Origin: an uncultured Thermoleophilia bacterium
GTDB taxonomy: Bacteria; Actinomycetota; Thermoleophilia; Gaiellales; Gaiellaceae
Direction of reading: 5' to 3'
NCBI GenBank assembly: GCA_963823355.1
Contig: CAWGLG010000004.1
Location: 75,656 to 139,655, forward strand
DNA: 64,000 bases
Under the pieces are notes generated by a model, which was not told the origin of the DNA, made no database searches, and saw nothing but the letters and a program-made list of their open reading frames with translations. The position numbers and the translations under genes are program-made. The first letter of the stretch is position 1. Each line of letters opens with the position of its first letter. This document shows, piece by piece, positions 1 to 64,000 of the stretch.

Positions 1-13
1 GCGAGCAGGCGGC

Positions 14-1114
14 ATGAACGGCGTCGTGATCGTCGGCGCCGGGCTGGCCGGCTCGCGCTGCGCCGAGGCTCTCCGCGCCGGGGGTTGCGAGCTCCCCGTC
101 ACGATCGTCGGGGCCGAGTCCCTCGCGCCCTACGAGCGGCCGGCGCTGAGCAAGGAGTTCCTCGCCGGCAAGCGACTGGAGGACGACCTGCTCCTGCGCC
201 CCCCTGGCTCCTGGGCCGACCGCGACATCGACCTCAGGCTGAACGCCACCGTCGAGCACATCGACCTGCGACGGAAGCTCGTCCTCGTCCGGGGGCGCGA
301 GCTTCACTGGACGCACCTCGTGCTCGCAACCGGTGCCCGCGCCCGTCCGCTCCCCGGTGTCGGCTTCACCAACGTCCATCACCTGAGGACGCTCGCCGAT
401 GCCGTGCGGCTCCGGGCTGCGATCCGGCCCGCCTCCAAGCTCGTCGTCATCGGTGCGGGCTTCGTCGGAGCGGAGGTCGCTTCGACGGCGATCGGGCTGG
501 GAGCGAGCGTCTCGATGATCGAGGTCGAAACGGCCCCGCTCGCCCGCGTCGCGGGCGCCGAGGTGGGTCATCTCCTCGCCGCCCGCTGGCGGGCTGAAGG
601 TGTCGAGCTTCATCTCGGAGCGCAGATCGAACGCGTCGAGCCGGACAGGGTCGACCTCGCCGACGGGACGTCGCTTCCCTACGACGCGCTGCTCGTGGCA
701 ATCGGGGCCGAGCCCGCCGCCGACCTGCTCGTCGATCGCGGCGGGATCACCACAGACGCATGCGGGCGCACCGAGCACGAAGGGGTCTTCGCGTGCGGGG
801 ATGTTGCGAGCTTCGACGGTCGCCGCGTCGAGCACTGGACGAGCGCCTCGGGGCAGGCGAGCGCAGTCGCCTCGGCGATCCTCGGAGCTCCCAGGCCGTA
901 CACGGCGACCCCCTACTTCTGGTCCGACCAGTTCGGGCTCCGCCTCCAGATGGTGGGGACGACGGCCGGGTGGGCGAACGTCGAACTGGACGGCGGGCCG
1001 GAATCCTTCCGGGCGCGGTACGTCGACCCGGAAGGAACGCCCGTCGCCGTCCTGCTCGGCAACCGGCCGGCCGAGGTGGCGACCGCACGACGCGAGCTCG
1101 CGCGTGCCGCGTAA
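14..1114 (+). CDS. FAD/NAD(P)-dependent pyridine nucleotide-disulfide oxidoreductase (ferredoxin-reductase-like)
   Basis: 366-aa ORF. Has two dinucleotide-binding motifs (VVIVGAGLAGSRCAEAL and VVIGAGFVGAEVAS) and a reductase-type C-terminal region. G/C-ending codons dominate. Confidence 0.8.
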   Translation: MNGVVIVGAGLAGSRCAEALRAGGCELPVTIVGAESLAPYERPALSKEFLAGKRLEDDLLLRPPGSWADRDIDLRLNATVEHIDLRRKLVLVRGRELHWTHLVLATGARARPLPGVGFTNVHHLRTLADAVRLRAAIRPASKLVVIGAGFVGAEVASTAIGLGASVSMIEVETAPLARVAGAEVGHLLAARWRAEGVELHLGAQIERVEPDRVDLADGTSLPYDALLVAIGAEPAADLLVDRGGITTDACGRTEHEGVFACGDVASFDGRRVEHWTSASGQASAVASAILGAPRPYTATPYFWSDQFGLRLQMVGTTAGWANVELDGGPESFRARYVDPEGTPVAVLLGNRPAEVATARRELARAA

Positions 1115-1117
1115 CCT

Positions 1118-1378
1118 GTGGAGATGCGGGCGTGGCAGCGGGCTCTTCTCGGAGCGCTTCTCGTCGGGGCGGTGGCAGTGGCGGGAATCGCCCTCAATTT
1201 CACGCTGCTCCGGCTGACCCAGGATTCGCACGACCCGGTCGGCAAGCTGAGCCCCCGGGCAGTGTTCACGGAAACGAGAACGGACACGAGCCCGGCGACC
1301 ACGACTGCGCCGACGGTGACCACCGACGACCCACCCCGCCGGAACGGCGAGCCCAAGGACGGGGACAGCGACGACTAG
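1118..1378 (+). CDS. hypothetical small membrane-anchored protein
   Basis: 86-aa ORF starting 3 nt after the upstream stop. One hydrophobic helix (LLGALLVGAVAVAGIAL) followed by a Thr/Pro/Asp-rich tail. No family recognised. Confidence 0.4.
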   Translation: MEMRAWQRALLGALLVGAVAVAGIALNFTLLRLTQDSHDPVGKLSPRAVFTETRTDTSPATTTAPTVTTDDPPRRNGEPKDGDSDD

Positions 1379-1386
1379 GCTGAGCG

Positions 1387-2250
1387 TCAGTCCTGAAACC
1401 AGAAGAAGCCGACGGCGCCGGGGCCGGCGTGCGTGCCGACGACCGCGCCGAGGTTCTCGACGAGCTCGATCTCCGCCTGAGGCCGCGCCTCGAGCGCAAG
1501 CGCGGAGATGTCGTCCACCCACTCCGGTGCATCGGCGTGGGCGATCGCAACCCTGAGGCCAGGGCGATCCTCGGTCGCCTCCACGAACAGGCGGCGGAAC
1601 TCGGCCAGCGCCTTCTGGCGACCGCGCACACGGCCGACCGGCACGACCACACCGTCCTCGCAGGACAGGATCGGCTTCACGTTCAGGAGGGCGCCGGCGA
1701 GCGCCTGGGCCTTCCCGATCCGCCCGCCCTTCTGCAGGTACTCGAGCGTGCCGACGGTGAAGACGACCGTGTTGTCCCGCTTGAAACGGTCGATGAGCTC
1801 CTCGAGCTCGCCGTCGGTGGTGCCACGGGCGAGACGGCGCTCGATTGCGAGCGCGAGCATCGCGACCGCGAGCGATGCGGTCTCCGAGTCGACGAGCCGG
1901 ATCCGGTCGGCCCCGGCGATCCCGGCGGCCTGAATCGCGGACTGGAAGGTGCCGGAGAGCTTCTGGGACAGGTGGAGCGAGTAGATGCGGTCGTACTGCG
2001 CGAGATCCTCGTACGCCCGGAGGAACTCGCCGGGCGTCGGTTGCGACGTCGTGGGCGGCTTCGGTGCGGTCTTCAGGCGCTGGTAGAAGTCGTGAGAGGA
2101 GATCCCGACGTGGTCGAGGAAGTCCTCGCTCCCGAACAGGACGTGCAGCGGTACGACTCGGACGTTGTCGAAGCGCTCACGGGCCTTCGCCTCCGGATAG
2201 TCGGAGGTCGAGTCGAGCACGATCGCGGTGTTCTCGGACGTCAGGTTCAC
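1387..2250 (-). CDS. DegV family (fatty-acid-binding) protein
   Basis: 287-aa ORF with the N-terminal IVLDSTSDYP motif and an overall DegV pattern. 4-nt overlap with the upstream receiver gene. Confidence 0.85.
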   Translation of the reverse strand: MNLTSENTAIVLDSTSDYPEAKARERFDNVRVVPLHVLFGSEDFLDHVGISSHDFYQRLKTAPKPPTTSQPTPGEFLRAYEDLAQYDRIYSLHLSQKLSGTFQSAIQAAGIAGADRIRLVDSETASLAVAMLALAIERRLARGTTDGELEELIDRFKRDNTVVFTVGTLEYLQKGGRIGKAQALAGALLNVKPILSCEDGVVVPVGRVRGRQKALAEFRRLFVEATEDRPGLRVAIAHADAPEWVDDISALALEARPQAEIELVENLGAVVGTHAGPGAVGFFWFQD

Positions 2251-2636
2251 GGAGTTGACTCCCCTGGCTCGGTTGCGGAATGGATTGCCCGGACGAGATC
2301 GTCGATCGGCCGGCCCTTCTCGATCAGTCCGACGGCGCCGGCGGCGAGCACCGCCTCACGGTCGGCAGCCGTCGCCTCTGCGGTAAGGCACAACACGGCT
2401 GCACCGGGCGCGGCGGCGAGCACGGCGGCGGTCGCCTCGGCCCCGTCGAGGCCGGGCAGCCGAAAATCCATCAGGACGACGGCCGGGTCGAGGAGCTCCG
2501 CTGCCGCGGCGGCCTCGCGGCCGTCCCCAACGGAGCCGACGATCTCGAGGCCCTCCCGGCCGTCGAGCAGCAGCTCGAGGGTCGAGCGGTACACGTCGTT
2601 GTCCTCGACGAGCAGCACCCTGAGCGCCATCCTCAC
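2247..2636 (-). CDS. single-domain response regulator (CheY-like receiver only)
   Basis: 129 aa. Has VLLVEDND, the acceptor region VVLMDFRLPGLDG, LCLTAEA and IEKG. No output domain. 4-nt overlaps with both neighbours. Confidence 0.8.
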   Translation of the reverse strand: MRMALRVLLVEDNDVYRSTLELLLDGREGLEIVGSVGDGREAAAAAELLDPAVVLMDFRLPGLDGAEATAAVLAAAPGAAVLCLTAEATAADREAVLAAGAVGLIEKGRPIDDLVRAIHSATEPGESTP

Positions 2637-4225
2637 TCCGCCGAGAGGAGCAACGGGTAGTGCGGCTGGCCCCCGGCGTGGATCTCGATCTCGACGTCTG
2701 GGTGGCGGACGCCGATCTCGCCGACGAGCGTCTGGAGCTGCGGCTCGTCAGCCCCCGTGAGCAGGGTCAGAATCTCCCGGCCACCGTCGAGGAGGCAGTC
2801 CGCCACGGCTCCGGCAACGGAGTCGAAGCTCGGCCCGCTGGCCACGGCGGCGCCGTTTGCGAGCCCGAGCCACGAACCCTTCCTCACCTCGATCCCGTCG
2901 AGGGTCACGTCGCGCGATGCGATCGTGATCTCGCCGGTTGCGAGGCCCTCCAGGGCCTGCGCCATCGCGCTCTCGTTCTCGGCTGCCGGTGACTCCGGGT
3001 CGTACACGATCATCGCGGCGAGCCCGGCCTGCAGCGTCCGCGTCGGCAACACCCTCATCGGCTTGTTGACGAGACCCACGGCCTGCTCGGCGCTGAGGAT
3101 CACGTTCGAGTTGTTCGGCAGCACGATCACCTCGGTGGCGGGCGTGGCGTCGACGGCGCCGACGATCTCCTCGGTGGACGGGTTCATCGTCTGGCCACCC
3201 TCGATCACCCGGGTCGCGCGCAGGCTCTCGAAGAGGCGGCGGTTGCCGTCTCCCGGCGCGACGACGACGATTCCGGTCTCGAGCGTGGGAAGGCCTTCCA
3301 TGGATCCGACCGACAGGCGCTCCTCGCGCTCGGCCGTCTGCCGGTGCATGTCCGCGATCTCGATCCCGTCGATCGTGCCGCCGGCCGTTCCGAGGCTGAG
3401 CGCGGCTCCGGGATCGTCGGTGTGGACGTGGACCTTGACCGCGCTCGGATCGCCCACGACGAGAAGGGAATCGCCGAGCAGCTCGAGCTCGCGCTCGAGC
3501 CCGTCGACGTCGAGCCCCTCACCTTCGATCACGAACACGGTGCAATAGCGGAACTCCGAGAGCTCCTGGTGGATCGAGTCGGGGGAGAGTGCCACGCTCC
3601 CGGCGGGAGCCTCCGGAACGGGCTCGCCGGCGACGGCGGCCCGCACGCCGCGAATGATCTCGAGCAACCCTGCCCCGCCGGCGTCGACGACCCCTGCCTC
3701 CTTGAGGACCGAGAGCAGGTCAGGCGTGCGGGCGAGGGACTCCTCGCCTCGGGCGACGATGAGCGTCAGCAACTCGAGCCGGTCGAGCTCCCGTGCCTCG
3801 GGCGATTCGGCCGCTTCGGCCATCTCGCGGATCACGGTCAGCATCGTTCCCTCGACGGGGCGCCGGACGGCCCGGTAGGCGGCGTCGCTCGCCGAGCGGA
3901 ACGCCCGCGCCACCATCGGCTCGTCGATCGGGTCGCGCTCGCCGAGAACGTCCGCGAATCCGCGCACGATCTGGCTGAAGATGACTCCCGAGTTGCCGCG
4001 GGCGCCCATCAGCGCCGCCCGCGAAAGCTCGTGGGCGACCGCCTCGTGCCCGTCGGCGGTCGACTTCTCGAGGGCGCCGACGATGGCCCGCACCGTGAGC
4101 GTCAGGTTCGTGCCCGTGTCGCCGTCGGGGACCGGGTAGACGTTGAGGTCGTCGATCCGCTGCTGGTTCGCCTCGAGGTTGAGGAGCGCCTGGCGGGCGA
4201 TTTCGCGGGCCCGGTCGAGGTTCAC
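2633..4225 (-). CDS. DAK2 domain-containing protein, YloV family
   Basis: 530 aa. N-terminal DAK2 motif YPVPDGDTGTNLTLT plus a long YloV-type C-terminal domain. Confidence 0.85.
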   Translation of the reverse strand: MNLDRAREIARQALLNLEANQQRIDDLNVYPVPDGDTGTNLTLTVRAIVGALEKSTADGHEAVAHELSRAALMGARGNSGVIFSQIVRGFADVLGERDPIDEPMVARAFRSASDAAYRAVRRPVEGTMLTVIREMAEAAESPEARELDRLELLTLIVARGEESLARTPDLLSVLKEAGVVDAGGAGLLEIIRGVRAAVAGEPVPEAPAGSVALSPDSIHQELSEFRYCTVFVIEGEGLDVDGLERELELLGDSLLVVGDPSAVKVHVHTDDPGAALSLGTAGGTIDGIEIADMHRQTAEREERLSVGSMEGLPTLETGIVVVAPGDGNRRLFESLRATRVIEGGQTMNPSTEEIVGAVDATPATEVIVLPNNSNVILSAEQAVGLVNKPMRVLPTRTLQAGLAAMIVYDPESPAAENESAMAQALEGLATGEITIASRDVTLDGIEVRKGSWLGLANGAAVASGPSFDSVAGAVADCLLDGGREILTLLTGADEPQLQTLVGEIGVRHPDVEIEIHAGGQPHYPLLLSAE

Positions 4226-4578
4226 GACGAGCGCCTGACGTCCTCGATGCGTACCTCGACGGCGGCGACCGAGAGGCCCGTCTGCCGCTCGACCTCGTAG
4301 GCGACGCGGGTGCGCACCGTCGCCGCGACCTCCGCAAGGTTGAGACCGTACTCGACGATCACGTGGAGGTCGATCTCGACGCCACCGTCGCGCGCCTTCA
4401 CCTCGATGCCGTCCGTGAGCCGGTCGCGGCCCGGGAGACGCGGGAAACGCCTGCCGGCCATGCCGACGATGCCGTAGCTCTCGGCCGCGACATGACCGAC
4501 GACCTGCGCTATCGCCTCGGCCGAGACGGAGATCCGTCCGAGGTCGGTCGTGCGCGCGAGATGGGTGCTCTTGTCCAC
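4222..4578 (-). CDS. Asp23/Gls24 family envelope stress protein
   Basis: 118 aa with ISVSAEAIAQVVGHVAAESYGIVGM, typical of Asp23. Overlaps the yloV start by 4 nt. Confidence 0.8.
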   Translation of the reverse strand: MDKSTHLARTTDLGRISVSAEAIAQVVGHVAAESYGIVGMAGRRFPRLPGRDRLTDGIEVKARDGGVEIDLHVIVEYGLNLAEVAATVRTRVAYEVERQTGLSVAAVEVRIEDVRRSS

Positions 4579-4671
4579 GCCGCGAGGTTAGACGACGGCC
4601 GGGGCGTCGGGGGTTACATCGGGGAGAAGCCCGGAGACAGGCTGAAGCCTGTCACCGCACCCCGAGCCCTG

Positions 4672-4863
4672 CTAGATCGCCTTGGTGACTTTGCCGGCTT
4701 TGAGGCAACGGGTGCAGACGTAGGCGCGCGTGGCCTTGCCGTCGAGCATCATCCGCACGCGCTGCAGGTTCGGGTTGAAGCGACGCTTGGTGGCGACCAT
4801 CGAGTGGCTCCGGTTGTTCCCGAAGCCGGGCTTCTTTCCGCAGAGTGAGCAGATCTTGGACAT
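4672..4863 (-). CDS. rpmB: 50S ribosomal protein L28
   Basis: 63 aa: MSKICSLCGKKPGFGNNRSHSMVATKRRFNPNLQ..., a canonical L28 sequence. Confidence 0.95.
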   Translation of the reverse strand: MSKICSLCGKKPGFGNNRSHSMVATKRRFNPNLQRVRMMLDGKATRAYVCTRCLKAGKVTKAI

Positions 4864-4904
4864 GCGGCCGGGAGTGTACCGAACACCACGAAACGGGGAC
4901 GTGG

Positions 4905-5711
4905 TTATCTCGCGGCCGCGGCGCGCAGGTTGGCGAACAGGTCGGCCATCTCGAGGCCGGTGCGGACGGCCTCCGCACCCTTCTCGGTGCGGCTCTCGGC
5001 CTGGTCTGCACGGTCGAGCGTGAGCAGGCCGAAGGCGACCGGGACGCCGGTTTCGATGCCGGCGAGTTGCAGGCCACTGGCGGCTTCGCTGGAGACGTAG
5101 TCGAAGTGCGGCGTGTCGCCGCGGATGACGCAGCCGAGGGCGACGATGCAGGCGAACCTGCGGGTCTTCGCCAGTGCCATCGCAGCCAACGGCAGCTCGA
5201 ACGCTCCCGGAACCGGCATCACGGTGACGGCGTCATGTGAGACGCCGCAGGCCTCCAGTTCGGCGAGCGCCGACTCGAGCAGCCGTGTCGTCACGTCTCC
5301 GTTGAACCGGGACACGACCACGCCGACGGCGCGGCGCTCTCCGGCTGCCTCACCCTCGAGCACGGAGTACCCCGGTGGCACCGTCAGCTCGCCCGGAGCG
5401 TGGTCCGTCGAGGCCGAGACGTGGTCGGCGAGCGGCGGCGCTTCCAGCGCCGACGCATCGGCCTCGGGCTCGATCGCGCCGGCCGCAGACAACGCGTCCG
5501 ATGCGGCGCCGTCGAGGTCGCCCTCGTCGGCCTCCTCGTCCTCGTCGGCGACCACGTCAGCCACGGGCAAGCCGTCGAGCACGTTCTCGCTCGAGGCATC
5601 GAGGTCGGATCCGTCCGTCTCACCGGCCGGCACCTGCGCTGCGGTGTCGTCGCCGATGACAAGCTCCTCGGGTGCGTCGTCCCAGCGCGGTGTCTCGAAG
5701 CGGTTGCTCAT
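4905..5711 (-). CDS. ribH: 6,7-dimethyl-8-ribityllumazine synthase with a long acidic N-terminal extension (start uncertain)
   Basis: The C-terminal ~155 aa is typical RibH (VGVVVSRFNGDVT, VPGAFELP, ALGCVIRGDTPHFDYV). It is preceded in frame by ~110 aa of Asp/Glu/Ala-rich sequence with coding-like G/C third positions. The ATG at 5711 lies 20 nt after the ribBA stop. Confidence 0.8.
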   Translation of the reverse strand: MSNRFETPRWDDAPEELVIGDDTAAQVPAGETDGSDLDASSENVLDGLPVADVVADEDEEADEGDLDGAASDALSAAGAIEPEADASALEAPPLADHVSASTDHAPGELTVPPGYSVLEGEAAGERRAVGVVVSRFNGDVTTRLLESALAELEACGVSHDAVTVMPVPGAFELPLAAMALAKTRRFACIVALGCVIRGDTPHFDYVSSEAASGLQLAGIETGVPVAFGLLTLDRADQAESRTEKGAEAVRTGLEMADLFANLRAAAAR

Positions 5712-5731
5712 CGTGGCAGCCTAGCCATCGC

Positions 5732-7025
5732 TCAGGAGCTCTCCGGGTCGAACCGCACGCGCTGGTGGTGCTCGCGCAGCCCGATCGTGTGTCCCATCTT
5801 GTCGCGCTTCGAGTCGAGGTACCCCTGGTTCTCCGGGTTGGGCTCGATCTCGATCGGCTCCTGGGAGACGACGGAGAGCCCGAAGCCGGAGATCCCGGTG
5901 ATCTTCTGGGGGTTGTTGGTCAGTACGCGGATCGTGGTCAGGCCGAGGTCGGCGAGGATCTGCGAGCCGATGCCGTACTCGCGCACGTCGGCGGCGAACC
6001 CGAGCCGGAGGTTCGCCTCGACGGTGTCGAGTCCGTGCTCCTGGAGCTCGTAGGCGCGCAACTTGTTCAGCAGCCCGATCCCCCGCCCCTCCTGGGCGAG
6101 ATAGAGGAGGACGCCCATTCCCTCTTCCTCCATGCGCCGCAGCGCCCAGTCGAGCTGCTCGCCGCAGTCGCAGCGTTGCGAATGAAAGACGTCGCCCGTG
6201 AGGCATTCCGAATGAACGCGCACCAGCACGTCGCGGGCACCGTCGACGTCGCCCTTGACGAGCGCGACGTGGTGCTTGCCCGTGAGCACCTCCTCGTAGG
6301 CGACGGCCTGGAACACGCCGATCGCGGTCGGCAGCCGAACCGAGGCCACGCGCTTGACGAGGTTCTCGTGCTGGCGCCGGTACTCGATCAGGTCGGCGAC
6401 GGTGACCATCTTGAGCCCGTGGCGCTCGCAGTACCCGATGAGGTCGGCCACCCGGGCCATGGTGCCGTCCTCGTTCATGATCTCGCAGACGACCCCCGCG
6501 GGGGCGAGGCCGGCGAGGCGCGCCAGGTCGACGGCGGCCTCGGTCTGTCCCGAGCGCTGGAGCACACCACCGCGTGCGTGCGCGGAGCGGGAAGACGTGG
6601 CCGGGCTGGACGAGGTCGTGGGCCGTCGAGGTCGGGTCGATCGCGACCTGAATCGTGTGGGCGCGGTCGTGGGCCGAGATACCCGTCGAGACGCCCTCCC
6701 GGGCCTCGATCGAGACGGTGAACGCGGTGCCGAAGGGCGTCTCGTTCTGGTCGGTCATCTGGCGCAGACCGAGCTCCTCACAGCGCTCCGGTGTGAGACA
6801 GAGGCAGATCAGTCCGCGTGCATGGGTCGCCATGAAATTGACCGCCTCGGGCGTGACGAACTGCGCAGCGATCGTGAGGTCTCCCTCGTTCTCGCGGTCC
6901 TCGTCGTCGACGACGACGACGAACCTGCCCGCGCGGATGTCCTCGATCGCCTCCTCGACGGTCGAGAAGACGGAGTTCGGGGCATCGGTGCTCACCGGGG
7001 CATCGTACCCTGGCAGGCGCTCCAC
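5732..7025 (-). CDS. ribBA: bifunctional DHBP synthase / GTP cyclohydrolase II, interrupted by an apparent +1 frameshift near 6575
   Basis: The frame from 7025 encodes the RibB part ([11 protein letters not shown] ... [11 protein letters not shown]) and then turns to nonsense. The +1 frame continues [23 protein letters not shown] and a complete RibA part ([17 protein letters not shown]) to the stop at 5732. Confidence 0.85.
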
Positions 7026-7026
7026 C

Positions 7027-7629
7027 TTACGCCTGGCGCCGGTGGGGCTCGAGCAGGCGCTCGACGAGCTTCGCGAGCAGGTCGACCTCGAGGTTGACCT
7101 GCTGCCCGGGCACGAGCCGCGACAGCGTCGTCTCGGCGATCGTGTGCGGGATCAGGGCGAGGCCGAACCCGTCGTCGTGCACCTCGGCGATCGTCAGCGA
7201 GACCCCCTCCACCGTGATCGATCCCTTCTCGACGCAGTACCGGAGCGTATCGGCCGTGGCCTCGATGATCACGCGCAGGCCCTCTCCCTCGGCCTCGATC
7301 GACTGAACCCTGCCGATCCCGTCGACGTGGCCCTGGACGATGTGCCCGCCCATCGGGTCGCCGGCCCGCAGCGCCGGCTCGAGGTTGACGACCGAGCCAC
7401 GGACGAGCTCGCCGAGGGTCGACCGTGAGAGCGTCTCGGGGACGGCGTGGAAGACGAGGCGCCCGTCCTCGACCTTCTCGGCCGTGAGGCAGACGCCGTT
7501 GATCGCGACCGAGCCGCCGACGTCGACGAGCGCGGCCGTTACCGGCGCCTCGAGCTCGAGCCGAACACCCGCGGCGCCGCCGGTGACCGCGACGACGGAC
7601 CCGACCTCACGAACGATGCCGGTGAACAT
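7027..7629 (-). CDS. ribE: riboflavin synthase alpha chain
   Basis: 200 aa starting [10 protein letters not shown], with two lumazine-binding repeats. Confidence 0.9.
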
Positions 7630-7656
7630 GCCGGGAAGGCTACAGAGGCCCGGGCC

Positions 7657-8595
7657 CTACGGCTCGCGCAGGTATGCCTCGACGAGCACGTCCTCCCCGC
7701 ACGGCAGAACCGAGAGGTGGAGCAGCGACCTCGGTGCCGAGAGGTCGCCGAGGAACCGCGGCCCGTCGCCCGAGAGCGTCGGCGCCACGAACAGAAGCAG
7801 CCTGTCGACCAGCCCCGCCTCGAGGAAGGCCGTCGCGAGTGTCGGCCCGCCCTCGAGCAGGAGCGACTGGACACCCTCTGCCGCGAGTTGCCGGAGCTCC
7901 TCGCCGAGGCCGCCGGCGCGCAGCTCGAGCTCACAGTCGGGTGGGAGCGGCCCTTGCCCGAACGCGAGCCGCCGCGGCTGCCGCAACACCGGCACGTCTC
8001 GTGCGTCGAGCCGTGGCGCATCCGCCCGCACGGTTCCCATGCCCACCGCAACGGCGTCCGATGACGCGCGGAGCTCGTGCACGCGCCGCCGGGACGCCTC
8101 GCCGGTCACCCAGCGAGTCCCCGGCACCGTCACCCGCCCGTCGACCGTCAGCGCCGCCTTGTACGTGACGAACGGGCGTCCCAGCGCCTTCCACGTCCGC
8201 CAGGCCTGGTTCTGTCGCCGCGCCCCGAACCGATCGTCCAGCTCGACGGCGACGCCGGCCCGGCGAAGCCGCTCGAGACCCCCGGCTGCCTCGGGGTCCG
8301 GGTCGACGCAGCCGGCGACGACGCGTGCGATCCCCGCGTCGATGACCGCGTCGGCACACGGCGGGGTCTTCCCGTGATGGGCGCACGGCTCCATCGTCAC
8401 GTACAGCGTTGCCCCACGGGCACGCTCGGCGGCAGCGGCGAGTGCCACGATCTCGCCGTGCCTGCCGCCGTAGGCCTCCGTCACACCCTCGCCGACGATC
8501 GTCCCGCCGGCGACCACGACGGCGCCCACCGTGGGGTTGGGATAGGCGGCGCCCGCCGCCGCATTCGCGAGCTCGAGCGCGCGATCGAGGCTCAT
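7657..8595 (-). CDS. ribD: bifunctional diaminohydroxyphosphoribosylaminopyrimidine deaminase / 5-amino-6-(5-phosphoribosylamino)uracil reductase
   Basis: The internal ATG at 8595 overlaps the rpe stop (ATGA). Deaminase zinc motifs HGEIVAL and TMEPCAHHGKTPPC, followed by the reductase domain. The first 221 aa of the 533-aa track ORF are Arg-rich read-through over rpe. Confidence 0.9.
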   Translation of the reverse strand: MSLDRALELANAAAGAAYPNPTVGAVVVAGGTIVGEGVTEAYGGRHGEIVALAAAAERARGATLYVTMEPCAHHGKTPPCADAVIDAGIARVVAGCVDPDPEAAGGLERLRRAGVAVELDDRFGARRQNQAWRTWKALGRPFVTYKAALTVDGRVTVPGTRWVTGEASRRRVHELRASSDAVAVGMGTVRADAPRLDARDVPVLRQPRRLAFGQGPLPPDCELELRAGGLGEELRQLAAEGVQSLLLEGGPTLATAFLEAGLVDRLLLFVAPTLSGDGPRFLGDLSAPRSLLHLSVLPCGEDVLVEAYLREP

Positions 8596-9272
8596 GCCGA
8601 AGCGGCAGCGATGCGACGGTAGGCGTCTGCCGGGTCGGGCTCGGCGAAGACGGCGCTCCCGGCGACGAAGAGGGTCGCTCCCGCCGCCCGCACGGCCGCC
8701 ACGTTCGCCTCGCCGATACCACCGTCGACCTGGATCGGGATCTCGACCAGAGAGGCGAGCTCCGTGATTCGCCCGTAGGCCGCAGGCATGAACGGCTGTC
8801 CGGAGTAGCCCGGCACGATGCTCATGCAGAGGATCATCTCGGCCCCGGCCTCGCGGGCGAAGGCAGCTGCGTCGACGACCGCGGTCTCCGGGTTGCACGC
8901 AACACCGACGGCGAGCCCGAGCGTGCGTGCCGCGGCGGCGACGCCACGAGGATCGTTCGTCGCCTCGACATGGAAGGTGACGGAGTCGGCGCCGGACTCG
9001 GCGAACTCGGCGAAGTGATGCTCGGGATCGGCGACCATGAGATGACAGTCGAGGATGCCGCCCGCCTCGTGGATCATCGGTGCGATCGAGCGGAGCACGA
9101 CCGGCCCGATCGTCACGGGCGGGATGAAGTGCCCGTCTCCGACGTCGAAATGGAAGATGTGGCACCCGGCGCCGAGGAGAGCATCGATCTGCTCGCCGAG
9201 CCGGGTGAAGTCGGCGGCGTAGAGCGACGGCTCGACCTCCCGCCCGTCCCGGATCCACGTCGACCAGCCCAT
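8592..9272 (-). CDS. rpe: ribulose-phosphate 3-epimerase
   Basis: 226 aa with HFDVGDGHFIP, LDCHLMV and MSIVPGYSGQPF motifs. Confidence 0.9.
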   Translation of the reverse strand: MGWSTWIRDGREVEPSLYAADFTRLGEQIDALLGAGCHIFHFDVGDGHFIPPVTIGPVVLRSIAPMIHEAGGILDCHLMVADPEHHFAEFAESGADSVTFHVEATNDPRGVAAAARTLGLAVGVACNPETAVVDAAAFAREAGAEMILCMSIVPGYSGQPFMPAAYGRITELASLVEIPIQVDGGIGEANVAAVRAAGATLFVAGSAVFAEPDPADAYRRIAAASA

Positions 9273-9331
9273 CCGGCGATCCTAACGCCGCACTGGCGCC
9301 GGACCTTGCGGCACTTCATCACAAGGTCTGC

Positions 9332-10570
9332 TCACGGCACGTGGAGGCGCGCGATGAAGAACCCGCTCGTGCCGTGGACGTGCGGCAGCGTCTGGAGGAA
9401 CTCCGGACGGACCGGATGTCGGAACTGCGGCCATTCCTCGGCGAGCGCGTAATCGACGGCGAGTCCCGCAGCGTCGACGACTGCCTCGGCCTCGTCGCGA
9501 TTCACGGTGCAGACGGAGTAGACGATGGTGCCTCCGGGCCGTACTCGTGCGGCAGCGGCGGTCAGCAGCTCGAGCTGCAGCTCGGGCAGCGGCTGGGAGC
9601 GCCAACGGAGATCGGGCCGGGCGGCGAGTACGCCCAGACCCGAGCACGGTGCGTCCACGAGCGCCCGGTCGAAACCGGTCAGGTCGTCCGGTAGCGCGCG
9701 GCCGTCGGCGCAGACGACCCTGACGCCTGTGGCGCCCAGACGGCGGGCGTTTTCCTCCAGCTCGCGCGCACGGGCTGCGTTCGCCTCCACCGCGACGACC
9801 TCTCCCGCGAGCATCGTCGCCTTGCCTCCCGGCGCCGCGCAGAGGTCGAGCACCCGCTCGCCGGGCACGGAGGCGACCGAGAGGCCCGCGAGCTGCGACC
9901 CGGTGCTCTGCGGCCAGATCCTGCCTTCGCCGAGCGCGCGCTCGTCCACGCGCTCGACGCGCCAGGCGCCCGGCACATCGGGGTCCGGCAGGCCCTCGAT
10001 CTCACCACGCACGAGCCGGACGACGGTGGGTGGGGCCTCGTTCTGTGCGCGCATCAGCGCCAGCGCCCCCTCCGCACCGAGATCGCGCCACCACGTCTCC
10101 GCCACCCAGTCCGGATACGAATGCGCCAGCGCCGCCTCCTGCCAGGTCGAATCCGGTAGCGCCTCGACGCACGCCCGGCCCTCGTCCGCCAGCCGCCGCA
10201 GCACGGCGTTCGTGAACGGCACCGCACGCTCGAGCCGCGCGCGGCGCACCAACTCGACGGACTCGTTGACCGCGGCGTAGCGCGGCACCCCGTCCAGGAA
10301 CGTGAGCTGGAAGGCGCCGAGCCGCAGGGCCGCGCGCACGGGCGCGTCGAGGCGCCCCGGCGGACGCCGGCCGATCGTCTCGATCGCGTGGTCGAGCGTG
10401 CGGACCCGCTGCACGGTGCCGTACGCAAGCTGGCGGGCGAGCGCTCGGTCGCGGTCGTCGAGCCCGGCCGACGCGGTACGCAGCGCACGGTCGGCGTACG
10501 CCTCGTCCTCGAACACCCTCCGGATCACCTCGAACGCCGAGGCGCGTGCGGGCGAGATCGCGGGCGCCAT
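9332..10570 (-). CDS. rsmB: 16S rRNA (cytosine-C5)-methyltransferase RsmB/Sun
   Basis: 412 aa. NusB-like N-terminal half plus a SAM methyltransferase half (DLCAAPGGKA, DAPCSGLG, TIVYSVCT). Confidence 0.85.
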   Translation of the reverse strand: MAPAISPARASAFEVIRRVFEDEAYADRALRTASAGLDDRDRALARQLAYGTVQRVRTLDHAIETIGRRPPGRLDAPVRAALRLGAFQLTFLDGVPRYAAVNESVELVRRARLERAVPFTNAVLRRLADEGRACVEALPDSTWQEAALAHSYPDWVAETWWRDLGAEGALALMRAQNEAPPTVVRLVRGEIEGLPDPDVPGAWRVERVDERALGEGRIWPQSTGSQLAGLSVASVPGERVLDLCAAPGGKATMLAGEVVAVEANAARARELEENARRLGATGVRVVCADGRALPDDLTGFDRALVDAPCSGLGVLAARPDLRWRSQPLPELQLELLTAAAARVRPGGTIVYSVCTVNRDEAEAVVDAAGLAVDYALAEEWPQFRHPVRPEFLQTLPHVHGTSGFFIARLHVP

Positions 10571-11373
10571 CAGCGGATGCCGCGCAGCCAGGCGGCGGCA
10601 TCCATGCGCTTCCCTCCGTCCGGCTGAACCTCGACCGGCTCGAACGCACCCGTCTCCCCCACCCGTGCCCGCCAGACGGTCACCGGCCGGCCCTGCAGCT
10701 CGGCGCGCGCACCGATGTGGGGGGAGAGCGCCCGGACCCGCCGCACGAGCTCGTCGGCCGGGCGGCCGAGGTCGAGCAGGCGGTCCGTCGGCTCGATCTT
10801 GTCGGCGTAGACGATGCCGTCGGCGCTCTGAGGGACGAACGGAGGGCTCGGATCGGCGAGCACGTCATCGAGGAGCCGCACCGCCACGGCCGCGGAACGG
10901 TCGAACACCGAGCCGGCATCGTCGTCGGGACCGATCGCAAAACGCTCCTGCGCCGCGATCGGGCCGGCGTCGAGCTCCTGCACCGTCTCGTGGATCGTCA
11001 CCCCGGTCTCGGCGTCGCCGGCGAGGATCGCACGCTCGACGGGCGCTGCACCCCGCCAGCGGGGCAGGAGCGACGGATGGACGTTGAGCCATGTCCCCTC
11101 CGCGAGCAGCTCCTCCGGGATGAGGAGACCGTAGGCGCAGACGACGACGACGGGGGCTCCGAGGTCGAGACCGGGCTCGGGACGCTCGGGCTGCAGCACC
11201 GGCACACCGAGGCGCTCGGCGACCGTCTTCGCGGGTGGCGAAGCGACCCGGCGCCCACGTCCCCGGGGAGCGTCCGGGCGGGTGAGGAGGGTCGAGATCT
11301 CGTGCTTCGCGGCGAGCCGCTCCAGCACGTCCGCTCCGAAGGGCGCCGTCGCGGCGACGGCGATCCGGGTCAT
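10570..11373 (-). CDS. fmt: methionyl-tRNA formyltransferase
   Basis: 267 aa with HPSLLPRWRGAAPVERAI and a C-terminal Fmt domain. Compact compared with typical ~310-aa Fmt proteins. Confidence 0.9.
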   Translation of the reverse strand: MTRIAVAATAPFGADVLERLAAKHEISTLLTRPDAPRGRGRRVASPPAKTVAERLGVPVLQPERPEPGLDLGAPVVVVCAYGLLIPEELLAEGTWLNVHPSLLPRWRGAAPVERAILAGDAETGVTIHETVQELDAGPIAAQERFAIGPDDDAGSVFDRSAAVAVRLLDDVLADPSPPFVPQSADGIVYADKIEPTDRLLDLGRPADELVRRVRALSPHIGARAELQGRPVTVWRARVGETGAFEPVEVQPDGGKRMDAAAWLRGIR

Positions 11374-11375
11374 GA

Positions 11376-11981
11376 CTACCTCGAGAGGACGAGCCGCGGC
11401 CGCAGTTGCGCCATCGCCTCGCGCCGCGACTCGGGATCGGTGCGATCGATGATCAGCTTGCCGTCGAGGTGGTCGAGCTCGTGTTGCACGACGCGCGCGG
11501 GAAGCCCCTCCAACTCGAGGTGCAGAACGCCCCCCTGTGCGTCGAGACCGTCGAGCGTGACCTCCAGGGCCCGCTCGACGGGCATGCGAACCGGGCCGAG
11601 GGAGAGACAGCCCTCCTCGTCGACCTCGGTGTCGCCACTCGCAACCGTCAGCACAGGGTTGACCACGATCCGGACTTCGCCCTCGTCGTTGAAGACGAAC
11701 ACCCGGCGCAGGATCCCGACCTGCGTCGCCGCGAGCCCGACGCCGTCCGCGTCGTGCATGACGGCAATCATCCGCTCCGAGAGCTGGACGAGCTCCTCGT
11801 CGAACGTCTCGACCTCGTTGGCGCGCATCCGGAGGACCGGATCGCCGTACTGGCGCACCTGAGACAGCGCCAGCTGACGCCGGGCCAGGCGCTCGGCCTG
11901 CTCGGCACTCGGGCCGTCGTCGTCGTGGTCGGCGTGGTCGTGCTCGTGCTCGTGCTCGTCATGGTCGAGGTCGCTCATCAC
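11376..11981 (-). CDS. def: peptide deformylase with a His/Asp-rich N-terminal tail
   Basis: PDF motifs GVGLAATQVG, EGCLS and QHELDHLDG. The N-terminus reads MMSDLDHDEHEHEHDHADHDDD. Confidence 0.9.
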   Translation of the reverse strand: MMSDLDHDEHEHEHDHADHDDDGPSAEQAERLARRQLALSQVRQYGDPVLRMRANEVETFDEELVQLSERMIAVMHDADGVGLAATQVGILRRVFVFNDEGEVRIVVNPVLTVASGDTEVDEEGCLSLGPVRMPVERALEVTLDGLDAQGGVLHLELEGLPARVVQHELDHLDGKLIIDRTDPESRREAMAQLRPRLVLSR

Positions 11982-12001
11982 GGCGAGTTTAGCCGCCGGG
12001 A

Positions 12002-13933
12002 CTAGAGCGACTGCGGGTCGACGTCGACGACGGCGGTCAGCCCACGCCGCCGCAGCTCGGGGCTCGCGGCGCCGAGGAGCGCTGCGGCGCGCCGGGCGAG
12101 CGCGCGCGGCTCGTGGGTCTTCGCGACGAGCTGGGCGCGGTGGCGTCCGCGCAGGCGCAGCAGCGGCGCGGGACCGAGGAGCGTCCCCTCGACCCCCTCG
12201 AGCCCCGCTCGGACCTCGCGCAGCACCTGGGCGACCCCCGCCGCCTCGGGACCGGAGGCCACCACCGTGACGAGGTGGCTGACCGGCGGGTAACCGAGGG
12301 CCGTGCGGCGCTCCAGCTCCTCGGCCAGGAACCCTGCCACGTCGTGTCGCTGGGCGAACTGGAACGGCATCGCATCGGGCTGGAACGTCTGCACGAGCAC
12401 GAGCCCGGGAGCGTCACGGCCGCTCCGGCCCGCGAGCTGGGTGACGAGCTGGAACGTCCGCTCCTCGGCTCGGAAGTCGGGGATCGCGAGGCCCGTGTCC
12501 GCATCGACGACGGCGGCAAGATCGACTCCCGGGAAGTGGTGCCCCTTCGCGACCATCTGGGTGCCGATCAGGACGGCGCGCTCCGCGGTGCGAAACCGCT
12601 CGAGCGTCTCCCGAAGGGCCCCGGCACGCGCCGCGGTATCGGCGTCGAGCCTGATCCGCTCCAGCTCGGGCACGTTGCGCTCGAGCTCCTTCTCGAGCCG
12701 CTGCGTCCCGGCCCCGATGTGCGCGAGCTCGGCCGAGCCGCACGAGGGGCAGGTCTCGGGTACCGGCTCGCGATGGCCGCAGTGGTGGCAGTGCAGGCCA
12801 CCGTCGCCGTGCAACGTGAGTGCGACGTCGCAGTTCCCGCAACGGCGCGAGAGGCCGCAGGCGCGACAGTGGATCGCCGGTGTCACACCGCGCCGGTTGA
12901 GCAGCAGGATCGCCTTCCCGCCCGCCTCCGCCACCTTGCCGAGCTCGGTCAGCAGCGGCGCGGAGAGCGGGTAACCGCTCTCGCGCCGGAGGTCGACGAT
13001 CCGGACCCGGGGCATCGGCGCGCCGATCCGGGCCGAGAGCACGACCCGCTCCAGCGTGGCCCAGCTCTCCGGACGCGGCGTGGCGCTCCCGTAGACGGCC
13101 ACAGCACCTTCGAGCGCAGCGCGCTTCGCAGCGACGGTTCGCGCGTCGTAGCGGGGATCGGACTCCTGCTTGTACGACGAGTCGTGCTCCTCGTCGACTA
13201 TCACGAGACCGAGATCACGCATGGGGGCGAAGATCGCCGAGCGTGCTCCGACGACGACCCGGGCCTCGCCACGGGCGACGCGATCGCGCTCGTCTCGCCG
13301 CTCGGCCTGCCCCAGGGCCGAGTGGAGGATCGCGACCGTGTCTCCGAACCGCTCGCGGAACCTGCCGACCGTCTGGGGCGCGAGCGCGATCTCGGGCACG
13401 AGCACGATCGTGCCGAGGCGACGCTCGAGCGCCGCCTCGCACGCCTGCAGGTAGACCTCGGTCTTGCCGCTGCCGGTCGGCCCGACGAGCAGGAGATGCG
13501 CGCCCGTCTTTCCGTCGATCCCGGCCACGATGCGGGCGACTGCCCGCCTCTGCTCCCTCGTGAGCTCGGCGGGCGCGGCCTCACCCGGAAGCGATTCGCG
13601 CTCGGCCGGGGACGGACGCTCCCCCCGGGGCGCGCGGCGGACAGGTGCGACGAGCTCGAGCGCGCGCGCCGGCGTGGTCCCGTAGTAGTCGGCGATCCAC
13701 AGCGCCAGGTCGACGAGGGCCGGCGGGATCTCGTCGAGCACCTTTCCGGCCGCCGAAACCCTGATCCCCGGCGGCGGCTCGACCCCGACGTCAACGACGA
13801 CACCGCGCGTCGTACTGCGGCCGAGGCGCACCTGCACGATCGCGCCCTTGCCGACCTCGACGGGAACCTCGTAGGTGAAGCGCCGCGCGACGGCGCGCGA
13901 GGAGACGAGCGGGTAGACGGATGCGAGCGGCAC
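12002..13933 (-). CDS. priA: primosomal protein N' (replication restart helicase)
   Basis: 643 aa with Walker A GPTGSGKTEVY, DEEHD and a Cys-rich zinc region (CRACG...CGNCD...CHHCG). Confidence 0.9.
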   Translation of the reverse strand: MPLASVYPLVSSRAVARRFTYEVPVEVGKGAIVQVRLGRSTTRGVVVDVGVEPPPGIRVSAAGKVLDEIPPALVDLALWIADYYGTTPARALELVAPVRRAPRGERPSPAERESLPGEAAPAELTREQRRAVARIVAGIDGKTGAHLLLVGPTGSGKTEVYLQACEAALERRLGTIVLVPEIALAPQTVGRFRERFGDTVAILHSALGQAERRDERDRVARGEARVVVGARSAIFAPMRDLGLVIVDEEHDSSYKQESDPRYDARTVAAKRAALEGAVAVYGSATPRPESWATLERVVLSARIGAPMPRVRIVDLRRESGYPLSAPLLTELGKVAEAGGKAILLLNRRGVTPAIHCRACGLSRRCGNCDVALTLHGDGGLHCHHCGHREPVPETCPSCGSAELAHIGAGTQRLEKELERNVPELERIRLDADTAARAGALRETLERFRTAERAVLIGTQMVAKGHHFPGVDLAAVVDADTGLAIPDFRAEERTFQLVTQLAGRSGRDAPGLVLVQTFQPDAMPFQFAQRHDVAGFLAEELERRTALGYPPVSHLVTVVASGPEAAGVAQVLREVRAGLEGVEGTLLGPAPLLRLRGRHRAQLVAKTHEPRALARRAAALLGAASPELRRRGLTAVVDVDPQSL

Positions 13934-13953
13934 CCGTCGAGGCTAGCCGCTGG

Positions 13954-14673
13954 TCAGGTGGGTACCGGCTTCCGGCCCGGCGGCCGGAAGAAGAACCACA
14001 ACGTGGGAGCTGCGAGCAGCGCGAACGCGCCCCAGAGAATCAGCTCGTTCTCCGGGATGACGCCGGCCTCGGCAAGCTCCTTCAGCCCCTTCGCGAGCAG
14101 CCAGCCCGCGAACACGAGCAGGATCGCGCTCGTCACGGTGAAGAACCGGCGCAGGTCGAGGCGATGCGAGCCACGGTAGAACGCATACCCGAGCCCGATG
14201 GCGAGCCCTAGGCCGAGAAGCGCCGAGACGAGCGAGATGAGCGGGCTCGACTTCTCGGTCGTCGAGAAGAGCAGGAGCGAGGTCTCGACGCCCTCACGCA
14301 GGACGCCGACGAAGGCGACGGCTGCGAGGCCGAGCGCAGATCCCTCTGCGAGCGCTGCACGCGTCTTGCCCTCCAGATCGGTGCGGATCGACCGGGCCTG
14401 CCTTCGCATCCAGAAGATCATCCAGACGAGAAGTGACGCGGCGACGATCGTCGTGATCCCCTCGAACAGGTACTCGGAGGTTCCTTCGAGCTCGGCGCCG
14501 ACGGCAAACAGGGTGATCCCGACGAAGGCGCTGACGGTCAGCGCGGCCGCGATCCCGATCCAGACGGCGGCGAAGCCGTCACGGCGGTTGCTGCGATCGA
14601 GGAACGCAAGCACGACGGCGACGACGAGCGACGCCTCGAATCCCTCCCTCAACACGACGAGCCCCGATCCCAT
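13954..14673 (-). CDS. FTR1/EfeU-family high-affinity iron permease
   Basis: Two REXXE motifs (REGFE, REGVE) in a multi-pass membrane protein. I prefer the ATG at 14673, preceded by GGAAGGGA, over the TTG at 14697 used by the ORF track. Confidence 0.75.
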   Translation of the reverse strand: MGSGLVVLREGFEASLVVAVVLAFLDRSNRRDGFAAVWIGIAAALTVSAFVGITLFAVGAELEGTSEYLFEGITTIVAASLLVWMIFWMRRQARSIRTDLEGKTRAALAEGSALGLAAVAFVGVLREGVETSLLLFSTTEKSSPLISLVSALLGLGLAIGLGYAFYRGSHRLDLRRFFTVTSAILLVFAGWLLAKGLKELAEAGVIPENELILWGAFALLAAPTLWFFFRPPGRKPVPT

Positions 14674-14686
14674 TTCGTCCCTTCCG

Positions 14687-14704
14687 TGTAAGGCCAACCT
14701 TACA
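14687..14704. promoter_or_regulatory. candidate DtxR-family operator (inverted repeat TGTAAGG-CCAA-CCTTACA)
   Basis: 7-bp perfect arms with a 4-bp spacer. It sits in the 86-bp divergent region between the iron permease and the DtxR-family gene, just upstream of the permease RBS. It resembles AAGG/CCTT-type iron boxes only loosely. Confidence 0.4.
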
Positions 14705-14759
14705 AACCCGTCGGACTATAGTGACAGCCGGTCGCTGACGTCAACCGAGAGGCGAAACC

Positions 14760-15449
14760 GTGGCGCACGGACAGGGGCATTCTGTCGACGAATACCTCGA
14801 GACCATCTATTTCCTCGCCTTCCCGATCGGCGAGTATCGCCCTGCTACGGCCTCGAACGCGATCGCCTCCCGGGTCGCCGAGATGCTCGGCGTCTCGCGC
14901 GCCTCTGCCGGCGAGATGCTGAAACGGCTCGAGGCCGAGGGCCTCGTCGAGCGCGGCGAGCAGAAGGAGGCGATCCTGACCCCGACCGGCATCGAGCGGG
15001 CAGAGCGTGTCGTCCGCAAGCACCGGCTGATCGAGCGGTTCCTGACCGACTTCATGGGCTACACCGCCGCCGAGTCCCACGTCCACGCCGACGAGCTCGG
15101 AGACACGTTCTCCGACGACATGGTGGAACGGATCAACGAGCGGCTCGGGTTCCCCGACCGCTGTCCCCACGGGTGGCCGATCGAGACCGACGTCGAGCAG
15201 GCGGAGAACGCCGAGCTCCTCTCACTCGCGGAGCTCGCCCCCGGCGACACGGCCGAGATCGTGCGCCTCGCCGAGCACGACGGCGATCTCCTGCACTGGT
15301 TCTACGACAACGGGTTCGCGCCGGGCGTGACCGTGCACCGGGAGCCCTCGTCCGGGACCGGCCCGCTCACGGTCGAGCTCGAGGGCGACGAGCGTACGAT
15401 CGACGAGAAGTTCGCACAGGGCCTGTACGTGCGGCCGGCAGCTCGGTGA
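14760..15449 (+). CDS. DtxR/IdeR/MntR-family metal-dependent transcriptional regulator
   Basis: 229 aa. Has a wHTH (VAEMLGVSRASAGEMLKRLEAEGLVER), a metal-binding/dimerisation region (HRLIERFL, HVHADELGD) and a C-terminal FeoA/SH3-like domain. Confidence 0.85.
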   Translation: MAHGQGHSVDEYLETIYFLAFPIGEYRPATASNAIASRVAEMLGVSRASAGEMLKRLEAEGLVERGEQKEAILTPTGIERAERVVRKHRLIERFLTDFMGYTAAESHVHADELGDTFSDDMVERINERLGFPDRCPHGWPIETDVEQAENAELLSLAELAPGDTAEIVRLAEHDGDLLHWFYDNGFAPGVTVHREPSSGTGPLTVELEGDERTIDEKFAQGLYVRPAAR

Positions 15450-15474
15450 CGGGCTTCAGCCCGCCTCCCGGGCG

Positions 15475-16716
15475 CTAGACCGAGACCGGCGCCGGGAGAC
15501 CGGCAGCAGCGCGCAGCACGTCGGCCTTGTCGACCTGCTCCCAGCTGAAGCCGGCGTCCTCACGGCCGAAGTGGCCGTACGAGGCGGTCTTGCGGTAGAT
15601 CGGCCGGCGCAGGTCGAGATCGCGGATGATCGCGCCCGGGCGCAGGTCGAAGTGCTCGCGGACCAGCGTCTCGATCGTCTCCTGCGAGACGATGTTCGTG
15701 CCGAAGCAGTCGATGAGCACGCTGAGCGGATGCGCGACCCCGATCGCGTACGCGACCTGGATCTGGCAGCGGTCGGCGAGACCGGCCGCGACCACGTTCT
15801 TGGCGACGTACCGCGCCGCGTAGGCGGCGGAGCGGTCGACCTTGGTCGGATCCTTGCCTGAGAACGCGCCGCCGCCGTGTGGGGCGGCGCCGCCGTACGT
15901 GTCGACGATGATCTTGCGTCCCGTCAGGCCCGTGTCACCCATCGGCCCCCCGATCACGAACTTCCCGGTCGGATTGACGAAGAGGAAGTCGCGGTCCTCG
16001 AAGCGGTGCTCGTCGAAGAGGTCGTGCGGCAGGATCGGCCGGAGGACGTGGTCGACGAGGTCCGGCTTGATCAGGCTCTCGGGATCGAGACCGTCGCGGT
16101 GCTGGGTGGAGATGAGCACGCGCTCGATCTCGACAGGCTTCTGGTGCCCGCGCTCGTCGACCTCGTAGCGCACCGTCACCTGCGCCTTGCCGTCGGGTCG
16201 CAGATAGGGCAGCACCTCGGCCTTGCGAACCTCCGCCAGGCGGTGTGCGATCCGATGGGCGAGCTGGATCGGCAGCGGCATCAGCTCCGGGGTCTCGTTC
16301 GACGCGTAGCCGAACATCATTCCCTGGTCACCCGCCCCGATCAGATCGATCGGATCCCGGTCGCCATGCTGCGCCTCGAACGACTCGTCGACTCCCTGTG
16401 CGATGTCGGGCGACTGCTCGTCGAGTGCCACGATCACGCCGCAGGTCTCTGCGTCGAAGCCGTACTTCGCCCGCGTGTAGCCGATGCCCGTCACCGTCTT
16501 GCGCACGAGCCGCGGGATATCGACGTACGTCGTCGTCGTGATCTCGCCCGCGACGACGACCAGGCCGGTCGTGATCAGGGTCTCGCAGGCGACGCGCCCC
16601 TGGGGGTCGTCGGTGAGAACGGCGTCGAGGACGGCATCGGAGATCTGGTCGGCGATCTTGTCCGGGTGCCCCTCGGTGACCGACTCCGAGCTGAAGCTGA
16701 ACGAGCGGAGGCTCAT
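15475..16716 (-). CDS. metK: S-adenosylmethionine synthetase
   Basis: Motifs [28 protein letters not shown] and [16 protein letters not shown]. The ATG at 16716 is preferred to the upstream start of the track ORF. Confidence 0.95.
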
Positions 16717-16746
16717 CGGCAGAAGCCTAGCCGATCCCCTCAGCAC

Positions 16747-17703
16747 CTACTCCGAGGTCGGGTCTCGCTGCATCAGCGTGGCAACCAGCTCGCCGAGCGG
16801 CACGCCGTTCAACACGGTGCAGACGCCCTCCGTGATCGGCATCTCGACCTCGAGCCGATGCGAGAGCTCGCGGAGCACGGGCGCGGTCGTGATGCCCTCG
16901 ACGACCATGCCGATCTCGGAGACGGCCTCCTCGGGCGTCGCCCCCTGCGCGATCAGCTCTCCGGCTCGGCGGTTGCGGCCGGACTTCGACCAGCAGGTGA
17001 CGATCAGGTCGCCCAGGCCCGCCAGCCCCGCGAACGTCTCGGGCCTGGCGCCGGCGACCTCGGCGACACGCCCCATCTCGGCGAGCCCTCGGGTGACGAG
17101 AGCGGCCTTGGCGTTGTCGCCCAGGCCGAGGCCGTCGGCCCCACCCGCGGCGAGTGCGATCACGTTCTTCGCGGCAGCGCAGAGCTCGACGCCTTTCAGG
17201 TCGTCGTTGACGTAGACACGGAAGAGCGGTGACGTGAGCGCGAGCTGGAGCTGCACCGAGAGCGCGTGATCCTCGCCCGCGATCACCGCGGCGGCGGGCA
17301 GGCCGCGCGAGATCTCCTCGGCGATGTTCGGGCCCGAGAGCACCGCAACCGGCCGACCGGTGACGAGCGTCGAGAGGCGGCTGCCGGTAGTAGGGTCGAG
17401 CCCCTTCGTCAGGCTGAGGATCGGACAGGTGCCGGGGAGTGCCGCGACGGTTTCGGCGAAGGCTGCGCTCGGGACGGCGACGACGGCGAGGTTGGCCTCG
17501 GCGACCGGCGCGGCCTCGATTGTCGTGGCGACGATCCCGTGGAGATCGACGTGCGGGAGGTAGCGCGGATTCCGGCCGGTCGCCGCGATCGCGGCGACCT
17601 GCTCGGCGTCGCGGCAGGCGAGCGTTGCCTCGTGGCCGCGATCGCGCAGGATCATCGCGAACGCGGTGCCCCAGGAGCCGCCGCCGATCACCGTGACGCG
17701 CAC
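16747..17703 (-). CDS. gpsA: NAD(P)H-dependent glycerol-3-phosphate dehydrogenase
   Basis: GTG at 17703, 2 nt after the der stop. VTVIGGGSWGTAFA Rossmann motif and a GpsA-like remainder. The upstream 139 aa of the track ORF are Arg/Gly-rich read-through. Confidence 0.9.
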   Translation of the reverse strand: MRVTVIGGGSWGTAFAMILRDRGHEATLACRDAEQVAAIAATGRNPRYLPHVDLHGIVATTIEAAPVAEANLAVVAVPSAAFAETVAALPGTCPILSLTKGLDPTTGSRLSTLVTGRPVAVLSGPNIAEEISRGLPAAAVIAGEDHALSVQLQLALTSPLFRVYVNDDLKGVELCAAAKNVIALAAGGADGLGLGDNAKAALVTRGLAEMGRVAEVAGARPETFAGLAGLGDLIVTCWSKSGRNRRAGELIAQGATPEEAVSEIGMVVEGITTAPVLRELSHRLEVEMPITEGVCTVLNGVPLGELVATLMQRDPTSE

Positions 17704-17705
17704 GC

Positions 17706-19049
17706 CTATTCGCTCTTCACGAAGTCGATCGACACCGGCACCCCCTCGAGCTCGAACCGCTTGCGCAGCTCGTTCTCGACCCAGTAGCCGTAGTCGCGCG
17801 TGACGAGGCTCGGCGCGTTGACGAAGATGCGGAACCGCGGCGGACGGGTGCTGACCTGGGTCCCGTACATCAGCTTCAGCCGCCTCCCCCGCTCGCCCTG
17901 CGGCCCGGGCCGGGCATCCTTCAGCTCGCCGAGAGCCCGGTTCAGCTCGCCCGTCGTGATCCGGCCGTTGTGCTTCGCGAACAGGGCCTCGACCTTGTCG
18001 AGCAGGCGGTCGACACCACGCCCCGTCTTCGCCGACACAGCGATCACCGGTGGCCGCTGGCGCAACCGCCGTGCCAGATGCCCCTGCGCCTCGACGATGT
18101 CGAGCTCGGTCACGTCCCACTTCGACAGCACGGCAAGCGTCGAGCAGCCGGCTTTGCGGGCGATGTCGGCGACCGCGAGATCCTGCTCCACGATCCCCTC
18201 CGAAGCATCGAACAACACCAGAGCCACGTCGGCCCGGTCGGCCGCCTGGAGCGCGCGCAGCTCGCTGTAGTACTCGATCCCCTGCCGCTGCTTGCGGCGG
18301 CGGCGCAGGCCCGCGGTGTCCACGAGCACGAACGTCGTCTCGCCGCGCTGCAAGACCGTATCGATCGCGTCCCGGGTCGTGCCGGGGATCTCCGAGACGA
18401 TCACGCGCTCACGGCCGACGAGCTTGTTGAGGAGCGACGACTTGCCCACGTTCGGGCGCCCGAGAATCGCGACGCGGATCGCTTCGGTGCCGATGGCGAT
18501 CTCGCTCGTGCCGGGGAGGCGGGAGACGATCTCGTCGAGCAGGTCGCCGGTGCCGTGGCCGTGGAGGCCCGACAGCGGCCACGGATCGCCGAGACCGAGC
18601 CGGTGGAAGACGGCCGAGTCGCTGTCACGGCGCGGATCGTCGATCTTGTTGGCGAGCACGATGACGGGCCGCTTGGCGGCTCGCAGGATCACGGCGAGCT
18701 CCTCGTCGCCCGGTGTGATCCCCGCCCGCGCGTCGACGACGAACAGCACGAGGTCGGCCTCGTCGATCGCGGCCTTCGCCTGCTCGGCGATCTTCGTGCC
18801 GAACGGCCCGCCTTCGACCTCGTCCACCCCACCCGTGTCGATCAGCCGAAACCAGGTGCCCGTCCACTCGCAGAGCAGCTCCTTGCGGTCGCGGGTGACG
18901 CCCGGCGTCTCGTGCACGACCGCCGCCCGGCTCTGGGTGAGCCGGTTGATCAGCGTCGACTTGCCGACGTTCGGGAAGCCGACGATCGCAACCGTGCCCG
19001 CGATCTCTCGAGGTGCCTCGACCTCCTCGGTGGGCTCGACGTCTCTCAT
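17706..19049 (-). CDS. der: ribosome-associated GTPase Der (EngA)
   Basis: Two G domains (GFPNVGKST, GRPNVGKSS) plus a KH-like C-terminus. The ATG at 19049 overlaps the upstream stop (ATGA). Confidence 0.95.
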   Translation of the reverse strand: MRDVEPTEEVEAPREIAGTVAIVGFPNVGKSTLINRLTQSRAAVVHETPGVTRDRKELLCEWTGTWFRLIDTGGVDEVEGGPFGTKIAEQAKAAIDEADLVLFVVDARAGITPGDEELAVILRAAKRPVIVLANKIDDPRRDSDSAVFHRLGLGDPWPLSGLHGHGTGDLLDEIVSRLPGTSEIAIGTEAIRVAILGRPNVGKSSLLNKLVGRERVIVSEIPGTTRDAIDTVLQRGETTFVLVDTAGLRRRRKQRQGIEYYSELRALQAADRADVALVLFDASEGIVEQDLAVADIARKAGCSTLAVLSKWDVTELDIVEAQGHLARRLRQRPPVIAVSAKTGRGVDRLLDKVEALFAKHNGRITTGELNRALGELKDARPGPQGERGRRLKLMYGTQVSTRPPRFRIFVNAPSLVTRDYGYWVENELRKRFELEGVPVSIDFVKSE

Positions 19050-19696
19050 CGCGGTGGCACCGCGTCGGGGCGCCCGGCATCGTGCATCTCGACGAGGAAG
19101 TCGAAGAGCCCGCGGATCTTGCCCTGCAGGATCAGCGAGGCCTCCTTGTAGCCCTTGCCGCCCTTCGGCAGGCCCTCGAACCGGATCGGCTCGCCCCAGG
19201 CGAGCGAGACCGGGTGGAAGTTCCCCGGCTTCCACGTCTGCGAACCGTGGATCGCGACCGGGATCACGGGAACGTCCTCCTGCAGCGCGACCATCGCGGC
19301 GCCGGGCTGGAGCGGGCCGGGGACGCCGCTTTGCTGACGGGTGCCCTCGGCGAAGAGGCCGAGCGCAAGGCCGTCGCGCACGATCCCGCGCATCGTCCGC
19401 ACGGCGTCGCGGTCGGACTCGCCGCGTCGCACCGGGAAGGTTCCGAACCAGCCGATGAACGTCCCGAGGCCGGGCACACGATGTGCCTCGACCTTCGCCA
19501 TGAAGTAGATCGTGCGCGGGCAGGCGGCACCGAGCGCCGGCGGGTCGACCCAGTGGAAGTGGTTGCAGGCGATCACGAGACCACCCGTCAGCGGGACGCG
19601 CTCCTTGCCGTAGACCCTCAGCCGGCCGGCGACCTTCACCGCCGTGCCGATCGTCGGCCGGCCGACGGCCCAGACCCTGTCCGCGGTCGTGCTCAT
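19046..19696 (-). CDS. 1-acyl-sn-glycerol-3-phosphate acyltransferase family protein
   Basis: 216 aa with the HX4D motif (NHFHWVD) and FAEGTR. Confidence 0.8.
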   Translation of the reverse strand: MSTTADRVWAVGRPTIGTAVKVAGRLRVYGKERVPLTGGLVIACNHFHWVDPPALGAACPRTIYFMAKVEAHRVPGLGTFIGWFGTFPVRRGESDRDAVRTMRGIVRDGLALGLFAEGTRQQSGVPGPLQPGAAMVALQEDVPVIPVAIHGSQTWKPGNFHPVSLAWGEPIRFEGLPKGGKGYKEASLILQGKIRGLFDFLVEMHDAGRPDAVPPR

Positions 19697-20322
19697 GCGA
19701 CCCGCGCCTGCACGAGCGCCTCGATCCGGTCGATCACCTGCTCGAGGCTGAGGAGGGTCGTGTCGATCTCGACGGCGTCGTCGGCCCGGTGCGTGTTGCC
19801 GGCGTCACGCGCGTCGCGACGACGCATCTCGTCGGCGAGCTCTTCGACCTCGATCCCGTCGCGCTCGGCATGGCGCCGCGAAGCGCGGACCTGCGGGTCG
19901 GCGTAGAGCCACACCTTCACGTCGGCGTGGGGTGCCACGACGACGCCGATGTCGCGCCCCTCGATCACGGAGTCGCCCTGCTCGCCGAGTGCCCGCTGGC
20001 GGTCACGCATCACCTCGCGCACCTCCTCGTGCCGCGCGACGGTCGGTACCGACGAGTCGATCTCCGGCTGCCGGATCTCGCCGGTGACGTCGTGGCCGGC
20101 GATCGAGACCCCGCCACCCTCCGCGAACTCGACGGGAAACTCGGCCGCCAGCGCCACGAGCGCGGTCACGTCTCCGAGATCGACTCCGTGATGCAGGGCG
20201 AGCCAGGTGAGCGCACGGTACATGGCGCCGGTGTCGAGGTAGCGGAAGCCGAGCCGGACAGAGAGGGCGCGCGCGACCGAGCTCTTACCGGCCCCGGCGG
20301 GCCCGTCGATCGCGACGATCAT
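19693..20322 (-). CDS. cmk: cytidylate kinase
   Basis: 209 aa starting MIVAIDGPAGAGKSSVARAL. Confidence 0.9.
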   Translation of the reverse strand: MIVAIDGPAGAGKSSVARALSVRLGFRYLDTGAMYRALTWLALHHGVDLGDVTALVALAAEFPVEFAEGGGVSIAGHDVTGEIRQPEIDSSVPTVARHEEVREVMRDRQRALGEQGDSVIEGRDIGVVVAPHADVKVWLYADPQVRASRRHAERDGIEVEELADEMRRRDARDAGNTHRADDAVEIDTTLLSLEQVIDRIEALVQARVA

Positions 20323-21611
20323 GCGGCGGCCTCCCTGCGGAGCGAGTCGAGGAGCTCGAAGAAGCCCGGGAAGCTTACTCCCACACAGCCGGCATCCTCG
20401 ATCTCGACGCCTTCCTGCGAGTAGAGAGCGGCAACGGCGCCGAGCATCGCGATCCTGTGGTCACCCCGGCTCTCGATCCTGCCACCGCGGGGCCGGGTCG
20501 GGACACCACGGATCCGGAAGCCGTCCTCGGTCGCCACGACGTGCTGGCCGAGCGCGCGCAAGGCGTCGACCGTCGCCTCGACGCGGTCGGACTCCTTCGC
20601 CCGCAGCTCCTCGGCTCCACGCAGGCGGCTGTTGCCGTGCGCACACGAGGCGGCGAGAGCGAACAGCGGTAGCTCGTCGATCGCGAGCGGAACCTCCGGG
20701 CCGAGTACCGTGGTCGCGACGAGCTCGGCCGAGCGCACCTCGAGATCGCCCGCCCGCTCGCCGCCGATCCGGCGCCTGTTGTAGACGGTCACGCGCGCTC
20801 CCATCCGCTCGAGGATCGTCAACAGCCCGGTACGCCGCGGGTTGAGGTTGACGCCGTGGATGTGCAGCTCCGAGCCGGGGACGAGCGTGGCGGCGACGAT
20901 GAACGGGGCGGCCGACGAGAAGTCGCCCGGCACCTCGATCTCGCCGAGCTCGAGTCGCTCCGCAGGCTGCACCGTAACGCTCCTGGCGCGACGGGTGACC
21001 GTCACACCGGCCGCCTCGAGCATCAGCTCGGTGTGGTCGCGGGTCGGTGCCGGCTCGACGACGGTGGTCTCGCCGTTCGCGTAGAGGCCCGCGAGCAGGA
21101 TCGCCGACTTGACCTGCGCACTCGCGACCGGCAACTCGTAGGAGATGGAGCGCAGGGGCCGGCCCTCGATTCCCATCGGCAGATGCCCGTCGTCGGTCTC
21201 GACGCCGGCACCCATGCGGCCGAGCGGCTCGGTCACGCGCTTCATCGGGCGGGCGCTGAGCGACGCGTCGCCCGTCAGCTCGAACTGCCCGCCGGTCTGG
21301 CCCGCGAGGATGCCGGCGAGCAGCCGCACGAGAGTCCCCGCGTTTGCGCAGTCGATCGGCCGGCCGGGCGCGGTGAGCCCTCGCAGACCCTTGCCGAAGA
21401 CGTGCAGCGTGTCGTCGCCGTGCTCGTACACCGTGATCCCGAGGGCGCGGACCGCCTCGATCGTGGCCTCGGTGTCGGCGGAGCGGCCGAAGCCCGTGAT
21501 GCGCGTCTCGCCGTCGCAGAGCGCACCGAGGAGCACGGAGCGATGGGAGATCGACTTGTCGCCGGGCACCGCCATGTGACCGACGAGACGGGTGACCGGC
21601 TCGACCCTCAT
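20319..21611 (-). CDS. aroA: 3-phosphoshikimate 1-carboxyvinyltransferase (EPSP synthase)
   Basis: 430 aa with VPGDKSISHRSVLLGAL and EPSP synthase architecture. Confidence 0.9.
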   Translation of the reverse strand: MRVEPVTRLVGHMAVPGDKSISHRSVLLGALCDGETRITGFGRSADTEATIEAVRALGITVYEHGDDTLHVFGKGLRGLTAPGRPIDCANAGTLVRLLAGILAGQTGGQFELTGDASLSARPMKRVTEPLGRMGAGVETDDGHLPMGIEGRPLRSISYELPVASAQVKSAILLAGLYANGETTVVEPAPTRDHTELMLEAAGVTVTRRARSVTVQPAERLELGEIEVPGDFSSAAPFIVAATLVPGSELHIHGVNLNPRRTGLLTILERMGARVTVYNRRRIGGERAGDLEVRSAELVATTVLGPEVPLAIDELPLFALAASCAHGNSRLRGAEELRAKESDRVEATVDALRALGQHVVATEDGFRIRGVPTRPRGGRIESRGDHRIAMLGAVAALYSQEGVEIEDAGCVGVSFPGFFELLDSLRREAAA

Positions 21612-22699
21612 TCGTCGATCACGGGCGCCACGACGACGCCGTACCCCTGTGCCTCGAGCAGGGCTGCGGCACGCTCAGCCTCGTCCTCGCCCGCGACGAC
21701 GACGGTCAGGGTGCCGCCCCGGTCGGTCGAGAGATGATCCATCTCGAAGTCCTCGACGTTGATGCGCTCGGCGCCGAGGGCCTGGAAGATGCCGGCGAGC
21801 ACACCCGGGCGGTCCGGCAGGTGCACCCGCAGCCGCTGCAGGGTGCCCGGGTCGCCGTGGGCCGTTGCCAGCATGCGCCGCCGGTTTCCCGCAGCCTCCG
21901 CGATCCACCGGGCGAGCTGACCGCCGTCCTCTGCCGTGAGCGCGGTCTCGAGCTGCTCGATCCGGCGGCGATGCTCGGCGAGGGCCGCCACGACCGCGTC
22001 ACGGTTGTCGAGGAAGATGTCGACCCAGATGCGTGGGTTGGCGCCGGCGATGCGGGTCATGTCGCGCAGCGAGCCGCCGGCGGCCTGGAGCGGGTCGTGG
22101 CCGTCGACGCGGGTCGCGCCGGCCTGGTTGAGGAGGACGTTGGCGAGCGCGTGCGGCAGGTGGCTCGTCACCGCCACGAGCCGGTCGTGCGCACCCGCGT
22201 CGATCGCCACCGGTCGTGCCCCGAGCGAGGTCACGAAGCCGTGCACCGTGCGAAGCAGCTCCGGTCCCGTCCCCGCGGTCGGGGTCAGGAACCAGGTCGC
22301 CCCCTCGAACAGCTCGGCGTTCGCCCGCTCCGGGCCTCGCGTCTCCGCACCGCAGATCGGGTGTCCGCCGATGAAGCGGTGGTCTCCCGAGGCGGCGGCA
22401 CACACCGCGGTCTTCGTCGAGCCGACGTCCGTGACGACGCACCCTGCGGGCGCCAGCGCGAGCACCTCGCGCACCGCGTGAGGGAGCTCCGCGACGGGAG
22501 CGGCGACCAGCACGAGGTCCGCGGCCTCGACCGCCTCCGCGAGCGATGCCGACGGCTCGACGGCCTCCCGCTCCCGCGCCACGCGCAGGACCTCCGGATC
22601 CGGATCCCACCCACGCACGAACGCGCCCGCACGCCGGGCGGCGAGTGCCGCGGACGCGCCGATCAGGCCCGTCCCGACGACGGTGACGTTCCGCAGCAT
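21608..22699 (-). CDS. tyrA: prephenate dehydrogenase with C-terminal ACT-like domain
   Basis: 363 aa. Rossmann motif VVGTGLIGAS, a prephenate dehydrogenase core (GGHPICG) and a regulatory ACT-like tail. Confidence 0.85.
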   Translation of the reverse strand: MLRNVTVVGTGLIGASAALAARRAGAFVRGWDPDPEVLRVAREREAVEPSASLAEAVEAADLVLVAAPVAELPHAVREVLALAPAGCVVTDVGSTKTAVCAAASGDHRFIGGHPICGAETRGPERANAELFEGATWFLTPTAGTGPELLRTVHGFVTSLGARPVAIDAGAHDRLVAVTSHLPHALANVLLNQAGATRVDGHDPLQAAGGSLRDMTRIAGANPRIWVDIFLDNRDAVVAALAEHRRRIEQLETALTAEDGGQLARWIAEAAGNRRRMLATAHGDPGTLQRLRVHLPDRPGVLAGIFQALGAERINVEDFEMDHLSTDRGGTLTVVVAGEDEAERAAALLEAQGYGVVVAPVIDE

Positions 22700-22708
22700 C
22701 CGGGGCCC

Positions 22709-24061
22709 CTAGCCTCGCATCAGCTCGGCGACCCGGAACGCCAGGTCGAGCGACTGGCGGGCGTTCAGGCGTGGGTCGCAGAGCGTTTCGTAGCGCGTGT
22801 CGAGCTGCCCCTCGAGCACGGCCTCGGAGCCGCCGAGGCACTCGGTCACGTTCTCACCCGTGATCTCGAGATGGACTCCACCGGGCCACGTTCCCACCTC
22901 GCGATGCGCCGCAAAGAACCCCTCGATCTCACGGAGCACGTCGTCGAGGCGGCGTGTCTTGTGGCCGGAGCCGGTGACGAAGCCGTTGGCATGCATCGGG
23001 TCGCAGACCCAGACGACGGGGATCTCCGCCTCCTGCACGGCCCGCAGGAGCGGCGGCAGCAGCTCCTGCACACGGCTCGCGCCGAGGCGGGTGATGAGGG
23101 TGAGTCGCCCCGGGGAACGGTCGGGGTTGAGGCGCTCGGCGAGCGCGACGAGATCGTCGGGCGTGGCCGCGGGGCCGACCTTGGCCCCGATCGGGTTGTG
23201 CAGCCCGGAGAGGAACTCGACGTGGGCGCCGTCGAGCTGCCGCGTGCGCTCACCGACCCAGAGGAAGTGGCCCGAGCACGCATACCAGTCGCCGGTGGTC
23301 GAGTCCTTGCGCACGAGCGGCTCCTCGTAGTCGAGCAGCAGCGCCTCGTGGCTCGTCCACACGTCGACCTCGTGGATCGAGCGCTCGTCGCCGAGGTCGA
23401 TCCCGATCGCCTGCATGAAGCGCAGGGCACGGCCGATCTCGTTCGCGATCGTCTCGTAGCGCCGGCCCTCCAGCGAGCTCGCGACGAACTCCTGGTTCCA
23501 CGTGTGAACCTGCGTCAAGTCGGCGAAGCCGCCCTTCGTGAACGCACGGAGGAGGTTGAGCGACGAGACGGCCTGATAGTACGCCTGCACGAGCCGCTCG
23601 GGATCCGGCCGCCGCGCCTCGACGGTCGCCTCGTCCGAGTGGACGGCGTGCCCCCGGAACGACGGCAGCTCGAGACCGCCGACGGTCTCGGTGGCCGACG
23701 AGCGTGGCTTTGCGAACTGGCCGGCCATCCGCCCCACCTTGATCACCGGCAGGGTCGCTCCGTAGGTCAGCACCGCGGACATCTGGAGGAGCAGCTTCAG
23801 CCGCTCCCGGATCGCGATCACGGAGAGCTCGTGGAACGACTCGGCGCAGTCCCCCGCCTGGAGGAGGAACGCGCGACCCCCGGCTGCCTCCGCCAGCTGG
23901 TGCCGGAGCGCGCGTGCCTCACCGGCGAAGATCAGCGAGGGCAGCAGGCTGAGACGGTCACGCACGGCAACGAGCGCCTCCGCGTCCGGCCACTCGGGCT
24001 GCTGGAGCGCAGGGAACTCGTGCCAGGAGGACGGCGTCCAGGTTGGGTCGGTCACGGCCAT
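22709..24061 (-). CDS. class II 3-deoxy-7-phosphoheptulonate (DAHP) synthase
   Basis: About 450 aa from the ATG at 24061 (MAVTDPTWTPSSWHEFPALQQPEWPD...). Length and N-terminus are typical of class II (plant/actinobacterial) DAHP synthases. The upstream 59 aa of the track ORF were rejected. Confidence 0.9.
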   Translation of the reverse strand: MAVTDPTWTPSSWHEFPALQQPEWPDAEALVAVRDRLSLLPSLIFAGEARALRHQLAEAAGGRAFLLQAGDCAESFHELSVIAIRERLKLLLQMSAVLTYGATLPVIKVGRMAGQFAKPRSSATETVGGLELPSFRGHAVHSDEATVEARRPDPERLVQAYYQAVSSLNLLRAFTKGGFADLTQVHTWNQEFVASSLEGRRYETIANEIGRALRFMQAIGIDLGDERSIHEVDVWTSHEALLLDYEEPLVRKDSTTGDWYACSGHFLWVGERTRQLDGAHVEFLSGLHNPIGAKVGPAATPDDLVALAERLNPDRSPGRLTLITRLGASRVQELLPPLLRAVQEAEIPVVWVCDPMHANGFVTGSGHKTRRLDDVLREIEGFFAAHREVGTWPGGVHLEITGENVTECLGGSEAVLEGQLDTRYETLCDPRLNARQSLDLAFRVAELMRG

Positions 24062-24243
24062 CGTCCCAGTGTAGACGCGGCTCGTTTTGACGCTAGGCCC
24101 GAAAACGGCTACAAAAAGAGCACGATGCCTTCGCTCCACCTCCTCGGCCTCTTCTGGCGCCCTTGAACCGCCAGGCCAAGGCTTCCCAGCCCGGCCGAGA
24201 GCGCTAGCGCGTTCAGGCCGCGACCACGAGCGAAAGGGCACTC

Positions 24244-25224
24244 TTGCGAATCTTCTCTGGCATCAAGCCGACCGGCGACTCGACGCTCGGCAATTACTCC
24301 GGCGGCTTTCGGCAGTACGTCGCGACGCAGGAACTCGGCGATGCGACCTTCTGCATCGTCGATCTCCATGCGATCACGGTCGAGTACGACCCGGCCGACC
24401 TCCACACACGGACGCTCGATCTCTTCTCGATGCTGATCGCAACGGGGCTCGACCCAGACCGTTCGACCATCTTCGCGCAGAGCCATGTCACCGCGCACGC
24501 GGAGGCGAGCTGGCTGCTGTCGGCGGTCACAGGCTACGGGCAGCTCGGACGGATGACGCAGTTCAAGGACAAGGGGGAGCAGCAGGAGTTCGTCGCGTCG
24601 GCCCTCTTCAACTACCCCGTCCTGATGGCCGGCGACATTCTGCTCTACCAGGCCGACATCGTCCCGATCGGCGATGACCAGCGCCAGCACCTCGAGCTGG
24701 CCCGCGACATCGCAGAGCGTTTCAACGCGCGCTACGGGGACGTCCTCACCGTGCCGGACGGCGTCTACCCGGAGGTCGGCGCCCGGATCATGTCGCTCCA
24801 GGACCCGCTCGCGAAGATGGGCAAGACGGGCAGCTCGGAGCAGGGGACGGTGCGGCTGCTCGACGAGCCCGACGCGGTCATGAAGAAGTTCAAGACGGCC
24901 GTGACGGACTCCGGGCGCGAGGTGCGCCGCGCGGACGACAAGCCTGGCGTCTCGAACCTGATCGACATCATGTCGGTCGCCACCGGGCGCACCCCGGAGG
25001 CGATCGAGGCCGAGTACGGCGACGCAGGCTACGGCGCGTTCAAGGTCGCGGTCGGCGAGGCGGTCGTCGCGCTCCTCGCGCCGATCCGGCGTCGCTACAC
25101 CGAGCTGCGCGCGGACGAGGGCGAGCTGCTGCGGCTGCTCGGCCGGGGTGCCGAGAAGGCGCGCGCCGCCTCTGCTCCCACGCTCGAGCGCATGTACGAG
25201 GCGATGGGCTTCGTCCGGCTGTGA
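24244..25224 (+). CDS. trpS: tryptophan--tRNA ligase
   Basis: 326 aa with SGIKPTGDSTLGNY (HIGH region) and KMGKTGS (KMSKS). TTG start. Confidence 0.95.
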   Translation: MRIFSGIKPTGDSTLGNYSGGFRQYVATQELGDATFCIVDLHAITVEYDPADLHTRTLDLFSMLIATGLDPDRSTIFAQSHVTAHAEASWLLSAVTGYGQLGRMTQFKDKGEQQEFVASALFNYPVLMAGDILLYQADIVPIGDDQRQHLELARDIAERFNARYGDVLTVPDGVYPEVGARIMSLQDPLAKMGKTGSSEQGTVRLLDEPDAVMKKFKTAVTDSGREVRRADDKPGVSNLIDIMSVATGRTPEAIEAEYGDAGYGAFKVAVGEAVVALLAPIRRRYTELRADEGELLRLLGRGAEKARAASAPTLERMYEAMGFVRL

Positions 25225-25272
25225 CCGCCGGCGCCAGGCTTCAGCCTGGCGCCGGGCTCCGCGTCTCCCGGG

Positions 25273-25965
25273 TTACAACCCCACCAGCCGGCGCAGCCCC
25301 TCTACCTCGTCCCGGCTCAGCTCCCTCGACCCGCCCACCTCGACCCCGCGGGCGTCGAGGCCCGCATAGGCGGTGCGCCGCAGCCGCACGACGGGATGCC
25401 CGACCGCCTCGCACATGCGCCGCACCTGACGGTTGCGGCCCTCGTGCAGGACGAGCTCCACGCGTGAGCGGCCGAGCCGGCGCACGCGGGCCGGCGCGGT
25501 GACACCGTCCTCGAGCTCGATCCCGGCGGCGAGTGCCGCCACGGTCGCAGGCGTGAGGTCGCCCTCGACATCGGCCACGTACGTCTTCTCGACCCCGTAG
25601 CGAGGATGCGCCAACCGGTGGGCGAGGTCGCCGTCGTTCGTCAGCAGCAGAACGCCGCTCGTATCGATGTCGAGCCGACCCACGGGCACCACCCGCGCCT
25701 CGTGACCGACAACGTCGACTACCGTCGGGCGCCCTTCGGGGTCGCTCGCCGTCGTCACGACACCGAGCGGCTTGTGGAGGAGGACGTAGGCGAGCTCCTG
25801 CTTGCCCACCTGTTCGCCGTCGACCTCGACGACGTCCCTCGACGCGACGAACGTGTTCAGCTCGCCGCGCTTCCCGTTCACCGTCACGCGCCCGGCCTTG
25901 ATCAGCTCGTCGGCTGCCCGACGCGAGGCGACACCGGCACGGGCGACGTAGCGATTCAGGCGCAT
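25273..25965 (-). CDS. pseudouridine synthase, RsuA/RluB family
   Basis: 230 aa. N-terminal S4 domain (RLNRYVARAGVASRR) and the catalytic motif GRLDIDTSGVLLLTNDG. Confidence 0.85.
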   Translation of the reverse strand: MRLNRYVARAGVASRRAADELIKAGRVTVNGKRGELNTFVASRDVVEVDGEQVGKQELAYVLLHKPLGVVTTASDPEGRPTVVDVVGHEARVVPVGRLDIDTSGVLLLTNDGDLAHRLAHPRYGVEKTYVADVEGDLTPATVAALAAGIELEDGVTAPARVRRLGRSRVELVLHEGRNRQVRRMCEAVGHPVVRLRRTAYAGLDARGVEVGGSRELSRDEVEGLRRLVGL

Positions 25966-25993
25966 ACCGGCATTGTCGCTAGTCTCCCGCGCT

Positions 25994-27199
25994 GTGCGCG
26001 ACTACACGGACCTGACGCGACGTCTCGCGGACCTGGTGGTCGGCTTCGGGGCGAACGTGCAGCCGGGTCAGCTCGTCGGGATCACGACCTACCTCGGCAA
26101 GGAGCAGTTGACCCGAGAAGTCGCCCGCGCCGCCTACGAGCGCGGTGCGCGCTACGTCGACGTCCTCTACTCCGACCCCTGGATGAAGAGGGAGCGCCTT
26201 CTCCGCGGCGCCCCCGAGACCCTTTCCTACATCCCCCCGTGGATGACCGCGCGCCTGCGTCACTTCTCCGACGAGCACGCCGCTCGGATCTCGCTCAGCG
26301 GCCCGGCTGCCCCGCAGGCACTGAACGGGATCGCTGCCGACCGCTCGGGGCTCGACCTCCTGCCGTACCTGCCCGAGACGGGTGAGATCGTGAACCGGGG
26401 CACGACGAACTGGTGTGTGGCGCCGGCGCCGACCCGTGACTGGGCTGCGGTCGTGTATCCCGACGTCGACGAGGACGAGGCCTTCGACCGCCTCTGGGGC
26501 GCGATCGCCCACGTCTGCCGGCTCGACACCGACGACCCCGTGGCCGCCTGGACCGAGCGCATGGAGACGGTCAAGCGCGGCGCGGCCGCCCTCACCGACC
26601 GTCGCTTCGACGCGATCCACCTGCACGGCCCCGGAACCGACCTTACGGTGGGGCTGTTCGCGTCATCGCGGTGGCATGCGGCCGAGTTCACGACGGTCGA
26701 CGGTCTCGCCCACTATCCCAACATCCCGAGCGAGGAGACGTTCACGGCTCCCGACCCGTTCCGGGCCGACGGCCATGTCTCGGCGACGATGCCCCTCGAG
26801 CTGTACGGGTCGGTGATCCGCGGCCTGCGCGTCGAGTTCGAGGACGGCCGGGTCGCGAGGATCGACGCCGACGAGAACGCGGAGACGCTTCGCTCGGCCT
26901 GCACCAGGGACGACGGGGCCACGCGCCTCGGAGAGCTCGCGCTCGTCGACGGGGGCGGGCGCATCGGCCCGCTGCAGACGGTGTTCTTCGACACCCTGCT
27001 CGACGAGAACGCGGCGAGCCACATCGCGCTCGGGTCCGCCTACGCACTGGCCGTCGAGGACGACGCCGACAAGCGGCGCATCAATGCGAGCGGGATCCAC
27101 GTCGACTTCATGGTTGGCAGCCCGGAGCTGGAGGTCGACGGCATCACCGCCGCCGGCGAGCACGTGCCGGTGCTTCGAAACGGCGCCTGGCAGATCTGA
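25994..27199 (+). CDS. M29 family aminopeptidase (AmpS/PepS-like)
   Basis: Overall M29 pattern (LADLVVGFGANVQPGQ..., HIALG, GIHVDFM). The GTG at 25994 is preferred. The TTG at 25973 is only 7 nt from the divergent neighbour's start. Confidence 0.8.
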   Translation: MRDYTDLTRRLADLVVGFGANVQPGQLVGITTYLGKEQLTREVARAAYERGARYVDVLYSDPWMKRERLLRGAPETLSYIPPWMTARLRHFSDEHAARISLSGPAAPQALNGIAADRSGLDLLPYLPETGEIVNRGTTNWCVAPAPTRDWAAVVYPDVDEDEAFDRLWGAIAHVCRLDTDDPVAAWTERMETVKRGAAALTDRRFDAIHLHGPGTDLTVGLFASSRWHAAEFTTVDGLAHYPNIPSEETFTAPDPFRADGHVSATMPLELYGSVIRGLRVEFEDGRVARIDADENAETLRSACTRDDGATRLGELALVDGGGRIGPLQTVFFDTLLDENAASHIALGSAYALAVEDDADKRRINASGIHVDFMVGSPELEVDGITAAGEHVPVLRNGAWQI

Positions 27200-27210
27200 G
27201 CGGGCATCTC

Positions 27211-27262
27211 GGAGCGGAAAGCAAGCGCGGTGGAAAAGCGTACCGCTCTCGCTTTCCGCTCC
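27211..27262 (+). terminator. long hairpin downstream of the aminopeptidase gene
   Basis: Perfect 12-bp arms GGAGCGGAAAGC / GCTTTCCGCTCC with further inner pairing, 12 nt after the stop. A TTTT run follows at ~27275. Confidence 0.5.
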
Positions 27263-27336
27263 GACCTGCCGATGTTTTCTGCACGCTTCGCGTGATCCTG
27301 AAGGGGCCCGCCCGCGGGCCTCGCCAGACCGACCAG

Positions 27337-27470
27337 TTACCGCGTCCCGCGCCGATCCTCCCAGTCGCGCCAGTCGACGCCGTGCTCCGTCACGTGGGCG
27401 CGAACGGCGAGCCCGATCGTGGGATAGTCGACGTCGGTGATCGGCTCGGCCGCGACGAGACCGACGGCAT
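27337..27470 (-). pseudogene. remnant of a SulP/STAS 3' end (internally deleted paralogue of 29755-30010)
   Basis: Translates to ...AAEPITDVDYPTIGLAVRAHVTEHGVDWRDWEDRRGTR*. The intact SulP gene ends ...AAEPITDVDSTAAEV(~45 aa)ERLYPTIGLAVRDHVAEHDVDWHDWEDRHGKR*. A 74-nt DNA block has 5 mismatches. Confidence 0.6.
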
Positions 27471-27473
27471 CGC

Positions 27474-28544
27474 TCAGCGATCGAGTCGGAACGGCGGATA
27501 CTCGTCGCGCATCAGCATCACGTAGGCGGCGACCCGGAGTGCCCAGCGGTTGATCCCGAGCACGATCCCGAAGATGTCGCGGGGGTAGCGACCGGTGAAG
27601 AGCAGGATCACGACGGCGATGAGCACGAGGATGCCGTTCAGGCTCAGGCCCCAGGTCGTCCAGTGATCTCCGTCGAACGTCCAGCCCCAGTTGCCGATCA
27701 GGACCGCGAGCACGGCGTAGTGCGGAATCGCGAGCAGCCAGCTCTTGACCAGCACGAGCCCTCTCGAGAGCTGCTCGGGATACGGGACGTCGAACCTGGC
27801 CGGGTAGTCGACGTCGGCGAGCGTGAACGGCGGGTACCGATCGGTGCCGAGCACGCCGTAGGAGTAGAAGGCCACGCGCCAGCTCCACCGCAGCACGCCG
27901 ACGTTGAAGTCGAAGATGCCTCGCGGATAGCGGCCCGTGAACAGGATCGCGAAGAACGCGACGACCGTGAGGAGCGCTGCGGCAAGCCAGAGGAAGGCGA
28001 GCACGACGTAGTGCGGAATTGCGAGCAGCCATTTCACGAGCCACAGCCAGCGGCCGAGACCCGGGTCGAGCTCGCCCTCGATCAGCACGGGGTAGCCCTT
28101 CTCGTCGTCGGTCTGGAAGGCAAGCTGACCCGCCATGCTCGCGGGCGGAACCGTGGCGCCGGTTCCCGCGCCCGGATGCGGCGACCGGAAGCCGAAGAAC
28201 ATCATCAAGACCCCCGAGAGCAGGAGGACGCCGCCGGCGCAAAGCAGGCCGAGCGCGACCCAGCCGAGGAAGTTCACCTTGACGCCGAGACCGAGGGCGG
28301 CGGCCACGCCCGGTGACGCGTCCGCGTTCATGACCACGATCGACCAGGTGCCCTCGCTGGCGGGCCAGGTCAGCGAGACGTTCGTGCCGGTCGTCTTCGC
28401 CGTCCAGAACGGCTGCGCAGCGGGTGGCCCGGAGGGCGCGCCGCCGGGGCTGGTGCGGTAGTCCTTCGAGAGCGGCCCCTTCCAGCCGTCCATGTGGACA
28501 TCGACGACTTCGTCGTGCGCGACGCCTGACAGATAGGCCGCCAC
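27474..28544 (-). CDS. DUF4389-type membrane protein (two LLAIPHY...FTGRYPRxIF repeats); 5' region frame-disrupted
   Basis: Repeats [15 protein letters not shown]...[11 protein letters not shown] and [14 protein letters not shown]...[11 protein letters not shown]. This frame stays open upstream to ~28679 without a start. Coding-looking sequence continues upstream in other frames (see finding). Confidence 0.7.
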
Positions 28545-28980
28545 CTCGGCTGCCGGAGCGACGCCGACGAACAGCGGCTTGCCGTTGCTCGAGCCGCCTC
28601 GTGCCGTGAACGTGACGATGTCGCCCGGTGAGCTGAGACGGTCGGGCAGGCCGTCGGTGAGCCTGCAGCCTCTCGCTCGTCACCGCGAAGCCAAGGCTCG
28701 CGAACGACGACGGCGAGCTCGTGAAGAAGCCGTCGTCGTCACGCTGGAAGCTGTTGGCCCAGGCGACCGTGCGCACCGCCGGCGAGCAGGCCGAGGCCGA
28801 CGAGCGCGAGGAGCGCGCCGATCACAGCCAGAACGATCTTGCCGCCGCCCGGCCCGGTGGACGAGCGAGGTGGACGACCTGTGGATCGGCGGTCATGATC
28901 TCATCTCCTTCCGCGACGCTCGCCGCGCCGCATCGCTTCGAGCTCCCGCTCGGCAACAGCGCCGGGTGCGTGCGTCACCC

Positions 28981-29664
28981 TCATCGCAGACCTCCACCAG
29001 GTCCCACGACCACCATCGCGCAGCCATCGGTGAGTCCGCCGATCCGCCCGTGGTTTCTCCACACAGGCTCACTCGGCGGTCGCCTGCTGCCGCTGCGCCA
29101 CCACGAGCCCGGCGTGCCAACCCGGAGCACGTCCTCCCGACGGGCGGCTGCACCGCCGCTGCCGTAGAGGCCGCTGCGGGCGAGCAGCCAGGCGATCAGC
29201 GAGTTGGAGTTCCACATGTCTCCCGCTCGGCTCTCGTCACGTCCCCAGACGAGCGGCGGCACCGCGGGCACGAGGTCGAGGACGCGCCACGCGTGGGACG
29301 GGTCGCCGGTGAGCTGCCGTGGGCTCTCGACTGCCTCGCCGAGGTCAGGGATCACGCCGTCGCGCCAGCAGCGCACCTCGTAGCGGAAGATCCGAAATCG
29401 GCTCGCCCAGCGGCTGCCGACCGCACCTTCGACGACGACGCCGCGCTCTCCGACGTCGCGAAACGGGATCGGTGTCATCTCGATCACGAACCGGCCCTCC
29501 GGAACCCGCACCTCGAGCGCTGCGTGGTAGAGATCGCACGCAGGCCGCCGTCGGAGCCGGGCCGCCACGCCCTCGTACACGCGCCCGTTCAGCCGCACCG
29601 AGTGACCTCCCGCGCCGAGGGGGAGCCAATAGAGATCGACACCGGATCCGGACATCGCACTCAC
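28981..29664 (-). CDS. conserved-looking hypothetical protein
   Basis: 227-aa ORF (VDLYWLPLGAGGHSVRLNGRVYEGV..., WNSNSLIAWLLARSGL). Balanced composition over the first ~165 aa. The C-terminal ~60 aa is Gly/Arg-rich and less convincing. Confidence 0.5.
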   Translation of the reverse strand: MSAMSGSGVDLYWLPLGAGGHSVRLNGRVYEGVAARLRRRPACDLYHAALEVRVPEGRFVIEMTPIPFRDVGERGVVVEGAVGSRWASRFRIFRYEVRCWRDGVIPDLGEAVESPRQLTGDPSHAWRVLDLVPAVPPLVWGRDESRAGDMWNSNSLIAWLLARSGLYGSGGAAARREDVLRVGTPGSWWRSGSRRPPSEPVWRNHGRIGGLTDGCAMVVVGPGGGLR

Positions 29665-29754
29665 CGAAGAACCCTGCCGCGATCGTGGCGTCGAACCGTC
29701 CCGGGTACATCCGCGGCAAAACCGATTGGAGTGCGGCGAACTACCGTGCCCACG

Positions 29755-31500
29755 TCACCTCTTCCCGTGCCGGTCCTCCCAGTCGTGCCAGTCGACGTCG
29801 TGCTCCGCCACGTGGTCGCGAACGGCGAGCCCGATCGTGGGATAGAGGCGCTCCTCGCCGATCAGCTCCATGAGGCCGTAGCGCCGTAGCGTGTCCTTCA
29901 CCGGGCCCTTCAACTCCGCGAACGCGAGCTCGATCCCCCGCCGGTCGAGCTCGGCCAGGATCTCGCCGAGCACCTCCGCCGCGGTCGAGTCCACGTCGGT
30001 GATCGGCTCTGCCGCGACGACGACCGTCCGGACGTCGCGTCGCTCGGCGTCGAGCGCCTTGTGAAGCGTGTCCCGGAACACCTCCGCGTTTGCGAAGAAG
30101 AGCGGTGCGTCGAAGCGGAACAGGAGCAGCCCCGGCACCTGCACACCCTCCGGGTGCCGCTGCGTGTCGTGGTAGCCCTTGAGCGCCGGCACCCGCCCGA
30201 GCACGGCCGTGTAGGGATGCCAGGCCCGTTCCAGCACCGCGATCACCGAGAGGGCGATCGCGAACCCGATGCCCGGCAGGATGCCGAGCACCAGCACACC
30301 CACGAGCGAGGCGGCGGCGAGCGCGAAGTCGCCCCGATTCACGCGCAGGAGCCACCGCATCGCCGGCACGTCGATGAGCCGCAGGACCGCGGCGATCACG
30401 ACCGCGGCCAGCGCCGCCGTCGGGATGTCCTTCAGAAGACCCGTCCCGGCGACGAGCACGAGGCCGATCAGGGCGGACGCGACGACGCCCGTCAGCTGCG
30501 TGCGGGCTCCCGCAGCCTCGGCGACGGGCGTGCGGGAGGAGCTGCTCGACATCGGGAAGCCCTGGAAGAGGCCGGTCGCGAGGTTGGCTGCAGCGAGCCC
30601 ACCGAGCTCGCGGTTCTGATCGACGCGGTCTCCGAGCCTCGACGCGTAGCTTCGCGAGAGCACGCTCGTGTCCGCGAAGGCGAGCAGGGCGATCGCGGCG
30701 GCGGCGAGCGTCAACCGGCCGAGGTCGTCGACCGACGGCGACGGGACCGTCAGCGACGGCAGACCGCCCGGGACCGCACCGACCACCGAGACGTCGAGAT
30801 CGAAGACGCGGACGATGATCGCCGACCCGGCGACGGCAACGAGGATCCCCGGCGCCGCCGGCGCGACCCGCCAGCCGACGAGAACGACGACGAGACAGCC
30901 GATCCCGAGCGCAGCCGTCGTCGGGTCGATCTCGCCGAGGTTCCGGGCGAAGTCGCCGACATCGGCCACGAAGCGCTGTCCGGTCGACGGAACGCCGAGG
31001 AGGCGCGGCAGCTGGTCGGCGATCACGATCAGTGCGATTCCGGCGAGGTACCCGAGCCGCACGGGCTTCGAGAGCAGATCGGTGAGGAAGCCGAGCCGTG
31101 CGATTGCCCCCACCAACAGCAGTGCCCCCACGATGAGGGCGAGCAGCCCGGCGACGGCGACCCGCTCGGCCGGATCGGCACCGGCGACGGGGATCACCGC
31201 GGCCGCGACGAGCGGGGCGAGCGCCGAGTCGGGACCGAGGACGAGAATCCGCGACGGCCCGAACACGGCGTAGGCGAGGAGCGGAACGAGGGTCGCGTAC
31301 AGGCCCGTGACGGGGGGAAGCCCCGCCAGCTCCGCGTAGGCCATCCCCTGGGGCACGAGCAGCGCCGTGAGCACCACGCCGGCGATGACGTCGCGCTGCA
31401 GCCACTCCCGCCGGTAGGAGCGGACAACCCCGACCCCGGGGACGAACGACCCGATCCACCCTCGGCCGGGATCCTCGGCCGTTTCGTCCTCGGAGGCCAT
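29755..31500 (-). CDS. SulP family inorganic anion transporter with C-terminal STAS domain
   Basis: 581 aa with LLVPQGMAYAELAGLPPVTGLY, multiple TM segments and a STAS tail. Confidence 0.9.
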   Translation of the reverse strand: MASEDETAEDPGRGWIGSFVPGVGVVRSYRREWLQRDVIAGVVLTALLVPQGMAYAELAGLPPVTGLYATLVPLLAYAVFGPSRILVLGPDSALAPLVAAAVIPVAGADPAERVAVAGLLALIVGALLLVGAIARLGFLTDLLSKPVRLGYLAGIALIVIADQLPRLLGVPSTGQRFVADVGDFARNLGEIDPTTAALGIGCLVVVLVGWRVAPAAPGILVAVAGSAIIVRVFDLDVSVVGAVPGGLPSLTVPSPSVDDLGRLTLAAAAIALLAFADTSVLSRSYASRLGDRVDQNRELGGLAAANLATGLFQGFPMSSSSSRTPVAEAAGARTQLTGVVASALIGLVLVAGTGLLKDIPTAALAAVVIAAVLRLIDVPAMRWLLRVNRGDFALAAASLVGVLVLGILPGIGFAIALSVIAVLERAWHPYTAVLGRVPALKGYHDTQRHPEGVQVPGLLLFRFDAPLFFANAEVFRDTLHKALDAERRDVRTVVVAAEPITDVDSTAAEVLGEILAELDRRGIELAFAELKGPVKDTLRRYGLMELIGEERLYPTIGLAVRDHVAEHDVDWHDWEDRHGKR

Positions 31501-31551
31501 CTGGCAATGGTGACAGGCCCCGGCCTGCCAAGGACTGCCTCCGGGGTGGGC

Positions 31552-32154
31552 CTACGACGCGCGGGCCTCCGCCACCTCGAGGAGCCGGTCGCGGATCGCC
31601 GCCTGATCCTCGCCGATGTCGTCGAGGCGCGGCAGCGCGGCGAGCGACTCGAGCCCGAACACGCGCTCGAAGAGCGACGTCACCCGATAGCGCACTGCAC
31701 CCCCGGGCCCGCTCTCACGGCCTGCCTCGGCGATCAGGCCGCGCTCGACGAGTGACGCGACGGCCGAGTCGGCAGAGACGCCTCTGATGCGTGCGATCTC
31801 GGGCCGCGAGACGGGGCCGAGGTAGGCGACGATTGCAACCGTCTCGAGTGCGGCCTGTGAGAGCCCGCGCTCCACGGGCCGCTCGAACAGCCGCGAGCAG
31901 GCCTCGGCAGCCTCCCGGGCGGCGCCGAATGCGTAGCCACCGGCGACGTTCTGCAGGACGATGCCGCTCCGGCCCTCGCTGTAGCGTTCGCGCAACAGCC
32001 CGAGCGCGGTCTCGATCCGTTCGGTGTCGTCGGCAGTCGCCTCGGCGAGCTCGTCGAGGGTGAGAGGTTGCGAGGCGACCACGAGCAGCGCCTCGACGGT
32101 GCGGGCGAGCGCATCGACGGGGTTCGAGGAGATCAGGCGGAGCGGGCGGTCCAC
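31552..32154 (-). CDS. scpB: segregation and condensation protein B
   Basis: 200 aa with VEALLVVASQPLTLDEL, GYAF and VSRPEIARIRGV. Confidence 0.9.
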   Translation of the reverse strand: MDRPLRLISSNPVDALARTVEALLVVASQPLTLDELAEATADDTERIETALGLLRERYSEGRSGIVLQNVAGGYAFGAAREAAEACSRLFERPVERGLSQAALETVAIVAYLGPVSRPEIARIRGVSADSAVASLVERGLIAEAGRESGPGGAVRYRVTSLFERVFGLESLAALPRLDDIGEDQAAIRDRLLEVAEARAS

Positions 32155-32891
32155 TGCAACATCCTTTCGTCGTCGATCCGGGAAATCCTGATGGGGGCGA
32201 ACGGCGAGGCCTGCGCAATCGCGATCTCGCCCTCCTTGCGCAGCTCGAGCAGCGCCAGGAACGCAACGGCCTGCTCGACCCGCGAGAGGCCATGCACCTC
32301 GGCGTCGAAATCGAAGCGGCGGCGACGCAGCAGCACCGCGCGAAAGCGCTCGACGAACTGGGCCACCGGTGGGAATCGAAGTGCCAGGTGTGAGAGCGAG
32401 ACGTGCGGCGGCTCGACGGCCAGAGCGCGTATCGCCTCGACGAGCCGCAGCGGCTCCTGCTGGGCGAGCCGTCGCTCGGACTCGGGCGCAAGGGGTGCCG
32501 GCCCGATCCGGAAGTAGCGCTCTCGCTCCTCGTCGAGCCGTTCGCGCAACCAGACGGACGCGTGCTTCATCCGGCGGTACTCCGCGAGACGCCGGGCGAG
32601 CTCCTCGGCAGCCTCCTCCGGCTCGAGCTCGGCGAGCTCGGCCTCCTCGTCGGGGAACAGGTGCCGCGCCTTCAGCTCGAGCAACGCTGCGATCAGGACG
32701 AGGAACTCGCCACAGGCGTCCAGGTCGAGCTCGTCGCGCTCGGCGAGCCGCTCGACGAACGCGACGACGATCCCGGCCATGTCGATCTCGGACGGCTGGA
32801 TCGCGTCCTTGAGCAGGAGCGTCAGCAGGAGGTCGAAGGGGCCCTCGAACGCGTCGAGGTCCAGCTCGAGGTCACGGACTGCACTGGCCAC
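32133..32891 (-). CDS. scpA: segregation and condensation protein A
   Basis: 252 aa with LDAFEGPFDLLLTLL. Overlaps the scpB start. Confidence 0.85.
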   Translation of the reverse strand: MASAVRDLELDLDAFEGPFDLLLTLLLKDAIQPSEIDMAGIVVAFVERLAERDELDLDACGEFLVLIAALLELKARHLFPDEEAELAELEPEEAAEELARRLAEYRRMKHASVWLRERLDEERERYFRIGPAPLAPESERRLAQQEPLRLVEAIRALAVEPPHVSLSHLALRFPPVAQFVERFRAVLLRRRRFDFDAEVHGLSRVEQAVAFLALLELRKEGEIAIAQASPFAPIRISRIDDERMLQWTARSA

Positions 32892-32900
32892 GCTCGGACC

Positions 32901-33776
32901 CTAACCCCCGGGCCGGACGCGGCCCTTCGGCACGGCCATCTTCGGCCCTGACGGGGGCGGCGCAGCCGGGCGGGGCTTGTCGGGTCGAGGGCGTCGTTGC
33001 GAGAGCCAGAACCAGACGAGGCCGGCGACGCAGGCGAGCGCCGACACCCAGGTATTGACGCGCAGGCCGAGGATGTCGTTCGCCGGATCGACCCGGACGA
33101 GCTCGATCCAGAAGCGCCCGAAGGAGTAAAGAGCGATGTAGAGCGCGAAGAGCCCGGGTGGGCGCGGGTGGAAACGCCGCTCGATCACGTAGACGAGCAA
33201 CGCAGCGGCCAGCAGGTTCCAGAGCATCTCGTAGAGGAAGGCCGGGTGATAGGTGCCCTGGTCGATCGTCGCAAGTGGCCGGTGCGCCGGATCGATCTCG
33301 AGGCCCCACGGCAGGTCGGTCGCCTTGCCGAAGAGCTCCTGGTTCCACCAGTTGCCGATCCGCCCGACCGCCTGCGCCACGAGCAGGCCGGGCGCGAGGC
33401 AGTCGGCGAGCAGCCACACGTCCGCTCCCGCGCGCTTCGCGACGAGGCCGCCGACGAGACAGCCGAGGGCAATCCCGCCCCAGACCCCGAGACCGCCCTT
33501 CCAGATCGCCACCGGCCCCCACCACTGATCCGGCACCTCGTTCCAGCTGGTCGCGAGGTGGTAGAGCCGCGCGCCCACGATGCCGGCGCCGACACCCCAC
33601 ACGGCACAACGGAAGATCAGGTCCCAGTCACCGCCGCGGTTGACGAACCGGGTCCCCGTGATCCAGATGCAGATGCCGATCGCCGCGAGCAGCGTCAGGC
33701 CGTACATGTGGATCTGGAACGGGCCGAGGTCGATAGCGCCGCTGCCTGGCGACGGGATCGAGAGAAGCACGCTCAT
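32901..33776 (-). CDS. lgt: prolipoprotein diacylglyceryl transferase
   Basis: 291 aa. Polytopic, with HMYGLTLLAAIG and GRIGNWWNQELFG motifs. Confidence 0.9.
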   Translation of the reverse strand: MSVLLSIPSPGSGAIDLGPFQIHMYGLTLLAAIGICIWITGTRFVNRGGDWDLIFRCAVWGVGAGIVGARLYHLATSWNEVPDQWWGPVAIWKGGLGVWGGIALGCLVGGLVAKRAGADVWLLADCLAPGLLVAQAVGRIGNWWNQELFGKATDLPWGLEIDPAHRPLATIDQGTYHPAFLYEMLWNLLAAALLVYVIERRFHPRPPGLFALYIALYSFGRFWIELVRVDPANDILGLRVNTWVSALACVAGLVWFWLSQRRPRPDKPRPAAPPPSGPKMAVPKGRVRPGG

Positions 33777-33824
33777 AGTGTCGCATTCTCCCCTGATGGC
33801 TGGATGCCTCTGTCCCCGAACGAG

Positions 33825-33851
33825 TGACGCCCGGCACGCGGCCGGGCGTCA
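33825..33851 (-). terminator. GC-rich hairpin between the small ORF and lgt
   Basis: 10-bp perfect arms TGACGCCCGG / CCGGGCGTCA around a 7-nt loop, 22 nt downstream of the 33873 stop on the minus strand. No clear U tract. Confidence 0.35.
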
Positions 33852-33872
33852 GTTGCCGGAGGAGATCGGCGC

Positions 33873-34076
33873 TTAGAGGAGGATCTGGAGTGCGAGATCG
33901 ACGGGGCAACCGCGCTCGAGCAGGCGCATGGCGAGGTGCAGGTCGACCTCGTGCGACGCTGCCAGCACGGCAGCGGACTCCGGGTCGTAGCCAACGCGCG
34001 CGAGGGAATGGGCACGCCACCGCTCGACGAGCTCGATCTCGACGTCGGGACGTTCCTGGAGCTCTGCCGCAGACAT
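33873..34076 (-). CDS. small hypothetical protein (67 aa)
   Basis: ATG at 34076 preceded by GAGAGAGG. Product MSAAELQERPDVEIELVERWRAHSLARVGYDPESAAVLAASHEVDLHLAMRLLERGCPVDLALQILL. Predicted helical. No family recognised. Confidence 0.45.
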   Translation of the reverse strand: MSAAELQERPDVEIELVERWRAHSLARVGYDPESAAVLAASHEVDLHLAMRLLERGCPVDLALQILL

Positions 34077-34219
34077 GGTCGCCTCTCTCACGTGGTCGGG
34101 TCTCTCATTATTCGTCCGAGAAGCCCGATTGGATCTCCCCTTTCTAGGGCATCCGGTTAAGGGGATTGGTGATATCCCGTGAGGACTTCGTAAAGCCTTG
34201 GCTCGTCCCTTCCCGCGCC

Positions 34220-34648
34220 TCAGCGCTCGAGCCAGGCGAGCAGATCCCAGAACGCGTCGTTTGCAGGGGGAATGGTCGGCGGACGGCGCCGGTGGGAGCG
34301 ATGCTCCGCCCACGTCACGTACGATCGCAACCGCTTGCCGATCCGGCGGCGCGTGCTGTCGGTCGGCGTGACGAGCGCCTCGGTCAGCGCGAATCGCCAC
34401 GCGGCCTCCTCGCTCTCGAGGCGGCGCCCGCTGCGGCCGGCACCGACGAGGTGCCCGATCTCGTGCAGGGCCACGAAGTAACTCACCTGGCCGCGCACGG
34501 GCGGGACGCGGATCTCGAGCCGTCGCTCGCTGCGCCCGTCGCGGTGCCGGATGCGGATCACGACCGCCCGGCCGCGACCGTCGACGCGACGGATCCCGTG
34601 CCGGGCGCACAGGTCGTCGATGTGAAGGTCGAGTGTCCTGGGATGCAT
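34220..34648 (-). CDS. hypothetical protein with an HExxH motif (possible small metallopeptidase-like protein)
   Basis: 142 aa from the ATG at 34648. Contains FVALHEIGHLVG. Composition is diverse and G/C third positions are strong. The upstream part of the 295-aa track ORF looks non-coding. Confidence 0.5.
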   Translation of the reverse strand: MHPRTLDLHIDDLCARHGIRRVDGRGRAVVIRIRHRDGRSERRLEIRVPPVRGQVSYFVALHEIGHLVGAGRSGRRLESEEAAWRFALTEALVTPTDSTRRRIGKRLRSYVTWAEHRSHRRRPPTIPPANDAFWDLLAWLER

Positions 34649-34945
34649 CGCGAGCGGAGCGTAGTGGGCGCGGTGGCCGGTGCCGGAGGCTCTACAATCG
34701 CCGCCGTGATCGCTCTGGCGGCAGGCCTTGCATTGCTGATCGGCTGGTACCGGGGGTTCAACCTGCGCTCGCTGGAGCTGACCGCCGCGACCTTCGCCGT
34801 CGTGCTCGCCGCCCAGACGGTCGGCCTGATCGTCACGGGAGGCGACATCGGCCCGCACTACTGGCCGATCATCGGCCTCGTTGCCGCCGGCTGGGTGGCG
34901 TGCCTGTGGATCGGCAGCCACGCTCGGCACATCCTTGCCCGCTGA
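34643..34945 (+). CDS. small hypothetical membrane protein (about 3 TM helices)
   Basis: C-terminal 100 aa of the 259-aa track ORF (IAAVIALAAGLALLIGWY..., FAVVLAAQTVGLIV, IIGLVAAGWVACLWIG). Very high G/C third positions. Start uncertain: ATG at 34643 or GTG at 34707. Confidence 0.4.
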   Translation: MHRERSVVGAVAGAGGSTIAAVIALAAGLALLIGWYRGFNLRSLELTAATFAVVLAAQTVGLIVTGGDIGPHYWPIIGLVAAGWVACLWIGSHARHILAR

Positions 34946-35197
34946 GCGTCGGACGGTCGCGACCAGTCCATGCCGTGGCTGTGGCGCGCGCCCGTCGCGA
35001 CCCAGGCGATCCCCGCACCCCACCAGACAGGGACGTCCCATCGGAGCAGCCGCGTGAGCCTCGTCGCCATGCGTTGTGATCCTCACGCCGGGCGACGCCG
35101 GCGTCACCGCCGGACGTTGAACCCTAGGCGCAGATCAACGGCGGTGACAGGCTGCTTCATATTGTCGCCGTCTCGTCGGCGCTGGACATGGAGTCGC

Positions 35198-35929
35198 CTA
35201 CGTTGACTGGCGGTCGTGGAAGACCGCCTCGATGTTGTTGGAGTCAGGGTCTGTCAGAAAGGCTCCGTAGTAGCCGGGGTGGTACTCGCGCCGCTCGCCG
35301 GGGGCGCCGTTGGAGGCATAGCCGGCTTCGATGCCAGCCTGGTGGAAGGCGTCGACTGTTTGTTTGTCGGGGGCTTCGAAGGCGAGGTGGAGGTTCTCGG
35401 TGGGCTGTCCTTCGACGATCGAGAAGGTGGCGCCGGAGCCGCGGATCTGGGTGCGGCCCTCGTAGCGCTCGACGGTGTGCGCGACGGTCGAGCAGACGGT
35501 TTCGTAGAAGCGACTTGCAGCGTCGAGGTCGAGGCTGCGGAGCCAGAGGTGGTCGATGACGCCGGAGTGGCGGCGGGGGCCGTCGTTGACGGCTTCGACG
35601 CTGTTGCCGGCGGGATCGACAATGAAGGCGCCGTAGTAGTCGGGTCCGTAGGCGGGCCTGGGGCCGGGCGCCCCGCCGTCTTGGTGGCCGAGCTCGATCA
35701 TCGCCTGCCACCAGTCGTCAACCTGGCGGCGGCCGTCGGCGCGGAAGCCGATATGCAACCGACGTGTCGCCGGCCGCTCGGCGGTGTCTCGGCCGATCGT
35801 GAAGTCGTTCCACTCAACGAATCCTCCACCCTCCACTGGCTCAGGGCCGTCGAGGAGCGCGAGCGTGCGAGCGTAGAAGTCGCGAGCGGCTTCGAAGCCT
35901 GGCAAACGGATCCCGACGTGGTCGATCAC
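35198..35929 (-). CDS. two-domain VOC (glyoxalase/bleomycin resistance/dioxygenase) family protein
   Basis: 243 aa. Duplicated modules IDHVGIRL...YGAFIVDPAGNSVEAV and IDHLWLRS...YGAFLTDPDSNNIEAV. Confidence 0.85.
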   Translation of the reverse strand: MIDHVGIRLPGFEAARDFYARTLALLDGPEPVEGGGFVEWNDFTIGRDTAERPATRRLHIGFRADGRRQVDDWWQAMIELGHQDGGAPGPRPAYGPDYYGAFIVDPAGNSVEAVNDGPRRHSGVIDHLWLRSLDLDAASRFYETVCSTVAHTVERYEGRTQIRGSGATFSIVEGQPTENLHLAFEAPDKQTVDAFHQAGIEAGYASNGAPGERREYHPGYYGAFLTDPDSNNIEAVFHDRQST

Positions 35930-35967
35930 AGGTCGATGCTATCCCGCTGTTGGGTGGCTCTACGCGG

Positions 35968-36229
35968 TGGAGACCCCGAGCGCGGTGCCGAATGCGACCT
36001 CGCCGTACTCGACAGATCCGAGGAGGCTGATCTCGGTCATGTTCTCAGCGACCCATGCGGCAACCGCTGCGCTCCCACTCTCGTGTCGACGACGATCATC
36101 GCGTCGCCGGCACGACCGACGGCGACGTCGGGAGCGTGATGGGTGCTCACTGCGGCTCGTCCTCCCCGTCGCTCAGGGACGACCCGCAGGTGGCGAACAG
36201 TTGCGGATCTCGCTCTCTGCGGTGGACAT
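35968..36229 (-). pseudogene. possible decayed NTF2-like (SnoaL/DUF4440-type) gene remnant
   Basis: Good RBS (GAGAGGA) plus the ATG at 36229 gives MSTAESEIRN, followed soon by a stop. Family-like pieces (LFATCGSSLSDGEDEP; STHHAPDVAV; AAVAAWVAENMTEISLLGSVEYGEVAFG) lie in three different frames. The total length is too short for the family. Confidence 0.25.
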
Positions 36230-36279
36230 CGGGATCGTCCTCTCTAACAGGCAGGCGGGTCGGAACGAACCCTACGAAA

Positions 36280-36299
36280 GATAGTTCCGCGGAACTATC
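36280..36299. promoter_or_regulatory. perfect 20-bp palindrome GATAGTTCCGCGGAACTATC; candidate MarR operator
   Basis: Read directly. It is followed within 50 nt by further ATAGT/ACTAT half-sites (TATAGTGAGAGAGCTATA, GACTAC, GACTAT) and a TATAGT -10-like hexamer at ~36310. It lies ~58 nt upstream of the likely marR start. Confidence 0.6.
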
Positions 36300-36357
36300 T
36301 GCCAAGGTATATAGTGAGAGAGCTATAGCCGACTACCCGCGACTATTCAACGAACTG

Positions 36358-36777
36358 GTGCGGTTCGAGACCGAACTGTGGAACGCCGTCGAAGCGCGCC
36401 TGCGTGCCGAACACGACCTGGCGCTGAGCTGGTTCGAGCCCATGAAGGTGATCGAGCGCACCGAGAACTGCCGGGTGCACGACATCGCCACCGCGTTGTC
36501 GATCACCGTCGGGGGGACGAGCAAGCTCGTCGACCGGATCGAAAACGCCGGATACTGCCGTCGGCGTGCGAATCCCGGCGACCGGCGCTCTTCCATCATC
36601 GAACTCGCCCCGGCAGGTCGTCACGTGCTGACCCCAGCGACCAAGACGTTCACAGACGAACTCGACTTCCGTCTCGGCTCGGTGTTGTCACCGCACTCAC
36701 TCGAACACCTCGTCCGAACGATGGTGGAGCTACGGGCCGCGAACCTCGCCGCCGAATGCCGCGAACGGAGTGCCTAG
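36358..36777 (+). CDS. MarR family transcriptional regulator (start uncertain)
   Basis: wHTH region VHDIATALSITVGGTSKLVDRIENAGYCRRRANPGDRRSSIIELAPAG. There is no ATG; the GTG at 36358 is the first plausible start after the operator. The stop TAG abuts the next gene's ATG. Confidence 0.75.
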   Translation: MRFETELWNAVEARLRAEHDLALSWFEPMKVIERTENCRVHDIATALSITVGGTSKLVDRIENAGYCRRRANPGDRRSSIIELAPAGRHVLTPATKTFTDELDFRLGSVLSPHSLEHLVRTMVELRAANLAAECRERSA

Positions 36778-37758
36778 ATGACCGAGACGATGCGAGCGGT
36801 GGTGCTCGATGCCCCGGGGCCACCTGATGCTCTCACGATCCGTGAGATCCCGATCCCAACGCCGGCAGCGGGCGACGTGCTCATTACGGTGAAAGCGTTT
36901 GGCCTCAACCGGTCCGAGCTTCACACCCGCCTTGGCCTAGCCGTCGGTGTCACGTTCCCCCGTGTTCTTGGCATCGAGGCCACCGGCCTGGTCGCGGCGT
37001 GCCCTGGGGGCGAGTTTGCCGTCGGCCAGCAGGTCGTCGCGATGATGGGCGGTATGGGCAGAGTGTTCGACGGCGGCTACGCCGAGTACACCTCGGTCCC
37101 GGCGAGTCAGGTCATAGCGTTCACCAGCGCCTTGGACTGGGCGATCCTCGGAGCGGTGCCCGAGATGTTGCAGACCTCCTACGGCTCACTGACCGTCGGA
37201 CTCGATGCCCAGCCCGGTCAGTCGATTCTGATCCGTGGCGGCACGTCCTCGATCGGAATGGCGACCGCGGTGCTGGCCAAGCAGCGCGACATGATCGTCT
37301 TCTCCACGACCCGCAACGCCACAAAGGCCGAAGCGCTCCACGACATCGGCGTCGATCACGTGATCATCGACGACGGCAACGTCGCCGCCCAGGTTCGTGC
37401 CGTTGTACCGAATGGCGTCGACACCGCACTCGAGCTGATCGGCACGCCGACGTTGCCTGACACCCTCCGATCCACGCGCGTGCACGGTGTCGTGTGCTTC
37501 ACGGGGATGCTGTCGAACGAATGGACCGTGAGAGACTTCTATCCAATCGAGTACCTCCCGCGAGGAGTACGTCTTACCGCCTATGGCGGCGACTCCGGCG
37601 ACCTACCTCCCGCCGTGCTTCAAGACTTCCTCGATGCCGTGGCCGAAGGGCAGATCAGCGTGCCCGTGCACCGCCGATTCGATCTCAGTGAGATCCAGGA
37701 GGCGCACGCCTACATGGAATCCGGCAGGGCCACCGGCAAGCTCGTCGTAACCGTCTGA
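36778..37758 (+). CDS. zinc-type alcohol dehydrogenase / NADPH:quinone oxidoreductase family protein
   Basis: 326 aa with MRAVVLDAPGPPDALTIREIPIPTPAAGDVLITVKAFGLNRSE and an MDR-superfamily Rossmann motif (LIRGGTSSIGMA). Confidence 0.85.
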   Translation: MTETMRAVVLDAPGPPDALTIREIPIPTPAAGDVLITVKAFGLNRSELHTRLGLAVGVTFPRVLGIEATGLVAACPGGEFAVGQQVVAMMGGMGRVFDGGYAEYTSVPASQVIAFTSALDWAILGAVPEMLQTSYGSLTVGLDAQPGQSILIRGGTSSIGMATAVLAKQRDMIVFSTTRNATKAEALHDIGVDHVIIDDGNVAAQVRAVVPNGVDTALELIGTPTLPDTLRSTRVHGVVCFTGMLSNEWTVRDFYPIEYLPRGVRLTAYGGDSGDLPPAVLQDFLDAVAEGQISVPVHRRFDLSEIQEAHAYMESGRATGKLVVTV

Positions 37759-37807
37759 CACGCCGACAGACGCGCAAAAAGAGCGGCCCATCCCGTCTTC
37801 TCCCGCC

Positions 37808-38149
37808 ATGACGCATCACGACCCGCATGGGCAGGACGCGGTCACAAGAGAGAGGAGCGAGCCCTGCGCCAGACCGTATGAAGTGCCGGCGCCTTGCTAC
37901 GGACGTTGGCGCGGGTTGCCGTCGCGATGGGCGCGGCAAGGCGACGGAGGGTTGGGGCTCGTTGACTTTGCCGTGACCGTGCACATGGATCGCGAGGGCT
38001 TCAACACCTCGGCCGACGTGGAGAAGTGGGCATCCGGGATTCCTGTACCGACGTACGCGCTGGATGACCAGAGCGCCATCAGGGTGACCGACGGACACGT
38101 CGTAGTTGTTTCAGAGGGGAACTGGAGGCTCTTCAACCCAGCCCGGTAG
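37808..38149 (+). CDS. hypothetical protein (weak call; only the C-terminal ~60 aa looks coding)
   Basis: 113-aa ORF in a locally lower-GC stretch. The C-terminal part LVDFAVTVHMDREGFNTSADVEKWASGIPVPTYALDDQSAIRVTDGHVVVVSEGNWRLF has protein-like composition. No family recognised. Confidence 0.25.
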   Translation: MTHHDPHGQDAVTRERSEPCARPYEVPAPCYGRWRGLPSRWARQGDGGLGLVDFAVTVHMDREGFNTSADVEKWASGIPVPTYALDDQSAIRVTDGHVVVVSEGNWRLFNPAR

Positions 38150-38395
38150 AAGCGAGACAGGCAACGAACGCAAGGAGCCGCTCGCATGCGCCAGCGTACT
38201 TACACCCGAGGTGCTGCCGGGCAGCAGTGAAGGCCCGGCCGCTCTACGCCACTGATGCTTCGCCTAGGAGCGTCGGGATTTCGCCTAGACGATTGGCTCG
38301 CTCGACAAGACGGCGCCCCTGCGAATGACCTACGCTTCGCCAGTCAGTAACCGGATCGCCTCGTCTGCGATCGAGAACCGTCGAGGAGCCTCGCA

Positions 38396-39688
38396 GTGTT
38401 CGAGGAACGGCAGTCGATCATTGGCCGGGACGATGAGCTACGGACCTTGGACCGGTTCCTGGGCGCGATCGAGGACGGCCCGGTCGCACTGCTTCTCGAG
38501 GGTGAAGCCGGAATCGGGAAGACGTCGTTGTGGAAGGCGTGCCTGGCCGCGGCTGCGGATCGGTTGTACTGTGTGCTGTCCTGCCGGCCGATCGAGGCGG
38601 AGGTCGAGCTGGCATATTCCGCGCTCGGCGATTTGTTGGGACGCGATCTCGGTGACGCGCTTGGCGAGCTTCCCGAGCCACAGCGCCGTGCTCTCGAGGT
38701 AGCGCTGCTCCTGAGGGAGCCCGAGGGGCAACAGCCTTTGCAGCGCGCGGTCGCTCTCGCCACACTCGGTGTGCTTGTGGTGCTGTCTCGTGAGCGGCCT
38801 TTGCTCGTCGGCATCGACGATGTCCAGTGGCTCGATCCCGCCTCCGAGAGCGTGCTCGCGTTCGTCGCCCGCCGCGTGAGTACAGAGCGAATCGGGGTGT
38901 TCATGGCGAGGCGGACAGAGGCGACGGTCGTGGACGTCCCGCTCGATCTTGCACGGGCACTGCCCGAGGGCCGCTTCGCGCGAGTCCCGATCGGATCACT
39001 CGAGCCGGCGGTGCTCGACCTGCTTCTCGCGGCCCGCCTGGAAGCGCATCCATCCGGTCAGGTGCTCGAGCGCCTGCATGCGCGCTCCGGCGGAAACCCC
39101 TTCTTCGCCCTCGAGATCGCGAGAGCGATGATTGAACGAGGCAGCCTGCTGGAGACGGACGACGAGATCCCGATCCCAGCAAGCCTGCACGATCTGTTGC
39201 GGGAGCGGTTGGAGCGCCTACCGCCACCGGCGCGTGAGGCGGCGGAGATCGTCGCAGCGCTGTCGCGACCGACGGTGGCGCTCGTCGATGCAGTCCGAGG
39301 CGACTCGGTGGCTGCCGTCGAGACAGCGGCCAAGGCGGGAATCCTCGAACTGGACGATGGTCGCCTGCTGTTCTCGCATCCGCTGCTCGCCTCGGTCGCA
39401 TACGCCGAGATCCCGGCGGAGCGGCGACGCAACTTGCACGCTCGCCTAGCCGAGATCCTCGATGATCCCGAAGAACGCGGGCGTCATCTGATGCTGGCGG
39501 CGGAAGGCCCTGACCTCTCCGTCGCAGCCGCGCTCGACGAAGCCGCCACACGGGCCCGGGCACGAGGGGCGCCCGGGTCGGCCGCGGACCTGTGGGAGCA
39601 GGCCCGCGTCCTCACACCCACGGTCGCAGGGAGTGAGGCCCGCCGACGAGCTGTGGAGGCGGCAGAGCGACGCTTCGACGCCGGCGAT
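38396..39688 (+). CDS. LAL/LuxR-type large ATP-binding regulator, N-terminal part only (3' end cut at the compositional seam)
   Basis: GTG start after GAGGAG. Walker A LLLEGEAGIGKTSLW, Walker B LLVGIDDVQWLD and helical repeats. No C-terminal HTH. The ORF ends at a TGA spanning the seam (39689-39691). Confidence 0.75.
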
Positions 39689-39693
39689 TGAAT
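39683..39693. other. compositional / phylogenetic breakpoint (probable contig join or chimeric assembly point)
   Basis: GC-rich actinobacterial-type coding sequence ends and AT-richer sequence begins. Both flanking ORFs lose their C-terminal parts here. Confidence 0.8.
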
Positions 39694-40300
39694 CAAGGGT
39701 GTCAATTTGGGCCGGTTGCCGACTTTCGGAAACAGTCCCTTTTTTGCCAGGCGGGTGAGCTTTAAAATGTCTCTGTGATCTCCCGGGCCATAAACCATCG
39801 AGAACCTGACAATAACGGCAGGCAATCCCATTTCCTTAAACAACCGCAGCACTTCATTTTCAGCCCGGAGTTTACTGCGACCATAGGGATGATGAGGGAA
39901 GCAATTGCTTTTTTCTGTTGCCGGGCTGTCCGGACAGATGCCCATGGCGGCAACCGTACTACAGTGAATAATTTTTTTTACGTTCGCTGCCAGTGCCGTT
40001 TCCATCATGTTGATGGTGCCCCTTACGTTGACCGCTTCGAACAAGGACTCGCTGACGGAAAAGTTACTCATATGACCCAGTGTCGCCATATGAACGAGGA
40101 CATCCACACCATCGGCAATGCCGGTTAACGTATCTTTATCCGTGACATCGCCGGTAACAAATTCGACGCCGAGATCTTTAAGCGGAGCAGTGTTACTGCC
40201 AGAGCGGCACTAGGCATCGACAGTGATGACCCAAAGCCGTTAACCTTTGAATTAGATAGGGTCCGATAAATCCGGTTGCACCGGTTATTAAATAATTCAC
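39688..40300 (-). CDS. NAD-dependent epimerase/dehydratase, 3'-truncated at the seam and carrying a +1 frame change near 40206
   Basis: GTG at 40300 gives VNYLITGATGFIGPYLIQRLTALGHHCRCLV, then a stop. The +1 frame continues RSGSNTAPLKDLGVEFVTGDVTDKDTLTGIADGVDVLVHMATL...YGRSKLRAE... until the sequence becomes GC-rich nonsense after ...KLTPLIQ. Confidence 0.75.
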
Positions 40301-40306
40301 TTCTAT

Positions 40307-41027
40307 TTAATCCTTTTTCCCGCAAGTCGTCAGGTGAGGTGGAAAGAAGGTACGCACAGTATAACCCTGGGTATTAAGGATCTTCTCTACTGCATGATAA
40401 GCGGGTTGGTTGTCCCGCTTATGATAGGACGCAACGGCAACATGCGGGTGATACTGCTTAAGTGTATTTAAAGAACCCTGCAGGGCCTCAATTTCTGAGC
40501 CTTCAATATCCATTTTAACCAAATCCAGACGTTTTAACGCTAATTCATTCATTAAATCATCTATCGTGATACATTTTATGGGTATATAATTATTATTTTG
40601 AATCGTTGGATTTGCGGATTTTTCAATTTTACAGGAAATGGTGTTTGAAAAAATTTTCAACAAAAATATTCCGGTATCGTTCCATACGCCTTTGTTAATG
40701 GCAACAATATTTTTTCTTCTCAAGCGGTTCAGTCCGGTTTTGTAAAATATTAAATGATTTTTCAAATGGTTCAAGCGCAACAACAAGCCCATCGCCCCCC
40801 ACAAGTCTTGAAAATAGGATTGCACAGTTACCTATGTTTGCACCACAATCAATAATTACATCCCCTTTTTTGGGTAAATAGCATTTTAAATATGATGAAT
40901 ATGAACAGGGGATCATTTTAATCAGCCAGAGCGGGAAATAGCTTAAAGCAACTTCGAATAAAATATTTTTAAAGTTGACCGGCAGAAAGTTTAAAACTTT
41001 TGCGGTAATATTAACAAATTTAAGCAT
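40307..41027 (-). CDS. FkbM family methyltransferase with an apparent +1 frame change near 40738-40741
   Basis: The 5' ORF contains VIIDCGANIGNCAILFS...VVALEPFEKSFNILQ. The +1 frame continues TGLNRLRRKNIVAINKGVWND...LDLVKMDIEGSEIEAL. The switch lies in a T/A run. Confidence 0.75.
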
Positions 41028-41078
41028 GTATTCTGATATTAAATATTGTGTCGGGAGTGAAAATATTTCTTTTGGACT

Positions 41079-41772
41079 TTATGAAAAATTAATCAATCGT
41101 TTCCAGGTATAATAGAACCAGGCACCATATTCAGCCAGTACCCAACGTATTTGACGGCCCTCCTTCCACCAGGCATTGGGGTTGTATGGATCCGTTTTAG
41201 CCGGAATCGTACAAACCGACAACTCGGTTTTTAAATATTTTTTTCCAAATAAAGCCGGCTCGGCGGCTGTGATATTGGCTTGTTGTGATAATAATCCGTT
41301 TGAGCCCTTTACTGACGAGTTCATTTCCGACTGCCTCGGCTTCACTGATGGTATCATAGGCGTCCTCGGCACTGATCTGTATGACGCTACTGCGGGGGAC
41401 GCCATAAAGCGATAAGATCCGAAGTGAATTTTCATACCAGGGGCAGCAGGCTTCAAACCCTTTTTTTTCCAGCTCACGCAGAACGTCGGTTTTACGGTTT
41501 CCATTAATCACGATCTTTTGCGCAAACCCCCTGTTGTAAAGGGAAGCCGCTTCGATGAGCCGCGGGTAATATTCCACGCCCGAGTTCAGCACCACGATGG
41601 CATCGGAGCGAACCGGGTTTTCATCATTTACAATAAAGCTTCCAATGGCTGTTAAGATAGGGGCGTAAAACAGATAAACAGCAACTGCCGCAACAAGGAT
41701 AAAACCCGTAATCCTTAATAATCTTTGATAATTATTTTTAGATTGATGAAATCTTTGGTTTGCAATCTTCAT
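41079..41772 (-). CDS. DUF218 (YdcF/ElyC-like) protein with an apparent +1 frame change near 41228-41232
   Basis: N-terminal TM segment plus SDAIVVLNSG...IIITTSQYHSRRAGFIWKKIFK in one frame. TELSVCTIPAKTDPYNPNAWWKEGRQIRWVLAEYGAWFYY follows in the +1 frame. The switch lies in an A5 run. Confidence 0.7.
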
Positions 41773-41774
41773 GA

Positions 41775-42876
41775 TCAACCTCGAAGCATCTCTTTCAGAA
41801 CCCGAAACAGGGAGGGACCATGCAATAACATATTGGAATAGGTTTGATTGGCAAGCGGACAGCTGCAGGTCCTATTATAGATAGCGGTGCGAACGGCATC
41901 CGGCCTGGGGACTTTTCCACAACTTTTGAAAGTCATAATCAAACTCGCGCAGGTTTCCCATCGACTTGTCATAGCCAAGCGTACAGCAGGCCCAGACATC
42001 ACCATAGGGTGATAGATGCGCATTTGAAATTCCGGCGTAGCAGGGGATGACTTGTCGATTTTCCTTTAATATCCTGATAGCCAGCGCATAGTAAACCAGT
42101 CGAAATGCACTGGTAATGCGATGAAAGAACAATCGGTTTTTCATCTGGGCCCTGATGTGCCGGATGAATTTTTCGGTTGCCCGTTCATAGGCCTCAGCAG
42201 TGGGCGTAATGCTATTTTCCCGGTTGAACATTTCCGAGCGCTGTTCGGCAATTTCATTTCGATAGCTGTCCGTACCGAGTGTGGTAACAAAAGCAGCAAT
42301 CTCTTCGATGTCGTTAATATTCCAATTTGATATAACGGTGCCCAACTCCACGTGGAAATTGGGAAATTCCGGCTGCAGTGACTTTAAACGCTGAAACAGC
42401 GACATGACTTTTTCAAAATTGCCTTTCACACCCCGGATCTCATCGTGCTTGTCGCCGATATGATCCAGGCTGGGTTTTACCGTTAAATGAATCGCAGGAA
42501 AGTTGGTCTTTAAAAAGTTTAAAATTTCATTAATTTTTTTATCGATCCGTTCGATAGCGATGGCATTTGTGGGAATATGAATGATGCCGGGTGAAAGGTA
42601 CCGGCAGGCGAGCTTGATGATGTCGGTGATATCCGGTCTTAAAAAAGGTTCGCCGCCGCTGATGTTAAAAACAAAAATATGCCCCATGGAACGAAAGATT
42701 TTTTCAATTTCAGCGAGGGTGAGTTCATCGTTCCGTTTTTCAGGATTGTTTTCGTATAAACTCCAGATATTACACGTGCGACAGCGGGACTGGCAGATAT
42801 TGGTAACCGAAAACGTCAGATTCAGCGGCATCCCGGGGGGTATCATTTTCAGGCGCGCCAGGCGATATCGAATCAT
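41775..42876 (-). CDS. radical SAM protein with SPASM-like C-terminal Cys cluster; apparent +1 frame change near 41900-41905
   Basis: CQSRCRTC (CX3CX2C), GGEPFL and CYAGISNAHLSPYGDVWACC. After ...FQKLWKSPQA the +1 frame reads DAVRTAIYNRTCSCPLANQTYSNMLL...LRG*. Start uncertain: ATG at 42876 or GTG at 42906. Confidence 0.75.
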
Positions 42877-42911
42877 TTTCGGTAACACTTCAATGAGATA
42901 GCCCACTGCTG

Positions 42912-44091
42912 TTATGCCTCGCTGAGGGTGTCTGAAGAATCCAGTAATTTCCGATAAACAGACATGGTTTTTGCGATGATGGCAGGCCACGTCAGTTTCC
43001 GGGCGATGCTGTCGGCACCGGCGGCCATGCCTTCAAGCCGGCCAGGTGTATTCAGGCATTCGACCAGTACTTTCGCCAAAGCGTCCGAATCTTTTGGCGG
43101 AACAATGCAACGCTGGTCGGCAACCAGATCGGGCAGTCCGCCCACATGGGTCACTATCAGGGGCTTTCGAAAAGAAACCGCACTGGCGCCGACGCCGCTT
43201 TGGCTGTCAAAACGATGATAGGGGAGAATGACAATATCGGCAGCCGTAAAAAATTTATACACCTCACCTGAAGGGATGTATTCCGGATGGATTGAAACTG
43301 CCTGCCGGATATTGAGGTCATCAATTAAATTTGAGTAAGGCTCCCAGCTTTCCCATAATTTCCCGGCAATCAACAGACGGGAATCAGGTATGTGCTTCAG
43401 AACCTTTGCAAATGCTCTCAGGGCGGTGTCGATTCCCTTATAAGATCGAATCGCTCCGAATAAGAGGATGACTTTGCTGCCGGGGTTAAACCCCATCGCA
43501 GCGCGGATAGACTCACGGTCAATTTTCAGTTTAGTATGAAAATCAAGCGTACCATGGGGAATCAGGCTTATGTTTTCGGCTGAAATTCTATAGGTTGCAA
43601 TCAACTGCTGTACATTGACAGCGGTATGGACAATGAAGTGGTCACCCAATTTAAAAATGAGACTGGAAATTTTCTGGTAAAGGAATGATTTTTCGTGGGG
43701 TTTGGTATTGTGCACCGTAAAGACAACGGGTTTGCCCCGGACCTTGAATGCCCCGCAGACAGCCAGATAGATTGGGAAAAGGGGGAGGCTCCACCACTGG
43801 GCATGCAGTAATTCGGCTTTAGTTGAATAACCCCGCCTCTAACCAGCTGATCGGATTATACCAGGCCAGATGACGGCTGACATTCAAATGGGGATGCCCA
43901 AAGCAGGGGAAAGTATCATCCTCATTTAAACCGCCTCCCGGATAGGCAAATGCCGGGTATAGTTTTTTAAAAGAGATAAATTCAACGGCAGTCTTATCTG
44001 CCATTGCCAGAGCCAGCTCGAGGCAGTAACTGCTGAGCCCCCGCAGGGGCGGCAAGGTACCCAGAATGGCAATTTTTTCTGGTTGTTTCAA
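42912..44091 (-). CDS. GT4-type glycosyltransferase with an apparent +1 frame change near 43823
   Basis: The N-terminal 90-aa ORF (KIAILGTLPPLRGLSSYCLELA...NPISWLEAGLF) is followed in the +1 frame by TKAELLHAQWWSLPLFPIYL...VHNTKPHE...LLFGAIRSYKGID...PYHRFDSQSGV. Confidence 0.75.
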
Positions 44092-44093
44092 AA

Positions 44094-44591
44094 TCAGTTG
44101 GCGGCTCTTTCCTTAGCCAATTGCTCCGCGCTCATGGTCCAGAAGGGTGTTCCGTCTTTGGTAAGGCGTACTTTTAAGGCAAAATGATCTCCTTTTGTTA
44201 TCTTTGAGGCCATGAAAACCTCTTTTCCGTTAATTTCAGCCCACACGCCCCTGACTTTGACCCTGTCCCCCTTTTTGACTCCAACACGCCTGATGTTCAG
44301 AAACCAGGAAGGGGCAACATGCACCAGAACTTTTTCTGTTTTTGATTCACTCACAATCAGCGCGACACCGGGAGACATTCCGGGGATCGGAACGAGCTCC
44401 ATGATTTCTTCAACTCTCCCCTTAAAAGAATCCAGTTCGTTTGCTTTATAAAATTTGTTGTAAGGACTGCCAAGCTCCCAACCACCCGTTCCGGTTTTTT
44501 CCTGGGCAAATCCCGTTGACCCGAGAACAAGTAAAAAGATGACCACTAAAGGAAGCATCAGCATCGTTATTTTGCTAAAAGATTTAAACAT
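44094..44591 (-). CDS. secreted hypothetical protein
   Basis: ATG at 44591 after AGGAGG. Signal-peptide-like MFKSFSKITMLMLPLVVIFLLVLGSTGFAQE. No family recognised. Confidence 0.6.
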   Translation of the reverse strand: MFKSFSKITMLMLPLVVIFLLVLGSTGFAQEKTGTGGWELGSPYNKFYKANELDSFKGRVEEIMELVPIPGMSPGVALIVSESKTEKVLVHVAPSWFLNIRRVGVKKGDRVKVRGVWAEINGKEVFMASKITKGDHFALKVRLTKDGTPFWTMSAEQLAKERAAN

Positions 44592-44827
44592 GACCCCTCC
44601 TGTAAAGATAAAATTATTCATTGTCAGTTATAATGATCTATTATAGCCAAAAACAAATTAACTGCAAGTCCAATCCTACCAATCCGCCGGTTGCATGAGC
44701 GGGCTTTCTTCATAGAACCCGTCACTTAAAACCGGGTCAAAGCAGCCTAACAATTAGTTATTATGGTAAAAATAGGTATGCATAGTGAATTTGTCAATTG
44801 AAAACAAATTAGACCTCTTTAGAAAAA

Positions 44828-45625
44828 CTAAAGCCTTTCAAATAACTGTTTCATTGCCGAGAGATATGCCGTTGAACCACGCATAAAGATATCATTATGA
44901 TTGGCTTCCGGGATTTTGAGAATCGTTTTTTCTCCCGCGGGGCAGGCGGAATAAAGCGCTTGTGCATCCGAAAACGGAATAATGTGGTCGTATTCGGCAT
45001 GGATAATGAGGGTCGGTTTTTTGTATTTTTGGATTTTTTCCAGATTGCGAAATCCTTTTTTTTCAGTGAATCCGAATCGTTCCAACTGAATACCCATCAG
45101 TCGCAACAGCGGGCCGGAATAGGCAAATCCGCTTTCAACGATGAGTGCGTCGATTAAATCCGGATAAGTCGCGGCCAGTTCCAGGGCCGAGGCGCTGCCC
45201 AGGGACCTCCCCATCACAACAAGTTTTCCCGACCAGTTATTTTTTTTCAGCCAGCCCTTAACAAAATCAAACAGGACATGGCAGTCCCGCATCATGGCGG
45301 TGATGGTGGGGGAGCCGGTTGAAAGACCGTAACCGCGATAATCGACCGCTAACAAGTTAATGCCCATGCGGTTGTAGATGGAACCCATATCATCATAATC
45401 GGCAACGATTTCACCGTTTCCATGAAAAAACAATATATTGGGGGCGGTGGGGGTTTCCATGTGAAAACGGGCGCCGATAACGACATCCCTGTCGACCGGT
45501 ATTAAAAGTTTTTGTGACTGCTGATTCGTCGGAGAAGCTCCCCGGTCAACCCTGGGATGAAAAATCGCCGACAGAACTTCCGGCCGGTCAAGTTCTGAAA
45601 AATTAATCTGTTCTATATCAATCAT
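44828..45625 (-). CDS. alpha/beta hydrolase
   Basis: 265 aa with FFHGNGE, the nucleophile elbow GRSLGS and a C-terminal His region (PEANHND). Confidence 0.8.
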   Translation of the reverse strand: MIDIEQINFSELDRPEVLSAIFHPRVDRGASPTNQQSQKLLIPVDRDVVIGARFHMETPTAPNILFFHGNGEIVADYDDMGSIYNRMGINLLAVDYRGYGLSTGSPTITAMMRDCHVLFDFVKGWLKKNNWSGKLVVMGRSLGSASALELAATYPDLIDALIVESGFAYSGPLLRLMGIQLERFGFTEKKGFRNLEKIQKYKKPTLIIHAEYDHIIPFSDAQALYSACPAGEKTILKIPEANHNDIFMRGSTAYLSAMKQLFERL

Positions 45626-45639
45626 TTCACATCACCTTG

Positions 45640-45678
45640 GGAGAGCTATGCAAAAGGCCCTCTTTTGCATAACTCTCC
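45640..45678. repeat. 17-bp-stem hairpin between fxsA and the hydrolase gene (terminator or REP-like)
   Basis: GGAGAGCTATGCAAAAG / CTTTTGCATAACTCTCC, 16 of 17 positions paired with a 5-nt loop. A second 7-bp palindrome, TAGATCG-GTT-CGATCTA, sits at 45692-45708. Confidence 0.4.
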
Positions 45679-45705
45679 ATAGATTTGCTGTTAGATCGGT
45701 TCGAT

Positions 45706-46101
45706 CTATGAAAAAAAGGTTATATTCATGTTCTGGTTTTTGACCCAGCGTTCAAGCCGGAGCTTGATGAATTGTTTAAAGATACGGCGGGTCTGCGGAA
45801 AAAGAATGAGGAGTCCTGCCGCATCGGTTATGAAGCCGGGTGTCAGCAGCACAATGCCGGCGATCAAAATCAGGAGCGCGTCAATCAGGTCGTCTGTGGG
45901 CATCAAGCCCTGCTGCAGACTGGCCCGGACCCGCAGCAAGGTCTGCATCCCCTGCATCCGGGCGAGGTAGGCGCCGGTAAATCCGGTCAGCATAACCAAT
46001 AAAACCGCATTCAAGGCGCCGATAACCGCGCCAACCTTGATGAGAAGGTATATCTCGGCAACAGGAATCAGTGTAAATGCCAGGAAAAGTTTAAACAGCA
46101 T
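45706..46101 (-). CDS. fxsA: FxsA family membrane protein
   Basis: 131 aa: MLFKLFLAFTLIPVAEIYLLIKVG...LLTPGFITDAAGLLILFP. Confidence 0.85.
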   Translation of the reverse strand: MLFKLFLAFTLIPVAEIYLLIKVGAVIGALNAVLLVMLTGFTGAYLARMQGMQTLLRVRASLQQGLMPTDDLIDALLILIAGIVLLTPGFITDAAGLLILFPQTRRIFKQFIKLRLERWVKNQNMNITFFS

Positions 46102-46170
46102 ATAGCTCCTCTGCTATCTCTCCGGGTAAAAACCATGAAATTTTATATTCCAGCATAGAAAACATCGTCT

Positions 46171-46366
46171 TCAGAGACTGTGCCACAATTAAAAAAAACC
46201 GAGTCCCAAGATTTTTTGTCATTCCGGGCTTGACCCGGAATCCATAATATTTTCAAGTCCATATGATCCTGGATGCCGGATCAAGTCCGGCATGACGTGA
46301 AGAAAAAGAAACCATTTTTACAATTACGACACAGTCTCTCAGGGCCAGGTCAGAGAATTGTGGCGC
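46171..46366. repeat. compound palindromic (MITE/REP-like) element
   Basis: Outer inverted repeats AGAGACTGTG (46172-81) / CACAGTCTCT (46330-39) and CCACAATT (46182-89) / AATTGTGG (46356-63). Inside are two inverted copies of a 29-nt hairpin module (46217-45 and 46269-97). Confidence 0.6.
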
Positions 46367-46388
46367 TGCCGTATGAAGTGCAAAAGGT

Positions 46389-46556
46389 CTAAATCCGAAG
46401 TACGAAATTCAAAATCCGAAACAATAACAAATGACAAAAATTCAAATGATCCAACCAAGCAGGGTTCAGTTCGCGGCTATTGGTTGTGTTTTAGCCATTC
46501 ACGTATTCGATATTCGGATTTGTTTCGAATTTAAAGATTCGAATTTCGGATTTAAC
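46389..46556. repeat. imperfect long inverted repeat built from AAATCCGAA-type units
   Basis: Left arm CTAAATCCGAAGTACGAAATTCAAAATCCGAAACAA, right arm TTGTTTCGAATTTAAAGATTCGAATTTCGGATTTAAC. The ends (TAAATCCGAA, CGAAACAA) are complementary; the middles only partly so. Confidence 0.5.
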
Positions 46557-46588
46557 ATGACCAGAAGCAAATAATCCCCTTTTAGGGT

Positions 46589-47410
46589 TTAAATCAAAGC
46601 CCGGTTCTCAGGGCCCACGATCGGATTGCGCAGTATTCCGATCCCATCTATCACAGACTCCAGCATGTCCCCGGGTTTTAGATATACCGCGGGATCCCGG
46701 GTGTATCCGACACCGCTGGGGGTTCCAGTCAAGATGACAGTTCCCGGCAGGAGGGTCATATCGGTGGAAAGATAACTGATGAGTTCGGCCACCGGGAATA
46801 TCATATCGGATGTATGGGCATCCTGCATGCTGTTGCCGTTGAGGATACATTTCAGCTGCAAAGACTGGGGGTCCGGGATTTCATCAGGGGTAACCAGGAT
46901 TGGACCCAGCGGGCAGAAGGTGTCGAAACTCTTCCCGCGGATCCATTGGCCCGAACCGGCGTGTGCCTGCCATCGTCTTGCTGAAATATCGTTTGCAATG
47001 GTATACCCCAGCACATATTGCAATGCGCTCTCTTTGGATACATTTTTGGCCGCTTTGCCGATTACAACCGCCAATTCCACTTCGTAATCGACTTGAGGGG
47101 GATCCATGCAAGTGGCCGGTATAACGACAGGGTCGTCGGGGTGGGTCAGCGTAGCGGGGTTTTTCATGAATAAAGCCGGATATTGAGGAATTTTAAAACC
47201 GGTTTCCTCCGCATGCTGCCGGTAGTTCAGCCCGATGCAAAGGATTGCCTTTGGTTCCAGGGGCGCCAGCAACTTCTTTACCCGCACCTGACGTCCGGTT
47301 TCCTTGGGGCTGTCAAACAAACGTCCTTCCAGCAAATCGGCAATCCCTCCCCGATAATTTTGCCCGAGGCAGATCTGATCTTTTTCATCTAAAAATCGAA
47401 CAATTCGCAT
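46589..47410 (-). CDS. fumarylacetoacetate hydrolase (FAH) family protein
   Basis: 273 aa with CIGLNYRQHAEE, DYEVELAVVIGK and GTPSGVG. Confidence 0.85.
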   Translation of the reverse strand: MRIVRFLDEKDQICLGQNYRGGIADLLEGRLFDSPKETGRQVRVKKLLAPLEPKAILCIGLNYRQHAEETGFKIPQYPALFMKNPATLTHPDDPVVIPATCMDPPQVDYEVELAVVIGKAAKNVSKESALQYVLGYTIANDISARRWQAHAGSGQWIRGKSFDTFCPLGPILVTPDEIPDPQSLQLKCILNGNSMQDAHTSDMIFPVAELISYLSTDMTLLPGTVILTGTPSGVGYTRDPAVYLKPGDMLESVIDGIGILRNPIVGPENRALI

Positions 47411-47432
47411 GGGGTTGTCCTTTCAAGAGGAT

Positions 47433-48671
47433 TTACAAACGATAAACGGTTGGCTTTTCTTCAGCGTCGATATCTATTCCAATGGTGTCCCCGGTTTTAA
47501 ACCCGATTCTAAGGATCTCCTTGATGACAAAGTCATGTCGGTCCGCATACCAATAGACGGACCACAGCGGATTTCGCACCGTATCGACACCGTAGGCTGA
47601 ATGAGTACCCAGATTAAATCGGATTCTATCTTTGGCGATAAGGGTATCAGCCTCGGAAAGAAAATAGTCTCTTTTATACAAATTGTTGTGAAGTGCTCTG
47701 GAAAGCTGTTTTTGAATATCCGGCGTGTCATCAAGATAATGATTTGCGATCTGGAAAAGATCTTCCGGCACCTGAATCGAGATGCCTAAAATGCCAAAGC
47801 GTTCATTGCGCAATGCAAAGGTTTCCATCTCATCATCATATGACGAAATTATTCCGAGAATATCATCGATGGTAGTGCCCGGTCCTTCGCTTCTCAGAAC
47901 CAGGTCTTCGCATTTCGAGATAATATCGAGATAGACGGATTTGCTGTTCATTACAAATATCGGCCGTTCACGGTAACTTCGTCTTTTTCGGATTCTGCGA
48001 AGACCGTCCAGCCGAATGGACCTTTCACTTTCCTTTTGTATCAGCGTGTCGATATGAGAAATGTCCTTGGCTTGAACGACAAAAATTTCACCTTCCTCAG
48101 AAATAATATATTCAATTTCACACCGGAAACCCAGATAGCTCTGAATATCTTCCGATATCTGCAACAGTTTACGGTCATGGGGTGTTTGAGTGACATAGGG
48201 ATCTTTCTGAACTTGCTGCGTTCGGCTAAAACTGTAACCGAATTCCCACTGTTTCCCCAATTTTTTGGTCATTACGTTGATGCCGTCAATGAACGGCATC
48301 ACGATGACACCCATTTCGTCCAGGTTGATATCCGGGGCGTTATTGAACTTTTGCTGCCTGAGGATCGTCAGCCTTCTTGAATTCTTCGCACTGGTAATTA
48401 TCCGTTTTCGGGCATATTTAATCCCGCCGACATCGGCATATGTTTCCAGCGAGTCGAATGTCCCCCCTTTGTAAAATTCTTCCTGTGGGTGACCGCTTCG
48501 TGCAATTACCTTAAAACTTTCGCGGTGATTGCTTATAAAAGATTCTAAGGCCTTAAAATTTTCACTCCTGAAATCGTCCGCAGGGACATAAATAAAGTCC
48601 GGTACATTAAAGTTTCCTTTTTTCAGTCTATCTAGGAGTCTGGCTTTTTCCGGCAACGCAGGTTTATTCAT
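47433..48671 (-). CDS. hypothetical protein with N-terminal PEP/pyruvate-binding (PPDK_N, ATP-grasp-like) domain
   Basis: 412 aa. The N-terminal ~200 aa follows the PPDK_N pattern (NVPDFIYVPADDF; VIARSGHPQEEFYKGGTFDSL; MGVIVMPFIDGINVM; IFVVQAKDI). The C-terminal ~200 aa was not recognised. Confidence 0.6.
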   Translation of the reverse strand: MNKPALPEKARLLDRLKKGNFNVPDFIYVPADDFRSENFKALESFISNHRESFKVIARSGHPQEEFYKGGTFDSLETYADVGGIKYARKRIITSAKNSRRLTILRQQKFNNAPDINLDEMGVIVMPFIDGINVMTKKLGKQWEFGYSFSRTQQVQKDPYVTQTPHDRKLLQISEDIQSYLGFRCEIEYIISEEGEIFVVQAKDISHIDTLIQKESERSIRLDGLRRIRKRRSYRERPIFVMNSKSVYLDIISKCEDLVLRSEGPGTTIDDILGIISSYDDEMETFALRNERFGILGISIQVPEDLFQIANHYLDDTPDIQKQLSRALHNNLYKRDYFLSEADTLIAKDRIRFNLGTHSAYGVDTVRNPLWSVYWYADRHDFVIKEILRIGFKTGDTIGIDIDAEEKPTVYRL

Positions 48672-48793
48672 TTTAACATATTGTTATCATTATTTTTTTT
48701 ATTTGCATAAGACTCAAAACTATCGCAAATATAATACACAACCTGGGGGCTGTCATCCCGGCATGTCGCCTGGTACATCTGAAAATACCGGTT

Positions 48794-49687
48794 TCAACCG
48801 GCGCCTTTTCGTTTCATATATATCTCGAGGCGTCCGATGGTCAGCGAAAGGCTCAATGTCAGGGACAGATAGAGTAGTGAAATCGTAATCCAGACTTCAA
48901 ATGTCAGATAGGTGGCCGACATCAGCTCGATCCCCTGAAACGTTAGTTCCTGAATTGAAATAACCGAAACAATGGCTGAATCCTTGATGGTTGAAATAAA
49001 CTGTCCTGCCAGGGGGGGGAGGATCCGCTGGACAGCCTGGGGAAAAATGATGTGGCGCAATTGCTGCTTCCTCGAAAAGCCGAGGGCCGATGATACCTCC
49101 CACTGACCTTTTTCAATGGATTGGATGCCGGCTCGGACAATTTCCGTGATATATGCCCCTTCAAAAACAGCCAGGGTGACGAGGGCTGACAGAAATGCGG
49201 GAAACTGTGATGCCGGCGCAAAGAGAAAAGCTAAAATGGTTTTGGTGCTTTCCGACCGGGTATGAATAAATTCTTCCACGCTGAGTACCGGCATGATCTG
49301 ATCGCTGATAAAAAAATAAAATATAAAAATGAGAACCAGCGGGGGAAGGTTCCGGATCAATTCCACATAGGTACCTCCGACCAGGCGCCTGAAAAGGCGG
49401 CGACTCAGCCGGAACAACCCCATCATGGTACCCAGCAGTGTTGCCAGAATAGTTCCCCAGAAACTCAGGCGGATGGTCGTAAAAAAACCCTGCATCAGCA
49501 AATTCGGCAGCCAGCTTTTTTGCTGCGGATCATACCGGAAAAGATACTGGGGTATGGTTGACCAATTCCATTTATAATTGAGCCCGACATTAATGCGGTA
49601 AAGCAGGTACAGCCCAATCCCCACGAAGAGAATGGCCAGCACGGCGTCCAGAGGGGTCAAGGCTTTTTTTGTTTTTAAAGGCGGCAT
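48794..49687 (-). CDS. amino acid ABC transporter permease (HisM/GlnP-type)
   Basis: 297 aa, polytopic, with an EAA-loop-type region (EVSSALGFSRKQQLRHIIFPQAV). Confidence 0.85.
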   Translation of the reverse strand: MPPLKTKKALTPLDAVLAILFVGIGLYLLYRINVGLNYKWNWSTIPQYLFRYDPQQKSWLPNLLMQGFFTTIRLSFWGTILATLLGTMMGLFRLSRRLFRRLVGGTYVELIRNLPPLVLIFIFYFFISDQIMPVLSVEEFIHTRSESTKTILAFLFAPASQFPAFLSALVTLAVFEGAYITEIVRAGIQSIEKGQWEVSSALGFSRKQQLRHIIFPQAVQRILPPLAGQFISTIKDSAIVSVISIQELTFQGIELMSATYLTFEVWITISLLYLSLTLSLSLTIGRLEIYMKRKGAG

Positions 49688-50523
49688 TATTGGATCTGGT
49701 TTTCCCAGTCCCGGGTTTCGAACCAGTAATGCTTGCGCTCCTGCAGCCAGCCGTCGGCCCTGACGAACGTTATCCAGTTGTTCAGATAGTTAATGGTGTC
49801 GAAATCCCCTTTTCTGACGGCAAACCCGATGGGCTCTTTGGTAAAGGTTTCCGCTAACGGCAGAAAGAGCTTGTCGGGATATTTCAGCGCCCATTCAGCC
49901 GGTTTGGGGGCAGAGCCGACAACCGCATGCGCTTTGCCGTTGAGCAGTTCCTGGTAGGTCTGGGCCTCGTCGTCGAAAAAACGCAGCTGGGCCTTTGGCA
50001 TGAATTTCTGTGCGGCCGGAACCGCGGTAGACCCCAGCCGGATGGAAAGGATCACGTCCGGTCTGTTAAAATCGTTTAAGCTGTTGAACCCGGCGGCCAG
50101 GCTTTTATGGGCCACCATTGACATGCCGGTATAATCATAAGGGATACTGAAATTGACCTTCAGATTTCGGCTCGGTAAAATTCCCATACCCCCGATAATG
50201 ACATCAAACTTGCCGGTCAGCAGCGACGGAATGATTCCGGCCCATTTGGTTGGAACAAATTGAACCGAAACGCCCATATCTTTCGCCAAACGCGTGGCCA
50301 CATCGATTTCAAAACCGATCAGTTTGCCGGTTTTATCTTTCATGGCCCAGGGAACAAATGTGGACATGCCGACTTTTAAGGAGCCGCGTTTGAGCGCCTG
50401 CTCAATGGTACTTTCAGCGGTTAGTTGTTGCTGGGTTTCTCCGGTAAAGGCCACGTCGGCAAGTCCAATCATGAGTAGCGTGATCCATACTGTTTGGATG
50501 ACGGACAATCTCATTAGTTTCAT
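49687..50523 (-). CDS. amino acid ABC transporter substrate-binding protein (family 3)
   Basis: ATG at 50523 after AAGGAG. Signal peptide, then LKVGMSTFVPWAMKD...GFEIDVA typical of family-3 SBPs. Confidence 0.85.
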   Translation of the reverse strand: MKLMRLSVIQTVWITLLMIGLADVAFTGETQQQLTAESTIEQALKRGSLKVGMSTFVPWAMKDKTGKLIGFEIDVATRLAKDMGVSVQFVPTKWAGIIPSLLTGKFDVIIGGMGILPSRNLKVNFSIPYDYTGMSMVAHKSLAAGFNSLNDFNRPDVILSIRLGSTAVPAAQKFMPKAQLRFFDDEAQTYQELLNGKAHAVVGSAPKPAEWALKYPDKLFLPLAETFTKEPIGFAVRKGDFDTINYLNNWITFVRADGWLQERKHYWFETRDWENQIQ

Positions 50524-50574
50524 CTTCGGTCTCCTTTCATTTTGTTTGCGATCCATTAAGGTATACCTTTTTAG

Positions 50575-51405
50575 TTATTGGTTCAGTTTGAGGCGATTTG
50601 CCATGAAGCTGACCATCAGCGATAAGAATGTCGTAATCAGCAGATAGACAGCGGCAATGGAAAACCAGATTTCAAAGGTCAAAAAGGTTTCGGCAATGAT
50701 CGCCTGCCCCCGCATGGTCAGGTCGTAGATTGCAATGGTGCTGACCAAGGCGGAATCTTTGATTAGCGAGATGGCCTGCCCGGTCAGGGGCGGCAGTATC
50801 CACCGGATTGCTTGGGGAAGAATAATATGTCTGTAAGTCAGATAGTTGCCGAGTCCCAGGCTAAAAGCCGCTTCCCATTGGCCTTTTGAAATGGATACAA
50901 TACCGGCCCGGAAAATTTCCGAAGCATAAGCGCCCTCAAAAAGGCTTAACGCCAATACCGCAGCCGTAAAGCGATCGATATCAAGGACCGGACCCAGAAC
51001 GAAGTAGATAAAAAAAAGTTGCACCAGAAGGGGGGTATTACGAATCAGTTCAATGTACCCTCTGGCAAGGGAGCGCGCCATAAAAGAGTTCGACAAGCGG
51101 AATAACGCAGCGATCAGGCCAAATGAAAAAGAAAGCAGCAGACTGACGCCGGTGATTTTAAATGTCACCATCAGCCCCATGATCAGCGGTCCGGCGACGA
51201 TTCCGTCCTCTTTGAAATAAAAAAAATATTGAAGGACACGATACCACTGCCAGTTGTAACCCAGCCTGTCGGTGCCGCGCGCTAAAAACCAGATGACAGC
51301 CCCCATCAACAGTACGAATTTGATGATGTCAAACAGGTTCACTAGAACAGCGCGTCTTGGCCTGGTAAAAACGTTTTTCAAAACTTTAGGATATAGTACC
51401 GGCAT
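50575..51405 (-). CDS. amino acid ABC transporter permease (HisM/GlnP-type)
   Basis: 276 aa with an EAA-type loop (EAAFSLGLGNYLTYRHIILPQAI). Confidence 0.85.
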   Translation of the reverse strand: MPVLYPKVLKNVFTRPRRAVLVNLFDIIKFVLLMGAVIWFLARGTDRLGYNWQWYRVLQYFFYFKEDGIVAGPLIMGLMVTFKITGVSLLLSFSFGLIAALFRLSNSFMARSLARGYIELIRNTPLLVQLFFIYFVLGPVLDIDRFTAAVLALSLFEGAYASEIFRAGIVSISKGQWEAAFSLGLGNYLTYRHIILPQAIRWILPPLTGQAISLIKDSALVSTIAIYDLTMRGQAIIAETFLTFEIWFSIAAVYLLITTFLSLMVSFMANRLKLNQ

Positions 51406-51468
51406 ATTCTCGCTAAAAGTGGATAGTTCTTAAATAAGGTCTCTTGACGCTCCGCACCTCTCCCCCAA

Positions 51469-52833
51469 TTATTCCTTACAAACACCTTTGGCAAAGTAAA
51501 AACTGCTGAAATCATTAGAGGAGACAAAGCCCATCTCCATGTTGACGTACCAAGCGGCGGTAAAGGAGCGTCTGTCGCAGCTCCACAGCCATTTCTGTTT
51601 TTGATCGAATACCGGTTGGATGCAAAGATCTTCACCATGCGGCGTTTGAGAGACCAGCGTCAACAATTCATCTATCGTAGGAAGTCGCCAGTTGTCATGC
51701 CCGGCAAAATTTTTGCTATTCAAGGTTTTGACATACGAACCGGCGTTATCCCAGTTGACGGGAAATATCGAACCGGCCGTTTGCCAAATCAGGCCGCTCG
51801 ACAGGTCCTGAACCGTTTCGTCAGATCGTATTTCAAATTTGTTTTTTACAAAGCATAAGGGGCGCCAGAGGCTGTCAAGCCTAAATGTAGTCATTGAATT
51901 ATCAGGTGCAACCTTGACGGGGCGACTTCTCACGGGCAGTGTTCGGGTTTCATCGTCACAACTATTCGGTATTTCAGCATTTTCGTTTTTTGATAGAGGT
52001 AGGGCGCATATCTTTTCCTTTTTTTTGTGCCAGTCTGATTCGAGGGTTGCAAGGGCCGCAAGCATTTCAGCAGCGTTGCTAAAACGGTGACGACTTCGGG
52101 GTGCAATGGCTTTCAGAATAAAAGAATCCCATTTTTCATCAAGGTCCGGGTTGTACTTGCCGGTACATTCGGGGGTGTCCTGTGGCAGCCGGCCGGTCAG
52201 CATCCGGTAGAGCATTATCCCGACAGAATAAATGTCGGCGCTGAAATCGACGGCGTCAGGGTCTTCTTCCTGCTCAGGGGCGGCGTACCATGGAGAGCCG
52301 ACTTTAAGATTCGGGGGCCCCTCAAATGATTCACCCCTTAACTTGTGCAGGCCAAAATCGCAAATTTTAACGTGATCCTGTTCGGTGATCAGAATATTAT
52401 ACGGCTTGATGTCACGATGGATAATGTCGGCATGATGCAGACAAGCCAGGCCCTCAAGCGTCTGGCGGATATAATGAATGGCTTTTTCGGTTTTGATGAT
52501 ACGGCTTTCCATTTCGGTTTGATAGGTTTCGCCGATGATGATCCCCAGGTTGTTGCAATAGTAATCCATTGTGTAAAAGAGCTTGCCGTCAGCTTCACCA
52601 AAATCCCATACGTCTACAACATTAGGATGCCGCAGACATGCCATCGTTGCAGCTTCGGTCATGAACATCGCCCGGATCTTTTCAGTTCCGATCAGATCCA
52701 GCAGCAGGGGGTTGGGATCCAGCAGCTTTAAGGCGACGATTTTTCCAATAACCGGGATTTCGACCTTGAAGACTTTGCTCATGCCGCCGCGACCGAGTAA
52801 CCCGCTGACCCTGTATTTATCAATATGTTTCAT
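51469..52833 (-). CDS. Ser/Thr protein kinase fused to a C-terminal DUF1566 (Lcl C-terminal-like) domain
   Basis: Kinase motifs GRGGMSKVFK, VALK, HRDIKPYNILI, DFGL and APE. The C-terminal domain has GLIWQ...WRLPTIDELLTL...WLWS.... Confidence 0.85.
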   Translation of the reverse strand: MKHIDKYRVSGLLGRGGMSKVFKVEIPVIGKIVALKLLDPNPLLLDLIGTEKIRAMFMTEAATMACLRHPNVVDVWDFGEADGKLFYTMDYYCNNLGIIIGETYQTEMESRIIKTEKAIHYIRQTLEGLACLHHADIIHRDIKPYNILITEQDHVKICDFGLHKLRGESFEGPPNLKVGSPWYAAPEQEEDPDAVDFSADIYSVGIMLYRMLTGRLPQDTPECTGKYNPDLDEKWDSFILKAIAPRSRHRFSNAAEMLAALATLESDWHKKKEKICALPLSKNENAEIPNSCDDETRTLPVRSRPVKVAPDNSMTTFRLDSLWRPLCFVKNKFEIRSDETVQDLSSGLIWQTAGSIFPVNWDNAGSYVKTLNSKNFAGHDNWRLPTIDELLTLVSQTPHGEDLCIQPVFDQKQKWLWSCDRRSFTAAWYVNMEMGFVSSNDFSSFYFAKGVCKE

Positions 52834-52847
52834 TTGATTGCCGACCG

Positions 52848-53573
52848 TTATCGGAGCCGGTAAGCGTGTGCTTTCGGGAGCCCCGCAGCGATAATTTTGT
52901 TGACGACCGCTTCAATGTTATAGGGAATATGGCGCACGTCGATCTCATAATTTGTATTGTCCCAAATGATGTATTTGGCGTTATTATCACCATCTCTGGG
53001 CTGGCCGACACTGCCGACGTTGATGATATGCCGCTGTTCGGTTTTGAGCTTAATAACGCCACGTGAAAGCGTTTTATGCAGGACAACACGTCCGTCAAAA
53101 GAAACCATTTCGATAACATGGGTATGTCCCACAAAACAGATCGGTTCAGGCATGATTTCAAAAGTAGAGATGATTTTATCATCCGGGACCTGAAAGAGGT
53201 ATGTGCTGATGGAGTCCGGTGGAAACCCGTGAACCAATCGGCAGTTTTCTAAAACTCTGGCAGCGTCCAGACCGCAGATATACCGGATGGAATCATCGGA
53301 CAGCATTTGAGCTGTCAGTTGCAGGGATCGGCGGGCAGGAGGATTGAAAAATTCCAAAACTTTTGGATTTTTCACCCCCAGCTCGTGGTTGCCCATAACA
53401 GTAGGAATTTCAAGGTCCTGAATCTGTTGAACGACCGCTTCGGGTTCAGGACCGTAACCCACCATGTCCCCCAGGCAGAAAATGCCATCAACATTGGACC
53501 GGCCAATATCATCCAATACCTGGCGAAAAGATTCCATGTTGCCATGAATATCTGAAATAACGGCAAATCTCAT
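52848..53573 (-). CDS. metallophosphoesterase (calcineurin-like; possible protein phosphatase partner)
   Basis: 241 aa with ISDIHGN, CLGDMVGYG, GNHE and GHTH motifs. Lies 14 nt upstream of the kinase gene. Confidence 0.85.
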   Translation of the reverse strand: MRFAVISDIHGNMESFRQVLDDIGRSNVDGIFCLGDMVGYGPEPEAVVQQIQDLEIPTVMGNHELGVKNPKVLEFFNPPARRSLQLTAQMLSDDSIRYICGLDAARVLENCRLVHGFPPDSISTYLFQVPDDKIISTFEIMPEPICFVGHTHVIEMVSFDGRVVLHKTLSRGVIKLKTEQRHIINVGSVGQPRDGDNNAKYIIWDNTNYEIDVRHIPYNIEAVVNKIIAAGLPKAHAYRLR

Positions 53574-53628
53574 TATTTTGATAACTTATAACAAGTTGAG
53601 CGAAATAAAAAGATTAAAATTTTAAATA

Positions 53629-53720
53629 GCGAATTGAATTCGCAATACTTTAGAAAAAAAACTGTTGACAAGATCCTATATCATATATCATATATCAAAA
53701 AGTACATACATTGTGGTATG
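53629..53720. promoter_or_regulatory. divergent control region: palindromes, TTGACA box and tandem TATATCA repeats
   Basis: GCGAATT-G-AATTCGC (53629-43), TTGACA (53665-70), three tandem TATATCA units (~53677-97) and the CATAC-ATTGTG-GTATG inverted repeat (~53705-20). All lie upstream of the GntR gene. Confidence 0.4.
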
Positions 53721-53819
53721 CAGCTAACTCTTTAGCCCGAAATAGAATTCCATTTCCATGCGGATCAGTTGGCCTTTTTGGAACCCTTTTTCGATCAATA
53801 AACAGAAGAATTAAAATAA

Positions 53820-54470
53820 ATGGGTCTGCAGTTTAAAACAAAGACCGAGATTGTTCAGACAAAGCTGCACCAGAATATTGTCGCCGGGAAATTGAGACCG
53901 GGCCAGAGAATTATCATTTCCGAACTGGCCAAAGAATTCGGTTTCAGTGAAATTCCCATCCGGGAAGCCATCCGATCGCTTGAAACCGCAGGCCTGGTCC
54001 GCTTTACGCCGCATGTCGGGGCAGTTGTCAGCGAGTTCAACGAAACAGAATTTTTAGAAATATACATCATCAGGATAGAATTGGAAGTGCTGGCCACGAG
54101 GCTGACGGTACCCCATCTCACGGAAGCAGATCTTGATTTTCTGGATAAAAATATCGAAAAAACCGAAAAGGCGATCAAGCAAAACAAACTCGATAAAATC
54201 GGTCCATTGAACAAGGAATTTCATCTAGGGATTTATCAGGCGGCGCCTTACCCTTACCTGGTGGGTTTGATAAAAAGTTTATGGGAGAAATTTGAATTGT
54301 CCCAGAGTGTTTTTGCCTATGTTCCGGAAAGAGCCATCGCTTCCTGTCAGGAACATAAAAAAATTATCGAGGCATTGCGGGTAAAAAACGGCGCTTTGGC
54401 AGAAAGATTGGTCAAGGAACAAAAGGAGCGTACCATTCGGGCGTTGAAAGAACGGATGAATACGAGGTGA
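53820..54470 (+). CDS. GntR family transcriptional regulator (FadR/FCD subfamily)
   Basis: 216 aa. N-terminal wHTH (ISELAKEFGFSEIPIREAIRSLETAGLV) plus an all-helical FCD-like C-terminal domain. Confidence 0.85.
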   Translation: MGLQFKTKTEIVQTKLHQNIVAGKLRPGQRIIISELAKEFGFSEIPIREAIRSLETAGLVRFTPHVGAVVSEFNETEFLEIYIIRIELEVLATRLTVPHLTEADLDFLDKNIEKTEKAIKQNKLDKIGPLNKEFHLGIYQAAPYPYLVGLIKSLWEKFELSQSVFAYVPERAIASCQEHKKIIEALRVKNGALAERLVKEQKERTIRALKERMNTR

Positions 54471-55525
54471 ACCCATTGAAAAAGCGTTTGATACTTTGCG
54501 GCTTCGGCAATGTCGGCCGGACATTCGCGCAAATGATTGCGGAACAGAAACAGGCGGTAGCGGATAAATACGGGCTGGAATTGATACTGAAGGCTGTTGT
54601 CGATATCGGAGGGGCCGCTCTATCAAAGGAAGGGGCCTTGCCGGTGGCCCGGTTGCTGTCGCATGTGAAACAAGGCGGTTCGGTGGAAACTTTCGAAAGT
54701 TACGGGCAACCGGGATTGGGCGGGAAAGCGCTGCTGGAATCAGTCGCAGCGGAGACACTGGTGGAAACGACCCCTACCAACCTGGTGGACGCCGAGCCAG
54801 GCAGGGGCCATATGCTGGCGGCCTTAACCAGCGGCAAGGATATCGTTACCGCCAATAAGGGCCCGCTGGTTCTTTTTTACAAGGAAATCATGGATCTGGC
54901 CAGAAAAAAGAGGCGCCACATTTACATGAGCGCGGCCACGGCTGCGGCGTTGCCGACGTTGGATGTGGGGCTGCTATGTCTGGCCGGCGCCAAGGTGCTC
55001 AGCATTGAGGGGATTTTAAACGGAACGACCAATTATATCCTCACGCGGATGTCTACTGAAAAGTGTACCTATGAAGTGGCACTGCAGGCTGCCCAGGAAA
55101 TGGGCATTGCCGAAACCGATCCGAGCCTGGATGTTGAAGGGCTGGACACCCGCAATAAAATGATCCTGATCGCCAATCGGTTGTTTGATAAAAATTTCAG
55201 TCCGGCGGATGTGCCGGTTACAGGAATTACCGGCATTACGCTGGAAGACATAGAAAAGGCCAGAAAAGACGGAACGGTCATCAAGCTGATCGGTGAATGC
55301 CGGATGGAGGATGGAACCGTTCTGCTCGAAGTCGGACCCAAGCGGCTGGGTATGGATCATCCGCTGTCAACCGTTAATTTTTCCGAAAAGGGGATCAGTT
55401 ATCTTTCGGACACCATGGGGCGGGTGACGGTCACCGGCGGCAAAAGCTCTCCGGTGGGTGCTGCGGCCGCACTTCTAAAAGATCTGATACATGCATCACT
55501 GTTTTCAATGGACAGCAGCATTTGA
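54467..55525 (+). CDS. homoserine dehydrogenase family protein (no ACT domain)
   Basis: 352 aa with LCGFGNVGRTF and ILNGTTNYILTRM...AQEMGIAETDPSLDVEGLDTRNKMILIAN. The GTG start overlaps the GntR stop. Confidence 0.75.
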   Translation: MNPLKKRLILCGFGNVGRTFAQMIAEQKQAVADKYGLELILKAVVDIGGAALSKEGALPVARLLSHVKQGGSVETFESYGQPGLGGKALLESVAAETLVETTPTNLVDAEPGRGHMLAALTSGKDIVTANKGPLVLFYKEIMDLARKKRRHIYMSAATAAALPTLDVGLLCLAGAKVLSIEGILNGTTNYILTRMSTEKCTYEVALQAAQEMGIAETDPSLDVEGLDTRNKMILIANRLFDKNFSPADVPVTGITGITLEDIEKARKDGTVIKLIGECRMEDGTVLLEVGPKRLGMDHPLSTVNFSEKGISYLSDTMGRVTVTGGKSSPVGAAAALLKDLIHASLFSMDSSI

Positions 55526-55602
55526 CGCGATAGGGTGAAGGCTTGCTGTTTGCAATTTTTTAAGATAAATTTTATAAAAAAACTGTGAGGAGGTTTAAAA
55601 CG

Positions 55603-56772
55603 ATGAAAATCGCTGCACGGATGGATCAAATTCCCTTTTCGGGAATTCGGACAATTTTCGAAGAGGTTATCAGGCGGGAGAAGCGGGGCGAGAAACTCAT
55701 CCACCTGAACATCGGCCGGCCGGACTTTGATACTCCGGCACATATCAAGGAGGCTGCCAAAAAGGCGCTGGATGAGGGCAAGGTTCATTATTCTTCCAAT
55801 TATGGCATTCCCGAGCTGCGGACCGCCCTGGCTGAAAAATTCAAGCAGGAAAACAACCTTTCCTATGACCCCAACAAGGAGATCATCGTTACCGTCGGCG
55901 GCAATGAAGCCGTGTTGATGACCATGATGGGGCTGCTGGATCCCGGTGACGAGGTGCTGATCCCGGACCCCTGCTGGCTAAATTACTTTTATTGTGTGCG
56001 CATGGCGGGGGCCAATCCGATTTCGGTTCCGGCCCTGCAGGAACATGACTTTGTCCCGCAACTGGAAGACTTCCGCTCACGGATTACTTCCAAGACACGG
56101 ATGATCGTCATTAACACCCCCAACAATCCCACCGGGGCCGTTTTCAGTGCGGAGGCCCTGGGGCAACTGGCGCAGCTGGCCAAGGAAAAGGATCTTTACG
56201 TTCTGTCCGATGAAATTTATGAGAAGATGGTTTACGACGGCAGCCGCCATATCAGCATCGGCAGCTTGCCGGGCATGAAACAAAGGACGATTACGGTCAA
56301 CGGGTTTTCCAAGAACTATTCCATGACCGGCTGGCGTCTGGGTTTTGTGGCTGCAGATAGCGAGGTAATTTCAGCGCTGGTCCGGATTCATCAGTATGCC
56401 ACCATCTGCGCGACGTCGTTTGCCCAGTATGGGGCGGTTGCGGCCTTAACCGGACCACAGACTGATATAGAGAATATGATCAGGGAGTTCGATCGCAGAA
56501 GGGTGCTGGTTTACAATGCATTAAAGGAAATGCCGGGAATTGACGTGGTGAAACCGCTGGGTGCGTTTTATATTTTCCCCAGCATTAAGGAAACCGGCAA
56601 AACTCCGGATGAAATGACGCTTTACCTGATCGAAGAGGCCAAAATTGCGGTGGTCCCGGGAAGCGTTTTCGGTGATTACGGCAATGAGTCCATCCGGATT
56701 TCCTATGCCAATTCCTATGAAAACCTGGAAAAGGCCATGGAGAGTATGCACGCTGCTCTAAAGAAGCTTTAA
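55603..56772 (+). CDS. PLP-dependent aminotransferase, class I/II (aspartate aminotransferase-like)
   Basis: ATG at 55603 after GAGGAGG. Motifs NIGRPDFDTP, YSSNYG, NTPNNPTG, SFSKNYSMTGWRLG and IRISYA. Confidence 0.9.
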   Translation: MKIAARMDQIPFSGIRTIFEEVIRREKRGEKLIHLNIGRPDFDTPAHIKEAAKKALDEGKVHYSSNYGIPELRTALAEKFKQENNLSYDPNKEIIVTVGGNEAVLMTMMGLLDPGDEVLIPDPCWLNYFYCVRMAGANPISVPALQEHDFVPQLEDFRSRITSKTRMIVINTPNNPTGAVFSAEALGQLAQLAKEKDLYVLSDEIYEKMVYDGSRHISIGSLPGMKQRTITVNGFSKNYSMTGWRLGFVAADSEVISALVRIHQYATICATSFAQYGAVAALTGPQTDIENMIREFDRRRVLVYNALKEMPGIDVVKPLGAFYIFPSIKETGKTPDEMTLYLIEEAKIAVVPGSVFGDYGNESIRISYANSYENLEKAMESMHAALKKL

Positions 56773-56890
56773 TGGATTTGCCTGACGTTATGGTGCGTTG
56801 CGGCAAGACTTTTTCAATACCGGAATTCCAAAAGAAGCGGTAGGCGAAAAGTCAGCCTTACTATAAACCTTAAATCGCGGGAGGTATACA

Positions 56891-57874
56891 ATGAAAGTGT
56901 CTTGGAAGAATTATTCAGTTTTGTTTGTGGTATTGTCTTTGATCCTCGGCATCGGTGTTAACGCCCAGGCGGCCGACAAGGTTCGGGTCGCTTTGGGGGA
57001 TGTGGCCTCGGTTGAAACCCTTTGTTTTATTGTCGCACTGGATCGCGCCAAGGATCGCGGGGTTGCTTATGAACTGACCGCATTTTCAAAAGAGGAGCTC
57101 GCGATTCAGGCCATTATTAACGGCCAGATGGATATCGGCGTGGGCACCCCCTATTCGGTCATCCAGAAAACCAGTGTGCCGATACGCCTTTTTTTCCAGA
57201 TGAGCAAGCTGGTATTTTTCCCGGTGGTAGCCAATGAATACAAAACCTGGAAAGATCTGGACGGCCAGCCGTTTACCTTTCATGCCCGCGGCACCGGCAC
57301 CGAAGCCATCGGCAATATCATCGCCAAACGGCAGGGTATCACTTTCGGTCAGCGCAGTTACGTGCCGGGTTCCGAAAACCGGATCATTGCCATGATGAAG
57401 GGACAGATCAAGGCGACGATCGTCGACCTGGCTAACAAGAACCTGCTGATGAGCAAGGCCGGCGATCGTTTCCACGTCTTGCCGGGGGTCGACGACCCGG
57501 TCACCGATGAAGCGCTGTTTGCGGATGTGAACTGGCTCAAGAAGAACGAAAAGGCCGTAACGATCCTGACGGAAGAACTGTTGCGCACCTGGCGGGAAAT
57601 GATCAAAGACCCGACCATGATGGACAGGGAACGCAAAAAACGCAACCTGCTTACCGACCTGCCCAAAGAGCTGCTGGCGGACGTCGATAAATATTACAAG
57701 GAAGCCGTGGACGGTGGGTTGTATGATCCGGATGGCGGTCTGAACGCCGCCAAATCAGACTTTGAATTTTATGTGAATGCCGGCCAGATGAAGGGCCCAA
57801 TGGAAAGCCTGAAGATCGAAGATTACTGGTATCTTGACTCGCTGAAAGCGGCCATGGCCAAACTCGGCAAATAA
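56891..57874 (+). CDS. ABC transporter substrate-binding protein, NMT1/THI5-like (NitT/TauT family)
   Basis: 327 aa with a signal peptide and an NMT1-type fold pattern. Followed by matching permease and ATPase genes. Confidence 0.8.
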   Translation: MKVSWKNYSVLFVVLSLILGIGVNAQAADKVRVALGDVASVETLCFIVALDRAKDRGVAYELTAFSKEELAIQAIINGQMDIGVGTPYSVIQKTSVPIRLFFQMSKLVFFPVVANEYKTWKDLDGQPFTFHARGTGTEAIGNIIAKRQGITFGQRSYVPGSENRIIAMMKGQIKATIVDLANKNLLMSKAGDRFHVLPGVDDPVTDEALFADVNWLKKNEKAVTILTEELLRTWREMIKDPTMMDRERKKRNLLTDLPKELLADVDKYYKEAVDGGLYDPDGGLNAAKSDFEFYVNAGQMKGPMESLKIEDYWYLDSLKAAMAKLGK

Positions 57875-57991
57875 GTGAAGACTAGAGATAAAGGTTGAAG
57901 GTAAATAGACCGAAGGTCAATTGTCCGTGGTTCGCAGTCCGTGGTCATCATTTCAAATGACAATGGACGACAAGCTACGGACACCATCCAT

Positions 57992-58042
57992 AAAATCCCC
58001 CCGTTTCCCCCCTTTGAAAAAGGGGGGCGGAGGGGGGATTTT
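57992..58042 (+). terminator. two-tier G/C-run hairpin plus T tract between the SBP and permease genes (REP-like attenuator/terminator)
   Basis: AAAATCCCCCC...GGGGGGATTTT outer stem with a CCCCCCT/AGGGGGG inner stem, followed by TTTTATT. Preceded by GTCCGTGG direct repeats at 57923-45. Confidence 0.55.
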
Positions 58043-58060
58043 TATTAAGAAGGATCAATT

Positions 58061-58825
58061 ATGGTGTCCTTTTTTTTACATCCGTTGACGTTGAGAATCT
58101 TATCTTTTGCGACAGTGTTCGGTGTATGGGAATATGCCGGCCGCATCCCGATCAGCCCGGCGTTTCCGACGTTTTTACAAACGATGGCAGCGCTTTGGGG
58201 CATGATCGCCGACGGGTCTATGGCGGCGGTCTATCCCAGCACACTTGAACCGCTTGGGATCGGACTGGTCATTTCGTCCTTCCTCGGTGTGGGCTGCGGG
58301 ATCTTCATGGGGCTTAACGAAAAAGCCGAATGGTTCGGCGCGCCGGTCTTCATCGTGATGCAGGCTGCGCCGCTGGGGGCGCTGGTTCCGCTGCTGACAT
58401 TCGTTTACGGTATCGGACTGACGTCGAAAATCCTCACCGTCTGTATCATGGCGTTACCGGTCATTGTTTTAAACGCCTTCAATGCCGTGCGCCACACACC
58501 GGAGTCGATGATCGAGATGGGCCGGTCTTATCTCGGCAGTCGCCTCCAGGTGATCCTGAAGATCATCCTGCCGGCCGCCAGCCCGGTCATCTATGCCGGA
58601 CTGCGTCTCGGCGCGGCCATGGGATTCATCGGGGCGATCCTCGCCGAACTGTTGATTACACCGACAGGAATCGGCGATATTATCACCTATAACCAGTCTG
58701 TTGCCGAGTACGACAAAATGTATGCCGCCATCTTTTCGATCATGGCGTTTGCCGTGATTTTCATCGAAATTTTAGAACGTTCTGAATATATATTTTTCAG
58801 ACCAGATAAAAGGGTAACCTCATGA
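58061..58825 (+). CDS. ABC transporter permease (NitT/TauT family)
   Basis: 254 aa, 6 TM-like segments, with an EAA-type loop (MIEMGRSYLGSRLQVILKIILPAA). Confidence 0.85.
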   Translation: MVSFFLHPLTLRILSFATVFGVWEYAGRIPISPAFPTFLQTMAALWGMIADGSMAAVYPSTLEPLGIGLVISSFLGVGCGIFMGLNEKAEWFGAPVFIVMQAAPLGALVPLLTFVYGIGLTSKILTVCIMALPVIVLNAFNAVRHTPESMIEMGRSYLGSRLQVILKIILPAASPVIYAGLRLGAAMGFIGAILAELLITPTGIGDIITYNQSVAEYDKMYAAIFSIMAFAVIFIEILERSEYIFFRPDKRVTS

Positions 58826-59616
58826 GCAATATGACTGAATCAGGTTCCAACGCAGCGGGTCCCGCCGCTGTTGCGGTTGAAAATGTTTCCAAAATCTATC
58901 CCGGAGGGGTTGAAGCGCTCAGCAATATGACGCTCCAGTTTCCCAGAGGAGAGCTTACGTCCGTGCTGGGCCCTTCCGGCTGCGGCAAAACCACCCTCTT
59001 GAAGATTATTGCGGGGCTGCTGCCGGCGAATTCCGGGACGGTTATGGTCAACGGTCAGCCGGTTACCGGTCCGGGACCTGAGCGCGCCTTTGTGTTTCAG
59101 GATTTTGCCCTCATGCCGTGGGCCTCGGTCATCCGCAATGTCGCCTTTGGGCTGGAACTGCGCGGTGTTGCCAAATCCGAACGCATGGCCATTGCCGAGA
59201 AACACATCGAAAATGTGGGGCTGAAAGGCTTTGAAAACCACTATCCGCACCAGCTTTCAGGCGGCATGCGTCAGCGCGTGGGGCTGGCGCGCGCCTTGGC
59301 GGTGGATGCCGAGATCCTGTTGATGGACGAGCCCTTTTCGGCGGTCGATGAGCAAACCCGACGGAAATTTCAGGAAGACCTCCTCGGCGTGGTGCAGAAC
59401 GAGAAGAAGACCTTTATTTTCGTGACGCACTCGATTGAAGAAGCGGTTTATCTATCAGACAGCATCGCCCTGCTGTTGCCGCGGCCCAGTCGCGTTTCTG
59501 AAATCATCAAGCCGGATATCCGGCGCGATATCGATCCGGATGCCATTCGGCGAGATACCGTCTATCTGGATACGGTCGAACGTATCTGGCAGGGCCTGCG
59601 GCGATATATCGAATAA
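58822..59616 (+). CDS. ABC transporter ATP-binding protein (NitT/TauT family)
   Basis: Walker A GPSGCGKTT, signature LSGGMRQRV and Walker B LLMDEPFSAVD. Confidence 0.9.
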   Translation: MSNMTESGSNAAGPAAVAVENVSKIYPGGVEALSNMTLQFPRGELTSVLGPSGCGKTTLLKIIAGLLPANSGTVMVNGQPVTGPGPERAFVFQDFALMPWASVIRNVAFGLELRGVAKSERMAIAEKHIENVGLKGFENHYPHQLSGGMRQRVGLARALAVDAEILLMDEPFSAVDEQTRRKFQEDLLGVVQNEKKTFIFVTHSIEEAVYLSDSIALLLPRPSRVSEIIKPDIRRDIDPDAIRRDTVYLDTVERIWQGLRRYIE

Positions 59617-59631
59617 CAGGGAGAAGAAGGC

Positions 59632-60384
59632 ATGAAAATATTTGGCATCAAACTGCCGATGATGGCGTCACTGGTCATCTGGGCGATCGTATGGGAAATC
59701 ATCGGGCGGTTGGAGCTGTCGATTCTGCTGCCGCCGTTGAGCCTGATTCTGATTCGGATGGTCGAAATCATCCCGACCGCGGTATTCTTCAAGGCGTTTT
59801 GGATCACGGCAAAATGCTTTCTGATCGGGTCGGCCATCGCCGTTGTTGCGGGGATACCGATCGGGGTTCTGATGGGCCGATCCATTATTGCCGACCGGAT
59901 GCTGCTGCCGTGGGTCAACATGTTCCTGAGCGCGCCCCTGACAGCCCTGGTGCCGGTCCTGATGACCCTGTTCGGGTTCGGCGAAAAGACCATCATCCTC
60001 ACCACCCTGCTGTTTGCGATCTGGATTATCGTTCTGGATGCACGCGCCGGCGTAAAAGGCATCTCGCAGTCCCTGGTGGAAATGGCGCACAGCTATGGCG
60101 CAAACGACTGGCAGTCGTTTAGCAAGATTTATGTCTGGGCGGCGCTGCCGGAGATACTTGCCGGTATTCGCCTGGGTTTTATCCGCGCCATAAAAGGGGT
60201 CATCATCGGGCAACTGCTTGTTTCCATTGTCGGTTTCGGCAGGCTGTTCGAGCTGTATTCTTCCAACTTTTTGATGGAACACATGTGGGCGATGTTGCTG
60301 GTGCTTTTCTTCTTTGCCTTTCTGATAGCGGAGGGGATGGGAATCATTGAACGCAAGTTTTCGTACTATGCTGCTTCGCGGTGA
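59632..60384 (+). CDS. ABC transporter permease (second, NitT/TauT family)
   Basis: 250 aa, paralogous to 58061-58825 (LVEMAHSYGANDWQSFSKIYVWAALP). Confidence 0.85.
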   Translation: MKIFGIKLPMMASLVIWAIVWEIIGRLELSILLPPLSLILIRMVEIIPTAVFFKAFWITAKCFLIGSAIAVVAGIPIGVLMGRSIIADRMLLPWVNMFLSAPLTALVPVLMTLFGFGEKTIILTTLLFAIWIIVLDARAGVKGISQSLVEMAHSYGANDWQSFSKIYVWAALPEILAGIRLGFIRAIKGVIIGQLLVSIVGFGRLFELYSSNFLMEHMWAMLLVLFFFAFLIAEGMGIIERKFSYYAASR

Positions 60385-60509
60385 GTGGGGCTGATTCATA
60401 GCGATAATTCGTTCTATTATAAGTATCAGCGAAGACCATGTCACCAGTGAGTTGAATGAATCGGATGGAGGTGTTGCTTACTTAACCCCTATTCTAAATT
60501 ATCTCGCGA

Positions 60510-60962
60510 TTAAGTCCACCCGGTCGCTTTTCCTCCTTCGGTTGCCAGTAAAACAAATGCGATGATGCAGGGTTCAGTTCCACGATTCACCCAGTTGTGT
60601 ATCGTCGCCTGTTGAATTAATACGTCTCCCGCTTTTAAAAGAATTTCTTCCTCATCCAGCTGCATGATGATTTCGCCGGACAAGACGATCGCGTAGTCGA
60701 TGGAATCTGTCCGGTGCCATCGTTCGGCCACTCCGGGATCATAGCGGATAACCCTGAAAACGGACCCGCCTGCAATCGTGGTGCCGATTTTCCATGAGGC
60801 CGGGTCTTCTTCGGACAGTCGGGCCGGTAGCTGCTCGGTTGCCCACATCGGCGCCTGTGAAAATCCCGGTCTTCCCGGGATGGCTCTAATTTCGTTGTTC
60901 CATTTGACCACACTTTTACCCTTGCTGTTGTGGCCGGTTACAATTCTTCTGATTTTCATCAT
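60510..60962 (-). CDS. cupin domain protein
   Basis: About 150 aa from the ATG at 60962/60959. Cupin motifs WHRTDSIDYAIVLSGEI and GDVLIQQATIHNW. Confidence 0.75.
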   Translation of the reverse strand: MMKIRRIVTGHNSKGKSVVKWNNEIRAIPGRPGFSQAPMWATEQLPARLSEEDPASWKIGTTIAGGSVFRVIRYDPGVAERWHRTDSIDYAIVLSGEIIMQLDEEEILLKAGDVLIQQATIHNWVNRGTEPCIIAFVLLATEGGKATGWT

Positions 60963-60966
60963 GTTA

Positions 60967-62937
60967 CTATTCCTTATCAATTTTTGCAGCAACGCCGCGG
61001 GGTATAAATTTCTGGTAACACCAGACTGCCAGCATGATCAGGATACCGGGCAGGTCTGTTTTAATTCCGGGAAAGATCAGGAAAAGTCCGGCCCCCACCA
61101 ATAGCAGCCGTTCCCACCAGAAACACTCCAGGCGATAATATTTCTGAAGACCCGAGGTAAAAGCAACAATGCCCAAACAGGCCGTTGCAACCGTAAATAA
61201 AATCTTTACTATCCCGCCTTGCATCAGCAATGAAGGGCCGTAAACCATCATATAGGGAACGATATAGGCGACGAGACCGAATTTGAAGGCAATATTACCG
61301 ACACTGGTCGGATCAGCCTCGGCGATGCCGGCGCCGGCATAGCTGCTGAGGGCCACTGGAGGCGTAATGCTTGAAATGCAGCCGAAATAGAAAAGGAACA
61401 GGTGCGCGGCCAGAACCGGAACACCCAGACGTATCAGAACAGGCGCTCCTAATGACGCCAGCACGACATAAGCGGCGGTAGTCGGCATTCCGCAACCCAA
61501 GACAAGGCTTGCGATCATTGAGAAGAAAAGTGCTAAAAAAATATTGCCCCCGGAAAGCGAGACCAGGCTGTCGGAGAATTTCAACCCGAGCCCTGTCAGG
61601 GCGATAACGCCCACAATAATTCCGGCAGACGCGCAGGCCGCCGCAATGGTAACGGAGTTGCGGGCACCGAACTCCAGCGCTTCGATAAACTTTCCGGGGC
61701 CGACGCGGGTGGTTTTGCGCAATGATCCGATTATCCCGATAAGGATGATTCCCCAGAACACACTTTTCATAGGTGAATAGGCCCACACCAGCATCAGAAC
61801 TAGAACTATAAGAGGAATGAACAGGTGCCCCCCCCAGGCTAAGGTTGCACCGATCTGTGGCAGTTCTTTCCCCGGCAGTCCTTTCAGTCCCTGTTTGCGT
61901 GCCTGTGAATCCACCATCAGATAAACCGCGAAAAAATACAAGAGGGCCGGAATGACTGCGGCGATTGCGATGTTGACATAAGGGATTTCAGTAAATTCAG
62001 ACATGATGAATGCGGCAGCCCCCATAATCGGCGGCATCATTTGCCCGCCGGTAGAGGCCACAGCTTCTATGGCGCCGGCAACCTTGGGCTCATATCCGCT
62101 TTTCTTCATCAGTGGAATCGTAAACGTGCCGGTGGTCACCACATTGGCCACGGCGGCTCCGGACATGGTTCCCATCAGGGCGCTGCTAATGACGGCCGCT
62201 TTGGCCGGCCCGCCCCGGGTGCGGCCGGTCAGGGCGAAGGCAAAATCTATAAAGAATTTGCCGCCGCCGCACTTGCTCAGAAATGATCCAAAAAGCACAA
62301 ACAATACAATGTATGTGGATGAGACCGCCATGGGCAGACCAAAAATTCCTTCCGTGGAAGTATAAATCATGGCGATCAGGCGCTCGGTGTCATATCCTTT
62401 GTGTGCGAATATCCCCGGCATCCATGGACCCACATACGCATAAACGATAAAGGTGAGGGCGGTCAGGGCCAGGGTGGCGCCGACCACACGACGGGTCGCT
62501 TCAAGGACTACGATCACCATGAGAATACCAAAATAGATGTCTCTATTAATCGGCATACCCGCTCTTTCCACAATCCCTTCCCAGTTGAAAAAAATATAGA
62601 GCCCGGCCACGAGAGCCAGGACGGCGAAAATAATATCGATTACACCTGGCGTCTTGTTTTTAGATTTTTTTTGTCCACGGTAAAGCAGAAAGGCCAGTAC
62701 GCTCATGAATGTCCAATGCACCGACCTTTGAATCATGGAGGAATATATGCCGAAGCCGCCGGTGTAAAGGTGAAACAGGGAAGCGGAGACCCCCATCACC
62801 AGAATAATCCAGGGCCAGAACCCATTGGGTAAATTCAGGCCTGCTCCGGCTCTGTCCGGGTTTGGACCGGCGGCAGCCGGAGCAGGTAGGGGTTGCTGCT
62901 CTGAAAGGGGAGTTGCCGTTTCAGTATTTTTTATCAT
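60967..62937 (-). CDS. TRAP transporter fused permease (TAXI-type 4TM/12TM fusion)
   Basis: 656 aa, highly hydrophobic, overlapping the upstream TAXI receptor gene by 4 nt. Confidence 0.9.
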   Translation of the reverse strand: MIKNTETATPLSEQQPLPAPAAAGPNPDRAGAGLNLPNGFWPWIILVMGVSASLFHLYTGGFGIYSSMIQRSVHWTFMSVLAFLLYRGQKKSKNKTPGVIDIIFAVLALVAGLYIFFNWEGIVERAGMPINRDIYFGILMVIVVLEATRRVVGATLALTALTFIVYAYVGPWMPGIFAHKGYDTERLIAMIYTSTEGIFGLPMAVSSTYIVLFVLFGSFLSKCGGGKFFIDFAFALTGRTRGGPAKAAVISSALMGTMSGAAVANVVTTGTFTIPLMKKSGYEPKVAGAIEAVASTGGQMMPPIMGAAAFIMSEFTEIPYVNIAIAAVIPALLYFFAVYLMVDSQARKQGLKGLPGKELPQIGATLAWGGHLFIPLIVLVLMLVWAYSPMKSVFWGIILIGIIGSLRKTTRVGPGKFIEALEFGARNSVTIAAACASAGIIVGVIALTGLGLKFSDSLVSLSGGNIFLALFFSMIASLVLGCGMPTTAAYVVLASLGAPVLIRLGVPVLAAHLFLFYFGCISSITPPVALSSYAGAGIAEADPTSVGNIAFKFGLVAYIVPYMMVYGPSLLMQGGIVKILFTVATACLGIVAFTSGLQKYYRLECFWWERLLLVGAGLFLIFPGIKTDLPGILIMLAVWCYQKFIPRGVAAKIDKE

Positions 62938-63887
62938 TTCAGGGCGCCTTTTTCACGATAGTATCGCTCCGCGCCCGGATGGAGGGGAATGCCCGCTTGA
63001 GGAGCGGATTCCAGACTGACTTCTTTGGTGGATGGATGAACCTTTTGGAATTCATCCACATGATCATAGAGGGCCGCCGTAATTTTATAGGCCAGTTCAT
63101 CGCTCATGGCTTCATTGACGATCAGCAGATTCCCGGCACCCACCGTCAGAACGTTTTCATCGGTGTTGTATGTGTTCTTGGGGATCACAACCCGAACATA
63201 GTAGGGATACTTTTCGATAAACTTCTGGACAATTGGTTCGTCCATGCGAATAAATCGAATGGGTGTGCGCACCATCAATTCCTTGACGGCGGCGGTGGGC
63301 GCCCCGGCCAGGAGGATGGAAGCGTCCACATTGCCGTCCTGCAGGGCCATGCTGCCGTCGTTATAGCTGATGTAGCTGGGCTTGAAATCTTTAGCGGTCA
63401 TGCCGTATACCGTCAGCAGGTTGTTGAGCAGGGATATGGTCCCTCCGCCTGCCGGTCCCACCGCAACCGGCCGCCCTTTAATATCGGCCAGCGTGTTGAT
63501 GGGTGAATCTTTTTTGGTGACCATATGAAACGTACTGGGATACATAGAGGCGATGGCGCGGATGGGGAGGGGTTCGGTATAAGGCTTCATGGCTTTTATG
63601 GCGAAATAACCCGTGCTGGAGTTGGTAATACCGATATCGGTCTGTCCCTTGCCGACCAGGCGTGGATTTTCTACGGCACCACCGGTCACCTCAACCCGGA
63701 TATCCACTTCAGGTACATACTTGCTGATAAGTGAAGCGACGCCGGTGCCGACCGGGTAATAGGCGCCCCCCATACTGGCGGTACCGATCGTCATTTGTTT
63801 GCGGGCGGCAAAGCCCGATCCGGGGATGAGCAAAATGATCAATAGCGCAACAATTCCTGAAACTGTCAGAACATTTTTTGGTTTCAT
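62934..63887 (-). CDS. TAXI family TRAP transporter solute-binding protein
   Basis: 317 aa. Signal peptide, then TIGTASMGGAYYPVGTGVASLISK, typical of TAXI receptors. Confidence 0.9.
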   Translation of the reverse strand: MKPKNVLTVSGIVALLIILLIPGSGFAARKQMTIGTASMGGAYYPVGTGVASLISKYVPEVDIRVEVTGGAVENPRLVGKGQTDIGITNSSTGYFAIKAMKPYTEPLPIRAIASMYPSTFHMVTKKDSPINTLADIKGRPVAVGPAGGGTISLLNNLLTVYGMTAKDFKPSYISYNDGSMALQDGNVDASILLAGAPTAAVKELMVRTPIRFIRMDEPIVQKFIEKYPYYVRVVIPKNTYNTDENVLTVGAGNLLIVNEAMSDELAYKITAALYDHVDEFQKVHPSTKEVSLESAPQAGIPLHPGAERYYREKGALK

Positions 63888-64000
63888 TGTTAGCCTCCTG
63901 AAATTAGGGTTAATTGAACAAAGGTGAATTTATCGGTGTATTCTCTCCGAATGGACAGTATGTGACAAGACGGCCGTACGTATCTTTTTTGCGGTTGCAG

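Follow-up and report, generated by a model that had tools for sequence, protein, structure and literature searches.

Organization of the locus

The window is the whole stretch of 64,000 nucleotides analyzed here. It consists of two blocks of DNA that meet at a blunt seam, and two genes, one on either side, stop there: a regulator gene on the plus strand and an epimerase gene on the minus strand. The features needed in what follows are listed with the evidence for each in parentheses.

1 to 39,687, no strand: left block, a chromosome segment of Thermoleophilia/Gaiellaceae type, GC 0.70 (names of cluster mates, uniform tetranucleotide signature)
38,330 to 39,687, no strand: stretch 100% identical to the terminal 1,358 bp of CAVOVG010000014.1 (249,245 to 250,602, reverse strand) (alignment)
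38,396 to 39,691, plus strand: truncated LAL-type regulator gene, 431 aa, with the AAA_16 domain only (domain search, entry in a protein collection)
39,687 to 39,688, no strand: seam, blunt and lacking shared bases, a spacer or an adapter
39,688 to 64,000, no strand: right block, a chromosome segment of Thermodesulfobacteriota type, GC 0.49 (homologs, domains, tetranucleotides)
39,688 to 40,300, minus strand: truncated NAD-dependent sugar epimerase/dehydratase gene, residues 1 to 203 of about 328 (homolog alignment, Pfam)
40,206 to 40,207, minus strand: 1-bp insertion (an extra C) that frameshifts the epimerase gene (frame alignment, Pfam)
40,307 to 41,027, minus strand: FkbM-type methyltransferase gene, interrupted by a single-base error (1 bp) within the A-run at 40,738 to 40,741 (domains)
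41,085 to 41,778, minus strand: DUF218 gene with a frameshift near 41,225 to 41,250, beside T5 and T7 runs (the 221-aa protein of a relative aligns in two frames)
41,875 to 42,990, minus strand: radical SAM/SPASM gene of a polysaccharide cluster (domain; syntenic in Ga0451564_006622)
42,501 to 55,487, minus strand: stretch matching the independent JGI metagenome contig Ga0484963_00002364 at 99.74% identity, with 33 mismatches and 1 gap (alignment)
42,912 to 44,091, minus strand: GT4 glycosyltransferase gene, broken in two where 1 bp is inserted at 43,825 (comparison with Ga0484963_00002364)

Switch of composition at a single point

The GC content is 0.702 over positions 1 to 39,687 and 0.488 over positions 39,688 to 64,000; counted per kilobase, it lies between 0.66 and 0.74 as far as 39 kb and between 0.40 and 0.57 beyond 40 kb. 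The change point was located with a maximum-likelihood two-segment GC model compared with a single segment. Over the whole window two segments gain 1,452 lnL units over one, with the change point at 39,686 (39,681 to 39,691 within 2 lnL units), and further splits within the left or the right half gain 48 lnL units at best. Tetranucleotide usage, normalized for GC, gives correlations of 0.91 to 0.95 among parts of the left half and of 0.87 to 0.91 among parts of the right half, but of only -0.06 to 0.11 between left and right. Homopolymers of at least 6 bases number eight in the left half, all of them of G or C, while the right half has many A/T runs. Composition and k-mer signature thus switch at one point between flanks that are each uniform, as in a chimeric contig. 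A sharp passage from GC-rich to AT-rich DNA at about 39,688, with A/T homopolymers to its right, had been claimed by the first-pass annotation; the change-point span encloses the seam at 39,687/39,688, and A/T runs of six or more bases are frequent only to the right of it. The sliding GC and tetranucleotide profiles that it had also proposed were run, and show halves that are internally uniform and mutually uncorrelated. The tetranucleotide and GC models reveal no amelioration of the right half towards the composition of the left, and a GC content of 0.70 is not regained in the 24.3 kb between the seam and the end of the window.

The final ca. 4.6 kb of the left half (35,100 to 39,687) has a GC content of 0.64 to 0.66, below the 0.70 to 0.74 of the remaining left half, and the best internal split of that half falls at 35,113. 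The tetranucleotide signature of this stretch is still of the left type. It contains a glyoxalase-like gene, MarR, Zn-ADH, an unannotated gap of 640 bp, and the regulator.

The left flank and its intact continuation

The left block carries housekeeping genes (fakA-like, rsmB, priA, metK, der, aroA, tyrA, and genes for a class II DAHP synthase, a sulfate permease, MarR, and Zn-ADH). In a look-up of 90%-identity protein clusters, the cluster mates of left-hand proteins bore the names Thermoleophilia or Gaiella. Among GTDB-representative records, the 45-mer immediately left of the seam matches one only, CAVOVG010000014.1, described as ‘MAG: uncultured Thermoleophilia bacterium isolate MFD09779.bin.2.29’, contig_59897, 250,602 bp. 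Our comparison with contig_59897 covered its last 2,602 bp. There, the 100% identity with the window ends precisely at 39,687; past that position contig_59897 remains in frame (...RRFDAGE-IDRARELL...) with a GC content of 0.68 and an open frame of at least 845 codons. A second contig, JBTDFG010000040.1 from a Gaiellaceae MAG, aligns at the DNA level with positions 38,314 to 39,687 of the window at 85% identity, again ending at 39,687, whereas its alignment with contig_59897 extends about 1.17 kb beyond the seam position. Since both contigs run past 39,687, the natural continuation of the left flank is the rest of the LAL-type regulator gene, uninterrupted in either of them, as expected where one flank of a chimeric contig has an intact counterpart elsewhere. 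A GC3 frame plot of 33.7 to 39.7 kb gave no sign of frameshifts on the left side.

Large ATP-binding regulators of the LuxR family (LAL) are built from an N-terminal AAA_16 P-loop domain, central TPR repeats and a C-terminal LuxR/GerE helix-turn-helix (HTH). Of these parts, AAA_16 is seen in the copy in the window, the TPR repeats occur only in the intact copy on contig_59897, and GerE is found in relatives. The window gene is cut after residue 430, and its last codon and stop are supplied by the join: the codon that straddles the seam reads GAT (Asp) in place of the GAG of the intact gene, and the TGA at 39,689 to 39,691 is entirely right-hand DNA, not a stop lying across the seam as had been stated. 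The intact regulator of contig_59897, with its TPR repeats, is at least 845 aa long; through the seam position it runs colinear with a 744-aa homolog terminating in a GerE/LuxR HTH. Its closest relative (81% protein identity) lies on JBTDFG010000040.1, where it is annotated as two pieces of 581 aa and 355 aa, the second comprising TPR and GerE. The GerE HTH is thus present in two relatives, one of them on JBTDFG010000040.1, contig_59897 having been compared over 2.6 kb only. From these relatives we infer that the window copy has lost an HTH, as first proposed, but the loss is larger than was supposed, since more than half of the length is gone, including all of the TPR repeats.

Two side observations concern the left flank. 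Breaks shortly upstream of the regulator occur in two independent assemblies, 66 bp upstream in contig_59897 and 152 bp upstream in JBTDFG010000040.1, whose homology to the window ceases at 38,314; strain-variable sequence or a repeat at this place may recurrently break assemblies. Further to the left, the 90%-identity cluster of the prephenate dehydrogenase (21,608 to 22,699) also includes proteins named EPSP synthase. The EPSP synthase and prephenate dehydrogenase genes overlap by 4 bp in the window (20,319 to 22,699), so that this cluster is probably bridged by fused or mis-called genes elsewhere.

The right flank as chromosome of Thermodesulfobacteriota type

The right block contains a polysaccharide cluster, ABC and TRAP transporters, a Ser/Thr kinase, a homoserine dehydrogenase, and an aspartate aminotransferase. 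From the two metabolic enzymes, the transporters, and the kinase we conclude that the right half is ordinary chromosome rather than the cargo of an island. The aspartate aminotransferase (55,585 to 56,772) has JGI matches at 97% and 95%, and is 93% identical to a protein of a MAG named ‘Thermodesulfobacteriota bacterium’ and 73% identical to one of Desulfobacteraceae, while the named relatives of the epimerase belong to Desulfobacterales or Deltaproteobacteria. Assigned by similarity, as had been suggested, the left half goes with a Thermoleophilia contig at 100% and the right half with Thermodesulfobacteriota/Desulfobacterales names. This agrees with the initial impression of an actinobacterial gene set meeting one of Gram-negative type, now specified as Thermoleophilia/Gaiellaceae-like and Thermodesulfobacteriota-like. 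The two flanks, as those of a chimeric contig, derive from organisms that differ at the phylum level.

The 12,986-bp contig Ga0484963_00002364, which is nearly identical to the right block, stops matching at 42,501, 2.8 kb short of the seam. A more distant relative with about 70% identity, JGI contig Ga0451564_006622, has the same order of GT4, radical SAM/SPASM, DUF218, and epimerase genes; there the epimerase is complete, with 298 aa, and more polysaccharide genes come after it. Synteny in this ca. 70%-identity relative is the one line of evidence for the natural continuation of the right flank; a continuation from the same species past the epimerase was found neither by the epimerase search, nor with a 49-mer in JGI contigs, nor in Ga0484963_00002364.

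The Thermodesulfobacteriota polysaccharide cluster (41,875 to 44,621 in the window) is conserved in its radical SAM/SPASM, DUF218, and GT4 genes and in a small protein with a MamS/MamX domain (44,094 to 44,621); related clusters (locus L003, Ga0451564_006622) substitute a B12-binding radical SAM and a GT2 gene. The Ser/Thr protein kinase (51,469 to 52,833) sits between a metallophosphoesterase and an operon for an amino-acid ABC transporter, and its copy in the JGI contig has a C-terminal domain of Lcl_C type.

Extended SDR epimerases/dehydratases have a GxxGxxG Rossmann motif, a catalytic YxxxK, and a C-terminal substrate-binding domain. The window gene shares the two motifs, found as GATGFIG and YGRSK once its own 1-bp frameshift, which the first-pass annotation did not mention, is corrected; the corrected protein matches positions 2 to 190 of the 240 of the Pfam Epimerase profile. 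It lacks the C-terminal domain. Compared with complete homologs of about 328 residues, some 124 residues (about 38% of the protein), which include the substrate-binding part, are missing, rather than roughly the last quarter as estimated at first. Homolog conservation is strong through ...KLTPLI, after which the alignment confirms what had been noticed, namely that the frame runs on as GC-rich nonsense. Identity to homologs is 55 to 58% over the whole alignment and about 70% over the retained part, the best identity in the search being 74%. In this form the gene is a non-functional fragment.

Frameshifts close to the seam

The epimerase is one of four genes that 1-bp indels have frameshifted in the first 4.2 kb right of the seam, against none in the following 11.6 kb. 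Homopolymer density is equal in the two parts, and a clustering of this kind has a p of about 0.005 if errors are uniform. In the FkbM gene, deleting one A restores the Pfam match over positions 1 to 172 of the 173 of the profile. The GT4 gene is intact (392 aa) in Ga0484963_00002364, an independent contig that confirms the extra base at 43,825 as an insertion and as the sole indel in 13 kb. Homopolymer runs contain or adjoin at least two of the four frameshifts. All four resemble consensus errors of long reads rather than pseudogenes. On the other side of the seam the last 1,358 bp are free of errors, being identical to contig_59897. The cluster suggests thin read support right of the seam, and consensus quality, hence read depth, would fall towards the seam on the right side only. 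Being confined to the neighborhood of the seam, the frameshifts point to a thin contig end or to a join made by few reads, for decay would spread over the whole block.

Absence of mobile-element signatures

There is no tRNA in the window, no integrase or transposase among the ORFs neighboring the seam, and no flanking repeat around it beyond 12- to 38-mers at chance level. ORF, tRNA, and repeat searches therefore bear out the earlier remark that an IS element, integrase, tRNA, and target-site duplication are absent from the seam. None of the marks of a genomic island (an integrase or recombinase, a tRNA or att site, flanking direct repeats) accompanies the seam; the genes are cut at arbitrary positions with no signature of recombination or of a mobile element, as in chimeric contigs. 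No ONT adapter was detected in the whole window at up to 3 mismatches. Neither the 30-mer that crosses the seam nor the 49-mer to its right occurs in JGI metagenome contigs; within this collection the junction is thus not recovered independently. A plasmid origin was considered and dropped, as megablast of each half against PLSDB returned no match.

Origin of the join

Four left-hand and five right-hand proteins are each recorded, at NCBI and ENA, on exactly one contig, 142,259 bp in length. The protein collection also has an entry for the 431-aa truncated regulator, which ends in ...RRFDAGD, and places it on that same contig. With both halves and the truncated protein call located there, the join was not made by the cutting of the window.

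We consider it about 90% probable that the seam is an artefact in the deposited 142,259-bp contig, Thermoleophilia and Thermodesulfobacteriota DNA having been joined in sequencing or assembly. The continuation of the left-hand gene elsewhere, the JGI match of the right half, and the lack of recombination signs support this reading, which the first-pass annotation had also preferred. It had named a chimeric assembly or the concatenated contigs of a bin; the former stands, while separate contigs lying side by side fit less well with a single deposited contig. The truncated regulator, the truncated epimerase, and the TGA stop are then by-products of the join without biological function.

Chimeric contigs and MAGs that join different genomes are addressed by tools of the GUNC type, and long-read assemblers can follow chimeric reads. 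The present case shares with them the abrupt switch of composition and taxonomy, ORFs cut on both sides, the absence of mobile elements, and an intact alternative path in another contig, as well as its type of source, a Nanopore-only metaFlye assembly; among the sequence-level features compared we found no differences. In a Nanopore ligation chimera, two unrelated fragments are joined during end-repair and adapter ligation. The seam resembles such chimeras in its blunt join without microhomology or adapter and in its arbitrary intragenic positions, and the overlap of 1,358 bp on the left would be compatible with one arm of a single read. It differs in that a single-read cause is here presumed, and that a graph error or a post-assembly merge would give the same consensus.

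The likeliest route would begin in library preparation, with two fragments ligated bluntly into a chimeric Nanopore read in which about 1.4 kb of Thermoleophilia DNA was joined to Thermodesulfobacteriota DNA. Such a read could have made the assembly graph branch at 39,687, and from this point the long-read metagenome assembler would have put out the left flank and the foreign DNA as one contig. The true Thermoleophilia path would have been left over as contig_59897, with the 1,358 bp common to both contigs still at its terminus. The identity of 100%, together with the fact that contig_59897 ends 1,358 bp from the seam, would suggest that the two contigs come from the same assembly. The protein database with the window's proteins does not contain the intact regulator of contig_59897, and the records of the two contigs may therefore differ. 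The overlap could also come from the pasting of two finished contigs, and something other than the seam may account for the contig end at 38,330, because JBTDFG010000040.1 also ends just upstream of the regulator. The metagenomes behind the MFD MAGs were sequenced by Nanopore only; metaFlye was used for assembly and Medaka for a single round of polishing (PMC12313526). The available text of the MFD paper describes bin-level contamination filters and no contig-level check for chimeras (PMC12313526).

Among the alternatives, the pasting of two finished contigs, one of Thermoleophilia ending at 39,687 and one of Thermodesulfobacteriota starting at 39,688, by scaffolding, a merging tool or the submitter and without a spacer, is unlikely, though it accounts for part of the evidence. 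Overlaps such as that with the end of contig_59897 are common for neighboring contigs of one genome, and the right-side frameshifts increase towards the seam as they would at a thinly covered contig end. The deposited record, however, has no N spacer, the 431-aa gene is called straight across the seam, and the MFD workflow, as far as the available text sets it out, mentions no merging step (PMC12313526). It takes the assembly graph to distinguish pasting from a mis-join by the assembler; both are artefacts.

We hold it to be very improbable that the junction is real and very recent. At least 24 kb of Thermodesulfobacteriota chromosome would then have entered the Thermoleophilia regulator by illegitimate recombination or end-joining, with the wild-type allele (contig_59897) coexisting in the same habitat. 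Such an event would agree with a seam that is internal to a deposited contig and with the existence of both an ‘empty’ and a ‘joined’ allele in public data, and the frameshifted genes near the seam could be read as decay. The frameshifts are nevertheless clustered at the seam and not spread across the block, and the right half, which shows zero amelioration, matches free-standing environmental DNA at 99.74% identity and carries core housekeeping genes. Moreover, integrase, tRNA, repeats, and microhomology are lacking, both genes are cut in the middle of their ORFs, host DNA does not resume within 24.3 kb, and the junction was not found in JGI metagenome contigs. With genomic islands and inter-phylum transfers the seam does share a block of foreign composition that lies directly against host DNA and breaks a gene of the host. 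It differs from them in having no integrase, tRNA or att repeats, in its core-metabolism cargo, in the absence of amelioration, in the cutting of the donor-side gene as well, in the lack of a second boundary within 24 kb, and in the near-identity of the block to independent donor-type DNA. Such a junction would be extraordinary, whereas chimeric long reads and mis-joins between genomes are common.

That the seam arose in extracting the 64-kb window from a file of several records, two of which came to lie side by side, is an idea raised by the end of contig_59897 at 38,330. Exact look-ups in a contig index would agree with it, as left-hand proteins gave no record there while a right-hand protein did; but these negatives (for the ADH, the radical SAM protein, EPSP synthase, and the truncated regulator) do not signify absence, several window proteins being present in the cluster collection, and may stem from the choice of start codon. 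The idea can be dismissed, as left and right proteins share the deposited 142,259-bp contig and the 431-aa protein using the stop just past the seam was deposited on it.

Implications

As an artefactual join, the seam is biologically unimportant; it is a quality flag on a public contig that mixes two phyla. The diagnosis can be made free of reads, when another public contig or a relative agrees with one flank up to the very seam and remains intact beyond it. The affected 142-kb contig belongs to a public genome that is apparently used as a reference. Contigs of mixed phyla can cause false calls of horizontal transfer, inflated pangenomes, and distorted estimates of taxonomy and contamination, and they can mislead models trained on genome windows.
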